Shown here: in pieces, positions 1 through 64,000 of the stretch | Numbering within the stretch: the first letter of the stretch is position 1 | How the letters are laid out: each line of letters begins with the position of its first letter | Assembly (NCBI GenBank): GCA_004431415.1 | Contig: QPMI01000093.1 | Location: forward strand, 62,001-126,000 | Origin: Cyanophora paradoxa CCMP329 | Lineage: Eukaryota; Plantae; Glaucophyta | Direction: 5' to 3' | Length of the DNA: 64,000 bases | The notes under the pieces: generated by a model | Database searches by the model: none | What the model was told of the DNA's origin: nothing | The model's input: only the letters and a program-made list of their open reading frames with translations | Translations under genes and position numbers: made by a program

Positions 1-48
1 GTCATACTTTACTGACTGGGTCCGTCTTTTGTATTCTGATCTGTCGGG

Positions 49-2901
49 ATGATCCATATTAATGGCTGGACAACGCCTCGGTTTCCCATCCGGTGCGGAG
101 TCCGGCAGGGTGGTCCTCTATCGCCATATCTATATAATTTGTGTGCGCATCTATTAATCATGTTAATCGATACTGAACCCCGTATACGCGGGGTGCAAAT
201 TTCTGGGCGGTCCATATGCAAGGTCCTCCAGTTTGCTGATGATACTGTTCCCCTTATTGCCTCCTTTGCGGAATTCCCCATTTGGGACGCTCTCATTAAG
301 AAATTTCAACGGTTAACAGGGGCGAAAATTAATCTCGAAAAATCGCATATACTACCCATGCACTCAAATTTATCTCTTCCACCTGATTGTCCTTTTGAGC
401 GTATGAAGGTTGATCCTTCTGAGATTTCCGCAGATGCCAAGATCGCCAAATATCTCGGGTTCCCTCTGGAGCTAGTGCATGACCGGTTTTGGAATAAAAA
501 GACTGCTGCTCTCGTTCTGCGCGCACAGTCAGTTAACCGGAATCGGATGCCTCTACGCTCTGGTGTTTTACTTGCGTGGGCTGCTATTGTGGGATCACTA
601 CATTATCCGCTGTATATTTTAGAACCGGGAGGTGATCGTTATAAAGCTTGGAGTAATTTAATCCGCAACTTTTCGGGTGTACGCGGCTCCGTATCTACAT
701 ATGTTACGGCGCTTCCGTTTAAAGACGGTGGATTAAATTGCCCAGATATTGTTACGTTTTCGCTGGCTTTAAAATCTAAATGGCTTGCCTTCCTTAACGA
801 CCCGGCCTGTTCAGCTCCTTGGAAGGAATATATTCAATACCAAATAGACCGTCAGTTGGCTCCATTCTCTTATGCTAATGTCATTTTGGGGCTTGATGTG
901 TCTGCCATCTTGCCAAGATTGCATTTGCCACCGCTTTGGCAGATGCTGTTTGAGGCGTGGCGAGATCGTCAAGCCGTTGCATCTCCTACAACCGTGCATC
1001 AAATTTTGACCCAGCCTATTTTTCTTAATCCTTTATATGTTCTTCCTAGTGACATTGCAGCACAGACACATACTGAGTTTGCGAGAGCCGGTGTACAGCG
1101 CGTCGCTGACATTTGGGATGTACAGTTGCACCGATTTCGTGCTCCCCCTGCAATGCTAGTTGATTATACTGCTGCCTTTGATCAAATTTGTCGTGCCCTG
1201 CCATCCAGTTGGCTTACAACGCTTACTGCTAATGCCGTACTGGAACGTTTCTTATGGTATAAATCGAAAGATGATAAATATGTGTATCTGAGGGGTCCCT
1301 CGGGCTTTTTTGTGGCCTTCCCTCTTTTTGAAGGTGAGATTGTCCCACGGGTGTTGGATTTCGTCCCGTGGCCCCGTGGCCGCCCTCCAGATCCGCTCTT
1401 GTACCCTGGCGTACCAGCTGGCCTCTTGCCGCTTCATGTGCTCTCCTCCCAGTATTTTATTTCTTTGCGCAGAGGTTCGCGTCCAATTCTGGTTTCGCTT
1501 GGCACGGGTTCGACAGCTACGCTTTCCTACAGCAATTTTGCTTTCACATTCGATAAGATGCTCACGCTTCAGGGCTTTTCTGTTCGGCGCTTTTACCAGC
1601 TCGAGGTACAGCGACTGTGGCGGGTGCGGAGTAGGGCTAAGATGCCTTCAGAACACTGGGGTCTGGATCTCCCTCTTAATCGCGTGTCTCAGCTCGTCGC
1701 CCTTCGTGCCTTTCCTATGCTGTGGCTCGATGTCCTCTTCCGTCTCCGATATAAGGCTTTCCCATCTTTACAACGGCCGCCGGTCGCGGCTATTTTCTGC
1801 CGCGCTTGTAATGATGGGCAGCATCGTTCAGTGCGGCACGTTTTCTTTGATTGCCCTGTGGTGCAGGGTTTTTGGCGGGCCATGCATGCTGAGCTCACAT
1901 CCTTAGCAGAGGCTTTGCCCGAGGACGTGCAGCCCTCTTTACCATTGCCTCCTATTACGTTCTCCGCTATTCTAGATCCACAAGTTCCCGGTGTTGCGGG
2001 GACATTGATCACATCTTCTGTGGATGCCGATTTCTGTGTTCGGTATCTCGGTTATATTTTGGCGGGCATTTACGCAATTTTTCAGCTGTCCCGTGCATAT
2101 CTCTCACCCGATAATTTACTTGCTGAGCGGGTACCAGTGTACTCCGTTAATGCTCTGCTAAACCTGTGGAAACGTTTTCTGGATATTCTCGAGATTACGT
2201 TGCCTCCTGCTGTCGAGCGCATTGAGCTTCTTCGTTTACGGCATTTAGGGGAGGGCTCTGATTACGATGGTTCAAACCCTGAGTCACGTGACCGCCCTAG
2301 CCCCCTCAATCTATTTTTGATGCGAGCTTCTTTTCTGTGCGCGGAGCTATCCCTCTACAGCGCTCGGGCCCCCAGCAGTCGCGGTCCCGGGCCCCCTGCA
2401 GTCGCTACCCCTAGGCCTGCTGCTACAGTTAATGGCGTCGGCGTGAATCCTCAAGTTCAGCACATTGCGAGGCCATCTGCTAGCGCTGATACAGCTTCGG
2501 TCCCGGCTCCCTCGAGTTCTCGTTTGAGCTCGTCTGCCGATGCTAGCGCTAGCGCCGCTTCTGCCTCCACATTAATATGCCCTATTTGTGGGAAGAACTT
2601 TCAGTCTTCTGCTGATCGTGACCGTCATGTTCGGGCTGATAAACATCCTGCTAACGCCCGTGGCGTTCGCCGACCTCGAACCCCCTCTAGTTCAGAGAAT
2701 CCTCCAGATCCTGTGCCTCCTGCCCAGCGCCCCCGCCTCCAGTCTCCGGATCCGGCACCCCCAGTGCTTGCTCCAGCTCCTGCAGCTGCGGCTACATATG
2801 CCGAGCCCCGTCAGCCTGTTCCGACTTTGCGACGGATTCGCTCCCTGCACCCTCACCGTCGCCACCTGCTCAGCGGCTCCGTACTTCCCTGCCCCCCCTA
2901 G
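49..2901 (+). CDS. LINE ORF2 reverse transcriptase (N-terminally truncated by window edge) with CCHC zinc knuckle and an extra C-terminal C2H2 zinc finger
   Basis: 950-aa open frame. RT motifs as above, CRACNDGQHRSVRHVFFDC, and LICPICGKNFQSSADRDRHVRADKH. Confidence 0.92.
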   Translation: MIHINGWTTPRFPIRCGVRQGGPLSPYLYNLCAHLLIMLIDTEPRIRGVQISGRSICKVLQFADDTVPLIASFAEFPIWDALIKKFQRLTGAKINLEKSHILPMHSNLSLPPDCPFERMKVDPSEISADAKIAKYLGFPLELVHDRFWNKKTAALVLRAQSVNRNRMPLRSGVLLAWAAIVGSLHYPLYILEPGGDRYKAWSNLIRNFSGVRGSVSTYVTALPFKDGGLNCPDIVTFSLALKSKWLAFLNDPACSAPWKEYIQYQIDRQLAPFSYANVILGLDVSAILPRLHLPPLWQMLFEAWRDRQAVASPTTVHQILTQPIFLNPLYVLPSDIAAQTHTEFARAGVQRVADIWDVQLHRFRAPPAMLVDYTAAFDQICRALPSSWLTTLTANAVLERFLWYKSKDDKYVYLRGPSGFFVAFPLFEGEIVPRVLDFVPWPRGRPPDPLLYPGVPAGLLPLHVLSSQYFISLRRGSRPILVSLGTGSTATLSYSNFAFTFDKMLTLQGFSVRRFYQLEVQRLWRVRSRAKMPSEHWGLDLPLNRVSQLVALRAFPMLWLDVLFRLRYKAFPSLQRPPVAAIFCRACNDGQHRSVRHVFFDCPVVQGFWRAMHAELTSLAEALPEDVQPSLPLPPITFSAILDPQVPGVAGTLITSSVDADFCVRYLGYILAGIYAIFQLSRAYLSPDNLLAERVPVYSVNALLNLWKRFLDILEITLPPAVERIELLRLRHLGEGSDYDGSNPESRDRPSPLNLFLMRASFLCAELSLYSARAPSSRGPGPPAVATPRPAATVNGVGVNPQVQHIARPSASADTASVPAPSSSRLSSSADASASAASASTLICPICGKNFQSSADRDRHVRADKHPANARGVRRPRTPSSSENPPDPVPPAQRPRLQSPDPAPPVLAPAPAAAATYAEPRQPVPTLRRIRSLHPHRRHLLSGSVLPCPP

Positions 2902-3083
2902 TCCTTCTCTGATACCTTCCGTTTCACGAATCCGCCGCCCCCGGTCTCCGTCGAATTCAACCTTGCCTCCGATGCCGATCCGTCCCCTGTCCATGTGTCT
3001 CGGCGCCTGCGGCTTTCCTCTCCTGTACCTTCGGCTTCCCCTCTGGCTGTCCCGCCAGATCCACCTCGCCCGCCGGTTCCTGC

Positions 3084-3956
3084 ATGGCCCCTTTGATTCA
3101 TGATAGTCTTGTATCAATCTTCGCTTCACCTCAACTTAGTTTACCCTCAGTTGTTTTGCCGTCACCTCCATCAGATGCTTCATCGATGTTAGTTAGGAGC
3201 ACTGGCCCCCTCCACCTTCCAGTTCCTCGTGTATTCCATGCCTTCCCTGTACCTTTGATTCCGTTCCCTTTGTCGTTAGCTCTGCCTCTTCCTCCTCCAT
3301 CTCTCACTGTTAGCCCTCAGGCAGTTCCGCCTCTTTATCTTCAGCGACCGTCAGACCGTATAGTTTTTGGCAGCGAGTATTTTGTGTATGGTGACGTTCC
3401 TCGTGTGTACCCTTCTCTCTCTTCTACTTCGCTATATTTGCCTCTCCCGCCTGGTTCAGCCCCATCGTCTGCCTTCCCTGTCACTACTGGCTTGCGTTTC
3501 GCCCCTCCTCTTATACTGCCGATTCCGAGTCTGCACCCGAGCTCTGCCCCTTTCCTCGTGTCGTCCCCAGTTCCTCAGATTAGTCTTCAGCCGTCCATTG
3601 TTTTACCAACTCTACAATCTCGATTCCGTTTAGACACTCCGCCAGCTTCGACTTTCCCCTCTAGTGGTGTCCTACGTTTCGCCTCTCCTACTGTTCTACC
3701 GCCTTTGCCTCCTGCGACTACGTCTTCTAGTTCTGCTGTTAGCTCTGTCTTGTCGTCTTCGTCTAGATCTTCGTCTTCGACTGTAGTTCCTCGTGCTCGT
3801 TCTCCTTATTTGCTGCGTCCCCGTGCTCCTCGTCGTTCTAGTGTGACTAGTACTTCTGCATCGACGCCCTTGAGCTCTTCTACTCCTTCTCCTCGTGCTC
3901 GTTCTCCTTATCTTTTGCGTTCTTCTGATCGTGTCCCTTCTCGTGATCCCTCTTGA
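3084..3956 (+). CDS. Pro/Ser-rich downstream ORF in the LINE 3' region, with a duplicated PRARSPYLLR motif
   Basis: 290-aa ORF between the ORF2 stop and the poly(A). The two motif copies use different synonymous codons. Confidence 0.45.
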   Translation: MAPLIHDSLVSIFASPQLSLPSVVLPSPPSDASSMLVRSTGPLHLPVPRVFHAFPVPLIPFPLSLALPLPPPSLTVSPQAVPPLYLQRPSDRIVFGSEYFVYGDVPRVYPSLSSTSLYLPLPPGSAPSSAFPVTTGLRFAPPLILPIPSLHPSSAPFLVSSPVPQISLQPSIVLPTLQSRFRLDTPPASTFPSSGVLRFASPTVLPPLPPATTSSSSAVSSVLSSSSRSSSSTVVPRARSPYLLRPRAPRRSSVTSTSASTPLSSSTPSPRARSPYLLRSSDRVPSRDPS

Positions 3957-4028
3957 TTCTGTATATATTTTGTGCTAGTTTACTGTATCTTTGATTTGTG
4001 ATTGCTTTGTTGTCTTTAATATCACTAC

Positions 4029-4053
4029 CTACGGGGGGTTCGCCCCACCGTAG
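4029..4053 (+). other. LINE 3'-terminal stem-loop with TTCG (UUCG) tetraloop
   Basis: ctacgg-gggg-ttcg-cccc-a-ccgtag lies 6 nt before the poly(A). Its mirror copy is at ~4141-4165. Confidence 0.75.
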
Positions 4054-4122
4054 TCTCTCAAAAAAAAAATCTTTTAAATTTATAATTAGATCTTTATAAA
4101 AAATTAAGATCATTTTTTAAGC

Positions 4123-7100
4123 TTTTTTTTTTTTGAGAGACTACGGTGGGGCGAACCCCCCGTAGGTAGTGATATTAAAGACAACAAAGCAATCACAAAT
4201 CAAAGATACAGTAAACTAGCACAAAATATATACAGAATCAAGAGGGATCACGAGAAGGGACACGATCAGAAGAACGCAAAAGATAAGGAGAACGAGCACG
4301 AGGAGAAGGAGTAGAAGAGCTCAAGGGCGTCGATGCAGAAGTACTAGTCACACTAGAACGACGAGGAGCACGGGGACGCAGCAAATAAGGAGAACGAGCA
4401 CGAGGAACTACAGTCGAAGACGAAGATCTAGACGAAGACGACAAGACAGAGCTAACAGCAGAACTAGAAGACGTAGTCGCAGGAGGCAAAGGCGGTAGAA
4501 CAGTAGGAGAGGCGAAACGTAGGACACCACTAGAGGGGAAAGTCGAAGCTGGCGGAGTGTCTAAACGGAATCGAGATTGTAGAGTTGGTAAAACAATGGA
4601 CGGCTGAAGACTAATCTGAGGAACTGGGGACGACACGAGGAAAGGGCAGAGCTCGGTGCAGACTCGGAATCGGCAGTATAAGAGGAGGGGCGAAACGCAA
4701 GCCAGTAGTGACAGGGAAGGCAGACGATGGGCTGAACCAGGCGGGAGAGGCAAATATAGCGAAGTAGAAGAGAGAGAAGGGTACACACGAGGAACGTCAC
4801 CATACACAAAATACTCGCTGCCAAAAACTATACGGTCTGACGGTCGCTGAAGATAAAGAGGCGGAACTGCCTGAGGGCTAACAGTGAGAGATGGAGGAGG
4901 AAGAGGCAGAGCTAACGACAAAGGGAACGGAATCAAAGGTACAGGGAAGGCATGGAATACACGAGGAACTGGAAGGTGGAGGGGCCAGTGCTCCTAACTA
5001 ACATCGATGAAGCATCTGATGGAGGTGACGGCAAAACAACTGAGGGTAAACTAAGTTGAGGTGAAGCGAAGATTGATACAAGACTATCATGAATCAAAGG
5101 GGGCCATGCAGGAACCGGCGGGCGAGGTGGATCTGGCGGGACAGCCAGAGGGAAGCCGAAGGTACAGGAGAGGAAAGCCGCAGGCGCCGAGACACATGGA
5201 CAGGGGACGGATCGGCATCGGGAGGCAAGGTTGAATTCGACGGAGACCGGGGGCGGCGGATTCGTGAAACGGAAGGTATCAGAGAAGGACTAGGGGGGGC
5301 AGGGAAGTACGGAGCCGCTGAGCAGGTGGCGACGGTGAGGGTGCAGGGGAGCGAATCCGTCGCAAAGTCGGAACAGGCTGACGGGCTCGGCATATGTAGC
5401 CGCAGCTGCAGGAGCTGGAGCAAGCACTGGGGGTGCCGGATCCGGAGACTGGAGCGGGGGCGCTGGGCAGGAGGCACAGGATCTGGAGGATTCTCTGAAC
5501 TAGAGGGGGTTCGAGGTCGGCGAACGCCACGGGCGTTAGCAGGATGTTTATCAGCCCGAACATGACGGTCACGATCAGCAGAAGACTGAAAGTTCTTCCC
5601 ACAAATAGGGCATATTAATGTGGAGGCAGAAGCGGCGCTAGCGCTAGCATCGGCAGACGAGCTCAAACGAGAACTCGAGGGAGCCGGGACCGAAGCTGTA
5701 TCAGCGCTAGCAGATGGCCTCGCAATGTGCTGAACTTGAGGATTCACGCCGACGCCATTAACTGTAGCAGCAGGCCTAGGGTAGCGACTGCAGGGGGCCC
5801 GGGACCGCGACTGCTGGGGGCCCGAGCGCTGTAGAGGGATAGCTCCGCGCACAGAAAAGAAGCTCGCATCAAAAATAGATTGAGGGGGCTAGGGCGGTCA
5901 CGTGACTCAGGGTTTGAACCATCGTAATCAGAGCCCTCCCCTAAATGCCGTAAACGAAGAAGCTCAATGCGCTCGACAGCAGGAGGCAACGTAATCTCGA
6001 GAATATCCAGAAAACGTTTCCACAGGTTTAGCAGAGCATTAACGGAGTACACTGGTACCCGCTCAGCAAGTAAATTATCGGGTGAGAGATATGCACGGGA
6101 CAGCTGAAAAATTGCGTAAATGCCCGCCAAAATATAACCGAGATACCGAACACAGAAATCGGCATCCACAGAAGATGTGATCAATGTCCCCGCAACACCG
6201 GAACTTGTGGATCTAGAATAGCGGAGAACGTAATAGGAGGCAATGGTAAAGAGGGCTGCACGTCCTCGGGCAAAGCCTCTGCTAAGGATGTGAGCTCAGC
6301 ATGCATGGCCCGCCAAAAACCCTGCACCACAGGGCAATCAAAGAAAACGTGCCGCACTGAACGATGCTGCCCATCATTACAAGCGCGGCAGAAAATAGCC
6401 GCGACCGGCGGCCGTTGTAAAGATGGGAAAGCCTTATATCGGAGACGGAAGAGGACATCGAGCCACAGCATAGGAAAGGCACGAAGGGCGACGAGCTGAG
6501 ACACGCGATTAAGAGGGAGATCCAGACCCCAGTGTTCTGAAGGCATCTTAGCCCTACTCCGCACCCGCCACAGTCGCTGTACCTCGAGCTGGTAAAAGCG
6601 CCGAACAGAAAAGCCCTGAAGCGTGAGCATCTTATCGAATGTGAAAGCAAAATTGCTGTAGGAAAGCGTAGCTGTCGAACCCGTGCCAAGCGAAACCAGA
6701 ATTGGACGCGAACCTCTGCGCAAAGAAATAAAATACTGGGAGGAGAGCACATGAAGCGGCAAGAGGCCAGCTGGTACGCCAGGGTACAAGAGCGGATCTG
6801 GAGGGCGGCCACGGGCCACGGACGAAATCCAACACCCGTGGGACAATCTCACCTTCAAAAAGAGGGAAGGCCACAAAAAAGCCCGAGGGACCCCTCAGAT
6901 ACACATATTTATCATCTTTCGATTTATACCATAAGAAACGTTCCGGTACGGCATTAGCAGTAAGCGTTGTAAGCCAACTGGATGGCAGGGCACGACAAAT
7001 TTGATCAAAGGCAGCAGTATAATCAACTAGCATTGCAGGGGAGCACGAAATCGGTGCAACTGTACATCCCAAATGTCAGCGACGCGCTGTACACCGGCTC

Positions 7101-9370
7101 TCGCAAACTCAGTATGTGTCTGTGCTGCAATGTCACTAGGAAGAACATATAAAGGATTAAGAAAAATAGGCTGGGTCAAAATTTGATGCACGGTTGTAGG
7201 AGATGCAACGGCTTGACGATCTCGCCACGCCTCAAACAGCATCTGCCAAAGCGGTGGCAAATGCAATCTTGGCAAGATGGCAGACACATCAAGCCCCAAA
7301 ATGACATTAGCATAAGAGAATGGAGCCAACTGACGGTCTATTTGGTATTGAATATATTCCTTCCAAGGAGCTGAACAGGCCGGGTCGTTAAGGAAGGCAA
7401 GCCATTTAGATTTTAAAGCCAGCGAAAACGTAACAATATCTGGGCAATTTAATCCACCGTCTTTAAACGGAAGCGCCGTAACATATGTAGATACGGAGCC
7501 GCGTACACCCGAAAAGTTGCGGATTAAATTACTCCAAGCTTTATAACGATCACCTCCCGGTTCTAAAATATACAGCGGATAATGTAGTGATCCCACAATA
7601 GCAGCCCACGCAAGTAAAACACCAGAGCGTAGAGGCATCCGATTCCGGTTAACTGACTGTGCGCGCAGAACGAGAGCAGCAGTCTTTTTATTCCAAAACC
7701 GGTCATGCACTAGCTCCAGAGGGAACCCGAGATATTTGGCGATCTTGGCATCTGCGGAAATCTCAGAAGGATCAACCTTCATACGCTCAAAAGGACAATC
7801 AGGTGGAAGAGATAAATTTGAGTGCATGGGTAGTATATGCGATTTTTCGAGATTAATTTTCGCCCCTGTTAACCGTTGAAATTTCTTAATGAGAGCGTCC
7901 CAAATGGGGAATTCCGCAAAGGAGGCAATAAGGGGAACAGTATCATCAGCAAACTGGAGGACCTTGCATATGGACCGCCCAGAAATTTGCACCCCGCGTA
8001 TACGGGGTTCAGTATCGATTAACATGATTAATAGATGCGCACACAAATTATATAGATATGGCGATAGAGGACCACCCTGCCGGACTCCGCACCGGATGGG
8101 AAACCGAGGCGTTGTCCAGCCATTAATATGGATCATCCCCGACAGATCAGAATACAAAAGACGGACCCAGTCAGTAAAGTATGACCCAAATCCATATTGA
8201 TTCAAGGTCCAGAAAAGAAACTCCCAATTCACCCGATCATAGGCTTTGGAGAAATCAAGGAACCCCAAACAAAGTTCCTCGAGATCGGGATTATCCCCCT
8301 CATAATACATCAATAAATATACGAGCATAAATTGATGCACCGCAGAACGTTTGGTGATAAAACCCGACTGATATTTTGATATTAAGCGGGGCATGATAGG
8401 GGTCAAGCGGTTAGATAATGCCCGCTCGACTGCTCGCTCCTCTACATTCGATAGAGCGATAGGCCGACGGTTAGTGACCAAAGTCGCATCCGTACCAGGT
8501 TTCGGAATTGGGACAATGAGGATATCTCGTAGCGAGCCAGGGCCGCCTTCCGATTATGCATAGCCTTAAGGTATTCCATAAAATCTGGACCAATGTCGCC
8601 CCAGAAAGTACTATAAAATTCAGGTACTAAACCATCAAGTCCAGGGGATTTTCTAAGCCCAGATATATCCTTAAACGATTGCAACAATTCATAGGCGGCC
8701 AGTGGGGTATCGAGATCCACGGCCTCCCGCGGAATGAGTTTATAAGGCGCATACAGTGACGCACATTCAGCCCGTTCATCACGATGCGCCGCCACCACAC
8801 TTTGAGCTTGCTGACCATCGTATAAATCAGCGAAATGAGCTGCCGACAACGTCATAAGCACAAAGGATTATCAGAAGCATAAGAGGGATCCGGGGTGTTG
8901 GCCGGCCGGAGTTTATTCTCACATCCGGTCTCCTGCTCAGCAGTTCCGAAATAATGAGTGAAAAACTCCCGCCTCGATGTGGCCTCGTTCTGACTTGAGA
9001 ATAGCGAGTCAGCTTGAACGGCAGCCCTACACACTTGAGGCATGCGCTCCCGCAGCTCTCTATAAAGAGCAGAGCGGCCACTCAAGAAACTGTCCCGTAA
9101 GATCTCGCCCTGCGAATAGGCGGTGATGAGACGTTCGAGACGTTTCATGGCAGACCAGTAAGCCGACTTATTCTTGCGCCGCTCAGTCGACTCCCACGCA
9201 GAGAGAGCAGTCTGTAGATACCGTTTAAGAGCTTCGAAGCGAAGAATAGAATCGGATGCAGGCGAAGGCCACTCAGCACGCCACATCTGAAAAACCTTCC
9301 GAATTTCAGCGAGATACGCTGGGTTCTTCCCATAAAGGTCCCATCGCATCTTCTGTGCATGTTTGCTTCT
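4123..9370 (-). mobile_element. L1/Tx1-like LINE, copy 2 (inverted, 5'-truncated, frameshifted)
   Basis: T12 at 4123-4134. 4123-8185 is the reverse complement of 1-4069. It extends further 5' with RPIALSN, QSGF, FLDFSKAYDRV, KSPGLDGL and the post-endonuclease region. Several 1-bp indels split ORF2 (ORFs at 7027-8481, 8442-8861, 8852-9349). Confidence 0.93.
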
Positions 9371-10120
9371 AGCCGCGTATATATACTATGATACGTAGTA
9401 GATCTAGATCTGCTCATGATCGAGGTCATGATCAGCGGCTGTACCTGTCACGTGCACAACGCGCCCCCTCAGCTGCAGGCTCCCCGGGCCTAACCTATAG
9501 CTAGCTGGGCCTGGCAGCAGTGGTTAGCCCCCGCAGTGCTGGCCCAGTGATGAACTCATCAGGAACAAATCATTGAATTCCGACTCAACTCGATTACTCC
9601 TTCACAAGAGCAATCTCTGGTCATCTGATCTCTGGTCTGGTCATCTTTTTGACTACAAACAAGGCGATTGGAGACAGCGATTTTTTGTTGTGAGTGGAAG
9701 GAGAGGACTAAGCTGTTGTTAGTTTGATCAGAATTTGAACATCACCCGATTCGTGAATTATTCGCTGGATGTGGATGCCCCACGCCTTCAATGCATAGTC
9801 GAGCAATGTCGCTGTACTTGGATCGTAGGCGATCATCCGGCGCCGCTCGCACTCACCTATCTGTAAGGCGCAGAAACGCTTTTAGATGGGACTCTCAATC
9901 ATGCGCGATTCTTAAAGCTCACCACGCAGATCCGTTTAAGGTAGGAGACGTCGACGTCGTTCAGCGATTTGTGATCGATGAATCCCCAGCCAGATAGGAT
10001 CAGCGCCAGGGCTCGGCTGAGTGTGTGAAGCTCCGCTCGAACCGGTACCCCGGCGCTGGCATCCCTGCAAAGTCGAGTAAATATGACGATGGGATTCAGA
10101 GACGCACAGATGCCATAATA

Positions 10121-13100
10121 TTAATGCGAGGAAAATAGAGCAGACCCCTCCTCCTCGTTCACATCCCAGCCGGCGACAACGTAGGTGAGCAACTCCACGC
10201 AGACGCAAACGCGAGCGAAAGCTTCCTTCCCGGTCCCATCCAGACCCGGGCTGAGGGGGCAAGAATCGAACCAGCGAGCCAGCGCCTCCGACAGGCCTGA
10301 GTGGGGTGCATGAGCGCGATCGAGATGATCATGAGATACATCATGATCATGATCGAAGGCGCACTGGAACCGAAGATGCCGGCATAGCTTGAGAAGAGTT
10401 CAGACGCCTCCCGGCGCTTTTCGGGGTCAGCCATCGACGACGCCGCGCGCCGAAGAGGCGCGAAGAGCTTCTCCATGCTATCTCCACCGAAATAGGAGGC
10501 CATCGCGCCAAGAACGGCGTGCATGTGGCCGTTCTGCGCATGCACGGGAGTGATCGTGAGCGTCTAGGATATTTCGAAGCAGCAAACTTTCGAGGCAGAA
10601 AGCACCTCCCAAAGCACACTGCTGATTTTCTGCAGGAGCAAAAGAGCCTCGGAGCAGGAGAGAGAGCGCTTGGAGCCGCGCTCCAGCAACAACTTGTAGA
10701 CTGCAGCTGCGCACGAATGTGAGCTATTTTAATTCTCTGATTTGCGGCTGGCTCACTGGAAGGCTCGAGCTCCGGCTGCGGATCCGGCATGGGCACGCCG
10801 GGGTATCCCTCGAAACGGGATTGCAGGACGAAGTCGCGCAGGCGCCCCGAGTCGCGGGCCTCCTGCAGCAGGCCGTCGACAAGGCGCAGCCAGGGCCTGC
10901 TCAACTCGGGATCCTCCTCCTCCCCCGCGGCCGGCCGCGGGCGGTAGATCTTGGCGCAGAGGAAGCCCTCCGGGTCCTTGAAGACCACGTGGAGCTCGGG
11001 GGGCCCCGCCCGCGTCGGCTGGCCGAGGGACTTGTGATAGTACTCGAGGAAGTCCGACTCGTGGCCTCCGAGGGCGCTGTGCATGGACTCGAGGGTCTCC
11101 GCGCTGCTGACGAGCACGTGGCTGACGGTTTCGCCCCCGCAGCTGACGGGCACGACGATGATCGGGCGCTGCCCGCTCTTCATCTTCGACAGGAGCTGCT
11201 CGGAGGCGGGGCCATCCTCGTCGCGCAGCCGGTGTATTGAGGGCGCCGCGAAGGATGCAGAGAGGTTGGCGAGGGCGATCCTGTCAGCGATCGGGTCGGC
11301 GTCCACCGCTGCCTTCAGGCAGCGCTTGATGACCGCCAGTTCATTTTTGCACTTCAACGCGTCGCCGCCAGCGCCGCCCCGGGCGCCGGCCTCCTCGGCA
11401 CTGCTGGAATGCGCCTGCGGCGCGCGCGCAAAACTCCAATCGTGAGACATCATGACAAACGGAATCTAAAGCTCAAACAAGAGAAGGAGAGAGAGAGAGA
11501 GAGCCGCGCACCTCAGCATTTGCGGCAAGCTTGCGATTGAGCGTTTCCCGCAGGTAGAGCGATCGAGCCTCCACATGGTTGTCCAGAGACATCTTCTGGT
11601 TCACCGGCATCAAGTTTGTCGCGTCTTGCAGGACGACCTGCGAAGAAATTTAAAATGGGAAGGACGCAACGCGGTAGAGGGGCGGGAAAATCCACCTTGC
11701 GCCCGGAGTCCTTGGCGATCGCGAGGCTCGCGGGGGCGGCGTTCTGCTGCTGGCCACGGGTCCTTGCAGATCGCCGCAGTCCGGGCGCCTCGACGTCCTG
11801 GTGAGCGATCTCGGCGTCGGCCCGCACGCGCCGGCGTCCCGGTGCCTTGCGAGCCTGGCGTCCCATGAGTGAGTGATATACACAGGTGGTGAACGAAGAA
11901 GAAGGAGATCTAGAGGACGCACCTCGAGCGGCTGCGAGGGCGACGCGGGCCGAGCGGCGACCAGAGTGTTGGTCACGTTGGCCAGCGCAACGCGGGATGA
12001 GCTCGGGCCCGCCTTGGCCGAAGTTCGCTGCCCGGGCCGAGTAACGTTAACACGAAGGGCGGGGCTGCCATGGGCGATGCATATGGATGGATGGGCGGGG
12101 CGCACCACTTGTACACGTTTATTGGCGCGGCGTTGGAGCGGGAACGCCTCCTGCTCGTTGTCTTCCTCGGTTTCGCGATGCTGGTCGCTGCTGGTCTCGC
12201 GATGGGAGCGCTGGGAGGACCGCAGCCCCGGGCGCGAAGACCGTGCCGGCGCCTGCAGGCGGGGTCAGGACACGTGAACATGCGAAAGGAGGCCGGGGCT
12301 GCAGGAGACGGGAAAGGCACCACCTCGGCTTCGCTCCCCGCGGCAGGGGCCGGCGCCTCGGGCAGCACGGCAGGCTGCTCGTCGGCCGGAGCGGGCGGCG
12401 CGCCCTCCTCGTCGGCCTCGAAGCCAGCGCCAAGGTCCACCGGCATGTCGTCCTGCCCGCCGATCTCGACGTGGCCCTGCTGCACCCACGCATTAAAATA
12501 ATCAATAATAAGAAGCCTTGCTCGGCCTCGGCGGGCGTCGTACGCGCCTTCTCCGCGTGCTCCTCCGCGTGCTGGCCTCCGGAGCCGCCCTCCCCAATCA
12601 CGGGCTGCGGTAGACGCGGCGCGTCAGGGCCAGGCACTAGTACTTCATGGAAAGGGGGGCAAGCCGGGACGCACCGATTCGCGGCGGCTTGACGGCGGAG
12701 ATATCTCCTCGTCGGAGAACGCAGGGCCACCATGGGACGAGCGCAGAGCCGCCGGGGGCGCCGGGGACTCGGCCGATGCCCGACGGGGGCGCCGGGGTTC
12801 TTCATGGGTCTCCTGCTGCGGGCTGCGCGCCGACAGCTGCAGCGCCGTGAGGCTCGGATTTCTTTTCAGCAGAGGGCGGAGCGCACCTTCCGCTTGGACC
12901 GCTGCTGCTCGTCGTCGTGCCCCTCCTCTTCTCCATCGTACCCCTCCTCAACTTCGTCTTCGGGCCGTCGGGGGGCGCGACGCCCGGACGCGTCGGCCTG
13001 GCGCCGCATGAGGGCGGGGCGGGGGGGGGGGGGGGGGGGGGGGGCGGGGGGCGGGGCGGGGCGCACGACGGGGTCGACGGCGCCCTCCTCGTGCTCGCCG

Positions 13101-16100
13101 TCCCCTGCACCCTGCCCCTGCTCGGCCTCCACGGCCCTGCGCGCCGGATCGAATGGACGGGAGGGAGCGAGGAGGGGTGGGGGTACCGTGAATCAAGCGG
13201 TTTCGGCTGCAGGCTCGCCGCGGGAGGGGAAGAGGAACGGGGAGGGGCGGAAGGGCGCAGAGCCTTGCGGACCTCGGCCGCCGCGAGCGCCCTTTCCGCC
13301 GCCTTGCAGGCGGCATCGAGCGCCTGGGCCGCCTCCGCCGCGCAGCCAGCCACCCAGTTCACTTCCTTGTCGAGGTCGCCCACAGCCGCGACGGCGGCCG
13401 CCCCAGCCGCCTCGACCGCGTTCCCTGCCTCAATCGCCGCCGCCGCAAGGGGCTTTGCGGCCTCAAGCGCCGCCTTGGCCTTGGCCTCCTCCGCGGCGGC
13501 CTCCGCTGCCGCCGCTGCTGCCTCCTCGGCGCTGCTCGCCCCCTCCGCCTTGCCCGCCGCCATCTCGGCCGCGACCGCCGCCGCCTTCGCCTTGGAAAGG
13601 TGCGCGGCGGCCTGATTCTTCAAGGACTCGAGCGCGGCCAGAGCGCTGACGGCGCCAGCCTGGCGAAGGAAGCGTGAGGCTCGGGTGCGGGTGAGGGGTG
13701 GGGGCGGGCGGCGCGCACGTCGAGGCCGGCGGCGCCCTCCGCATCCCCGCCCCCGCCGCCCGCCGCCGCCTCGTCGCCCTCCTTGTCGCCCTCGAGCTCC
13801 CCCTGCGGGCCGCGCTCGTCAGCGCTGCCGACCTGGCGGAGGATGCGGGCGCAGGCGCGGCACCTCCTCGTCGTCGGCGGCGGCGGCACCCGTGGCGCGG
13901 CGGCTGCCCGCGGGCGGCTGGGCCGCGGCCTCCGGGGCCCCCTCGCCGTCGCCGTGCCCGGGCTCGAGGTGCTGGGGCACCTCATCGTCGTCGGCGCTTG
14001 GACGGGCATCAGCGCGGCGGGAGGCGTTCCCGTCGCTCTCGCCCTCGTCGTTCTCACTCTCGCTGCTCTCCGCCTGCGTACGCATTGGCGCCGTGAGAGG
14101 CGGCAGCTCGGCGAGCGCCGGCGGCGCTCACTGCCTCGGAGCTCGAAGGCGCGGCGGAGCGGCGGGGGGTGCTCGCGCCATCGTCATCTTCCTCCTCCGA
14201 ATCCTCCTCGTCGAGCTGCAGAGGCGCAGCAGGCGTCAGTACCAGTCCGAGCAGGTCGGCGAAGTCGGGATCCGGAGGAGCACACATCAATGGGCGACCG
14301 GAGGATCCGGGGCAGCTTCTCCTGCAAGGCGGGCCCGCCGGGCGCAATCTGGCCGACCCCGTTTAATCGCCGGCGACAAAAACGAGCGCGGCAAGCGCGC
14401 ACCGCCGCCTCGTCATCGCCATTCGCGTCGCTCTCACTCTGCGCACACGTCGGCGTCGTGAGTGATACCGGTGGCGACACGGCGAGTGCCGGCCGCGCTC
14501 ACTGCCTTGGGACTCGAACGCACAGCGGAGCGGCGGCGCTGGGAGTGGCGCTGGGGTGATGGCGAGAACCCGTGCTCCGCCTGAGGGAGCAGCCCGGGTG
14601 AGGAGGACGACAGAGCATGAAGACCTCGACGCAGGGCTCGCACGCACCCCGCTGCGCTCCGACGACTTGCGCTTCTCCCCGTGTTGCTCGCTTCCCTCCT
14701 CCTCCTCCTCCTCCTCGTCCTCCTCGTCCTCCTCGTCCTCGTCCTGGACGTCGCAGTCGGCGGGCGGCAAAAGCTTAAGGAGCCGTCGAGCGGCGCGGGG
14801 CGGCGGGGCGGCGGTTGCGGACCTCGGTCTCGCGCTGGCTCTCTGAGGCACTTCCCGCCCCGCTAATGCTCTGCGAGGAGCGGATCAGGGCATCGGAAGC
14901 GGCGCTGGAGGGTGGGCAGGCGCGCACGGAGGACGGGGACCGCTCGCCGTCCCACGAACTTGACGACCGCGACCCGCGGCCGGACGACGTCGACGCCCGG
15001 CTTGCTGGGGATGCGGAAGCCGAGGCCCTCGCAGCCACCTGGGCGGCCGCCGAGTCCCTCGCGGTCCGGAGCCGCTCGAGCTGCGCGCGCAGCTCCTGCG
15101 CACGCAGAGAGGGATAAGCTGCTGGCGAATTCGGATGCCTTTTTCGTCGCACCTGCATCTCGCGCTCGACGGCATCGGCGCGCTTCTCAGCCGTCTCCTT
15201 GTCTTCCTGCGCGCAGAGATGAGGAGGATGTGACAAGGAGGCAGCGCGCATCGACGGCTACGCAAGCAGGCGTGCGTACCTTTAGCTTGCGCTGAGCATC
15301 AGCGTCCGCATGTGCAGCCGCCTGCACCTCCCTCAGCTCAGCCGCGGTTTTCGCTGCAGTGTCGCGGGCCGTCTGCGTGCAGATCGATGTGAGTTCTAGG
15401 GGCGCGCGATGGACGGCGCTGGCGGCGGCGGAAGCACCTGCAGCGATTTCCGCGCCGCTTCCAACTGCCTCTCGGCCTCCTGCAAAGAGAGAAATGAGGG
15501 GCGCAAGGCGAACGGACAGGCCGGTCGAATTTCAAAGCACCCGCAGCGACTGTTGGATCCTCTCGAGCTCCTCGTCCTTTTCCTCCTCCAGGTTCTGCGG
15601 GCCGGAGGCGGCGGGGCGGGGCGGGGCGGGGCGATGCATGGGTGTCTCGCCGACGAGGGCGGGGAGGGCCGGGCGGGCGATCGCGAGCGCACTCTCAGCT
15701 CCTCAAACACTTGGTTTAAGCCCGACTCGGCGAGGTCCGCGCGCTCCTTCTCCTCCGCTGCCTCCGCCTGCGACTCGGCCGCGTGCCGCCTCGCCTCCGC
15801 GGTCTCCTGCAGCGCCCGCCTGGCCGCATCGCGCGCCTCCAACAGCGCCCGCTGTTCCGCCTGCAGGGTCGCGGTTGGCGGCGGCGGCGCGCAGGGCCGC
15901 GTGGCGCAGGGGCATGATCATGATCACCTGGCGCTCTGCCTCAACGGCTGAGGCGCGGGTGCGGAGCTCCTCCAACGCGCCTCGCAACGCCTGTCCCACA
16001 CCCCCGGCAACCTCACGCGGCGGCGGCGCGCGCAAGAGAAGGGCGGGGTGGGCGTGGGGACCTGCAGCTCTCGCTTGGCATCCGCGAGCTCGGTCTCTGC

Positions 16101-17805
16101 GCGGGCGGCGCGACCCTCGGCCTCCTGCGCGCAGGGAGGGGTGAGAAGCACGGGCAGGACGGTGAGTTAAATACAGGCACCTTGAGCAAGCGCGACGCCT
16201 CCCGCTGCTCCGCCGTGGCGCTCTCGGCGGCTGCGAGGGCCACCTGCGGAGGGACCCGTGAGTCGCCCGCGATGGACGCCGCCAGCGCAGGCGGAGTCCG
16301 CCACCTTCTGCTGCTCCACCAGGTCAAGGACGAACGCCTCAGCCGCATCCGCGCGCAAGTTCGCTGCCATCGCATTCTGGTTCGCCTCATCCACGGCCCC
16401 TCTTGCGCCGGCGATCGTCAGCTGCGCCTCCTGCAAGGGAGCGCGTGAGCGCCCCGCCGGGGTCAAAAGCGCGGGCGTGGCGGCGGCAGCGGGCGGAGAC
16501 GCACGTTCAGCTGCTCCGTCAGGGCGCGGGCGCGCTCCTGAGCCGCGGCGGCGTTCTGGTTCGCCGTCGTCGCTTGCTGGCGTGCCTGCTCCGCAGCTTC
16601 CCGCTCGCGGCCGATCGCCTGCTGCGTCGCCTGCAAAAAATCGCGTGAGCGTCCCGCCGGGGTCAAAGACGCGGGCATGGTTGCGGCGGCGGGCGGAGAC
16701 GCACGTTCAGCTGCTCCGTCAGGGCGCGGGCGCGCTCCTGAGCCGCGGCGGCGTTCTGGTTCGCCGTCGTCGCTTGCTGGCGTGCCTGCTCCGCAGCTTC
16801 CCGCTCGCGGCCGATCGCCTGCTGCGCCTCCTGCAAGGGAGCGCGTGAGCGTCCCGCCGGGGTCAAAAGCGCGGGCGTGGCGGCTGCAGCGGGCGGAGAC
16901 GCACGTTCAGCTGCTCCGTCAGGGCGCGGGCGCGCTCCTGAGCCGCGGCGGCGTTCTGGTTCGCCGTCGTCGCTTGCTGGCGTGCCTGCTCCGCAGCTTC
17001 CCGCTCGCGGCCGATCGCCTGCTGCGTCGCCTGCAAAAAATCGCGTGAGCGTCCCGCCGGGGTCAAAGACGCGGGCATGGTTGCGGCGGCGGGCGCACGT
17101 TCAGCTGCTCCGTCAGGGCGCGGACGCTCGCCTCAGCCGCGGCCGCCCGCTCCCGAGCCGCGACCACGCCCGCGTTCGCCGTCGTCGCTTCTCGGCGTGC
17201 CTGCTCCGCCGCCCTCTGCTCGGTGAGTAACTCCTGCTTCGCCGCCTGCAAAGGAGCGCGTGAGCGCCCCGCCGGGTTAGAGAACGCAGTCGTGGCGGCG
17301 GCGGCGGCGGGCTGGAGCGCACGGCCAGCTGCCCCGTAAGGGTGCGGACGCTCGCCTCAGCCGCGGCCACGCGCCCCCGAAAGGCGTTGCAGGTCTGCAA
17401 AGCCGCCTGCACCCGCGCGGCGTCAGCGGCGACGGCACACGGAGGAATGCAGGACAGGCGTGGTGACCTGCAGCTCGCGCTTGGCGTCTCCTAGCTGGGC
17501 TTCCACGAGCTCAACGTGCCTCTTCGCCTCCGCGGCCTCTGCCTCGGCGCCCTCGGCGTTTGCTCGGGCATCCTACGTGCAGGAGGAGGTGAGGTCGCAA
17601 GCTGGACGGCGAATTCGATTCGAGCACCTCGAGCTCCTTTTCGAGTGCCTTATTCTCGTAGTGAAGCTGTCCAGGCTGTTGCAGGGAATGAGACCATGCA
17701 AACACGTGAAACAAAAGGAAAAAGAAAGGAACGTACGTCTGCAATCTCTATTTTCGACCAGTCGTAAACTGCTTTTGCGTAGCGCACAACTCCCGACAGT
17801 GACAT
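10121..17805 (-). CDS. Large multi-exon coiled-coil / low-complexity protein of unknown function (gene 1 of the triplicated unit)
   Basis: ATG at 17805 (MSLSGVVRYAKAVYDW...). A chain of GT-AG bounded exons encodes E/A/Q/R-rich heptads, acidic and Ala-rich tracts and a globular C-terminal part (10347-11453 frame). The 3' end is approximate. Confidence 0.6.
16431..17330 (-). repeat. Tandem exon+intron duplication, 200-bp period; each 126-nt exon encodes 42 aa of coiled coil
   Basis: Exons 17030-16905, 16830-16705 and 16630-16505 encode (E/A)xQQAIGREREAAEQARQQATTANQNAAAAQERARALTEQLN. The introns between them are near-identical. Confidence 0.9.
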
Positions 17806-17941
17806 TCTGCCCCAGCTGCGTGCACGAAAGCTAAGAGTGAGAACCTTGACCTCGAGCAGCTCAAGGTTCGAACCGTGCGGCACAGGACCGGGAAGTTGCG
17901 GCGGGAGCCCGATCCTGCAGCCTCAAACACGCCAGCGCCGC

Positions 17942-20290
17942 CTCGCGGGCCGCGCTGCGCGAGAATCCGGTCAGAACGTCGCAAGCGGAGGCCACGCTTC
18001 GGACGCTGGGGTAAGTGAGGGGCCCGGGACGCGGCGGTCATCGAAAACGGCCTCCACTTATACGTCTGGCGAACCGCTAGAAACACGTGGCTCGGCGGAG
18101 GCCCGTAGGCGGCGAGTGTTGCCGGCGCGGGCCGGGCGAGGACCTGGCCTCGGGCGGGAAGAGCTAAGCGCGCCGGCCGTCCGCCCCTTGACACGCGCGA
18201 GGGAAAGGTGCTACTGACCGCGTTCGACTCCCACGCACGGCCCTGCCTCTCTAGACCTCCCCGGTGAGGCGGTCGCCGCCGGCCCGCCTGGCCGCGGAGG
18301 CCCGTCGCCAAGCGCTAGAGCTAGCCGGCAGACCCCAGAGAAAGCGTAGCACGCACCGTTCCCACGTACACGCTGCTTCGCGTGCGGGAAGCTGAATCTG
18401 ATCTGTGGAACCCTCGTCCTCTACTGTACCCCCTCCCTCGCCGCAGCCGTCTCCTCCGCTGCGAAAAGCCGGCCGCTGGCACCGCCGCACGCTCCCGGAT
18501 TGCCGCAGTGAATGCGGCAAGACTGGTGGCAGCCGAAGCTACGAGAGGCTCGCAGCACGGGAGAGCGCCGCAGCGTTGCTCGATGGAGACCGCTTCGCTT
18601 GGCTGGCGGCTTCCATACGATGCTTCGGCGTCGCTGGATGGACGCGAGTCCTCTCCGCGCCCGCGCCCGCGACGCGGCTCTCTGGCGGCAGCTGCAGCTT
18701 GCGCAGCTTGTGCATTGCATGGTCGTTCGGCGGGAATGGAGGATTGGAGACCGATCGGGACTCCGCCCCTGCCTTTCCGAACCTCGATGCCAGCGAGACC
18801 CAGCGGCGTCACACGGCACGATGACAGACGCCAGCTTCGCTTACTAGGCTAGGGGAGGCCGCTAAGCTGCAACTTCTGGGCTGCCGATGGCAAGTGGACC
18901 CGTCAGGTCTGGCTACCCCTCATTGAACGCTGCGCCGTAGCTGCAGGCAGCACTGCTGGCTCGTCGGCGGTGCTCTCTTATCGAGTGCGCAGCCGGTCCT
19001 CGGTCCTAGCGGCTTGAAGCCGTTCGGGCGCGTCGCTGCTTGGTCCTCGAGACCGGGCCGTCAGGTGGGTCGCTTACGCGGCACTTCGGCGCCAGCTGCT
19101 TACGGTCGACGCCCGCGCGCTTGCAGGGGCACGAGTTTGTTCACGCCAAGAACGACGAGAAGAACGTGCGCACGGCGCGCCGCGCGCCTGTCGGGATGGA
19201 CCAGCGAGGTGCGGCGGGTATGAACCCGCGCCGTGCGCGCCCGCGCGCGCCCTGAGCGCCCCGACGCAGCGGCTATGTGGCTTTCCGTCTGAAGAGCTTC
19301 TCGCGCGCCACGCCTGTGCGCACGCGCCCGCCTGAGCGCGGCGCGCGCGGCACGCGCCTCTCGCTTCCGATCCGCCGGCCTGACGCAGCTGCTGCGGGCG
19401 CGCAGCGATCCAAGCTGGCGTCTTGCTGACCGACGGCCCGCGGCTCTCGCCTGCCGGCCGCGCTGCCCACCACGGGCGCGCTCTCCTTGCCCCTGCTGGC
19501 CACCCCGGCCCCCCAGATCCGGAACTCTCGAGTGCTTCTTCTTCGGCGTGCCGGCCCGTTGGGGGCCTGCCAGGCGATCGCCGTACCCCCGTCTTCCCCG
19601 CACTGGTCTTAGAGGGCCGGACCTCTCGAGCCCGACAACGCGGTACCCCGGTTCCCGCGCCCGCCCGCTTGGCCCCTACGCGGCGCTTTGACGCGCGGGC
19701 GGGGCGCAGCTGCCGCTGCGGCCGCCACGGGACGATCGGGCGGGGCTGGACACGCACGTCGTACCCCTCCGTTACGAGAGCTGGGCCGGGACTTCGGGGA
19801 GAAGTGTGCCCTGTACCCCGCCCCGTCCACTGTATCCCCCCTCACGCCGTCACAGGCTCATGATCAGCGGTCATAGAAGGCGGGTGATCGGGTGCTGGCG
19901 GCGGGCCTGCGGCGGGGCGGCGCCCTAGCGAGCCTCCGGGCCTTCCTCCGTGCAGGCGACCTCGGCCCGTCGGGGGCCCGGGGTGACCCCTGCGTGGCAG
20001 CCGCCGCCTGCGGGCTCAGCGGCCAAGGTCCAGGGTCTCCCTCGCGGGTCCCAAGCAGGTGACTCCGCCCCGCCCTGGCGCCGTCCGCGCGCGCTTTGAC
20101 TCGCGCGCGCAGGGCGGCAGCCGCGGGAGACCGCGGGCGGGGGGCGTCGTCGGTCGGGCCCTGCGCTGCAGCCCCTCCCTCTAGCTTCCCGAACAAGCCG
20201 CCTACGCGGCGAGCCGGCCGCGGGTGACTCGGCGAGGCACGGCGAGGCGACGTGCACGAGTCGCCTTCGCGGCGAGCCGGCTGCAGGCCG
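17942..20290. repeat. ~2.2-kb dispersed direct-repeat module, copy 1
   Basis: Colinear homology with 26382-28420 and 32260-34500. Shared blocks include gagaatccggt.agaacgtcgcaa and gctagagctagccggcagaccccagagaaagcgtagcacgcacc. Confidence 0.92.
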
Positions 20291-20964
20291 CGGGCGGGCG
20301 ATGGCGGGCGGGCGGCGCAGAGGCACCAAGGTCGAGGTCTTGCGCAGCCTCGCCGCAGTCCTCGGCCTCTAGTTCAGCCCCTCCGGATCTGAGAGCAGCC
20401 TCTCTACAGTTTCTTCGCTCGTTCAGCCCCTCAGGGCCTAGGCCTGCTGCGTCGCCTGCTTTAATAGCCTCCTGGAGTCTGTTGGCTGCATGCGCATCAT
20501 GGCCCGATGATCATCGGATGATATCGATATATATATATAGCATGAATATTATATAGCATATTGCAAGGGGGGGTCAGCTGCTCAAACCCCCCTTGCTACC
20601 CGTCGGATTGTCTGTCACGCTGTCCAAGTCGGCCAGTTTGCAAGATAAAGATGGCAAAAGTCTTTTTGCTGTACCCAGTATCAGAGTGTACCCCCCCAGT
20701 TGGCTTAAGGGGGGGAACTCTCTAGGTTTCAGGGGGAAAGCCAAATTTCGGGGAAACGGAAACGCGGCTCATAAGGCCTCTAAGGAGCCCGGAGCACCAG
20801 AAATCCATGTTCTAGCTAGAAATAGCTTCCTAAGCGTGCGCTACGCGCCGGCGCCCGGCTCGGCAGTTTTCGGTCGACGGCCAACGGTCACAGGAACTGA
20901 TGCGCCGAAACGCCCCGGGTACACATATGCGCGCGCCAACCGCACGCGCGGGGCAGCGGACGTC

Positions 20965-21160
20965 GACAGCGGAACGAGGGCGCTAAAACGCGCTGGAGGA
21001 GAGCTTTAGAAGCGCAGCGTGCGGACGCAGGAACCGATGCGCCGATTGCGGGGCCCCCGTTTAAAATTACGGGGAGCAATCGGCGCATCGGTTCCTGCGT
21101 CCGCACGCTGCGCTTCTAAAGCTCTCCGGAGGCGCGTTTTAGCGCCCTCGTTCCGCTGTC
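20965..21160. other. Long near-perfect hairpin / fold-back (candidate small-RNA precursor or fold-back MITE)
   Basis: Arms of ~85 bp (gacagcggaacgagggcgctaaaacgcgc...gatgcgccgattgc and its reverse complement) with one internal bubble and a short AT loop. Confidence 0.85.
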
Positions 21161-21699
21161 CGCGCCCCGGCCCGATGCGCAACACGCGCAGGAGCTGGCG
21201 GGGGGTACACTCTCTCCCGGCCTCCGGCCGCTCGTGGACATACAGGTAGCGCTTCGCGCCGGCGGCTGTTAAAACGTTGCAATTGCCACTCCAGCGGCTG
21301 GCCCAGTGGCGCCCGGCCGCGGCCGCGGACCGCAAGCTTAAGTCGGCCCGGCTCCGCCGGTGCGGATCTACCTAGCTAGGACATACAACCCGCGCCATGC
21401 GCGCAAAGCCGCGCGCGGCCGCCAGCTGCAGCCGGCTTCTCAATGGCAGGCAAGCCGAGGAAGCAGCAGCTGCAGCTGCCGCCACGGCAGCCGCTAGACG
21501 GCGCTAGCGACCGGCGAAACGTCCTACCGCACGCTGCCGGTCCGATCCGCCCCTCCCCTCGCGTCGCCTGGCCTCTAGCAGCTGCCAGCTGCCACGTGTT
21601 CGAAGTGCTCCTGGGCGCCATCCGCATCGGCCCGCGCCGCGCCACCCTCGCGCACCGATGCCGGCATGCCGGCATGCCGCTTTGCAGCCGGCAACAAGC

Positions 21700-22260
21700 T
21701 CATCGGGTGGCAACGGAAGAGCGCGGGGCGGCGGGCGGGGCGCGTGGAGGCGCGCAGGGCGGCGGCGCGGCTCGTCGGGCGGACCGGAGTCGCGGCGGGC
21801 GGCGGCGCGGCTCTCCGTGCGGGGCGGAGGCGCGCGGGGCGGCGGAATGGCTCTCCGCGCGGGGCGGAGGCGTGGCGGCTGCGGGCGGCGGCGCGGCGCG
21901 CCGGGCCGGGCGCGCGCGGAGGCGCGACGTGCTCCACCGCGGCTCGCCGGCTGGGGCGGAGCCGCACGCCTGACTGAGTTGCGCGGCGGCGCGGCTTGAC
22001 GGGCGGGCCCGGGGCGGTGCGGAGGCGCGGCAGGCGGCGGCGCGGCTCGCCGGGCGGGGCGGAGGTGCGGCAGGCGGCGGCGCGCGCGGCTCGACGGGCG
22101 GGGTCCGGGGCGGTGCGGAGGCGCGGCGGGCGGCGGCGCGGCTCGCCGGGCGGGGCCCGGGCGGTGCGGAGGCGCGGCGGGCGGCGGCGCGGCTCGCCGG
22201 GCGGGACGGAGGCGCGGCAGGCGGTCGCCGGGCGGCGCGGTTCGCCACTGGGGCCAGGCG
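21700..22260. repeat. Degenerate GC-rich tandem repeat (~45-bp unit)
   Basis: Recurrent ggcggcggcgcggctcgccgggcgggg...gcggaggcgc units. Confidence 0.8.
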
Positions 22261-22842
22261 GGGCCCGGGGCGGCCTGCGAAGTCCGACGGTCGTGCACGT
22301 GGCGGGCGGCCACGTCCGGCGGGGTGGAGGCGGGCGGGGGCGCACTGCGGCATGCGCAGCGCGCATGGCTTTAAATTTTAATCTGTTCTGTGCGACCTTT
22401 AATTTCCATTTCGCGCTGCTTCTGCGAGCGTTGGCTGCAAATGTAAATGCTGTCTCTATTATTTAGCTATAGACCCACCTTGCACATCCTGAGACGAGCG
22501 GGGGGCGAGCGCGAGTCGAAGACCTAGTATAGCATGAATATTCACGTGCACTGCCCACTCTCAGAGTCTAGTGCTCATGATCCGATGATCATGCATATGA
22601 TGATCACTCAGTGTGACTGAGTCATGATCATGATCAGTGCGACTCGCGATCGGCTGCGCGCGCGCGCGCGCGTGCACACTGCACGTGTACGTTTACTTGT
22701 ACAGCAGCTTTACGAAGCTTTTAGGGCATCCTGAACGTTAAAGACACCTTCTAACTACAATAAGCTGTCTAAGCTTACTATGCGTACGACCAAACGACAG
22801 ACTCCAGCTTACGACGGCCAGCTGCAGAAGACAGGCTTCTGA

Positions 22843-25800
22843 TCAGAGCTCGAAAAACTGCGAGGTGACCTCTGAGACCTTGTCCCACGCATAGAAAAGA
22901 GAGGCGCGGAGGAAAACAAAGCTGATGCCGCTCCGGAGTTTGCGAAACCCAAGAGCACCGATGGAGTTCGAGCCTGGAAAGTCTATGCGTGCAACTGGAA
23001 CAGGCCTATATGTATAAACATACAAGGCTACGTCGAAGATTTCAGACGCCATCTGCGCGTACGCGTGGATTGATGTCAATAGATTAGAGTTGTAAGAGCG
23101 ACAGATTGGAGCGACGTGGACCTTTCGCAAGACGGAAGTCGCGACAGGAGGCAGCTGCAGGCGCGGCGGCCGCGGCGCCGGACGCCCTCCCAGTCGCTCG
23201 CCTTCGAAGCCCGAAGCGGTAGTGGCGAGCGTTGTTGCGGGGTGGTGTGGAGCGGATTCGGAGTGGTGACGAGCGGCGTCGAGGTGGCCGCCGGCCTCTT
23301 GCTCTTGCTGGCTGAAGTTGCGAGCGGACTCCTCGCAGCTCGAGGCGTTCTGGATCACGGGCGCTTCGGGAGTCGCCGGCCGCGAGCTGTGGCTGCCGCC
23401 GGTGCTGCCGCTGGTGCTGTCACTGCCGCTGCCGCTGCTGCCGGTGCTGCCGCTGGTGCTGCCGCTGGTGCTGTCGCTGGTGCTGGTGCCGCTGAAACTG
23501 GGCGGCGGCGGCGGCGGCGGGAGGGAGAGCGGGTGGAGGTAGCACGTGCGGAGGGCCTCCCCGAGGAGAAGCTCGCCGCCCGTCAGGTATGTCGGCACGC
23601 CCATCACGCCCTGCGGGGGCGCGTCGTGATCGCGGCGCAGCTTGGGGCGCGGCGAGGAGGCGGACGCGGACCGCGGCGTCGGTGAGGAAGAATTCGAATG
23701 GGAGAGTCTTGTTGTCGGGCGGCGCTGTCGTCAATCGCGAGTGCAGCGAGAGGGTGAGCCCGAGGCGGAGCGTCCCGCTCGACGGATCCTTCACTCCGAA
23801 ACTGGCCTCGGGTCCCATAGACTGCGAGAGGCGTGAGGGCTCAACCGTGAAGCGAGCGAGGGCGCAGATAGGCGCACCAGGATCAGGAGGGCCCCCAGAA
23901 CCGCGACGGCAACGGCGAAGGCGTACTTGAGCAGCTGCTTGAATGTCGAAGGCTGCGAACGTATCCTCCAAAGTCAGATGGGTACGCCCAAAAGGCTCCC
24001 TCGCCTCGACGTGAATCGAAGTGGGCGGACCTTTGCGGGAACGGGCTGGGGCTGTGACATGGACTTGATCTTGGACTTCAGCACCGCGTTCTCCTCTTCA
24101 GTCTTGTCCGCGCGCGTGCGCTCCGTTGCCGCCTTCTGCTGGAAATTCTGCCGGGCACACGGGTCAGGCCCCGCGATTTCGACAGGGGAAGCCGGCGCGG
24201 CGCACGTCGCGGGCGGTCACTGCGTTGTCCGCACGCTCGCGCTCCGTGGCCAGCTGCTGCTGGAAATTCTGCCGGGCACACGGGTCAGGCCCCGCGATTC
24301 CGACAGGGGAAGCCGGCGCCACGCACGTCACGGGAAGCCTTCATCTCCTGGATAGCCTGCCGGGTCGCCTGCCGGGGCGCGGGGCCCGCATTAGCCGCAG
24401 ACTTTGCGGAATCGAGGGGGAAGGCCGGCGCCGCGCACGCCCTGGGCATCCTCCATCTCCTTGATCCGACGGGTCGCCTCATCGAGCCGTCGCTGGATCA
24501 CCTGCGAGGGAGTTTTCGGTCGCAGCGCGGGGCGAGCGGTGGGCCGGCTCGGACGGACGGCGAGCTGGTCATGCAGATCGTTGGCGTGAGCCCTCTCGGC
24601 AGTGAGCTCGCGCTCCTTCTCCTGCGAGCGCCAAGGGCGCCGGGGAAACGTTGGGCCGGGAGGCGGCGAAAGGGGCGGTCGGCCTTCTCGACGCACGTCA
24701 CGGGCGGCCTCCATTCGGCGTGCGTTCTCCGCTTCCGCGCTGGCTCGTGCCTCCGCCCTGGCCCTGGCCTCCGCCTCGACTTGAAGCTGCTGGAGGGGTC
24801 AGAGCCCGCGAGAGCGCGGGCGACGGCGGGCCGCCTGCCCACCGCACCCGGTCGTCGTGTGCCATGGCTTGGGGACGGCGCGGCGTGGCGGGCCCCGGCA
24901 TGCGCGCCTGGAGCGGCGAGGCCCGCGCCTGGAGCGGCGAGCCCGCCGCCGGTCCTGCGTGCTGCGGCTGAGCGAGGTTCCGTACACGCGATGGCGTGAC
25001 CGCCCCCTGCGCCTCCTGCGGCGACGGGTGTCGGCGGGGCGGGGCGGGGCGGGGCGGCAGGGCGAGCTGGGCGGACCCCCGGCGGAGGCCTGTTCTCCTT
25101 GTCGAGCTGCTGCGCGCGCATGAACTCCTCGAGACGGCGTCGTACCGCCTCGAGCGACCTCTGCGACTCCTGCGCGAGAGGAGGTGAAGACGGGAGGAGG
25201 GCGGGGCGGGGCGGGGCGGGGGCGCCGACCTGCAGCTGCTCCTCCTTGTGAGCCTGCTCCTGCTCGCTCGTGCGGAGAGCGAGTGAGGAGCCGGGGTACG
25301 AGACGGAGCGGGGCGGGGCTACCGCGAGTTCGTGCGTGAGGCGGAGGATCTTCTCGTTCATGGCCGCAAGCTGGTTTGCCATCTCCTTCGGGATCGAAAA
25401 CGCGCGAGGCGCGATTAATGCGCCGAGGCGGGGTGCGGGGGCCGGCCGCGCGCACGTCCATGCTCGCGCCATTCAGAAGCCTGCGCCTCGCGAGCTGCTC
25501 GAGCGAGACCTGTACCCGTGTCGGGCCCCGGGAGGACGAGGGACGAGGGGGCGCACGTCGACGAAGTAGTTCGTCTGGGGGAAAGGCTTCGGGAAGGAGC
25601 GCTCGCCGGCGGGGTTCGAGCACGCGAGGTAGAAGGCCAGGCCCAGCTTCTTGGCGTTCATGTCACGCAGGCCCTCGTTCGAGACCACGCAGAACGAGAC
25701 GGTGAGCTGCCGGGGGCGCCGGTCAGGGGCCGGGCCGTCGCCGGCGCCGACGGGGCACGGGGCTCACCTTGGATCCGGCGCGGGCAACGGAGAAGAAGGG

Positions 25801-26253
25801 GAACACGGCCTCGGGCTGCTCGTCCCTGGCGTGGTCGACGGCCTGGCCCTGCTCCTCCTCCTTGGGGTACGCGAGGCACTCGTACAGCGTTTTACCCTGG
25901 CCCGAGGCGGCCAGCGTCAACCGCCACAGCGAGTCCATCTCTTCGCCTTCCGCCAGCCCCCAGCGGACCTCCACGCGCACATCTGTCCAGGCGGAGGTCC
26001 TGAGACGCTGCAGAACAGGCGCGGCGGCGCTCGCGTCAGCGCGCGGACCTTCGACGCTCTCAACAGCCGTCCCGACGAGAAGGCCTTCGCTGGAGTCCGC
26101 GAGGAAAAAGCAAGCGCTCTTGATGGTCACGCTTTTGTCGAACGGGCCGTAGATGATGTTGACGGGGGTCGGGTCCAAGCGAGAGACTTGAAAGTCATCT
26201 TGCGGTCTCGCTTGTTTGATTAAATGTCGGATCTCCTCAGCAGGCGGGCCCAT
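22843..26253 (-). CDS. Multi-exon orphan protein with central coiled coil, KEN motif and Ser/Gly/Thr-rich tract (gene 2 of the triplicated unit)
   Basis: ATG at 26253 (MGPPAEEIRHL...). Spliced exons include IPKEMANQLAAMNEKILRLTHELA and ESQRSLEAVRRRLEEFMRAQQLDKENRPP. The terminal frame ends ...SQFFEL*. Confidence 0.6.
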
Positions 26254-26381
26254 GGTGCCTCGCCTGCTTGGGCGATCAAATCGAGTGCCGAGCAGCTCGA
26301 GCTGAATCTAAAAAGCGAACGTTTGCTGTGCGCTCGCTGTGTGAGCTGAATCGAAGGAACGAACGTCGAACGACCGAACGA

Positions 26382-28420
26382 ACGCTGCGCGAGAATCCGG
26401 TGAGAACGTCGCAAACAGGCCACGCTTCGGGCGCTGAAGTGAGTGGAGGGCCCGGGGCTTATCGGTTGTCGAAAACGGCCTCCACTTATACGTCTGGCGA
26501 ACAGCTAGAGACCCGTGGCTCGGCGGAGGCCCGCCGCCCTCGGGTGTCGCCGGCGCGGGCTGAACAAGGACCTGGCCTCGGGCGGGAAGAGCTAAGCGCG
26601 CCGGCCGTCCGCCCCTTGACACGCTCGCGGGAAAGGTGCTACTGACCACGTTCGACTCCCACGCACGGCCCTGCCCCTCTAGATCTCACCGGTAAGGCGG
26701 CCGCCGCCGGCCGGCCTGACGCGGAGGCCCGTCGCCAAGCGCTAGAGCTAGCCGGCAGACCCCAGAGAAAGCGTAGCACGCACCGTTCCCACGTACACGC
26801 TGCTTCGCGTGCGGGAAGCTGAATCTGATCTGTGGAACCCTCGTCCTCTACTGTACCCCATCCCTCGCCGCAGCCGTTTCCTCCGCTGCGAAAAGCCGGC
26901 CGCTGGCACCGCCGCACGCTCGCGGATTGCCGCAGTGAGTGCAGCAGGACTAGCGGCAGCCGCTGGGCTAGAAGCTACGAGAGGCTCGCCGCTCGGGAGA
27001 ACGCCGCAGCGCCTCTCGATGGATACCGCTTTGCTTGGCTGCCGGCTTCCATACGATGCTTCGGCGTCGCTGGATGGACGCGAGTCCTCTTCGCGCCCGC
27101 GCCAGCGAGGCGGCTTCCGGCGGCTGCTGCAGCTTGCCCAGCTTGTGCAATGCATGGCCGTTCGGCGGGAATGGAGCATCGCAGGCCGATCGGGACACCG
27201 CCCCTGCCTCTCCGAACTTCGACCAGCGAGACCCAGCGGCGTCACACGGCACGATGACAGACGCCAGCTTCGCTTACTAGGCTAGGGGAGGCCGCTAAGC
27301 TGCAACTCCTGCTGGGCTGCCGATGTGCTTCAACAACAGCGAATTGACCCCAGGTCTGGCTACCCCTCTTTGAGCGCAGCCGCCGCAGCGCCGCAGGCAG
27401 CACTGCGCGTCGTCCTCGCTTATCGAGTGCGCAGACGGTCCTCGGCCCTAGCTGCTTGAAGTTGTTTGGGCGCGTCGCTGCTTGAACCCCGAGACGGGAC
27501 CGCCAGGTGGGTCTTACGCGGCACTTCGGCGCCAGCTGCTTACGGTCGACGCCCGCGAGCTTGCAGGTGCAGGAGTTCTTTCACGCAGAGAACGACGAGA
27601 AGAACGTGCGCACGGCGCGCCGCGCGCCAGTCGGGGTGGACCAGCGAGGTGCGGCGGGTATGAACCCGCGCCGTGCGCGCCCGCGCGCGCCCTGAGCGCC
27701 CCGACGCAGCGGCTATGCGGCTTGCCGTCCGCAGAGCTTCCCGCGCGCCACGCCGGTGCGCCTCATCCTTCTCCTCCACCACGAGACGCGCAAGAAGTGG
27801 TCCCGCGTCGGTGCGCACGCGCCCGGTGGCCCGCCCGAGCCTCGGATCGCGGCGAGTGTTTCTCCACTCTCCCCTCCGAAGGCCTGAGACGGACTCTGCG
27901 GGCGCGCAGCGATCGGAGCCGGCGCCTTGCTGTTCGACGGCCCGCGGCTGCCTCCTGCCTGCCGCGGTGCCCACCACGGGCGCGCTCTCCTTCCCCCTGC
28001 CGGCCACCCCGGCTTCTCAGATCCGGAGCTCTCGAGTGCGCTTCGGCGAGCCGGTCCGGGGCCTCCCCGGCGATCGCCGCACCCCCGGCTCCCCCGCACT
28101 GGTCTAGGGTCTCCTCGCGGTACCCCAGCAGGTGGCTCTGCCCCGCCCCGGCGCCTGCCGCGCGCGCTCTGACTTTCGCGCAGGGCTGCAGCCGCGGGGG
28201 ATCGCGGGGCGGGGGGAGTCCGACGGTCAGGACCTGCGCCGCAGCCCCTCCATCTAGCTTCCCGAACAAGCCGCCTACGCGGCGAGCCGGCCGCGGGCGA
28301 CTCGGCGAGGCGCCCCCACCCCCTCCCTCGGCACCCCCGGGGGGCCGGGCCGGGCCGGGCCGGGCCACAGCCCTTTCTCCGTTCGCGGCTGGCGGCCGGC
28401 GAGGCGCCCGCGCCCCTAGA
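26382..28420. repeat. ~2.2-kb dispersed direct-repeat module, copy 2
   Basis: Colinear homology with copies 1 and 3. Confidence 0.92.
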
Positions 28421-29689
28421 ACAGACTGCCCTCCCCCCCCCCCCCCCCCCCCCCCCTCGCCCCGCCCCCTTCCCACCCTCCTCCCCCCCCCCCTTTCCCC
28501 CCTCTCCCCCCGTCGAGCCCCCCCCCCCCCCCCCCCTCGGCCTATTCCTTATCCCTCCCCCTCTTGCTCCCCTCTTGAACCCTCCCGGGCTCAGTCCGCC
28601 CCTCCCCCGGCCCGCCCCGCTCCCCCCCTGTCTTCTTCTTCCCCCTCCCTCCCGTCCACCCTGCCTGGCGGCTCCATTCCCTCGCGGCTTTCCTTGGCAG
28701 GACCCTCGGAATTGTGCATTCACTGCCCACCCCGCCCCGCCCCGCCGGCGAGGCGCCCCGCCCTTCCCTCGGCAACACCCCCGGGCCCGGGCTGGGCCTC
28801 GAGCCTGCGCCGCAGCATGATCAAACATGCTCTTATACTAGTACTGGTTTGGTTCAAAACATGATCGGAGCTCTCGATTTCCGCAACTAGTGACTCAGTG
28901 AGTCTAGATCTAGCTATAGTCGTCCTAGGCTTCGCTGCAGCCGCGCTACACGGGCGCGGGACGACTGAAGCCACCGCCTGCCGCTTGCCACCCGCCCGCC
29001 GGCCGCTCCCCCGGCCCGCCTTCTACAGCCGCCGCGCCCCGCGGGCGAGGGGCGAGGGGGGGTTTCGACTGGGTCCCGAGGGGCGGCGCGATCGCCGCGG
29101 CCGCCGCGCGCCCCGGCGCCGACTTCCTGGGCAGGGGCCCGGCCCCGTCGGGGGCCGGTTCCGGGCTGCAACGCAGCCTTGGCTCGACGCGCCCCCCGCC
29201 CGCCCCGGCAGCCGCCGAGGGACGCCGGCGCGAAGCCGCGAAAAGGGGAGGAGAGCGGGGAGCGGGAGGAGGGAGGGGGGTAGCGAAGGGCGCGGGGGGG
29301 GGGGGGGAGGGGGGGCGGGGGAGGGGGGGGGCAGCCGAGGGGGACTGGGACGTCGAGCCGAGGAAGGAGAAAGGTGTGGTGTGGGTTCATGGATGGGGAG
29401 GGGAGTAGGGGGGGGGGGAGAAGGGGGGGGGCGGAGGGGGCGGAGCGGGTGGGGAGGGGCGGAGCGGGGGGGGGCGGAGCGGGGGGGGGGGGGGGGCCGG
29501 GCAGGGGGAGGGAGGAGAACCAAATCCAGGCGGATGCCGGGAGAATGTGGGAAGGCTGGTATGATCGAATGGGGAGAAGAAGAGCAAGGAGAGGGACACG
29601 CGTCGTCGGCGGCCCGAGAGTGAAGGCCGCATCCTGAAAGCTGCGGGAGAGGCTGACTGGATGAGAGGACGCGCCGCTGCGGGGCCCTC

Positions 29690-32219
29690 CTAGGCTTGCA
29701 GAGCGACTGCGCTGAAGACGTGCTCCTGGAAGACAAGCCGGGTCTTGCGCTTGGCGCCGGCGGCCGCAACTGCCGCCTTGATCTCGTCCATAGCCGTCTT
29801 GAGGCTCGCGGGTGAGAACGAGTGGTCGTGGAGGTCAGCCAAGGCCGCGAGCAGCTGCTTGGGCGAGTAGTCTTGGAGGCTGCCAGCGCTGCAGATCAGC
29901 GGATGCATCCGGATGAGGGTGCCTGCCTTCCTGAGCTCTTCTCTGCGGGCCTGGCAATCCTGTAAACGGCCTTGCAAAGTTAGAAGAGCTTGATTGAATA
30001 AAAGGCTTGAATCGAGGAACACGGACCGAAATACAAAGGCTCCTGAGGATCTCTATCACGCAGGGCTTGACCGGGGCGAGGAGCTTGCCGTACTTCCGTT
30101 GCGCCCCGCGCCTGTTCGTCAGCGCCTGGCCGATCTTGCACGGTGCCTGAACTTGGAGGTACTTGGAGGCGACGACGAGGGCGGCCACGCAGAGCCGCCG
30201 CAGGCGCGTCTCGCCGACGCCGACGCCGACGGCCGTCTCGAGCGGGTCTCCTTCGACGTGCGTCCCGATGGACTCGACGAGCCTCGCCGTCCCGTCCAGT
30301 GCCGCGGTCCAGTGCGAAGGCTGCCGGCTGCTGCTGCAGAACTGAACCACGCGCCCCGCCAGGTCGATGCTGCTGGCCACGCTCAGTCGACTGGCGCTGG
30401 GCAGACTGGGCATGCCCGCCTCCCGCCCGACCTGGAGCATCGCCGCCGTTGCCGCCAGCGACTCCCTCGGCAGCTGCAGGCGCTGGGCGGGGGCCGGCTG
30501 TGGCTGGGGCGGTGGCGCTGGCCCGGGCTGCTGCTGGGGCGCCGCCTGGGGCTGCTGCTCCGGCGCCGCCTCGGGCTGCTCGATGGAAAACACGCTGCCA
30601 AGTACCCGAGCTGAGATCAGCTTGAAAAGCCCCAGACCCCGTCCTCGGTGCTGCGGCGGCGCCACCGGCCCGTCCTCCTCCAGTCCTCCCAGTTCCCGCG
30701 GTGCTTCCTGGTCTCCGCCAATCCGCGGTCCGGCACAGGAGACAGCGACCTGGGAGACAAGTGGAGCACTGATGTCAGACTCCGGCGCGTCAAAACGCGC
30801 CCCGGCGCCACCGTTCTGCCGTCAGAGAATGCTCAGAATTAGAAAGGGATCGGCACGGAAGGGTCTTGCTCACGTAGCTACGGTCGCCGAACGCCGCCTC
30901 CACAACAGCCGCCACAGCGCCCGCCCGCAGGGGGCGGGGCCCTTGTGCGGGCGGGCGGGGCCCTTGGTCGGCGAGCACGGCCGCAAGTGCCTCCTCCGGC
31001 TCGCCGGCAGCGCCGTCCCCGCCGGCCGCAGCCGCGAAGGGGGAAGCCGGCGCCGACGCCGCCGAGGCCAGCGTGTCGATTGCCCCCGACGGCCCCGAGG
31101 CGACTAGCGGCGACGGCGGCGCCTGCGCCGGCTGCGGGGCCACTGGCGGGGGCAGCGCCGGCTGCGCCGCCTGCGGGGGACGAGGTCAGGGCGAGGTGGG
31201 GGCGTCGGCGACGGGAGCAGCGGCGCACGGCCAAAGTCGCGGTCCGCTTCTCGTGATCCCGCCGGCGACTGCCGGCCGCGGGCGGCTGGTTCGTGATGTC
31301 GCCGAGGGCAGCCGCACGCGCCTCCGCCGATGCCGCCACGCGGGGCGAGCCAGCGTTCTCCTGCGTGCAGGGAGGCCAGTCAGTCGTCTTCACAAGGACA
31401 CAATGAACGAAAGCGTTACCGGAACGGGTGATGTCCGGAAGGGGCAAGGCTGCAATGGTGCGCCCTGCGAGCTGGCCGCCGCCGCCGGGTGCGGGCCCTC
31501 GAGCGCTATCAGACGCCGCTTGGGCTCCTGCCGCGATCTGAAATGAGCAGTGGCGGGCGGACGTGAGGGCGGGAACGGGTCCCGCACCCGCAACTCGTTC
31601 AACTCGTCCTCCTGCTCGGCGACCTTGCGCCTCAACGTCTTGATCTCGGCCTGAAGACGGGCGGCGAAATCGAGAGTGAAGAGAGCGTCCGAAGATCGAA
31701 AGATCGAAATTCTCATGCAGGAGCTGACCTCAGCAGCCTCGGCGCGGCGGACGGCCGACCGAACGACTTCGGCGCATCTGCTAGCCGCGGCGGCGAGCGC
31801 CTCATCCCACGCTGCCGGCCCATCTCCCTCTCCTCCGACTGCCGCACGCGCCTGCAGGGGCGAGCTCGGCGACGAAGGAGGGGAAAGAAGTGGGCGGACC
31901 GTTGCGGGGACCGGCTGGCGCAGTGATATGGACTTGTCGCGGGCGGCCCCGGCGTTGTCCGCACGCGTGCGCCCCGTGTCCAGCTGCTGCTGTAAAGACT
32001 GACGGGCCCTCATCAGGCCCCGCGATTCCGACATGGGAAGACAGCGCGGCGCACGTCGCGGGCAATCTTCATGATTGTCTCCTGGACTTGGCGGCGGGTC
32101 GCCTCCTCCAGATCGTTCTGGGTCGCCTGCCGGGGCGCATGCGCAGGGCCCGGGTTAGCGCGGGCTCTGCGCAATCGAAAGTGTAGGCCGGCGCCACGCA
32201 CTTCGCGGGCAGCCTTCAT
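29690..32219 (-). CDS. Multi-exon orphan protein: coiled coil, D-box-like motif, weak cyclin-box-like segment (gene 3 of the triplicated unit)
   Basis: Exons include AEIKTLRRKVAEQEDELNELR, RAAALGDITN and RLRRLCVAALVVASKYLQ. The terminal frame ends ...SAVALQA*. The start is uncertain. Confidence 0.5.
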
Positions 32220-32259
32220 CCCGATTCTGATCTGAAGCCCCAAAAGCGCCAGCCCCGCC

Positions 32260-34500
32260 CTCGCGGAGCGCGCTGCGAGAGAATCCGGTGAGAACGTCGC
32301 AAGCGGAGGCCACGCTTCGGACGCTGGAGTAAGTGAGGGGCCCGGGACGCGGCGGTCATCGAAAACGCCCTCCACTTATACTCCTGGCAAACATCTAGAG
32401 ACCCGTGGCTCGGCGGAGGTCCGCCGGCCCCTGGTGTCGCCAGCGCGGGCGAGGACCTCGGGCGGGAAAAGCTAAACGCGCCAGCCGTCCGCCCCTTGAC
32501 ACGCGCGCGGGAAAGGTGCCACTGACCGCGTTCGACTCCCACGCACGGCCCTGCCTCTCTAGATCTCCCCGGTGAGACGGCCGCCGTCGGCCCGCCTGGC
32601 CGCGGAGGCCCGTCGCCAAGCGCTAGAGCTAGCCGGCAGACCCCAGAGAAAGCGTAGCACGCACCGTTCTCACGTACACGCTGCTTCGCGTGCGGGAAGC
32701 TGAATCTGATCTGTGGAACCGTCGTCCTCTACTGTACCCCATCCCTCGCCGCAGCCGTTTCCTCCGCTGCGAAAAGCCGGCCGCTGGCACCGCCGCACGC
32801 TCGCGGATTGCCGCAGTGAGTGCAGCAGGACTAGCGGCAGCCGCTGGGCTAGAATCTACGAGAGGCTCGCCGCTCGGGAGAACGCCGCAGCGCCTCTCGA
32901 TGGATACCGCTTTGCTTGGCTGCCGGCTTCCATACGATGCTTCGGCGTCGCTGGATGGACGCGAGTCCTCTTCGCGCCCGCGCCAGCGAGGCGGCTCTCT
33001 GGCGGCAGCTGCAGCTTGCGCAGCTTGTGCATTGCATGGTCGTTCGGCGAGAATGGAGCATCGCAGGCCGATCGGGACACCGCCCCTGCCTTTCCGAACC
33101 TAGATGCCAGCGAGACCCAGCGGCGTCACACAATACGATGACAGACGCCAGCTTCGCTTACTAGGCTAGGGGAGGCCGCTAAGCTGCAACTCCTGCTGGG
33201 CTGCTGATGTGCTTAAACAGCAGCAAGTGGACCGCCAGGTCTGGCTACCCCTCATTGAGCGCGCGCAAGCAGCACTGCTGCCTCGTCGACGGTGCTCGCT
33301 TATCGAGTGCGCAGACGGTCCTCGGCCCTAGCTGCTTGAATTTGTTTGGGCGCGTCGCTGCTTGAACCCCGAGACCGGGCCGTCAGGTGGGTCGCTTACG
33401 CGCCACTTCGGCGCCACCTCCTCACGGTCGACGCCGGCGCGCTTGCAGGGGCAAGAGTTTATTCGCGCTGAGAACGACGAGAAGGACATGCGCACGGCGC
33501 GCCGCGCGCCCGATCGGGATGGACCAACGAGGTGCGGCGGAATGAACTCGCGCCTTGCGCCGGCGCGCCCGCGCGCGCCTTGAGCTTCCCTACGCAGCGG
33601 CTAGCTATGCGACTGCAGAGGTTCTCGCCACGAGAACTGGTCCCGCGTCGGTGCGCACGCGCCCGCGCGAGCGCCGCGCGCGCCTCTCCCCTTCGCCGGC
33701 CTGACACACCCGCTGCGGGCGCGCAGCGATCCAAGCTGGCGCCTTGCTGACCGACGGCCCGCGGCTCCCTCCTGCCTGCCGCGCTGCCCACCACGGGCGC
33801 GCTCTCCTTGCCCCTGCTGGCCACCCCGGCCCCCAGATCTGGAGCTCTCGAGTGCGCATCGGGCGGGGCCTGCCCGGCGATCGCCGTACCCCCGGCTCGT
33901 CCGCACTGTTCGTGGAGGGCCGGACCTCTCGAGCCCAACAACGCGGTACCCCGGGTCCCGCGCCCGCCCGCCCGGTCCCTACGCGGCGCTTTGACGTGCG
34001 GGGCGGGACGCAGCTGCCGCTGCGGCCGCCGCGGGATGATCCGGTGGGGCTGGACACGCACGTTGTACGCCTCCGTTACGAGGGCTGGGCAGGGACTCCG
34101 GAGAGGCGCGCCCTGTACCCCGCCCCGTCCGCTGTTCCCCCCCTCACTCCGCCACAGGCTCAGCGGTCGAGGAAGGCGGGTGATCGACTGCTGGCGGCGG
34201 GCCTGCGGCGGGGCGGCGCCCTAGCGAGCCTCCGGGCCTTCCTCCGTGCAGGCGACCTCGACCCGTCGGGGGCCCGGGGTGCTCCCTGCGTGGCAGCCGC
34301 CGCCTGCGGGCTCAGCGGCCAAGGGTTAGGGTCTCCCTCGCGGGCCCAAGCGGGTGGCTCCGCCCCGCCCCGGCGTGCGCTGCGCGCGCTCTGACTCGCG
34401 CGCAGGGCGGCGGGGCGGGGCGGGGCGGGGGGCGTTTGTCGGTCGGGCCCCGCGCCGCAGCCCCTCGAGCTCCCCCCACGAGGCGCCTTCGCGGCGAGCC
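32260..34500. repeat. ~2.2-kb dispersed direct-repeat module, copy 3
   Basis: Colinear homology with copies 1 and 2. Homology to copy 2 resumes after the minisatellite (35610-35760). Confidence 0.92.
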
Positions 34501-35605
34501 GGCGCCAGCGCCGGGACGCGCGGCGGGAGCGGCCGGCGAGCCTCGGAGCCGGCCGCGCGCGCCGAGATGCGCGGCGGGAGCGGCCGGCGAGCCTCGGAGC
34601 TGGCCGCGGGCGCCGGGACGCGCGGCGGGAGCGGCCGGCGAGCCTCGGAGCTGGCCGCGGGCGCCGGGATGCGCGGCGGCAGCGGCCGGCGAGCCTCGGA
34701 GCCGGCCGCGGGCGCCGGGATGCGCGGCGGGAGCGGCCGGCGAGCCTCGGAGCCGGCCGCGGGCGCCGGGATGCGCGGCGGGAGCGGCCGGCGAGCCTCG
34801 GAGCCGGCCGCGGGCGCCGGGACGCGCGGCGGGAGCGGCCGGCGAGCCTCGGAGCCGGCCGCGCGCGCCGAGATGCGCGGCGGGAGCGGCCGGCGAGCCT
34901 CGGAGCCGGCCGCGGGCGCCGGGATGCGCGGCGGGAGCGGCCGGCGAGCCTCGGAGCCGGCCGCGGGCGCCGGGATGCGCGGCGGCAGCGGCCGGCGAGC
35001 CTCGGAGCCGGCCGCGGGCGCCGGGACGCGCGGCGGCGGCGGCCGGCGAGCCTCGGAGCCGGCCGCGGGCGCCGGGATGCGCGGCGGCAGCGGCCGGCGA
35101 GCCTTGGAGCCGGCCGCGCGCGCCGAGATGCGCGGCGGCAGCGGCCGGCGAGCCTCGGAGCCGGCCGCGGGCGCCGGGACGCGCGGCGGCAGCGGCCGGC
35201 GAGCCTCGGAGCCGGCCGCGGGCGCCGGGATGCGCGGCGGGAGCGGCCGGCGAGCCTCGGAGCCGGCCGCGGGCGCCGGGACGCGCGGCGGCGGCGGCCG
35301 GCGAGCCTCGGAGCCGGCCGCGGGCGCCGGGACGCGCGGCGGCGGCGGCCGGCGAGCCTCGGAGCCGGCCGCGGGCGCCGGGACGCGCGGCGGCGGCGGC
35401 CGGCGAGCCTCGGAGCCGGCCGCGGGCGCCGGGACGCGCGGCGGGAGCGGCCGGCGAGCCTCGGAGCCGGCCGCGGGCGCCGGGACGCGCGGCGGGAGCG
35501 GCCGGCGAGCCTCGGAGCCGGCCGCGGGCGCCGGGACGCGCGGCGGCGGCGGCCGGCGAGCCTCGGAGCCGGCCGCGGGCGCCGGGACGCGCGGCGGCGG
35601 CGGCC
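34500..35605. repeat. 51-bp GC-rich minisatellite, ~22 copies
   Basis: Unit gccggcgagcctcggagccggccgcgggcgccgggaYgcgcggcggSagcg repeats head-to-tail with no spacers. Confidence 0.97.
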
Positions 35606-36352
35606 GGCCCCGGGCGAGGCGCCCCCGCCCCTCCCTCGGCACCTCCCCCCCGGGACCGGTCCGGGCCGCGTCGCATCCCTTTCCCCGTTCGCGGCGAGTC
35701 GGCGCCGGGACGCGTGGTGGCCGGCGGCCGGCGGCCGGCGAGGCGCGGGCGCCCGCGCCCCGCCCACGGTACCTTCCAGCGGCCCGGGAACCCCCTCGCC
35801 CCTCGCCTTCCGGACTCCGGGAGGACCGGGGGAGACGGCGGAGGAACGGTCAGCGGCGGGCGGGCCCGCCTCCCTTCCATGCGGGTGCTCCAGTTAGTGT
35901 CGTTCTTCTTTGAATTCCGGCTGCGCATGCGCAGAGACTCGAGCTCGGGCCCGCCCTCGGCCCGCTCCCGCGCCTCTCTCGGAGTCCTTAGCTTCAGGAG
36001 TCGTACCGTAGTGCGGCTTCCGCCACCGCGCGGCGCGGTTCTAGATCTGATGAGAAATTTCCGGAGTTCGGCGCTCAGCGGCTAGCCTAGTTCAACGGTT
36101 CTCCGATTCCGAAGTTCCTACCGTAGTACACCGTAGCTATTTAGGGCGCGGCCCGGCGGTGAGAACATGCACTGCGTCATGATAATGCGCACGCGCATGC
36201 AGCTGCAGGGCACCGGCCGGCGCCGGGGCTGCAGCTGATCATGATCATGCATTTGAGCGCTCCTAGGGCCTCACCGTATACCCCCCCTTCGTTCGCTGGA
36301 ATCGCCGCCGCAGCTGCGACGTCCGACGCAACAGCAGCGACGAATTCGAACG

Positions 36353-37256
36353 ATGCCGGAAAGGAGCGCGGTCGAGGCCGCTGCGATTCTTCGGCAAACC
36401 CTGAAACTGCACGAGGACCGCGTTCAGGTCTACAGGCAGTTCGAGACGTGCGCCCGCTAGCGGCCGCAGCCGCTCCGCGTGTTCATTTCTGACTCACGCT
36501 CTTCATGGGACCTCACAGGGCGTTCAAGGTGCGACCGCGCCGGCCAGCGCTCGCGCGCGCCTGACCGGTGCTCTCGCCAGGCGTACATAGAGAGCAAGGA
36601 CCACGCTGCCTACGCTACGGCAAACCAGCAGGTCGTCTCGGGCTTCAACCGCGTGAACGAGGGCGTCCGGGCACTTCAGGCCGCGCTGAAGGATGCGCAA
36701 GGGCGCGAGGACCTCGCTGCGCTGCTCGCTGCGGTCCAGGTGGCAGAGAAGGAGAAGTTCAAGCTGGTGCGCCGCCGCACGCGCACGCGCACCCCGAGCC
36801 GTCCTCCGCGGCTCGGCGCACCGGCTGACGGTGGGGCCGGGGCGCAGACGATCGAGCGACATTTGCTTATGAAGGCGCAGCTCATCGACATCACAGACGA
36901 AGACGAAGCGGAGGAGAAGGAGCCCGTCTACAAAGCACAGGCACGCGGACTCCGCTGCGCGGACGCCCCGCCGCCGCGTGCCGCCCGCGGCCGGTGGCTA
37001 GCGCGACCCGATCCGCTGACACGCGCGCGCGCAGCTGCAGCGGAACGCGCGAGAGATCGCAGAAGCGATCGATTCGGTGAACGAAGCGCTGTCGGAGGTG
37101 GGTGCGGGGCGCGTCCGGGCGGGACGGCGTGGGCGCTGCTTCGTTCGCCCTCGCCGAGCCGAGCTGGGCGCTGACCGCGGCGCGCTTCGTTCGCAGGTTC
37201 GGATCGCGCTGGACGAGCTCGGGGTGGAGCCGGAGGGAGGGGACGGGGGCAGCTAG
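36353..37256 (+). CDS. REX1-B (required for excision 1-B) domain protein, ~168 aa, 6 exons
   Basis: Exons 36353-36447, 36519-36528, 36581-36766, 36848-36940, 37035-37097 and 37197-37256 join in frame. The protein LHEDRVQVYRQFETAFKAY...FNRVN...VQVAEKEKFKLT...AIDSVNEALSEVR matches the helical pattern I recall for the REX1-B family. Confidence 0.8.
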
Positions 37257-38269
37257 CGGCTAGTCCCGCGCCGCCCTGGCAGCTGCGACAAGCTCCGGAT
37301 CCGCGCGCCCCGCACGGGCGCAAGCCGTTCGACGGTTGAACTCGCCCCAGCATTTCTACCCCCCTTACGCCTCCAACCCCTCCCTGCTCCTATTTCCGCC
37401 CCGCCCCGCCCCGCCCTTACCGAGCCGCCGGCCCACGGTTGGCGCGGCGGCCCGGCCCTCCTCCCCAGCCGGCCCACCGAGGCTCAGCTCCAAGTCCTCT
37501 CCTCTCCTCTCCCGGAGTCCCGCCCGCCCGTCCGCCCGGCCCAACCGGTACCGTGCACAGCCCGGCCGCCATCAGCGCGCCTTGCCTCGGGCCCCGGCCC
37601 TACCCGCCCGGCCGGCCATTCGAATTCCGCTCAGCACGGCCCTCGTTCACTTCCCAATCCAATCCGAAGCATGGCGCCGGCCCACCCGCGTTCATGATCA
37701 CATCCCAATCGAAAAACGTGCACCTTGTCGCGTGCGAGATTAGTGTGTCTAATCGTGCGCGCGGGATGCCCGTGCAGAGTGCAAGCTCGGCAGGGCAGGG
37801 TTTGGCGAGTGCTGCAGCTGTTTGCCACCGTGATGTATGCCTAGCATTGCATTGCATGCCGCCAGCGCCCCATGGCCAGGGCCGGGTCCTAGTTCGATGC
37901 GAGGGCGAATGCGCATTCAAACACACACAACCACATGCCGAGCATATCGACGTGCAGTATGCTAAAAAGATAAAATGACGGTTCCGAAATGAGTAAAATA
38001 CTGAGATTATGCTGGAGCTAACGACTAACTAGTGACTGATGATGGGGACACTTGCATGCTACGTATGGTACAACAAGAGCAATTTACAAGAGCAGCTCAC
38101 ACCGCTCCATGAAAACACTTCCTTGAAAGTCTCGAAGAGAAGAAGAAGATAAACCGCAGAAGAGGACAACCATGCCAGACCAGAAGAAGCGAAACAGAAG
38201 CTGTACAGTACATAAGGCGGCCGTCGGCGCCGCCGCCGCCAGGCCGCGCGGCTAAGGACGGCTAGACGG

Positions 38270-41139
38270 CTACGCAAAGCCGAACTCCTTCATGCGCGCC
38301 AGGGCGCGGCAGAGGGAGGAGGACTTGGCGCCGGCCGGCTCGACGCCGCTCTGTGCAAGCGGAAAGAAAGGGCGAAGTCAGCGCGCGATCGATCGATCGA
38401 TCCGGCATGGATTCGGGAGTAAGCGGACGGACCTTGACGCAGGGCGGGCGCTCGCTGCAGCCGCAGGGCGAGGCCGCCTCCTCCTCCTTCTCGCCGGAGC
38501 AGACGGCGAGCTCCAGGAGGTCCCCGTCCTTGACCCGGTGGTCCAGGGTCACGAGCTCGCCGTTCACGCGTACGCCGCAGTAGCGGCGGCCGGTGCTGTT
38601 GCCCTCCGCGGCGCCCATGATGCTCGCCGCGTCGAAGGCGGAGCTGCCGGTGGCCAGCTCGAGGATGTCACCCTTGGCCGTGATGATCACGACGGACTCC
38701 TGCGTCGGGTACTCGAGCCCGCCGACCTCCGACGCGTCGGGGACGGGCGGGAGCGTGAAGGGCGATTCGACGGCGGCTGCGGCCGCCGGGAGGACGTGCC
38801 GTGGGTCGACCGCCTCGACCTTCTCGCGCGTGACGGCGAAGGTCACGAGGCGCTGGCGCCACGCGAGCATCTCGCGGAGCCACTTGATCTTGTGGTCGAT
38901 GAAGTCGGCGCGGCCCGTGTTGTTCTCCTTGTAGCGCCAGTGCGCCGCGACGCCGTACTCAGCCACCTGGTGCATCTCCCGAGTGCGGATCTGCACCTCG
39001 ACGACCGTCTCCGCGCCCGTCTGCGGGTCCTTGAGCACGACGGCCGTGTGCAGCGACTGGTAGTTGTTCTTCTTGGGGCGGCGGATGTAGTCGGCGAACT
39101 CGGTCGGCAGCGGCGTCCAGAGCGCGTGGACCGCGTCCAGTACGCGGTAGCAGTCCTCGATCGAGCCGACGAGGACGCGCACGGCGCGGAGGTCGTAGAT
39201 GCGGTCCAAGTCGTAGTTCTTCTTCTGCATCTTCTTGTAGACCGAGAAGAGGTTCTTCGTGCGCCCCGAGATCTCGTGCGGGATGCGCGACTGCTCCAGC
39301 TCCGCGCCGAGGGCCCGCATGGTGCCCATGACCTTCGCCATCGACTCGTTCTCGTTGCCGAGCTGCACGCGAAGGGCGCGGGCCTCGTCCGGCTGCAGGA
39401 TCTCGAAGCAGAGGTCTGCGGGCGGGCGCGAGCAGCGGTGAGCGAGGGCCCCGCGGCGGACGCGGCCCGGCGCGGCGCGGCGCCGGACGAAGGAACGAAC
39501 CCTCGAGCTCGGCCTTCATGTGCTGGATGCCGAGGCGGCTGGCGAGCGGCGCGAAGACGTCGAGCGTGTCCTGCGCCATGTTGATCTGCTTCTCCAGCGG
39601 GAGCGCGTAGGCGGTCCGCATGTTGTGCAGCCGGTCCGCCATCTTGATGAGGACGACGCGCCCGTCGCGGATCATGGCGAGCATCATCTTGTTCAGGCGG
39701 TCCCGCTCGTCGGCGTCGAGCGACTCGCCCCGGGAGCGCATCAGCTGCGTGATCTGGCTGAGCTTCGACACCTGCGGGGGCGCGCGGGTTCAGACGCCGG
39801 ACACCGGGCAAAAGAAAGGCAAGAGAGAGGGCGCGGACCCCGCCGACGAGGTCAGCGACGCCGAAGCCGAACTTGGCGCGAAGCGTGTCGATCGTCATCA
39901 GCGTGTCGTCCGTCGTGTCGTGCAGGAGAGCAGCCTGCAGACACGGTCAGGGTCCGGGGCGCTGCGGCAACGCGCGAGGCGCCCGGCCCGCACCTGGAGA
40001 ACCTCGTCCTCCATCCCGAGCTCCGCGAGGATGACGGCCGTCTCGATGCAGTGCACGACGTACGGATCGCCCGTTTTCCTTATTTGACCCTTGTGCACTG
40101 CGAACGAAAAGGTCAGCGATCAAAAGGAAGATAGCTATGGCTGTGGCGCACTCTCTTTCGCCGTCTGGTAGGCCAGCTCCAGCGCCGCGCGTCTGAACAC
40201 CGGGAACTTCTGCTGCGTCTCTTGCCAGACCTTGTCTTCCGGATCCTCGAAGGGCTCGGCTCCGACCGACGAGCGCTTCGATGGCGACAGCGGCGTGTCG
40301 AGATCGAACTTGCGGCTCTCTCTCCGCTTCCGCCGCAGCGTGTCCAGGAGCCGCTTGTCGACCGTGCGCGGCAGATGCGTTGTCCGCCCCTCCAAGCTGT
40401 CCAGCATCATGTCAAGCCCCTCCAGCTCCATCGGGAAAACGGCATCATCGGGCCGCCATGCTGGTGACGCGGGCGGGCTGCTCTCCTCGTGCTGCGGGGG
40501 GCTAGAGGGAGCCTTCGGAAGCACGAAGCTGCTGCGCCGGCTGTGTGCCTGGCCGACGGCTGCCGAGACTGGCTCAAAGGACCGCGCGATCTGCTGAGTG
40601 TTCTCCGAGGCGTCCACGCCGACCTCCGCAGGACTAGGGAAACTGTCGAGTATTTTCCGGAGCCAAGCTGTCCCGCAGCGATCAGTGGCAAGGTCGGACG
40701 CGGAAAGAGGTTCTGGGAAACGCGAACCTGTGCTGGTCGAGGTGGGGAAGCTCAAGGGCACCGGAGAAGACGAGGACATTGAGCGGGGAAGAGGCATACG
40801 AGGGGCGCTGGACTGGCTGCTGTCGTCCATGCCAACAAGGTTGGTGCCGCTGTTCGACTTCTTGAAAGTCGGCAGCTCCGGGGGCTGAGAGGTGGACAAA
40901 AGCTTGTCATCTGCTGGCGTCCGGCAGTTTCTGCTGCCAGGAGGCGGCGTGGTTGAAGGAACGGAGGGCGGCCGTTCCCGCCGCTGAATGCCGTCGCTCT
41001 GCTGAAGGGCCGCCTTCAGGCTGCTTTTGCGGCTTGGAGGCCTATCTACATGCTTGCAATGCTTGGAATCCGGCTGTGGGAGGATCGCGTGGCCTCCGGG
41101 TGGCGACCCGACGACGGCCGCGAAAGCCTGAGCGTCCAT
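38270..41139 (-). CDS. RSH: RelA/SpoT homologue (ppGpp synthetase/hydrolase, RSH2/3-like, probably plastid-targeted) with TGS domain
   Basis: Spliced model containing HKGQIRKTGDPYVVH, ALLHDTTDDT, IKMADRLHNMRT, FAPLASRLGI, GRTKNLFSVYKKM, DLRAVRV, DYIRRPKKNNYQSLHT, EVQIRT, GVAAHWRYKE, a TGS domain (VRVNGELVTLDHRVKDGD) and a long Ser/Pro-rich N-terminal extension. Confidence 0.96.
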
Positions 41140-41689
41140 GCTTCAACTACGGCCGCTGACGGGTCTCTGTGGTTCCAATCCAATCAATCTGTGGCCGGAG
41201 ATCACATTAGCGTCGCCGCGGGCGGCCGCCAAGGCGGCGGCGGGCGCGGGCGCGATTAAGCTCTCCCGCGCCCAGGAGCTCCGAACCCGAGGGAGGGGCA
41301 CCTTGCAGTCCTAAGCCTCCTGGAGCCTCCTATCGTCCTAGAGGGCTGCTGGCGCTGTCTGATCTCGTAGGGCCGACCGCGGCTTTCCAATTGCGAGAGA
41401 CCGTTTCTGCCTGTACCCGGGGGTCCGCCTCTTAAAGCCCTCTTTATGAGGAACCCGCGGCTCATAAGTGAGCCTCCGAGTCCGTGTTTTGGGTGCCAGA
41501 GAGCCTCAACGGGTCGAAGTACTGCGTCGTCGGGTGCACCAGCGCTCCCCGAAGCAGGCAGTCCGATCGCTCACGTTCCGCCCCGTTGCCAGGTCGCGGG
41601 TCGGACGGTCTGGGTGAAACGGATGCACGCCCGGCTCTGGCAAGCTTCGAATGTGGCTGGCGCACGCGTGCGTCGAGCGAGCTCGAGCT

Positions 41690-43540
41690 CGAGTTCCGCG
41701 TGTACGCGCATCGCGCTCGGCGGGCGTGCCCGGGCCCACCGGCGTCCTCTGTATCTTAGCTGCAGCGTCGGTACGTTGTTGCACGCCGGGTACTCAGCGG
41801 ATTCGGTCCAAGGTGCTGGCTGGGCCGTCCACGACGCGGTGCGCATGCGCTCTAGTGCCCGCCCCGCCTTGCGCGAGCGGTGCTGCCGCCGCCCCCGCGC
41901 GCCACTCACGCTCACCGCAGCGCTGGCAGAGCCCCGCGCCGCTCGCCGCGGGCTCCCCCGAACTCTGGAGGAGGTGCGCATGCATATGCCCGCCGGCGGC
42001 TCGCAGCGGGCTGCGGACCCACACCAAGCCGCGCCAAGCGACGGCGGGGCGCTCCTCCGTCGCCCCGCCGGCCTTGGCCTCGGCCAGGGCTTGTAGGGAG
42101 AAGGGAGCAGGCGCAGGCGGCCGCCGGGATCGAGCCGCGCCCCCCTCTCGTGAGCCATCCCCGCCAACCCCAGCGCCGCGCTGACGCCGCGCCGACGGCG
42201 GCGCCAGCCAGCCGCGTCGCCCCGCACCGCCCCGCGCGGGCCCCGCGTCCGCCGCGGTCGAGCTGCCCGTGCCCAACCTCTCCGCCCCTCCGGTGCGCAC
42301 GTCCCGCCCGCCCGCCGGCCCGCCGCCGCGCCGCCGCCGCGCTGACGGCCGTGCAGGACGCAGGGGAGCGGGCGGAGGACGCGCGTCCCGCCCCGCCCCG
42401 CCCCGGCCCGTCCCGCTGCCCCATCTTCTTCATCGCAGCCCGTCCCGTGCGCCCCCCCGCCCGCCCCGCCCGCCCGCGGGCCGCCGCCGCGCCGACGACG
42501 GAGCAGAGGGGCGCGCGCGGGCGACGAGCGCAGAGTCTCCGCCTCGCTCCGCGCCGTCCTCGCCGCCCGCCCGCCGGTCCGGCCCACGTGCCTCCCCGTG
42601 AGCCTCGCCGCCGCCCGCCGCCCGCCGGCCCGGCCCGCCAGTGCCGCTGGTGCGCCCCGCCCCGCCCTGCCCCTCCCCTCCTGGCCGCCGACGCCGCGCT
42701 GACGGCAGCGCAGGACGCAGGGGCGCAGGGGAACGGGCGGAGGACGCGCGCCCCGCCCGCCCCGCCCAGCCGCTGTGCCGGCCCGCCCGCCGCCGCCCGC
42801 GGGGCCGCCGCGGGGCCGCGCCGTGTCGACGGCGGCGCAGGAGGGCGAGCGGGCGACGATCGCAGCGGCTGTCTGTCCTCGATTCATCCGACGGCACCCC
42901 GTCCGCCCTGCTCCGCTCTGCCCGCCTGGCGCCCCTCTGGCCCGTTTAGCCCGCACCGTGGGCCCCGCACCGCCCGCGCGGGCGCGCGGCCGCCACGGTC
43001 GAGCTGCCTGCGCCCCGCCGCTCCGTCCCTCCGGTGCGTCGGCCTTGTCCCGCCCGCGGGGCCGCCGCGGGGCCGACGGCCGTGCAGGAGGGCGAGCGGG
43101 CGACGATCGCAGCGGCGGTCTGCCCCCGATGCACCCGACGGCGCCCCGATCTGCCCCGTTCGCGCCACCGCCCACCGGCCCTCCGTCCTGCCGGCCCTGC
43201 CGGCCCTCGCCACCGCCCCGTGTGCCTCGCCGCCGCCCGCCGCCCCTGCCCCACCCGGGCCTCCGCGGCGCCCCGCCCGCCGCGCCCCGCCGCGCCCCGC
43301 GGGCGGGGCCAGCTCGCGCGCGCGGCCTGCGAAGCGCCCGTCGCTCGTCGGCGGCGGGGCGGACGGCTTCGCTCTCGAGAGCGGTGCACGTACACGGCGG
43401 TGCGGACGTACCCCCCTGCCCCGCCCGCTCCCCGGCCGATGCCTCCGCAGGGGCGACCTGCTTCGGGCCGGCGGCGGGCGGACCGTACCCGACGGGAGGC
43501 CCGCAGGCCTCGCAAGCCGGGGTACAGGGGTTCGGCGTCC
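41690..43540. repeat. GC-rich diverged direct repeat, copy 1 (with internal sub-repeats)
   Basis: Colinear with 43990-45235. Shared blocks include gaactctggaggaggtgcgc, gctgacgccgcgccgacggcggcgccagccagccgcgtcgccccgcaccgccc and ggcccgcaggcctcgcaagccggggtacaggggtt. Confidence 0.85.
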
Positions 43541-43989
43541 GAGTTCCCTTATCGACGTCGCCCTCCCCCCCCCCTTACCCTTGGACCCCCTCTAAACTCA
43601 TGAGGGGTACAGGTTCAGTCGCCTCCGAGGAGCGGGAGTTCAGGGGTTCGGCCCTCGTGCGTCGACGTCCCTCCGACTAAGCCCGCTCAACCCGGGCCCA
43701 GGTACCCCTCCCGACCGTCCCCCCCCCCCTCCCCCCCCAGGCCGTGCCGAAGTAGGCGGGGAGCGAGCTTCCGTGCAGCGACGACCCTAACCCCCTTAGA
43801 AGGCGCATGCAGTCGTACGTACCCCGGTCCTTCCCCCCCCCCCCCCAGGGACCCGCTCACCCCGAGCCTCAGGTGAAGCGCCCACTCGCTTCAGGTGAGA
43901 TGCTACGGCCCTCCGGCGAGCTGCTTCAGCCTCCAGCCAGGCAGCCCCCCGCCCGCCCCGGCGAGCTGCCGACGCCCGCACCCCCGCAG

Positions 43990-45235
43990 ACGCCGGACTC
44001 GAGCTCGAGTGCCGCGTGCGTGTACACGCAGCGCGCTCGGGCGTGCCAGCGGGTCCAGGGTCGGCCCCCTGCTTCAGGACGGGCCCTCGGCGGATCCAAG
44101 GTTCTGGCTGGGCCCGCGACGCCTTCCGCCGGCGGGCCCGCCGCCACCTTCCAGCCTCGGCGCGGTGCGCTCCCGGGCCCGCCACGCCTTCCGCCGGCGG
44201 CGCTGCTGCCGCCGCCGCCGCCCCCGCACGCCGCTCATGCTCAGCGCAGCGCTGGCAGGGCTCCGCACCGGTCGCCGCGCCTCTCCCGAACTCTGGAGGA
44301 GGTGCGCCTGCGGGCCCACGCCAAGCCGCGCCAAGCGCCGGCGGGGCGCTCCTCCGTCGGCCCGCCAGCCTCGGCCTCGGCCAGGATGCGCGCGCGGCCC
44401 CGGGCCCCCCGGCGCGGTCGCCGAGAGGGGCGCAGGCGGCCGCCGGGATCGAGCCGCGCCGGCCCCTCGTCGCAATCGCAGCCCTCGCCCCGCCCGCCCC
44501 GTGGCCGGGCCGCCGCCGCGCTGACGCCGCGCCGACGGCGGCGCCAGCCAGCCGCGTCGCCCCGCACCGCCCCTGCGCGGGCCCCGCGGGCCCGAGGTCG
44601 AGCTGCCCGTGCCCCGCCCTCGCGATCGACCCCTCCGCTGCGCCCGCCCTCCCCGCCCGCCGGCCCACCGCCGCGCCGCCGCCGTGCCGCCGCCGAGCTG
44701 ACCGCGTCACAGAGGAGCGGGTGGAGGACGCGCGTCCCGCCCCGCCCGCCCCGGCCCGCCCCAGCCCGGCCCGCTGCCCCATCGTCGCCATCGCAGCCGT
44801 TCCCGTGCGCCCGCCCCGCCCGCCGACCCGCCCACGAGCCGCCGCTGTGTCGACGGCGGGGCAGGAGGTCGAGCGGGCGGCGATCACAGCGGCATGCTTC
44901 TGCCCCCGACGCACCCGACGGCGCCCGCTTCGCCCCGCTCCGCCCCGTCCGCGCCATCGCCCGCCGGCCCCCGGCCCTGCCGGCCCTCCTCGCCGCCGCC
45001 CCTCCCTGCCCCGCCCTCTTAGACCCCGCGGGCGGGGCCAGCTCGCGCGGCCTGCGGAACGCTCGTCGCTCGTCGTCGGCGGGGCGTATACGGCGGTGCG
45101 GACGTACCCCCCCCTCCCCCCCCCTGCTCCGCCCGCTCCCCGGCCGGCGCTTCCGCAGGGGCGGCCTTCTTCGGGCCGGCGGCGGGCGGACCCGGCGGGA
45201 GGCCCGCAGGCCTCGCAAGCCGGGGTACAGGGGTT
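43990..45235. repeat. GC-rich diverged direct repeat, copy 2
   Basis: See copy 1. Confidence 0.85.
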
Positions 45236-45987
45236 CTTTTTCATGCCCCGGACCCTCCTCTCCGTCGGCAACCTTCACGAGGTGCACGCCCGCCCCCTCC
45301 CCCGCGCCACCCCCCCCCACCCCCCCCCCCCCCCCCCCCCCACCCCCCGCCCCCCGTTGGGGCCCCGCGCTCCGCCGCCCCTGCGCGCAGTGGCGGGCAC
45401 TGGCCAGAGGAAGCCGCCCGCATCGAGCACTGGCCTGGAGGGGTGCGGTCCCGCCCTCCCCGGTCGAGCCGCTGGCGCCCCCCTCGCCAACCTCAAGCTC
45501 CCCGCGCCGCTGCCGCGCCGCTGACGGTCGTGTATCAGGCTGATGCGTGGCCCGGTCGCCAACTGGGGCGGCAGCACGCGAACTCTGCCGCCGGTTCGCC
45601 CGAGCCGTCCCGCCCCGACCGCCCGCATCCGACGGCCGCGGCGCAGATTGCCGGCGGACCCAGGAGGACGCTGTTGCCCAGTAGTGGCCCAGTGGGGCCG
45701 CACTCTCGAGGCAGTAATCCACTTCAGGACTCCAATCTTTCCAGCTCTCCGTTTCGAATTCTTTCGCAGTGGGTGCCTATTCGCCCTTGCAGCTTGGATA
45801 TTCGATGGTAGATGGAACTCCCGCTTCCTGCCTGCTGGGCGCCAAGGTAGCGGGCTCCTGCCCGCTGGGCGCCTCTCCGGCTGCCGCGAATCACCTTGGC
45901 GGTGCCTCCACCCCTCCTCTAGCCGGTTAGCCGCGCGTCCGTTAGGAATCCGCTCAGCTGTACGCGTGGTCCAAGTTCCGCGCCCTG

Positions 45988-46476
45988 GTGATGGGACGGG
46001 ATCGGCAGCGGCCGGCTGCGGTTATCAAGGTCAAGGCGCACAGCGACGAGGATATGCACGAGCTAAACGACGCCGCCGACAGAGCGGCCGATCAAGGCGC
46101 GCACCTGGAACAGGAGGAACTGGACGAGAACATCTTCCTGCCGCCCGAGTTCAGCATGCCGGCAGTGCTGACGATCGAGGGACCGACCGGGATAGTCAGG
46201 CGAGTCGAAGGCGACCCTCGGCGGCACGCCGCTGTGCTTCACGCGCACCACACGCACTTCGCGTGGGCGAACCAGCTCAATGCCGGGGAGTGGCTACGGC
46301 TGCCAGTGGATCACGGCGCAGTATACGATCAGATGGCTATGGGGCCCCGCCGAGTCGGCGTGAGCCGAGAGAGCAACTGCTTCCGGGGTACGCACATCGG
46401 TCCTCTCTGTAGGCACCCTTGTCCTGAGGGGGGTTATAGTAGCTCAGCTCTGCTTCGGCTCTCTAGGCAGGTGTAG
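45988..46476 (+). pseudogene. Retroelement relic: C-terminal half of an RNase H domain
   Basis: Intron-less ORF with VIKVKAHS-x6-NDAADRAA (RNase HI motif W/KVKAH..GNExADxLA). No upstream RT is visible. Confidence 0.7.
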
Positions 46477-46833
46477 GCAGCGTTTCTAGGCAGGTATAGG
46501 CTCTTTCTCCAGTATAATAGCTCCACCCGGTCCGATGTCTGAAAGGCTTAGTCCCGTAGCCTAGTAGGTTCATCTCTCGACTTGACACAGATGGACACAT
46601 CAGTTTTATCCTTAGCCATTTGTCTCGGTGTGTGCGAATTCAGACGTATATGTCCCTCCACGAAGGCATTTCTCCGTCTTCAAACTCTTAAGAGTCAAGA
46701 TGATTCCCGCCCCCTCTCCCCCCCCTCCCCCCCCTCCTCCCCCCCCCCCCCACACTCGCGGCCGACCCATCCGAACCCCGAATAACGATGCTCTCAAATT
46801 TCGAAACAGCGCATGCATTGCTTGCACTTACAG

Positions 46834-49800
46834 CTATTTTTTACGGTAATAACCGCTGTTGTAAGGGTCATAGGGGTCGGAGGAGCTGCCAGAATTGGAG
46901 CTTCCACTGCTTGTGCTTTCCGAATTGTAACTGTCTGAGTAAGGGTCATTTGAGCCGCCGTTGTAAGGGTCATAGGGGTTGTAGGAGCTGCCAGAATCGG
47001 AGCTTCCATCGCTCGTGCTTCCAGAACTGGAACTGTCAGAGTAAGGGTTATCTGAGCTGGAGCTGCCGGAGCTCGAGCTCGAGCTCGAGCTGCCGGAGCT
47101 CGAGCTCGAGCTGCTGGAGCTTGAGCTGGAGCTGCCGGAGCTTGGTCTATAGCTTCCAATGATAGAATTTGCTAAGCCAGAGCTTGCGCTTGAACGGAAG
47201 TTCTTCCAGTAGTTCGGGTCCATTTGCTGCAAGTAAGTCTGAAGGTCCTGATCGGTTTTGGGTTGAGCGACTTTGAGTAAGGATCTCTGTGCGCACAAGA
47301 TGCATGTGTAAGCTAACAATTGCTTAACTATAAGCAGATTAGATGGAGATCGCACTGGGGTACATGTGAATTCGCACTTCCTGCAGGTTGTTATACCATC
47401 TTTTAACTTATTCGCAATAGTATTCCTCAGAGTCTGAGCTGCTTCCGTTTCAGCCTGGCAAGTCTGCGGCAGAGCAGGCGATCGCGATCGATATCAGTAG
47501 CGAGCTGAAGCAAGTTACAGATTGAAGAACACGCCATCACACCTTGTATGCTGGAAGGAGCAAGAAACGGATATACTCTTTGTAAATTTCGAGATCAACT
47601 TGTCTTTGCCGGACAAACGCGCTCAGCGTGTTTCGATCATTTGCCAATCGGAGCGTCGAGTTGTGCACGGATTTGATTGTATCTTCCGCAACCTTAACGA
47701 CCTTGTCGGCCCACCGTTTCTCGGCTTCTGCTTGCCGGGAAAAAACGGCAGCAATGGCCGCCATCGCAATCATAACTGCACATGTATTCGAGGGTTATCA
47801 TTATGACCCTGCTGCTTTGTTTTATATTTTCGAATATTTGCGCACCTGCTGCGATCAGGATGTAGATAATCGCCCGCTTTCGCTTCTTGTAAACATCATG
47901 TCGGGTGCTCTCCCGTACAAGAACCTAAATTCGGCAATCAGCGATGCAAGCTGAGCCCGAAACTGAGGTCTACTCACGACATGCTCTGGTGTGGGCTTCA
48001 AAAACACCGATTCGTCGAATTTCTTCTTCCCCTTATCCTCGCCATCCTAGCCGCACGCACTCAGATCAACACGGAACACAAATGCCTCCGCCGTAAAATT
48101 ATAACATAATGGTTGCACCTTAAAAAGCTTAGGCTTGGACCTCTTGAAACGATCCCAGGCCTGGTTGCAGCGAGTCCGCAGCGCCTCCGGAACAAGTCCG
48201 TACATCGCCCCCGATGGTTCTCCCATTCCGTACCGCTGAAGCCACTGCCCAAGTTTAAACGAATTCTGAAGTCAGTAGCATGAAGATACGGTACAAATGC
48301 GAGAACGAACCTCGTTGGCCTCCGTCAATGCAAAGCCACCGAGAAGGAAGGCCTCGGCTTTGGTGCGCAAAGTTTTCTTGATCTTTGATATGTGGACGCT
48401 GTCAGGGTCGGTCCAGCGGTCCGACGGAGGGATACCCAGGGCTGACGACGACGAGGAGCACATCATAAACAAATGCAGTCAAATGCTATAGCTAATGCTT
48501 GCGTTCACGCACCAAGTTTGTACTTGTCCGCCCGAAGAGACAGCTGAGCGTGCAGTCTGCAAGTACAGTCTGCTCTCTTCGTGCTCTCTAGGACCAACTA
48601 AAACGATAGCTCACCGTGAGATATCTGCATCGAACTGCATGCAGGTGCACGTGCATTAGACTTGATCTTGAATGATGACGCAGCTAATTCAAACGCAGGC
48701 ATACCCTGATGGCCTCCTCCATCTCTTTCACAGACTCGCAGAACGCCGGATCATCAGCAAGCACCGCAAGGTCGGCCGGCGTCTTGCCGAGGAGCGCAGT
48801 GAATTGCACTTTCTGCCTTCAGGCACGATTTAGAGGTTGCGGTGCAAAACTCGACCGGGGGCTCGACCTACCACGTGTTCACCGCCTGCCAGACGTCGAT
48901 ACGTTATAATTAGAGCGGTTCGGCGCAGAAATTACTATGCTACGTATAGACGTGAAATTAGGCAAACGCAGACTCACATCGATGCACAGCTGCTGCCGGC
49001 TGTACATTTACGGTTTCAAAGTAACGGCGAGTAAGCGGCAGCGTAAACGTGAGAAACACAAGATACAGCAACCAAAAAGAGCATGCACACCGGAGGAAGC
49101 TCCGCTCAGATTCGGATGCATTCGGACCAAGCGTCTCCGGCAGCGGAGAGATTGCTTCCATCTCAACCACGCTGATGCGCATTCGAGTTTGTGAGCAAGG
49201 AATGACTTCGCGCAAGTACACTTGATATACTAATTCTGGAAACTTATTCTGAATTTGAGGAAAAGAAAATTCTGAAGGACGGACACAACACGCTTGCTCT
49301 TTGCCTGGGCGTATTCGAATTCTGCAGAGAAGGGCAAAGTAAGATCGGGCGCGGGTTGGCGTCTGTGTATATAGGCTAGGTGCTCACCGTCAATGCTGCA
49401 CACGGTCAGAAAACAAATGCAAGTCAATTCGCGCGGACGGACATAAAATCAGCAACTCTGAGAAAATGACACACACCAATGCTGGGATTGCAGCCAATCG
49501 TTGGTGAGGAGGACGAGGACAACCGAGGATCCTTGGATGGCGATTGCTCTTGCTTGGCTCCTGTGCAATCGCAAGTTCGATTTCAAGAAGAGCCGAAAGA
49601 CGTGCGCGACAAGATATATAAAGGGCGCCATATGCATAATATATATGTGTACGAACCACTGCAATCCCTTCAGAATTCCTTTTGATTGGAAGTCCCAGGA
49701 TTGCGAAAAATTAGAAGCAATTCGGCTTCACACAAAAAAGCATGGCACACCGCTATCAGCGTTTGAGTCGAACCAGTGCGATATAGCTCGATCCTTCAAT

Positions 49801-51638
49801 AACTCGCAGATGATCTGCCGTGCGCATTTATTGGTCAAGCCGCGATTAATCATAATATTCGAATCTGGAAATAAGAAGTTGCTTCAATTCGTGCACACCT
49901 GCATTTCTGCTGTCTGCTTTCGGCGATACCTGTATATCGCAGAGGAGCGGTATTGATATTAGACTTGCGATAAGCTGGCGCTCATGTGCAGGCTTAAGGA
50001 TGCTCACGAGACCATGACGTCGTACGGCTTGATCGGGACGTTTGCATCTGCGAAGCAGGTTCGTTTAGCGACAATATATATATCGCCTCTGAAGATATCG
50101 ATCGCAATATCAATGCTGATCATGATGCTGAAATTCAAAGCGCGCAACCCGCGCTGTAATAAGTGTACATTGCAATCACCTGGCTCAACCACTGACGCTC
50201 CCTGGGGCTGCGGTTGAAATCAGCATCAGATCCGTCGTGATGTCCGCTGTATATAATATATATATTGAGTGCAAGTAGAGCATTGAAGGCTGACCCGAAT
50301 CCCAGAGACGAGGCGATCCCAAACTTCGAGGTTGCTTGAGTTGTCTACTCGTTTCCTACATGACCACCATGCTGATTTTTCCGTGAAGGTTGGTTTCTGC
50401 AACTCCTTCACGTTGATCTCCACGTGCTTCGATAGAATGGTAGCAGCAGCCATTGCCTCAACCGTCCCAGCGGCTTTTGCTGCCTTGCTAACACTCGTCC
50501 CGATTGAAAGAGCGACGATCTTGCGCCCGAGCCAGACGGCGTGGTCAAGCTCAACGAGGCAAGCGCTGTTTCCGCCTGTAATCAGCCAGGTGGAATTTAG
50601 AATGCGAGGCGCGAGCGACACGCACGGAGAACGGAACCATCCTTTTTGAGACGGAGGTCAATTTCGTTCAAATCACGTGCACTGGTCAGTACAGGCAGGC
50701 AGGAGGCGCGGCCGGCTATTCGGGTGCAAACCTTTCGTGGCGATAACGACGAAACTTTCACAGCTTTCTATTGCAGCCGAGATCCGCTTCTGGTGTTGCA
50801 AATTCTCGATAACTCCTTTGTGCTCAGCCTTGTCTTCGTCATACCAAACCTAAAACTCGCATTATCAATTTGGCAATGTAAACGCTATATTAAAGCGCAC
50901 TTTAAGGCCGAAACGTTGGAGGCCTTGAGCGAGGGTCGCGGCGGATGGCGCGTCGGTGTAGCGGTAACGTCGGCCGAAACAACCGAAGTGCCCACTAGTA
51001 GAGGCTCGGGCGTAGCTGATAGCACTGCCAGCCAAAAGAAGGATCAAATGGCGTCCAGGAATTCGAAGGATGCAAGAGGAATCAAAACAAAAAAAAGCGC
51101 GCAAGCTGAAAGATGCAAGCTTTAGAGATTAAGAGAAGCATGCGGGACGCACGCGTCATAGAATAGAATCTGTTCTTCGGGGCGCGGATCGGGAAGCGGG
51201 GCAGAGCTGTAATCCCGTCCTTTTGGAGCTGCCGTCGATATGAGCCCCGGCCTCGGGTGGCTAGACAGCGCCTTCCCGTCCGCTGAAGCGGATTGATCGT
51301 TGATCGTCATGACAACGATGCCACTATCCCCGACCACTGCCTGCGGTTCGCCAGCCTCTGGATCTTGGTAATCCTGTGCGCGCGAATACTTCATGATCAG
51401 TGAGCGTAGGATCGCCACTGGAAAAACCGACATAGCGATATCGAGAGCAACTTTATCGAATCATTTGAATGCCCACGAAATGCGCCCGCGAGCGCACTGG
51501 CAGCTGGCCATCGATGTCGCCGCTGGTGCCATCACCCGCCGTCGGCTGCGCAGAGTGCTTCGTCGAGCGGAGCCAGCTAGGCAATGTAGGCACGCGCAGG
51601 CTGGGCAATGTAGGCAATGTAGGCTTGAACTTCTTCAT
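46834..51638 (-). CDS. Tandem TIR-TIR domain, single-pass transmembrane protein (TIR-A), ~898 aa, 27 exons
   Basis: In-frame GT-AG exons: 51638-51498, 51373-51153, 51024-50901, 50849-50732, 50641-50626, 50565-50295, 50207-50180, 50047-50008, 49929-49899, 49814-49751, 49678-49657, 49560-49477, 49395-49388, 49321-49285, 49171-49091, 48999-48978, 48885-48872, 48816-48705, 48634-48615, 48556-48513, 48441-48311, 48244-48119, 48046-47978, 47924-47846, 47775-47543, 47463-47356, 47286-46834. TIR1 is FYDAAISYAR..LAQGLQRFGLKVWYD..ISAAIESCESFVVIATKGWFRSPACLVELDHAVWLGRKIV. TIR2 is YDVMVSYRR..LLKDRAISHWFD..ILKGLQWSQARAIAIQGSSVVLVLLTNDWLQSQHCIDEFEYAQAKSKRVVVV. The TM helix is AIIYILIAAVMIAMAAIAAVF. Confidence 0.88.
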
Positions 51639-52639
51639 AGCTATAGCCGGTTGCAATCGCAGCGAACTTCGCGCCCCCGCGCGAAAGTGCCGACTGTCGC
51701 GTCTACCGGGCAATGCCTCAAGGCGACGTCCGACGTCCAACTCGAGCTCGGCGATGTGCGCACTAAGTATCCGTATACTTAATTATGCGTACGCATATGC
51801 ATACGCCTTGCTATAGCCGCGGCCGCTGTCTCGGCGCTGAGCAGTCTCGACGAGCTCGAGTCGAGTGGACCTGCCACTGGGCTGCCAGTCGACCGGGTCC
51901 GGGACGGGTCCTACCGAGTAGTACCGACTCTACTACCGAGTCCTACGGGCTCCTACCGACTCCTACCGAGTCCTACGGGCCCTAGTACCGTAGTACGGGG
52001 TAGTACGGGCCCGGGGATCCCGGAGTCCCGGACTCGGGACCGGGGACTCGGCGGGCCCGGGGGAGTCCCGGAGTCCGGGGAGTTCAGGTTTCAACGGTCA
52101 CCGGATTTGCTCGACTTCGCTGGCAGTGACTGACACTGACTCATCAGTGAGTACTACCGGTAGGCTGTAGCACCGTGGCACCGTGGCGGCTAGCCGCCTG
52201 GCGCCGACTAGCCTACGGTACCGGGTCACCGGCCGCGGGTAGGCCTGCGGAGGGTGCGGCTTGCCGTCAAGCTTAACTTAGTAAGCCGGGCTGGGGCCGC
52301 AACGACTCGCAACTTGAGTCGCAAGTCAGTGATCAGGGCCTGCAGGGCCAGTGCAGGCCCCAGGCCCAGGCCCCAGTGGCCTCAGGCCTCGCCGAGTCGG
52401 TCCGGCCGCTGCGCATGCAGCCAATGCCAGCCATTCAATAATTGCGCCGCGCATGCACTGCGGCAGTCCGGCGCGCCATATCATAGTACTACTATACTAT
52501 GATAGTACCGGAATAGACTCGTAAAAAAAGGAACGTCGTAAAAAGTTGGCGAATCAGCAGCTAATTTTTTGGTACTACGGTACCGCACCCGCGGCCGGCC
52601 CGGCAGTGGGCCGGCACAGGCGCCGTACGGCGTACGCAT

Positions 52640-53100
52640 ATATGCGCAGTGCAGGACACTGCAGTCTGCAGACTGCAGGCTGCATCTTCAGACTGCAGGC
52701 TGGAGCCTGCAGGCTGCAGCCTGGCGCTGCGGCAGCCTGCAGGCTGCAGCTGCAGCCTGCAGACTGCAGGTGCATATGAGACGAAGCGTTTTGATAACAA
52801 CGCCTTTCATCTCGCAAGCTTAAGCTTGCGAAGCTTGCAAGCATTTTCAACAAATTCGTAACGCCTTTTATCTTGCAAGCTTGCGATTCGTTGCGAACAA
52901 CAACAACTCGGTAAGTAAAGCCCGGTGGCCTTTCAAGCTTTAAGTTTCATCTTGAAAGCTTCCGAGTTCGAATTCCGACTCGGCGAGACAAAAGCAAGCG
53001 AATCATTTTCCAAGCCTACACATCTCCTTTGGGGCCTTCAGCTTTCATCATGCAAGCTTCCGAGTTCAAGATTGGCAATTGCATTGAAATTCGATTTTGA
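52640..53100 (+). repeat. Dispersed repeat, inverted partner of 60540-60880
   Basis: Shares ctgcaggtgcatatgagacgaagcgttt.gataa, aacaacaact.ggt and aatcat.ttccaag..tacacat..c...tggggcctt with the reverse complement of 60540-60880. Confidence 0.8.
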
Positions 53101-53174
53101 GGTCTCGTATGCGAACACAGGACAATTACGGACAATTTTGGGGGGTAGATAGTATGAGACGACTGAGAGCAGTG

Positions 53175-53251
53175 AATTAGCAGAGTCCCAAATTAACAGA
53201 CCGTCGGACTATGTCAACATTTCAGTCTGTTAATTTGGGACTCTGTTAATT
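53175..53251. repeat. Inverted repeat, 27-bp arms (1 mismatch), 23-nt loop
   Basis: aattagcagagtcccaaattaacagac ... gtctgttaatttgggactctgttaatt. Confidence 0.85.
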
Positions 53252-54146
53252 AAGTGGGTCCAGTATTTTTGTGTGTTACACGGTACGGTCACCGGGTACC
53301 GGACCACTACCGGTACCGAGCTGCCGGAGCCTGCCGCCGCACTGCCGCAGTGCGGCAGCGCCGGCAGTCACTGAGTCACTGAGTGCCAGCTGCACTGTCC
53401 GATCTGCATGCGCACAGCCTGCCAGTGCACTAGTACTGCGCCGCGGCGGCAGGCTGAGCCAGACTAACCGTAAGGTCCGTAACTACCGTAATTATGCGGG
53501 AATTTATGCCAGTAGTATGGTCCGTATACTACTAGCCTAGTAGGTCTAGTATATCGCGTAGTCACTGAGTCACTGTGAGTACGTACTACGTATACGTTTC
53601 TAGCTACCGTAGTACCGGAGCCTACCGCCTCATGATCAGGGCCTACCGCCGGCTACCGGCCGCGGTACTACCGTAGTACGGTACTACCGTAGTAGTACGG
53701 TAGACTCCGGTAGTACTTCTAGCAAGTTCTAGACTACGGTAGTAAGCGCTCTGCGGCACTACGGACTCTACTAGGCTACTAGGCTAGTGCTACGGTACGG
53801 AGTCTACCCGACTCCCCGGGTTCACTGCAGCTCTTCAGCTCCACTAGTACTGCGCAGTAATTTATAAGCCAGAAAGGCGTTGCCGCGGTGCGCGAGCCTC
53901 GGAGGTCGGCCGCATCGAAATCCGCCGGCGTCGACGTCGACGCCGCGCCGCTAGCGCTTCCGACGCCTGGGCCCGGGGGCGCCCGGCGTCCCGCGCGAGA
54001 TCAGACCTTGGAGGCTAGCTATATATTGCACAGTACCGTCAGATCAGGTCGAGACACATATCCGATTGATATCGCCTTGCCACGCGCGGCCGCTGCGGTT
54101 TCAACCGGATCGGCTTCGAATTCGTCACCCTCCAGCACCGTCGACC

Positions 54147-55082
54147 ATGGCTCGCCTCGCACTCGCCGCCGTCGTTGTCTTCGCCGCCGTGCTGATGGCG
54201 TCCGCCTTCAGGGCCACGGTCCGCCTGCCGCGCCCTTAAAATTAAGCTTCCAACTGCAACAGCCGCTCTAGATCGATATATCTAGATCAGCCGCTCAACC
54301 GCTTATGATCATTATATGTGTGTGTGTATATTTCTAGTACTAACTGCACATACGTATGTACTACGGTACGCCCACACACACACACACACACGAAGGTCTC
54401 GGGTCCCTGGTGCGCATCGATATCGATACATATGCATGTATATATATACACACCAATGCGAGTGCGAGGTCGAAGCCGCCTAACCCTGCGCCAGGAGAGA
54501 TGATCGGTGCACTTACAAGGATGATGGCTGGAAAGAGAGCTCTGCAGACGTTCCGGAGACCTGCACGGCCATCAGCTCAGATAATTTTGGTGCATGCTTG
54601 GCTGGCTAGACATGATCAGGACTATCGCTGGCCGCCTGCAGCTGATATCGATGGTGCTTTTCAGGTTCCGAGAAGACCATCTGCAGCGGCGGCAGGGTCA
54701 CTGTCACCACCTACAGGTGCTGACTCTAGATCTACTATGTACATGGTTGCCTTTGGATATGAGTTTTAAATTGCGCCGCTGCGACCACCAATCGCGACCT
54801 CAGCTCCGGGGACTGCTCCGGGGAACCGTTGACCTCGTCCGCCTCGAAAAACAACGGCTGCATTGGCTCCGGCGTCAGTACCTACTCGGCCTACACCAAG
54901 GTTTGCCCGCCCGTCGACGTCCGCCGGCGCGCCGACCATACAAACTATCTATGCGCTGACCGTGACGCGCGATCGCAACGTAGACGAGCTGCTCGACCTC
55001 GGCCGGCTTTGCCATAGCCCCCTCGATCTTCGGCCTCCTTCTCGCCGTCGCGGCCGCCGCTGTGCTGAGCGGCTGCAGCTGA
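54147..55082 (+). CDS. Small secreted cysteine-rich surface protein with C-terminal hydrophobic (GPI-signal/TM) tail
   Basis: Signal peptide MARLALAAVVVFAAVLMASAFRA. Exons 54495-54589, 54665-54716, 54804-54900 and 54984-55082 join in frame (..GSEKTICSGGRVTVTTYSSGDCSGEP..GCIG..TSCSTSAGFAIAPSIFGLLLAVAAAAVLSGCS*). The second exon (possibly 54396-54409) is uncertain. Confidence 0.72.
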
Positions 55083-58000
55083 GCTTAGCTATAGTTGTAA
55101 GTCTAGATCTAAATAGGGTAGTACTATGTCTCCTTCCGAAGTTCTGATTATTGAACTGCGAAATTCAAATTAAGCTGCCATGGTTAACTTCGAATTCGGA
55201 TTACGTATACATAACACCTGCCTGTACTCGGGGGCGGTGTGCCTGGCTTAGTGCCCGGGGCAGAGTGCTTGGGGTGCAGATACTAGTGGCCCGGCCGCGA
55301 TTCTCGCGCCGGGGGTGCAAGGGGGGAACCGGGATCTAATGAAAGAGTCGTAGTGGCACGCACATGCACGGGGCAGATCTAGATCGACCCCGGCCCAGCG
55401 CGCGCGGCAGGTTGAAGTGTAAAGATAGACACAGAGTATATATGATTGAAAAAAATAGAAAAGGCCCGGGCCCATTAAGCAGACGCTGCGATCAAACCGA
55501 ATAGAGAAAAGCCTCAATGAAAGGCCAGATTCAGCGCACTGTATATGAAAGATCGTTCTGGAGCGAAAAAACGCTGCGCATCAACTGTTCGCACGGCCTA
55601 CCGCTAACCCTGAACAGCTGGCTAAAAGATGATGGTGCTGTCTGCAGAGGGCTCGCCGTAAACATAGGCGATCCAGGCCTTCTGGAGGGGGTCGGGGCGG
55701 AAGTCGACCATGGGGGTGAGCGGCAGCCAGCGGCGCCGGTCCTGAAGAGAGCCGTCCTGCGAGAGCATGGTGAGGCGGCCCGCCGCCTCGAGCGCCCGCA
55801 GAGCCACGCGGCTGGCGCGCTGCTCTGCACGAACAGCCCCGACAGACAGCATGCGACGGCTGTCTACTCACCACCCTTCGGTGCATGCGCAGGGGCGGGC
55901 AGAGCCGCAGCCACCGGCACAGCTAGGAAGCGGCGCAAGCGGATTTGCGGTGCAAGCTCAAGCACGAGTGCCGGGCAGCGTGCTCGACTACGGGCAGCGG
56001 CGCGTGCTCGGTACGCAGTGCTGCGGTGCAAGCTTGATGCAGTGAAAAGTAGTCCAGGCGGCACGGGTACCGGGCGGCGTACGCGGCGCACTGCAGCTGC
56101 GAGGAAGCGGAAATCTATAGGAGACAGGTAGAGAGAAGTGGTTCCATGGCCATGCAGAACCGCGCAACGAAGAGCAAGGCGTACGCGACGCACTGCGAGG
56201 AAGCCGAAATCTACAGGAGACAGCTAGGGAGAACTGGTTCCATGCAGAACCACGCAAGGAATTCGAAGACCGGAATGAGAGAGAAGTTGGTTTCCAGGCG
56301 TCAAGGCGAGGAAAGCTGGTCTTCGCTCTCGAAAACCGCTTTTTGCATGGACGGCCGCAGCGACAAACACGTGGCGCAACCCAATTTCGACCCATTTTTT
56401 TCCCGCGTTGCAAACTGGACCTCGAAAACGGCCTCGTAGAAAAATTTTGGCTGAAGCGAGGGAACGGGAAGCAAGGGGGGAAGACCTTCGGTCTTCTTTC
56501 CCCCCTTGCAATATATATGTCCTCAAGCTCCTCCTCGTCGGCCGCGGGCCGACGCCGACATCGTCGTGGGCTATATTCTAGTGAATTAAGTACAAGACTT
56601 CGAGGTGCATGTGCACGTGGGGACCGGATCCGGACGGGAGGCCCGCGCGCCAGGGCCGCCGAGGTCCGGGATCCGGAGAAGGTAGGTAGCTATAGGGTAG
56701 GAAGAATTCGAACAGGAGCCAGATCCGGAGGCGCACCCTAGGCCTGCTGCTGGTTGAGCTTCTCGAGGAGCTCCTTCTCACGGTGCAGCTGCAGCTGAGT
56801 TTGATGTCAAGGGGCAGATCTAGATCTAGTGGAAGACGCCCCGCGGCCCCATGGCCAACTTTCACACACGACTCAACCCCAGGGCTGGCTGGTGGCCGTC
56901 ATGGCATGGTGGCCATGGGCCGGCGCCAGATGATCGACGCCAACGGGGGGTAAAGGGGGAAGGGGGTGGGGCGTGTGGGGGGGGGGGGGGAGGGGAGGGG
57001 GGAAGGGGATGGGCCCGGGGGCCGGGGGTCGTGGGCGTGGGCGAGGGAGGGGCGGGAGAAAGGGAGGGAAGGGGGGGGGGGGGGGGGGGGGGGGGCAGCG
57101 GAAGAAGGGCTAACTGACTAGCGCTAGCACTCGAGCTCCCTAGCTATAGCTATATAGCTATAGATGTAGGCCTGGGCCGCCAGGCTTTATAAAATTAATA
57201 GATCTCATATAGGCTAGGGCTGGGCCGCCAGATTTCGAAATCGAAATCTGCCCCGCCGGCCACGTCACTGTCCGGTCCGCTACGGGGCCGGGCGCCCGGC
57301 GAGCCACGCCACTGTCCGGTCCGCTACGCATTTGCCCCACCATGGCACCCGGAGAGCCGCGCCACTGCCCTCCGTGCCTCCGCTATCTATAGGGGCCGCC
57401 CGGCCGCCCCGTCCTGCGAGTCGGGCTAACATCTGCTGCAACTCCAATTTTTGCAACCTGCCTGGCGATCGCGAGCCGCACCGCCGCCCCCCGCGCCTCC
57501 ACGTGCACCCCGCCCGGTGATCATGATATCGATCCGTGCCACGGTGCGCCTCCACATGTACACCGCCACTGTGTCTCCACCCCATTTTGTTTTTCGCAAA
57601 AGTGGACGTCGCATTGATACACCACGGCACATGTATCAATGTTCTACGTGACGTGCCCTTCCGACCGGTCATCTATCTGTGTCTCCAGCCCACTGTGCCC
57701 CCCGTCACGGCGTTGTGCCTCCACCCCTTAATAATAGTTTGTGATCATGATCATGCATTTGAGGACTCTATAACAAAGCTTGAAGCTTGCAATTGAAGCC
57801 TCTCTCCCCCGCCCCGAGAGGCGGCTGATCTCTCTAGGCTAATGGCGGTAACCGGCCATATGCATCGAAAATAAAAGCGGCGTAATGAGAGAAAACCCCC
57901 CCCCCCCCCCCCCCCCCCCACCCCCCGCGCTCGTGTGTATCGCGCTCGCACTCAATTAGCAGATGTCATGTCTGTAGCTAGCTAATGATAAATCTGATAA

Positions 58001-58095
58001 TCCGGGACGAGGGAGCAGGCTCGCCATCGATATATATACATATATATCGCATCTAGAACTACACCTCAAGCTCAAGCTCGAGCTCAAGTCGTTGA

Positions 58096-59511
58096 TCAGA
58101 AGCGAGAGACTGTCGGCTCGATGGTGGCGGGTGGCGGCGGCTGCATTTGCATCTGGCTGGAGGTGGCCGGGGCCAACGGCGTGGCCGACTCAGGCGCGAG
58201 GGGCCCACGCTTTTTCACCTCCCGCGCGTCCTGGGCAAGCCTGCAAGTCACAGAGAAATGAGCAATGCGAGACTGGGATTATTCGCAGAAACGTCAGTTC
58301 TAACGGGACGCACGAGCAACAAGGACATATGCAGAACTTGATGGAGTCACAAAAGCAGGAGCAGATGCCAGCCTGCAGGGGGGTAAAAGTTCATGTCAAT
58401 TGTAATCAACTTCGGTCAAAAGGATATATAACAATAAAGGGTTGCCAGACCTCGAAACCATAGCCTTTGCGGATCCTCCTCCTCCAGCGGTTGCTATGCG
58501 CATTTCGTCGAGTCGGCATCAATCAAAATTTTGCAAACGTCCTGGAGGGGCCGGGTCGCCACTAGTACTCACCCACAGATCTGCGAGAGCGGGGCCGGCG
58601 CCCGGCAGCCGACTGTAAGACACGGCCTCGCGCGCCGGCGCCCTGAGCCTGGCCAGGCCTACTATGATAGGGCGCGACACGCACGATGCAGCCGCCGAGG
58701 ACGCAGCAGGGAGGGCAGAAGCAGAACAACGCCTTGCATCTGTGCAGGCAATATTGAACCGAATAGCCTAGTGCACGTTGCAGATGTGGCGTGTTTATGT
58801 CGAGGGCCGGATCGTTTTTACCCCTCTTTTGTGCAGTCGGAGCCATCGAGAGCCTCAGCTGTTATAAAGTATAATTATGAACAGGGGCAGCGCATGGGTG
58901 CAAATCGGCACAGGGGCAGCGCGTGGCCCAGTGGCAATCGGCGGGGGGATGATGTATATACGAGATATATGTACCTGTCCATCCAACCTGCACATGGCGC
59001 AAGCTAAATAGGTGAACTCAGAATCAAATGAAATAAGCAAACGGTATCGCGCTACTAGGCTACAGTAGTACGCGTGCTAAGAATGTATACGTAAAAGTTC
59101 AGTGATTTCTCCCAGATCTGGGGAGCTTATAATTACCTGGACACAAGGTATGCAGAACGAAGCGAGGCCTGCGCATGCGCAACGGACGGACTGGCATGTC
59201 AGAATTCAGTACCGCAGTGCCACGGCGATCGACTGCGCATGCAATATAACTGTGCACGGCTCGAGCTCTAGATCTCACGCCAGGATCGGATGCGAGCCCA
59301 CTAGTATACTATGATAGCATATATGCACGCCGCAACGCCGCGCCGGATATGGCGTTAGGTATTCGGCGCGGCCTGACGGCGCTTGACGACAGAATATTAA
59401 ACAGGCGCTGCGCGCAGGGACCGCAGGCGCTGCCCGCGCAATTGCTCACGCACAAATCGAGCAGTCTGAGCAGCAGCCACAAAGGCTGTTCGAATAATCT
59501 TCCTTTGGCAT
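58096..59511 (-). CDS. PLAC8-family (cornifelin/PCR/CNR-like) cysteine-rich membrane protein, 9 exons
   Basis: Exons 59511-59454, 59168-59137, 58987-58975, 58858-58822, 58739-58685, 58580-58573, 58493-58451, 58372-58314 and 58240-end give YSNSLCGCCSDCSICLASFCIPCVQVG...RWRRRIRKGYGFE...CDSIKFCICPCCSLAQDAREVKKR, the PLAC8 signature. A probable 1-bp deletion near 58200 shifts the tail (stop at 58096 if corrected, 58059 if not). Confidence 0.9.
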
Positions 59512-60539
59512 CCTGCTGCTAATGCGCTGCAGATAATGCTGCTGCTAGCTATGCTGCCTCCAGGCTTCTGTTGTTGCCGCAGTACTAGTGATGCAGTACA
59601 AGCTATACCGGACCTATTACCGTAGTACCGGTACTATGATACGCATTGAGAGCTAGTGCTGAGACTCACTGCTGAGGCGCCAGCCTGCAGCCTCCAGGCT
59701 GCAGCCTGCAGCTGCTGCCAGGCTGGGCCGGGCCGAAAACATTCCGAAGTTCCGACGGTTCAAAAAGCCTTGCAATCGACGTCCGACGGTCCGACGGTCG
59801 GGCTTCACCGAGTCAAAATAGTCACTGTCTAAGTCTGTCTTCGTAAGTGGCACTGTGGCAGTGCTATTATATAATTTTGATATATTCAATGATTTATCAC
59901 GTGCACTGCCACTGGTCCGCCAGTGCCACCAGCCTGCCAAGCTGGCACTGCGCATGCAGCTGCAGCAGGCGTATCTCGCCGTATCATAGTATATATCAAA
60001 TATATCATTTATTAGTTACATCATCATCATGGCATTTTACATGTTACATAGAGCTGCGGCTCAAGCTCGAAGCCCCCGGCTCGAGCCAGGCTCAGCCAGC
60101 TCGCGATCGAGTCGACCCGCCCCAGCCTCGAGCCGTATGGGGAGGGGTACCCCAGCCCCGAGCCGGCGCCGGTGCCTCGATCGCGAGCTCTAGATCGATA
60201 TCGATCACTGAGTCATCGGATATCTCCCGGCCCCCCCGGCCCCCCCGGCCGGGCCCGTGGCCGGCGGGCTCTAGGCCTCGAGCTCCCGGGCCCCCGGCCG
60301 CGGCTCGAGCCCCGACTGGCCCAGTGGCCGCCGACCGGCTCGCCGAGTCGAGCTACAGTAGCCCGACCGGCTCGCCGAGTCGAGCCTCGGAGCCGGAAGA
60401 ACGGCCGGCTCGAGCCGGGCCCGCTCAGCGGCTCGAGCCAGGCCCGCTCGAGCCGAAGATCTACTACTAGGCTAATCTAGTACTTGTACGGTATATATAT
60501 ATATAGCAGTAGTAAAACTTGATTGCAGACCTTCGAATT

Positions 60540-60880
60540 CATGTAGACTCTCTGAGATGAATTTCGGAATTTCGAAACTTTAAATCATGAAAGGCCCCAA
60601 GTGAAATGTGTAAACTTGGAAGATGATTGGACTGTCTCGGAAGCTTGCAAGATGAAAGGCCGCCGGGCGTAACCAAGTTGTTGTTCTTATCGAAACGCTT
60701 CGTCTCATATGCACCTGCAGCCTTCAGGTGCCAGCCTTGCAGCCTAAGTTGCAGGCTGCACACGTGCAGCGCGGCCTGCACCGTAGGCTGCACGCAGCCT
60801 CAGGCTGCAGGCTCAGCGGCTGCCAGGCTGCAGCCTGGCAGCTGCAGCCTGCAGCCTGCACCATGCATATGGCCAGCCAT
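60540..60880 (-). repeat. Dispersed repeat, inverted partner of 52640-53100
   Basis: See partner. Confidence 0.8.
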
Positions 60881-61883
60881 AAATTATAAATCAGTTTGGT
60901 AACTTATAGTAAGTTAGTACCGGCTAAATTCAGGTAAGTTTGACGGTTGATTTCGAATTCAGGCTGCATGCATGCGCAGGCTGCATGCAGAGTCATTGCA
61001 GACTGCAGTCTGCAGCCATATGCCGCAGTGCAATATATATATACTATGATAATATGCATATACTACAGTGTGATATTATCATAGTATATACTATGCTACC
61101 GTAGTACCGTGATACTATGATATTGTTCATTGGTCCGGCGGCCAGCGCCGGCCACTGGCCCGGCGGCCAGTTGCCACTCTCGAAGCATCCGGATCCGATG
61201 AGTCGGCGATGACTCGAGCTCGGCGATGAGTTCATCTCCAAATTACCGGTAGACTCCAATGATGAGTCATTGGTGACCAGCGTAGTGGCCACTCAGTGAC
61301 TGGCCGGCCGCGCATGGTAAAGTGGCAATATGCATGCGCGGCAGTGCATCCGCGCATTGTGATTGGCCAACTCTATTATTATTTGCAAATTCAATGATTA
61401 AGCAAGCTGCAGCGGAGCTGCAGGCTGCAGCCTGCAGCCTGCGGGCCCGGGGCTGCAGCGCCTGCAGCTGCAGCCCCGGGCCCGGCGGCCCCGGCCTGCA
61501 GGCTGCAGCTTGTAAGTTGACGTTGCAAGTTACTTGCAAGTTGCAACTTGCATGCAACTTGCAACTTGGCAAGCCTTGCCAAGTTGAAGTACAACCATTG
61601 AACGGTACACTCGGTACTAGTAATATTGCAGTTTCCGACTCGTTCGAATTCCCGCCAATTTCCCGGGCCGAGTTCCGAAGTTCGTTTCAAATTTGCAATC
61701 AATGTTTTAATATTGCGGCTCGGCTGGAACAGCATGCACATCCGGGCCGTGCGGCTCTTACCGTACTAGGGCCTGCACTGGCAGGCTGCAGCTGGCAGAC
61801 AGTGGCAGTCAGTGACTGCAGCTGCCGCCGGGCACTGGCCCAGTGGGCCAGTAGTACCAGTAGTACTAGTATCCAGTCACTGA

Positions 61884-62204
61884 GGCCGAAAACCGGATAC
61901 CGGCCGATTCGGTGGTTATCCAAGTCTCTTTCCGAACTCGGGACTTGAGTGTTCGGGTCTTTACCGGGTCCTAGCATGGAATGTGGAGACTTGGAATCGA
62001 GCTCGATTCCACGAACAGTCACCAAGGCGATGAGCTCAAAATTTTGACGCGGTTACTATGGCAACCGCGTCAGGGGCCCAACGACCGAAGCGACCAAGTG
62101 CCAAAAAAATGATGTCATGGCCCTTTCGGTCGTTAACAAGTACCAGCTCTTTTGCATTGAGGGACTTGAGAAAGTACCGTCTCTAGCGTATCCGGTTTTC
62201 GGCC
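61884..62204. mobile_element. PIF/Harbinger (Tourist)-like MITE
   Basis: 17-bp perfect terminal inverted repeats ggccgaaaaccggatac / gtatccggttttcggcc, flanked by a 3-bp TGA duplication (61881-61883 and 62205-62207). No ORF. Confidence 0.8.
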
Positions 62205-62589
62205 TGAGTACCCGCTCCGCACTGCGGCAGGCTGCGCATGCAGGCTCACTGAGTCAGGAAGTGGCTGCCAGTGCATGCACATGCGTTGTACTACAGTACC
62301 TAGATCTGCCGCAGACTGGCCGCACGCGGCAGTATCGTAGTACTAGTAGTAGTCTAGTACTATTAGTACTACGTACTACGGTATATTATATAACGTCCTA
62401 CGTATACGCCGTGTGACGGGCGTACGGCAGGCTGCAGCTGCCCAGTGCCCGCGGCCGGTCCCAGAAAGCGCTGCACTACTGTGCTAGCGCTGTCTGCTTG
62501 CCTCGCCTGGGCTCAGCGGTACTAGCTATAGTCTTCTTCGGCGCCGGGGCACGACCCACGGCCCGGCGGTTTAACGTTGCCGGTCAACG

Positions 62590-64000
62590 ATGGTGAAGTT
62601 TAGGTGGCATCGCAGCAAAGAAGAACGCAAGAAGAATGCTTCGCATCCGACCGCGATCGATGAACAGCTATCGGTACCGGTGCGCTCGCGCTCGCGCATT
62701 TTCACGCGCATATGTATGCACGCCGGAGGGCATATTATAGATCTGCCGTAGATCAGGGCACGTCTCGATCGATCTCATGGCCTCTAAAAATGCTCGCTTG
62801 CGCAGGAGTTTCAGCAGCGCCCACGGGATCGGGACGCTGGCGAACCGCAGGCCACGGCCGTGGCTGGGGAGAGCGGCCTCGTTGTGGTGACAATCAACGA
62901 TCCACCCGTACACGCTACACGGGACGAAAAGGCGCTGGACCCCGAAGCCATGCAAATGCCCGTGCAAATGCACACATCTTCGGATATGGTATCAGCTTCA
63001 GCGCTCAGCGAGCTCGAGCCGAAAGCTCGCGGCAAGAGACGGGATTATTCCAGTGCACCGCTTCCCGATCCCCGCCCTGAAAAGCAAATCCAGTTCCACG
63101 ACGCGTGCGTCCACGATTTTCTTTATGTATGGTCGTCTTCGACAACATATATATCACTATATATCTTGACCTTCGGTTGGCCACAGTGCCGTCAGCTACG
63201 CCCGATCCTTCACCAGCGGGAAAGTGGCGACGCCCTCCGTTACAAATGCGCCCTTTGCCGCAACCCTCGCTCAAGGCCTTCAACGCTTCGGGTTGAGAGT
63301 GTGTATAATTTCATTTTATCAACGTCCATGCGCGCACATGGAAACTGAATCGACTTATAGACATGGTACGACAAAAAGAAGAAGGCCGATCATGGAGGAG
63401 GTATTGCGAGTGTGCAGCACCAGAAGCGGATCTCAGCAGCTATTGAGGGATGTGAATGTTTCATCGTTGTCGCGACAAAAGGTGCCCATTACCGTATCTG
63501 CATTTTATGACCTCGAAAGACGCAACATTTCACTGACCTTCGCCTCGAATAGAATGGTTCCGGTCACCGTGCGTTTCGCTTTTATCTCGCATGCTCGACT
63601 ACAACTCCCCCCCTCCCCCCTAACCCCAACTCCAATCCCTTGCTTTGTATGCTGGCCTGATCAGAAGGGGTGTTGACAGGGCTTGCCTCGTCGAGCTCGA
63701 CCACGCGGTTTGGCTCGGGCGCAAGATTGTCGCACTGTCAATTGGAACAAGTGTCCGCACGGCAGCGTCAGCCATTGGCACGGCCGAGGCGCGGGCTGCT
63801 GCTGCTATTCTGTCGAAGCACATGCAGATCAGCGTGAAGGAGTTGAGAGGAGCTGACCTTGCCCGAGTTCTGGATCGCCTAGCAGTGACGATTCGGGTCA
63901 GCCTTCAATGCTCTACTTGCACTCAATATATATATTATATACAGCGGACATCACGACGGATCTGATGCTGATTTCAACCGCAGCCCCAGGGAGCGTCAGT
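62590..64000 (+). CDS. TIR-domain protein paralogue (TIR-B), 5' part; runs off window end
   Basis: Exons 62590-62679, 62806-63104, 63187-63298, 63361-63481, 63553-63568, 63680-63896 and 63984->end have the same intron positions and phases as TIR-A. TIR1 is FHDAAVSYAR..LAQGLQRFGLRTWYD..ISAAIEGCECFIVVATKEWFRSPACLVELDHAVWLGRKIV. Confidence 0.88.

Follow-up and report, generated by a model that had tools for sequence, protein, structure and literature searches.

Results

A 27-exon gene on the minus strand

The minus strand between positions 51638 and 46834 of the window (the whole 64,000-nucleotide stretch of DNA analysed) raises the question of whether a single algal gene joins two TIR domains to a membrane helix and a C-terminal outer part and, if so, what such a protein would do. 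A preliminary description had joined 27 small exons in frame at this locus and read the product as a "reverse Toll" receptor. Rebuilding the 27 exons independently, we obtained the same in-frame chain, which runs from an ATG at 51638 to a TAG at 46836-46834. It comprises 905 codons and the TAG, 2718 coding nt in total, with no internal stop. A script check of the coordinates found all 26 introns to be GT..AG, 45-132 nt long and consistent in phase.

46834..51638, minus strand: whole gene model, 27 exons, based on splice sites, phase and a stop-free frame

GTG donors (19 of 26, compared to a regional background of 0.32; P ~3e-5) and CAG acceptors (20 of 26, compared to 0.36; P ~3e-5) were enriched well past the GT/AG requirement, which argues for the 27-exon model. 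Gaps between the coding pieces were uniformly spaced and never exceeded 132 nt, leaving no room for an intergenic region within the model. The locus is a real, intron-rich gene in the nuclear genome of a glaucophyte, with Cyanophora paradoxa the most likely species, and is apparently without existing annotation. Exon 6 may hold an optional in-frame intron of 69 nt (50403-50335), and the acceptors of exons 19 and 20 are ambiguous. The GC content of the gene is 54%, compared to 65-84% in the surrounding genome region.

Two predicted TIR domains with a conserved glutamate

Exons 1-7 encode the N-terminal head, the first predicted TIR domain (TIR1) and the inter-TIR hinge. They are compared below with a paralogue in the window and with P0001, a spliced Cyanophora paradoxa protein model of 304 aa (EukProt EP00741_P001897, tig00000523_g1837.t1).

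51498..51638, minus strand: exon 1, 141 nt, starts MKKFKP at the first ATG of its open frame, without a hydrophobic core
51153..51373, minus strand: exon 2, 221 nt, N-terminal region rich in acidic residues and Pro; TIR1 strand A begins in its last residues (ILFYD-A), and its 3' end is kept in the paralogue
50901..51024, minus strand: exon 3, 124 nt, TIR1 strand A and helix A (AISYAR ... LAQGLQRFGLK), 65% identity to the paralogue exon
50732..50849, minus strand: exon 4, 118 nt, TIR1 from strand B through the BB loop and helix B to strand C (VWYDEDK ... FVVIATK), supported by tblastn with P0001 and a conserved block in the paralogue
50626..50641, minus strand: exon 5, 16-nt micro-exon (GWFRS), pairs with WFSSP of P0001; the paralogue has a 16-nt exon at the same place (63553-63568)
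50295..50565, minus strand: exon 6, 271 nt, continues TIR1 with helix C (containing PACLVELD) and strands D-E, supported by P0001 (phmmer E 4.9e-6, and tblastn) and a paralogue block
50180..50207, minus strand: exon 7, 28 nt, PQGASVVEP, inter-TIR hinge, pairs with PQGTSVVEP of P0001

The second predicted domain (TIR2) occupies exons 8-15. For exon 14 the donor GTCCGT was chosen because the exon then equals P0001 in length.

50008..50047, minus strand: exon 8, 40 nt, DANVPIKPYDVMV, TIR2 strand A, same stretch, identical, in P0001
49899..49929, minus strand: exon 9, 31 nt, SYRRKQTAEMQ, same stretch, identical, in P0001
49751..49814, minus strand: exon 10, 64 nt, IICELLKDRAISHWFDSNADS, TIR2 helix A and strand B, aligned with P0001
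49657..49678, minus strand: exon 11, 22 nt, GILKGLQ, TIR2 BB loop, pairs with GILKGVQW of P0001
49477..49560, minus strand: exon 12, 84 nt, ending in VVLVLLTNDWLQSQH, TIR2 helix B and strand C, aligned with P0001
49388..49395, minus strand: exon 13, 8-nt micro-exon (C-I-D), where P0001 shows CLDE at the same place
49285..49321, minus strand: exon 14, 37 nt, EFEYAQAKSKRV, TIR2 helix C, pairs with EFEYALAQSKRV of P0001
49091..49171, minus strand: exon 15, 81 nt, TIR2 strand D, after which the linker begins; 60% identity to P0001 over 30 aa by tblastn

Both motifs highlighted in the preliminary description were recovered exactly in the spliced frame. RSPACLVE of TIR1 straddles exons 5 and 6, with its Glu codon at 50552-50550, while QSQHCIDE of TIR2 straddles exons 12, 13 and 14, its Glu codon being split between 49388 (first base, exon 13) and 49321-49320 (remainder, exon 14). 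The aromatic residue that precedes Cys in the S-x-W-C-x-x-E motif is replaced by Ala in TIR1 and by His in TIR2, and the Glu alone is no proof of catalysis in either domain. An N-terminal signal peptide had been reported as lacking, and we agree: the highest 9-residue KD mean in the first 47 residues is 0.71, so a hydrophobic core is absent.

Single exons searched alone against Pfam, NCBIfam and PDB gave no matches at threshold, and exon 3 searched alone likewise returned nothing from the search tools. The TIR calls therefore rest on P0001, the sole relative found among 1.84 billion (1.84e9) representative proteins; pattern and tblastn scans found no bacterial, viral or metagenomic relatives. 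In a local tblastn, P0001 aligns in order with exons 4-18 (E 2e-36, with additional pieces), the micro-exons of 8 and 14 nt among them, at 47-67% identity exon by exon, and both of its TIRs carry the same T-x-x-W-x-x-S-x-x-C-x-x-E pattern as the gene. The whole protein matched Pfam TIR_2 in two stretches (E 4.5e-21). Its TIR2 alone scored 58 bits, and its incomplete TIR1 copy scored 21.5 bits, under the Pfam cut-off. The claim of two TIR domains stands by way of P0001, which has Glu in both stretches, with TIR1 the weaker of the two.

The closest PDB sequences to P0001 were plant TIR NADases (5teb, E 2e-5, catalytic Glu aligned); the CLDE Glu at the TIR2 position aligned with the Glu of WCLDEL in the RPP1 TIR (5teb). 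Its Atlas neighbours were all TIR_2 clusters, bacterial TIR clusters among them, and weaker matches included ThsB_TIR and the NCBIfam Thoeris type III family ThcB4 (31.7 bits versus a cut-off of 220), while PF10137 (CAP12/Pycsar clade) was not matched. By fold, plant TIR domains were the top Foldseek matches of an AF2 model of P0001 that is itself poor (pLDDT 53).

P0001 is a third paralogue, separate from the gene at 46834..51638. An annotated fragment, it shares the tandem TIR pair and the start of the linker, but is without TIR1 strand A and helix A and without anything past the equivalent of exon 18, including the membrane helix. Because its last residues resemble intron read-through, P0001 seems merely cut off at the homologous intron border.

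A head-to-head paralogue in the window

62590..63896, plus strand: paralogue exons 1-6, head-to-head with the gene, continuing past the window edge
50191..50301 versus 63890-64000: 100%-identical block spanning the entire intron 6 together with the end of exon 6 and the first part of exon 7

The paralogue starts with MVKFRW at 62590; the borders of exons 1-6 are identical in the 2 genes, which share 66% amino acid identity. With a dS of 0.83 and a dN/dS of 0.30 (0.24 over TIR1), this comparison points to purifying selection on the 5' half. The 100%-identical block indicates either gene conversion or assembly collapse. Judging from the sequences compared, the gene belongs to a small lineage-specific family of at least 3 copies.

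Linker, membrane helix and outer part

Support from P0001 continues through exons 16 and 17 and ends at exon 18.

48978..48999, minus strand: exon 16, 22 nt, RRQQLCID, pairs with RRQKMCLE of P0001
48872..48885, minus strand: exon 17, 14 nt, AVNT-W, pairs with AVNTW of P0001
48705..48816, minus strand: exon 18, 112 nt, ending SVKEMEEAIR, 56% identity to P0001 over 36 aa by tblastn, last exon with a homologue; the end of P0001 lies just past the border of this exon
48615..48634, minus strand: exon 19, 20 nt, FDADIS, placed by splice and phase logic, model frame best by codon score, acceptor ambiguous
48513..48556, minus strand: exon 20, 44 nt, acceptor ambiguous, with several in-phase AG sites upstream
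48311..48441, minus strand: exon 21, 131 nt, linker, placed by splice sites, phase and codon score
48119..48265, minus strand: exon 22, 147 nt, linker, placed by splice sites, phase and codon score
47978..48046, minus strand: exon 23, 69 nt, part of the linker, rich in Lys, placed by splice sites, phase and codon score
47846..47924, minus strand: exon 24, 79 nt, KKRKR (47874-47888), then residues 1-9 of the predicted membrane helix (47847-47873)
47543..47775, minus strand: exon 25, 233 nt, remainder of the 21-aa predicted helix (to 47741), then a helical, possibly coiled-coil, stretch of ~66 aa
47356..47463, minus strand: exon 26, 108 nt, four Cys including CRKCEFTC (47362-47385), model frame not best by codon score
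46834..47286, minus strand: exon 27, 453 nt with the TAG counted, low-complexity tail rich in Ser from ~47151

Exons 19-27, which have no homologue, are based on splice and codon logic. The model frame ranked best by codon score in 8 of these 9 exons, the exception being exon 26; 7 of their 9 donors are GTG and 7 of their 9 acceptors CAG. Searches of Pfam, NCBIfam and plasmids with exon 21 gave zero matches. Exon 22 had no relatives in bacterial genomes and nothing in Atlas, and its one plasmid match was at chance level (E 0.5).

The membrane segment was found as the preliminary description had placed it. KKRKR (47888-47874) immediately precedes a single 21-aa hydrophobic run, which is interrupted by intron 24, and the KD19 value of this predicted helix is 2.86, compared to 1.38 for the next-best segment of the protein. 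The net charge is +5 before and +1 after the helix, a bias that fits the cytosolic placement already predicted for the TIRs. The helix is followed by a predicted outer part of 252 aa, in which a helical stretch and four Cys lead into a Ser tail of low complexity, bearing out the CxxCxxxC motif (CRKCEFTC, 47385-47362) and the Ser-rich end described earlier. Most of the outer part is of low complexity. Ser makes up 50% of the last 110 residues, the tail is open in several reading frames, and exon 27 contains a 102-nt tandem duplication (46853-47056). No recognisable binding fold was found in the outer part with Pfam or NCBIfam. Pfam scans of all stop-free pieces contained no LRR, Ig or NB-ARC domain, in agreement with what had been claimed. 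At the level of the gene model, the combination of TIR-TIR, membrane helix and outer part is real and unusual.

A probable membrane-tethered enzyme and its alternatives

On balance, the gene probably encodes a membrane-tethered tandem-TIR enzyme of ~905 aa, single-pass with its N-terminus inside, that would be activated by clustering or by release. We infer a single transcript and, likewise, the topology, catalysis, trigger and biological role of this protein. Its predicted order is a disordered head of ~110 aa, two TIRs, a linker of ~200 aa, KKRKR, the 21-aa helix and ~250 aa outside. Both predicted TIRs keep the alpha-C glutamate used by NAD+-cleaving TIRs. KKRKR would serve as a stop-transfer cluster before the helix. 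Outside, the chain would form a helical stalk, then a knot of four Cys and a tail that is rich in Ser and probably glycosylated. Tether and linker would hold the TIR pair dilute or inactive, and the trigger would be either clustering in the plane of the membrane, by way of the stalk, Cys, tail or partners, or release of the tether. TIR pairs could then meet to form composite active sites, and these might act in defence or cell death by cleaving NAD+ or producing an ADPR-type signal.

An identical order of parts and charge bias would be expected of a surface receptor whose C-terminal part senses a ligand or damage and dimerises the cytosolic TIR pair across the membrane, and the helical stalk and four Cys could mediate such dimerisation. 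We regard this reading as doubtful, since the 252 aa past the helix lack a fold that Pfam or NCBIfam recognises as binding, half of that stretch is Ser tail, and the outer part is without a homologue. The label "reverse Toll" also overstates kinship: these TIRs resemble the plant and bacterial TIR_2 type, not the TIRs of Toll-like receptors. It is unlikely that the 3' half of the model is wrong, such that the gene stops near exon 18-20 and encodes a soluble TIR-TIR protein, with the membrane, Cys and Ser exons forming a separate gene or being non-coding. The end of homologue support at exon 18, the ambiguous acceptors of exons 19 and 20, the ease with which a stop-free chain is built once micro-exons are allowed, the codon frame of exon 26 and the several open frames of the Ser tail would all agree with an early stop. 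Against this, P0001 seems truncated at the homologous intron border, an intergenic region would not fit into the gaps past exon 18, which measure 45-79 nt, and both the splice consensus and the codon scores of exons 19-27 hold up as given above.

TIRs in animal Toll-like receptor signalling act as scaffolds or adaptors, and the TIR pair could similarly be a non-catalytic docking platform at the membrane for other TIR proteins. The divergence of TIR1 (21.5 bits, measured on the P0001 copy) and the replaced motif aromatic in both TIRs are in keeping with such a role, which we nevertheless consider quite unlikely because both TIRs keep Glu at the catalytic position and the nearest solved relatives, RPP1, RUN1 and Cat1, are enzymes. 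A location in the envelope of the cyanelle (plastid) is very improbable; the N-terminus, which begins MKKFKP and has many Ser, Thr, Pro, Lys and Arg residues, would then serve as a glaucophyte transit peptide. Such peptides typically carry Phe within the first 10 residues (PMC4510345, PMC2222254), and both the gene and its paralogue have Phe at position 4; by our own estimate, however, chance places Phe in the first 10 residues of ~3 in 10 proteins. Typical cyanelle transit peptides begin hydrophobic, e.g. MAFV or MAAFV (PMC4510345), in contrast to the basic start seen here, and early acidic residues are present in both the gene and the paralogue.

Comparison with known systems

In the papers searched, TIR proteins of Cyanophora or glaucophytes were not described. 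To that extent the preliminary statement that this architecture was not recognised as described in algae holds, but membrane tethering of a eukaryotic TIR NADase has been described for TirC of Dictyostelium (below). Animal Toll-like and IL-1 receptors are type I proteins that carry a signal peptide and an LRR or Ig ectodomain at the N-terminus and a single, mostly non-catalytic TIR at the C-terminus. The protein predicted here would likewise be single-pass with cytosolic TIRs; unlike these receptors, it has two TIRs, both N-terminal of the helix and both with Glu at the catalytic position, and no signal peptide, LRR or Ig. With respect to bacterial TIR_2 and Thoeris ThsB-type proteins, P0001 scores far under the family cut-offs, and the gene has 26 spliceosomal introns.

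By sequence, via P0001, the closest solved structures are the plant TIR NADases (RPP1, RUN1, L6, SNC1, Roq1), which are also closest by fold on the weak model. Plant TIRs are soluble and occur as N-terminal modules of NB-ARC-LRR receptors or as TIR-only proteins, in contrast to the two TIRs per chain, the predicted membrane tie and the lack of detected NB-ARC or LRR in the gene described here. No sequence kinship to Dictyostelium TirC or TirE was detected. Like the predicted product of this gene, both come from a protist and fall outside the TIR protein families of animals and plants. TirE has two tandem TIRs and RCC1 repeats, with no TM helix reported (bioRxiv 10.64898/2026.04.30.722052). TirC differs in its N-terminal helix, its lack of an outer part and its TIR of the CAP12/Pycsar clade (PF10137). 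It is a Glu-dependent NADase that is tethered to the membrane by a single helix and is toxic once freed (bioRxiv 10.64898/2026.04.30.722052); a membrane-tethered eukaryotic TIR NADase is therefore already known, and we count it as a precedent for the tethered enzyme proposed here.

Results

A gene of 27 small exons on the minus strand

The tandem-TIR gene considered here (the window gene, exons numbered 5' to 3'; TIR1 from the end of exon 2 through exon 6, TIR2 in exons 8-15) and the features in or beside it are as follows.

51638 to 46834, minus strand: window gene, from the ATG at 51638 (first of its open frame) to the TAG at 46836-46834
50552-50550, minus strand: glutamate codon of TIR1
50335-50403, minus strand: 69-nt GT..AG in-frame stretch within exon 6
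46837-47151, minus strand: serine-rich tail with repeated DPY and NPY motifs
46853-46954 and 46955-47056: tandem copies within that tail, 86% identical
46828-46832, minus strand: TGTAA, 2 nt past the stop codon

Exon borders were set by coordinates from the three minus-strand reading frames and then verified by script, and the exons were concatenated by script for phase, stops, hydropathy, composition and dN/dS. This independent reconstruction, made blind to the exon list of the preliminary description, arrived at the same count of 27. The coding sequence comprises 2718 bases, or 905 codons, with 0 internal stops, and all 26 introns are GT..AG, measure 45-132 nt and are consistent in phase. 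Eight of the exons fall within 8-31 nt (16, 28, 31, 22, 8, 22, 14 and 20 nt). Since micro-exons were allowed, a stop-free chain is by itself weak proof of the model; its weight is carried by the splice consensus, the match to a database protein (P0001), the exon borders of a paralogue and the exon spacing. GTG donors were found at 19 of the 26 introns and CAG acceptors at 20, compared to regional backgrounds of 0.32 and 0.36 (P ~3e-5 each), and the gaps between coding pieces are all 132 nt or less, which leaves no space for an intergenic region. The 69-nt stretch within exon 6 may be an intron that is optional or retained; its removal would shorten TIR1 by 23 residues and bring its length closer to those of the paralogue and P0001. 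In volvocine green algae, TGTAA serves as the polyadenylation signal.

A single, probably truncated database relative

A phmmer search with the stop-free piece containing exon 6 against 1.84 billion representative proteins gave a single match (E 4.9e-6). This was P0001, a Cyanophora paradoxa protein of 304 aa (EukProt EP00741_Cyanophora_paradoxa_P001897, equal to tig00000523_g1837.t1) that is the sole member of its cluster. Neither the window gene nor its paralogue was returned. As this search would catch any protein bearing exon 6, its outcome fits the earlier view of the gene as hidden, provided that the collection contains the proteome of the same genome. A relaxed search with P0001 yielded no further relatives beyond one TIR protein at E 0.2.

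With P0001 as query, a local tblastn search of the window recovered exons 4-18 in order (best E 2e-36, other pieces ~1e-5), and the alignment takes in the micro-exons WFRSP, DANVPIKPYDVMV, SYRRKQTAEMQ, GILKGLQ, C-I-D, RRQQLCID and AVNT-W. P0001 starts (MCC...) just ahead of its exon-4 equivalent, at the border homologous to intron 3, and ends (...TPLN) a few residues beyond its exon-18 equivalent, at the border homologous to intron 18. Both termini resemble residues of intron read-through; intron 18 of the window gene, if read through, ends similarly (...LN-stop). Because these ends fall at homologous intron borders, the annotated P0001 probably represents one part of a longer gene from this family.

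TIR domains and their glutamates

Single exons and pieces of the window gene gave no TIR match against Pfam, NCBIfam or PDB sequences, the pieces (39-143 aa) being too short to expect one. Whole P0001, in contrast, matched TIR_2 (PF13676) in two stretches (E 4.5e-21; 76 bits against a cut-off of 28), as well as TIR (PF01582) and ThsB_TIR, and its ESM Atlas neighbours are TIR_2 clusters throughout. TIR2 of P0001 alone scored 58 bits. TIR1 of P0001, which lacks strand A and helix A, scored 21.5 bits, under the cut-off of 28. The missing start is provided in the window gene by exons 2-3 (ILFYD-AAISYAR ...) and, judged by eye, resembles the start of TIR2 (KPYDVMVSYRR ...); an hhalign comparison of the exon-3 pair with P0001 TIR2 gave no match, the profile being very short. 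Thus, of the two TIR domains proposed in the preliminary description, TIR2 appears well supported through P0001, and TIR1 less strongly.

The solved structures closest to P0001 are those of plant TIR NADases, namely RPP1 (5teb, E 2e-5), RPPT-TIR (7xoz, E 3e-5) and the RPP1 resistosome, together with Cat1. The Glu of CLDE in TIR2 of P0001 aligned on the Glu of WCLDEL in the RPP1 TIR, and CIDE of the window gene lies at the same place. TIR1 of the window gene has CLVE at the same spacing from the conserved T..W..S, a match of pattern alone; T..W..S..C..E is common to TIR1 and TIR2. Both motifs reported earlier, RSPACLVE and QSQHCIDE, were recovered exactly in the window, the Glu codon of the latter being interrupted by the intron that separates exon 13 (8 nt) from exon 14. 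Judged by alignment and spacing, the predicted protein carries a glutamate at the helix-C position that is catalytic in NAD+-cleaving TIR enzymes. A single-sequence AF2 model of P0001 was poor (pLDDT 53). Foldseek with this model listed the plant TIR domains SNC1, RUN1, L6, RPP1 and Roq1 as best matches (target-normalised TM-score 0.50-0.57, probability 1.00), which, coming from such a model, may be counted as weak support for the TIR fold.

A predicted membrane helix and the part beyond it

Hydropathy scored by script over 19 residues (KD19) peaked at 2.86 at residues 634-652, within a 21-aa hydrophobic segment that is split by intron 24; the next best segment reached 1.38. Script and coordinates agree with the earlier report of KKRKR directly ahead of one such helix, and the 15 residues ahead of the helix carry a net charge of +5, the 15 following it +1. 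Residues 1-47 have no hydrophobic core, as expected from the claim that an N-terminal signal peptide is lacking. With one ~20-aa helix, a more positive N-side and no hydrophobic N-terminus, the protein is predicted by rule to be single-pass type II (N-in). Because of the positive-inside rule, the TIR domains would be cytosolic and the last 252 residues outward or luminal.

Beyond the helix lie a helical, possibly coiled-coil stretch of ~66 aa, four cysteines, among them those of CRKCEFTC, a single N-x-S/T site and a Ser-rich tail, in keeping with the cysteine motif and tail noted previously. Ser makes up 50% of the last 110 residues, and the tail contains a 102-nt tandem duplication. Other frames and the opposite strand of this DNA are open as well, a common trait of such repeats. 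No domain was recognised in the last 252 residues by Pfam or NCBIfam, nor in the ~200-aa linker between TIR2 and the helix. Exon 22 had no relative among 185,579 bacterial and archaeal genomes (pattern and tblastn), an Atlas search with it returned nothing, and exons 21 and 22 found nothing in plasmids save one match at E 0.5, to a hypothetical protein in a phage-like region, which was taken as chance. These searches of genomes, plasmids and Atlas, whose 43-74-aa pieces detect close relatives only, gave no convincing relative and so no support for a bacterial origin of the linker.

An inverted duplication carrying a second copy

The surroundings of the gene hold the following features.

62590 onward, plus strand: paralogue, head to head with the window gene and running past the window edge
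50191-52801 and 60683-64000: arms of a large inverted duplication (centre ~56.9 kb), carrying the 5' halves of both TIR genes
56938-57118: G-rich tract at the duplication centre
46722-46772: C-rich tract matching the central G-rich tract, just beyond the stop codon of the window gene
49-2901, plus strand, and 7027-8481, minus strand: long LINE-like ORFs with reverse-transcriptase domains (RVT_1)

Exons 1-6 of the paralogue have the same borders as those of the window gene, the 16-nt exon included. The copies share 66% protein identity with a dS of 0.83, and ungapped conserved blocks fall on exons 2, 3, 4 and 6. The dN/dS ratio was 0.30 overall and 0.24 over TIR1, which argues that both copies are kept as coding sequence. 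From 50301/63890, across intron 6 and to the window edge, they are 100% identical, indicating gene conversion between the arms of the inverted duplication or assembly collapse. Arm identity is ~80% over exons 2-6 before the jump to 100% at that point.

GC content is ~50% over 1-10 kb of the window, 65-84% over 10-46 kb and 50-60% over 46-64 kb, the last block being that of the window gene; it thus adjoins 36 kb of 65-84% GC. Within it, GC was 54% in exons, 62% at third codon positions and 46% in introns. Pattern and tblastn searches with P0001 returned no viral, prokaryotic or metagenomic relative from IMG/VR, GTDB genomes or JGI metagenomes and there was no phage match, so that nothing in these searches pointed to a viral or recent horizontal origin of this low-GC block. 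The nearest proteins to the RVT_1 ORFs in a collection of 5.8 billion show just 25-38% identity.

Discussion

TIR domains are an alarm module common to bacterial, plant and animal immunity, whose wiring to membranes is, to our knowledge, poorly understood in organisms other than animals. The primary-plastid lineages number three: glaucophytes, red algae and green plants. We consider it reasonably probable that the window gene encodes an enzyme with tandem TIRs, tethered to a membrane and activated by clustering or release, from a small glaucophyte family that is under-annotated. The architecture advanced in the preliminary description (tandem TIR, one helix, C-terminal part) was borne out, whereas its receptor and NADase roles are ones we infer.

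The main rival on matters of fact is that the 3' half of the gene model is wrong. It could draw on the lack of any homologue match for exons 19-27, the helix-coding exons among them, as P0001 stops at its exon-18 equivalent; exons 19 and 20 each have an ambiguous acceptor as well, and exon 26 is the one exception among nine in which the model frame is not the best by codon score. Seven of the nine donors in this half are nonetheless GTG and seven of its nine acceptors CAG, and together with the exon spacing and the codon score of the other eight exons this leads us to regard a faulty 3' half as very unlikely and the joining of TIR and TM exons on one transcript as likely.

The remaining alternatives concern function. 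A true ligand receptor would accord with a part placed outside the membrane, in which Pfam and NCBIfam recognise no domain, and we regard it as unlikely. That the TIR pair is a non-catalytic scaffold appears very unlikely; it could appeal to the divergence of TIR1, and it has against it the glutamate kept in both TIRs, that of TIR2 being aligned through P0001 on that of RPP1. A broader reading would give glaucophytes a cell-surface immune receptor class of their own, reversed relative to Toll-like receptors. Attack, e.g. microbial-protease cleavage or cross-linking, would be sensed by the short outer part at the C-terminus (a stalk, a Cys knot and a glycosylated Ser tail), which would switch on catalytically active cytosolic tandem TIRs to yield a signal derived from NAD+; the head-to-head pair, its gene conversion still ongoing, would be the diversifying locus. 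We hold this reading to be quite unlikely.

The membrane-tethered enzyme that we favor would contribute a simple architecture, with two Glu-bearing TIRs on the inner side, a single helix and a short outer tail. Annotation misses or truncates genes with 8-40-nt exons and atypical GC, the sole database relative here being a probable fragment cut at intron borders, and for this reason TIR counts taken from predicted proteomes come out too low for the glaucophyte lineage. A TIR atlas has been built from EukProt (2026 preprint, 10.64898/2026.04.30.722052). A literature search turned up no work on TIR proteins from Cyanophora or other glaucophytes.

Toll-like and IL-1 receptors have a signal peptide, an N-terminal LRR or Ig ectodomain, a TM segment and a C-terminal TIR, whereas the window gene lacks a hydrophobic N-terminus and places its TIRs upstream of the helix. 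In surveys of TIR architectures, the TIR proteins described as spanning a membrane are the animal type I receptors (PMC7075850). In plant TNL/TIR-NB-ARC receptors the TIR is followed by an NB-ARC ATPase and by LRR (or TPR/WD40). Consistent with the earlier claim that LRR, Ig and NB-ARC domains are absent, Pfam scans of every stop-free piece gave no match to LRR or Ig, nor, at E up to 1, to NB-ARC, LRR, TPR or WD40, in an exon-wise test that short domain fragments could escape. SARM1 has the order ARM-SAM-SAM-TIR, in contrast to two TIRs followed by a TM helix, and ARM and SAM were likewise unmatched in the stop-free pieces. Dictyostelium TirE has tandem TIRs, and TirC is an NADase that depends on its Glu, is anchored at the ER through an N-terminal helix and becomes toxic on release (10.64898/2026.04.30.722052). 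TirC has a CAP12/Pycsar-clade TIR of the PF10137 type, whereas P0001 matches TIR_2, TIR and ThsB_TIR, not PF10137, and the helix of the window gene is C-terminal of the TIRs. Although the order of parts and the TIR clade differ, TirC is the nearest functional analogue, and the window gene offers a compact test case for the idea, proposed for TirC, that membrane tethering restrains a dangerous NADase.

Follow-up and report, generated by a model that had tools for sequence, protein, structure and literature searches.

Two genes transcribed away from each other are present at this locus, gene A on the minus strand and gene B on the plus strand, in the divergent orientation given in the preliminary description of this DNA. 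The window, i.e. the whole stretch of 64,000 nt that was analysed, contains gene A and only the 5' part of gene B, the remainder of which lies past the window end. Gene A was modelled by tblastn of its homologue P0001 on the window, by splice-site reading and with the table of open reading frames; its start and the part below position 48700 are predicted only. The following features were assigned, the exons of each gene being listed in the direction of its transcription:

46837 to 51638, minus strand: gene A, an intron-rich model with the layout TIR1-TIR2-post-TIR region-putative TM-Ser-rich tail
near 51638, minus strand: putative ATG exon of gene A
to 51153, 51024-50901 and 50849-50732, minus strand: gene A exons before the microexon
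50641-50626, minus strand: 16-nt microexon of gene A
50565-50295, minus strand: last TIR1 exon of gene A
50343 to 50396, minus strand: in-frame insertion of 54 nt (18 codons) present only in gene A; it lies in the last TIR1 exon, shortly before the switch to identity
50191 to 50301, minus strand: gene A arm of the identity tract (direct reading, repeat search), composed of 7 nt at the end of the last TIR1 exon (50301-50295), a complete 87-nt intron (50294-50208) and 17 nt at the start of the 28-nt linker exon (50207-50191)
50207-50180, minus strand: 28-nt linker exon of gene A
50047 down to about 49284, minus strand: TIR2 exons of gene A
49179-49090 and 48815-48708, minus strand: post-TIR exons of gene A
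47493-46837, minus strand: last long open stretch of gene A
51639 to 62589, no strand: spacer between the gene heads
62590 to 64000, plus strand: gene B, 5' part
near 62590, plus strand: putative ATG exon of gene B
to 63104, 63187-63298 and 63361-63481, plus strand: gene B exons before the microexon
63553-63568, plus strand: microexon of gene B
63680-63896, plus strand: last TIR1 exon of gene B
63897-63983, plus strand: intron of gene B, followed by the linker exon from 63984
63890 to 64000, plus strand: gene B arm of the identity tract (direct reading, repeat search), cut by the window end; it runs from the last 7 nt of the TIR1 exon through the intron 63897-63983 into the linker exon

The naming of A and B as putative TIR-TIR genes rests on the homologue P0001 (eukprot tig00000523_g1837.t1). 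It was the sole match, with 47% identity, when an open stretch of 143 aa from the last TIR1 exon was searched exhaustively with HMMER; gene models of A or B were not matched. Word searches gave no match for the same 143-aa stretch, no match besides P0001 itself for P0001, and no match for the first 110 residues of the last open stretch of gene A. P0001 could be mapped onto gene A exon by exon (E 3e-41). The full P0001 protein scored 76 bits against the Pfam family TIR_2 (PF13676; cut-off 28), its TIR2 half 58 bits and its truncated TIR1 half 21.5 bits, the last value being below the cut-off. TIR2 also matched solved plant and bacterial TIR chains. Single exons of gene A are too short for such searches: they gave no TIR match in Pfam (TIR_2 PF13676 or TIR PF01582), and exon-by-exon PDB sequence searches gave no match either. 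A single-sequence AlphaFold model of P0001 reached a mean pLDDT of 53, too poor for a fold comparison.

Upstream of the identity tract the two copies are clearly distinct. The coding sequences are 74% identical over 537 nt (179 aligned codons), in agreement with the exon differences noted previously, and the same codons gave dS 0.83, dN 0.21 and omega 0.25. Individual exon-like blocks are 68-89% identical between the copies, the longest exact run is 17 nt, and identity is only 50% over the final 48 nt of the last TIR1 exon, a stretch whose terminal 7 nt belong to the tract. Four upstream introns occupy homologous positions in A and B and have GT..AG ends, and they differ in length (128/51/90/60 nt in A and 82/62/71/111 nt in B). 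Their similarity between the copies is no better than that of shuffled sequence, so that for these four introns the earlier description as barely alignable is borne out. The duplication that gave rise to A and B is thus old, the heads of the genes having reached synonymous near-saturation under purifying selection.

The divergence gives way abruptly to identity. Positions 50191-50301 are the exact reverse complement of 63890-64000 (111/111 nt), as established by direct reading, by the repeat search and by blastn; the inverted match reported in the preliminary description, complete intron included, was therefore reproduced. This intron is identical in A and B at 87 of 87 positions. Its designation as intron 6 holds if the putative ATG exon (51638 in A, 62590 in B) is counted. 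The length of 111 nt is a lower bound, since the match stops at the last base of the window, 64000, and not at a mismatch; the visible extent of the tract thus comprises 111 nt and a single, proximal boundary. That boundary is sharp. It lies 7 nt ahead of the splice donor, and the 28-nt linker exon precedes TIR2. In P0001 the switch point corresponds to residue 120/121 and the Pfam match of TIR2 begins near residue 140, which places the switch at the TIR1/TIR2 boundary as had been claimed. The tract is an ordinary exon-intron-exon stretch and occupies the same exon/intron position in both genes. Two other origins were considered and rejected. A chance identity has a probability of about 4e-15 per position for an exact run of 111 nt at 74% identity. 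A dispersed repeat or transposon was dismissed as only two copies are present, no third copy being found when the tract was searched against the window.

The arms of the tract, 13,588 nt apart, sit within a larger inverted duplication detected by blastn (about 50191-53064 versus 64000-60591). The outer parts of the spacer (up to about 53064 on one side, from about 60591 on the other) can still be recognised as an inverted duplication and consist mainly of palindromic (CTGCAGC)n arrays, and the central part of about 7.5 kb is unique. An Rfam search of 49500-64000 at E <= 1 gave no match in the tract; elsewhere the matches were all below threshold and fell on palindromic microsatellites. A Pfam search of the 20 longest open stretches between 51700 and 62600, which genes with short exons would escape, gave no domain of a recombinase or of any other kind. 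At the start of the window there is a separate near-perfect palindrome of ~4 kb with a 37-nt centre.

The pattern is best explained by recent non-reciprocal copying between the two genes, through gene conversion or through concerted evolution of their bodies, an explanation to which we assign a probability of about 0.7. The segment shared by A and B is far more similar than its flanks (100% over 111 nt versus 74% in the 537 coding nt), and the excess extends to neutral sites, with an identical intron set against upstream introns at the shuffled level and an upstream dS of 0.83. Because selection at the protein level cannot keep a neutral intron identical, the intron in particular argues for copying. 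The suggestion of recent gene conversion made in the preliminary description fits everything that was tested, namely an old duplication under constraint beside a tract with zero differences and a complete intron.

According to this explanation, an ancient head-to-head (inverted) duplication would have produced two TIR1-TIR2 membrane-protein genes transcribed away from each other, and their promoter-proximal parts and TIR1 exons would then have diverged to synonymous near-saturation with purifying selection retained. Much later a non-reciprocal transfer would have overwritten one gene with the sequence of the other, from a point 7 nt ahead of the donor of the last TIR1 exon onwards. This transfer, by ectopic gene conversion or through concerted evolution acting repeatedly on the bodies, would have wiped out exon and intron differences alike. 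From the pattern in the window we infer the copying mechanism, a direction of transfer and the continuation of the tract past the window end. An inverted orientation of duplicates favours intrachromosomal conversion. The start of a conversion event between sequences that are only ~75% identical is expected to be rare, and a long history in which the bodies were homogenised again and again and TIR1 was spared is therefore just as likely as a single event. Partial conversion with a sharp boundary is familiar from the human gamma-globin pair and, from arm to arm, from the Y-chromosome palindromes, where old duplicates are likewise much more alike in one segment, in its introns as well, than elsewhere. 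The present locus does not differ from these in principle and would add TIR-TIR genes of a glaucophyte-type genome to the known examples.

The geometry of the locus also permits inversion. Recombination between the arms would invert 50302-63889 and exchange the promoter together with TIR1 between the two bodies, and the resulting hybrids would be intact and in frame because the tract occupies the same exon/intron position in both genes. The preliminary description had raised the idea of an invertible N-terminal cassette; its geometry was found as claimed, inverted repeats bounding the putative invertible segment with 13,588 nt between them, but nothing points to an operating switch, as neither a Pfam domain in the 20 longest spacer stretches nor an Rfam match in the tract was detected. 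A simpler variant is an occasional inversion polymorphism, generated by ordinary homologous recombination, in which the 13.6-kb interval is found either way round across cells or strains. It is unlikely, though the best placed of the alternatives, and it would supplement the conversion explanation and not replace it. If true, TIR1-A and TIR1-B, with their promoters, would be re-paired with the two bodies. In its favour are the identical inverted repeats of at least 111 nt that flank the interval and a precedent in Saccharomyces, where a 24-kb flip/flop region of chromosome XIV has been inverted recurrently via two homogenised 4-kb inverted paralogue blocks, the flanking paralogues being YNL018C/YNL034W (Salzberg et al. 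2022, PMC9731477). There, as may be the case here, inverted paralogues are kept identical or nearly so by continual gene conversion and their repeats can invert the interval (PMC9731477). The two cases differ in that the yeast repeats are homogenised over their whole 4 kb and both orientations are documented (PMC9731477), whereas at this locus at least 111 nt and only the assembled orientation are seen, homogenisation covers part of each gene with a base-sharp edge inside the gene, and inversion would create hybrid genes. The same precedent also weighs against the polymorphism, since the orientation in yeast was maintained during about 53,800 mitoses and 950 meioses (PMC9731477); with such stability an inversion polymorphism here, even a real one, would have to be seen as a by-product of evolution and not as a switch.

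A second nuclear system is the mating-type flip-flop of Ogataea (Hansenula) polymorpha (PMC4238957). There an inversion by homologous recombination between inverted repeats alters which gene copy occupies which context. It is regulated and results in silencing versus expression near a centromere, whereas neither regulation nor position-dependent expression is indicated at the present locus. A functional extension of inversion, in which the homogenised tract was kept because a flip re-pairs the TIR1 heads and promoters with two bodies bearing different ectodomains, is very doubtful. If true, it would amount to a shufflon-like diversification of immune-type receptors in a eukaryotic nucleus via general homologous recombination.

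An artefact of assembly or polishing, with the identity arising from mis-joining or from consensus polishing of a long-read assembly, is improbable. The assembly attributed to this genome is of a type that invites the question (PacBio RSII, Canu and Quiver with Illumina correction; PMC6704402), and the ~4-kb palindrome at the window start may be a long-read hairpin, so that artefacts may occur in the assembly. Against this, 13.6 kb of unique sequence lie between the arms, their inner flanks are clearly different paralogous sequences, and polishing is unable to raise an identity of about 50-75% to 100% with a base-sharp edge.

It is very improbable that the tract is a strongly constrained element (for instance one that regulates splicing, or an intronic RNA) whose sequence has not changed since the ancient duplication. 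Just past the boundary the protein shows unusual conservation within the family: over the three exons that follow it, gene A has 32 of 33 residues in common with the distant paralogue P0001, compared with 53% in TIR1. Constraint rarely yields absolute identity, however, and here not a single change is seen over 111 nt, 87 of which are intronic and others synonymous, beside a dS of 0.83 and in a tract that has no Rfam match.

The bacterial systems that the proposed N-terminal cassette resembles in its working principle are the R64 shufflon (Rci) and the phase-variable type I hsdS genes, in which inverted repeats in coding sequence allow inversion to exchange N- or C-terminal modules of paralogues. 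In these systems a dedicated site-specific recombinase, whose gene lies alongside, acts on short specific sites, and to our knowledge mixed orientations are found in every culture. The locus studied here differs in its eukaryotic host, in a repeat that contains an intron and in that no recombinase was found in the 20 longest spacer stretches. A programmed, recombinase-driven cassette of shufflon or hsdS type, with regulated shuffling of TIR1 heads between two receptors, is the least credible alternative: the arrangement alone speaks for it, with inverted identical tracts exactly at a domain boundary of divergent genes, but Pfam gave no match whatever in the 20 longest open stretches within the spacer, and the repeat is an ordinary exon-intron-exon stretch and not a short recombinase site. 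We know of no programmed recombinase-driven cassette of this type in a eukaryotic nucleus.

The locus is thus best explained as another instance of an ordinary process, the partial conversion of genes duplicated in inverted orientation. For annotators and read-mappers it means that short reads cannot tell the two gene bodies apart. The locus also offers a test case for whether converted inverted pairs undergo inversion as well. In the putative TIR-TIR pair a fast-diverging first TIR domain is joined to a homogenised or strongly conserved body, and this combination bears on how the large TIR repertoire of this alga has evolved.

A search for relatives of gene A, the minus-strand member of the pair, was hampered by its single exons being too short for profile searches: nothing relevant was found by Pfam among 20 minus-strand open stretches or by PDB sequence searches with single exons, and the 143-aa open stretch of the last TIR1 exon had no match in a word search. 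An exhaustive HMMER search with the same stretch returned one protein only, P0001, the 304-aa EukProt model tig00000523_g1837.t1. P0001 scored 76 bits against Pfam TIR_2, spread over two stretches: the C-terminal half is clearly a TIR (58 bits) and also matches solved plant and bacterial TIR chains, and a truncated TIR occupies the N-terminal half (21.5 bits, under the cut-off). Its single-sequence AlphaFold model (pLDDT 53) was too poor for a fold search. In tblastn successive minus-strand exons between 50849 and 48708 aligned with P0001 (E 3e-41), as did 63364-63896 on the plus strand. Since the homologue maps in this way onto both strands, gene A and its plus-strand paralogue, gene B, are assigned through P0001 as divergently transcribed TIR1-TIR2 genes, in agreement with the preliminary description.

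Exon-intron model (gene A exons from the splice-site model, gene B exons at the same junctions; every intron listed has GT..AG ends in both copies)
..51153, minus: gene A, first modelled exon
51152-51025, minus: gene A, intron, 128 nt
51024-50901, minus: gene A, exon
50900-50850, minus: gene A, intron, 51 nt
50849-50732, minus: gene A, exon
50731-50642, minus: gene A, intron, 90 nt
50641-50626, minus: gene A, microexon, 16 nt
50625-50566, minus: gene A, intron, 60 nt
50565-50295, minus: gene A, last TIR1 exon
50294-50208, minus: gene A, boundary intron, 87 nt
50207-50180, minus: gene A, linker exon, 28 nt
50179-50048, minus: gene A, intron, 132 nt
50047-50008, minus: gene A, first TIR2 exon
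..63104, plus: gene B, first modelled exon
63105-63186, plus: gene B, intron, 82 nt
63299-63360, plus: gene B, intron, 62 nt
63482-63552, plus: gene B, intron, 71 nt
63569-63679, plus: gene B, intron, 111 nt
63680-63896, plus: gene B, last TIR1 exon
63897-63983, plus: gene B, boundary intron, 87 nt
from 63984, plus: gene B, linker exon

Direct reading of both sites and a repeat finder agreed with the earlier claim that 50191-50301 is the exact reverse complement of 63890-64000; the arms are 13,588 nt apart and no further copy was found across the rest of the window. The length of 111 nt is a minimum, since the match stops at the window's final base and not at a mismatch. This tract spans the boundary intron in full (87 nt), together with 7 nt at the end of the last TIR1 exon and 17 nt at the start of the linker exon, and lies at the position of residue 120/121 in P0001, some 20 residues ahead of the TIR2 start. 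The identity switch had thus been rightly placed at the TIR1/TIR2 boundary, and the enclosed intron is 'intron 6', as reported, if an additional 5' ATG exon is counted, which is likely to lie near 51638 (A) and 62590 (B) in a conserved reading frame. At its outer end the tract closes off a longer inverted duplication (approximately 50191-53064 versus 64000-60591), which in blastn of the two halves consisted of short blocks of 78-87% identity interspersed with unalignable DNA.

Several further features of the locus were recorded. Eleven successive exons of gene A (51024-49284, minus strand) share one genomic reading frame, so ten consecutive intron lengths are divisible by three (51, 90, 60, 87, 132, 78, 84, 72, 96, ...), a run with a chance probability of about 2e-5; gene B does not follow this rule at its homologous 62- and 71-nt introns. 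Introns in the published C. paradoxa assembly average 86 bp, with 9.2 per gene (PMC6704402). In TIR2 of gene A (49467-49322) the exon ending around the WC motif adjoins one starting with the EFEYA stretch, and a correctly phased canonical GT donor that would preserve a P0001-like reading was not found there, so both the splice and the placement of the putative catalytic glutamate are provisional. In the last open stretch of gene A, positions 46853-47057 hold two copies of a 102-nt unit (86% identity) set in a low-complexity tail rich in Ser, and GAGCTC-type microsatellites come next at 47052-47142; the so-called ectodomain of this gene is a short, low-complexity sequence. The TIR island stands out in composition, with 46-60% GC across both genes and the spacer (46000-64000) against 65-84% in the gene-dense 10000-46000 region and a reported genome mean of 67.6% (PMC6704402). 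Palindromic (CTGCAGC)n-type arrays (52659-52774, 59680-59719, 60710-60867, 61413-61509) lie upstream of both genes, partly mirrored between the arms, and gave rise to all sub-threshold miRNA-like Rfam matches. Long poly-C/poly-G tracts occur at 45289-45355, 46706-46751, 56950-57100 and 57896-57926, one of them directly past the gene A 3' end, adjoining an 80% GC block (43800-45700) with long open frames on both strands.

Upstream of the tract, A and B align without gaps over 179 codons at 74% nucleotide identity (dS = 0.83, dN = 0.21, omega = 0.25); they are old duplicates, both retained as coding sequence. Their four upstream introns differ in length, with similarity no higher than in shuffled controls; the boundary intron, by contrast, is identical at 87/87 positions. 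The final 48 nt of the last TIR1 exon, preceded by an in-frame 54-nt insertion present only in A, show 50% identity although 7 of them already belong to the tract, so the change from near-random to perfect identity is base-sharp. An exact run of 111 nt at background identity has a probability of about 4e-15.

Selection on the protein cannot yield a perfectly identical intron, and Rfam found no match inside the tract. Given these results and the age of the duplicates, recent non-reciprocal copying between the inverted copies is the straightforward explanation, and the gene conversion proposed in the preliminary description is supported. The copying could have been a single conversion event or an ongoing homogenisation of the bodies (all that follows promoter and TIR1), which TIR1 would have escaped. 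A similar tendency is seen across the family: identity between gene A and P0001 rises from 53% ahead of the boundary to 69% past it, and the first three post-boundary exons match at 32 of 33 residues, which suggests a variable TIR1 followed by a conserved or homogenised region. Inverted paralogues are well known to undergo partial gene conversion or concerted evolution; partial conversion between duplicates is familiar from the gamma-globin genes and arm-to-arm conversion from Y-chromosome palindromes.

That the identity arose in assembly is improbable. The assembly is not above suspicion, since a near-perfect palindrome at the window start (46-8139; arms of about 4 kb, 46-4078 and 4116-8139, around a 37-nt centre) is either a long-read hairpin artefact at a contig end or a genuine large palindrome; its pieces are 99-100% complementary with small indels only between them, and the AT skew changes sign within it at about 4100. 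The tract arms, however, have 13.6 kb of unique spacer between them and plainly differing paralogous sequence at their inner flanks, and a rise in identity from about 50% to 100% with so sharp an edge is nothing that polishing can produce.

Of the invertible cassette suggested earlier only the geometry was retained: crossing-over between the tracts would invert 50302-63889 and exchange the heads (promoter and TIR1) in frame, so that head B would join body A and head A body B. A programmed exchange of TIR1 heads is nevertheless very unlikely, as the repeat is no recombinase site but ordinary exon-intron-exon sequence, and no Pfam domain was found in the spacer's 20 longest open stretches, a search that short-exon genes would escape. 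Nothing indicates that the inversion operates or is used. Among analogues, the best documented is a 24-kb Saccharomyces flip/flop region, bounded by inverted paralogues that are continually homogenised by the same process; it has inverted repeatedly over evolution, yet its orientation stayed constant through about 53,800 mitoses and 950 meioses (PMC9731477). By this analogy, at most an occasional and unregulated inversion of the A/B interval would be expected, and the resulting head swap would matter only if the A and B bodies differ farther downstream.
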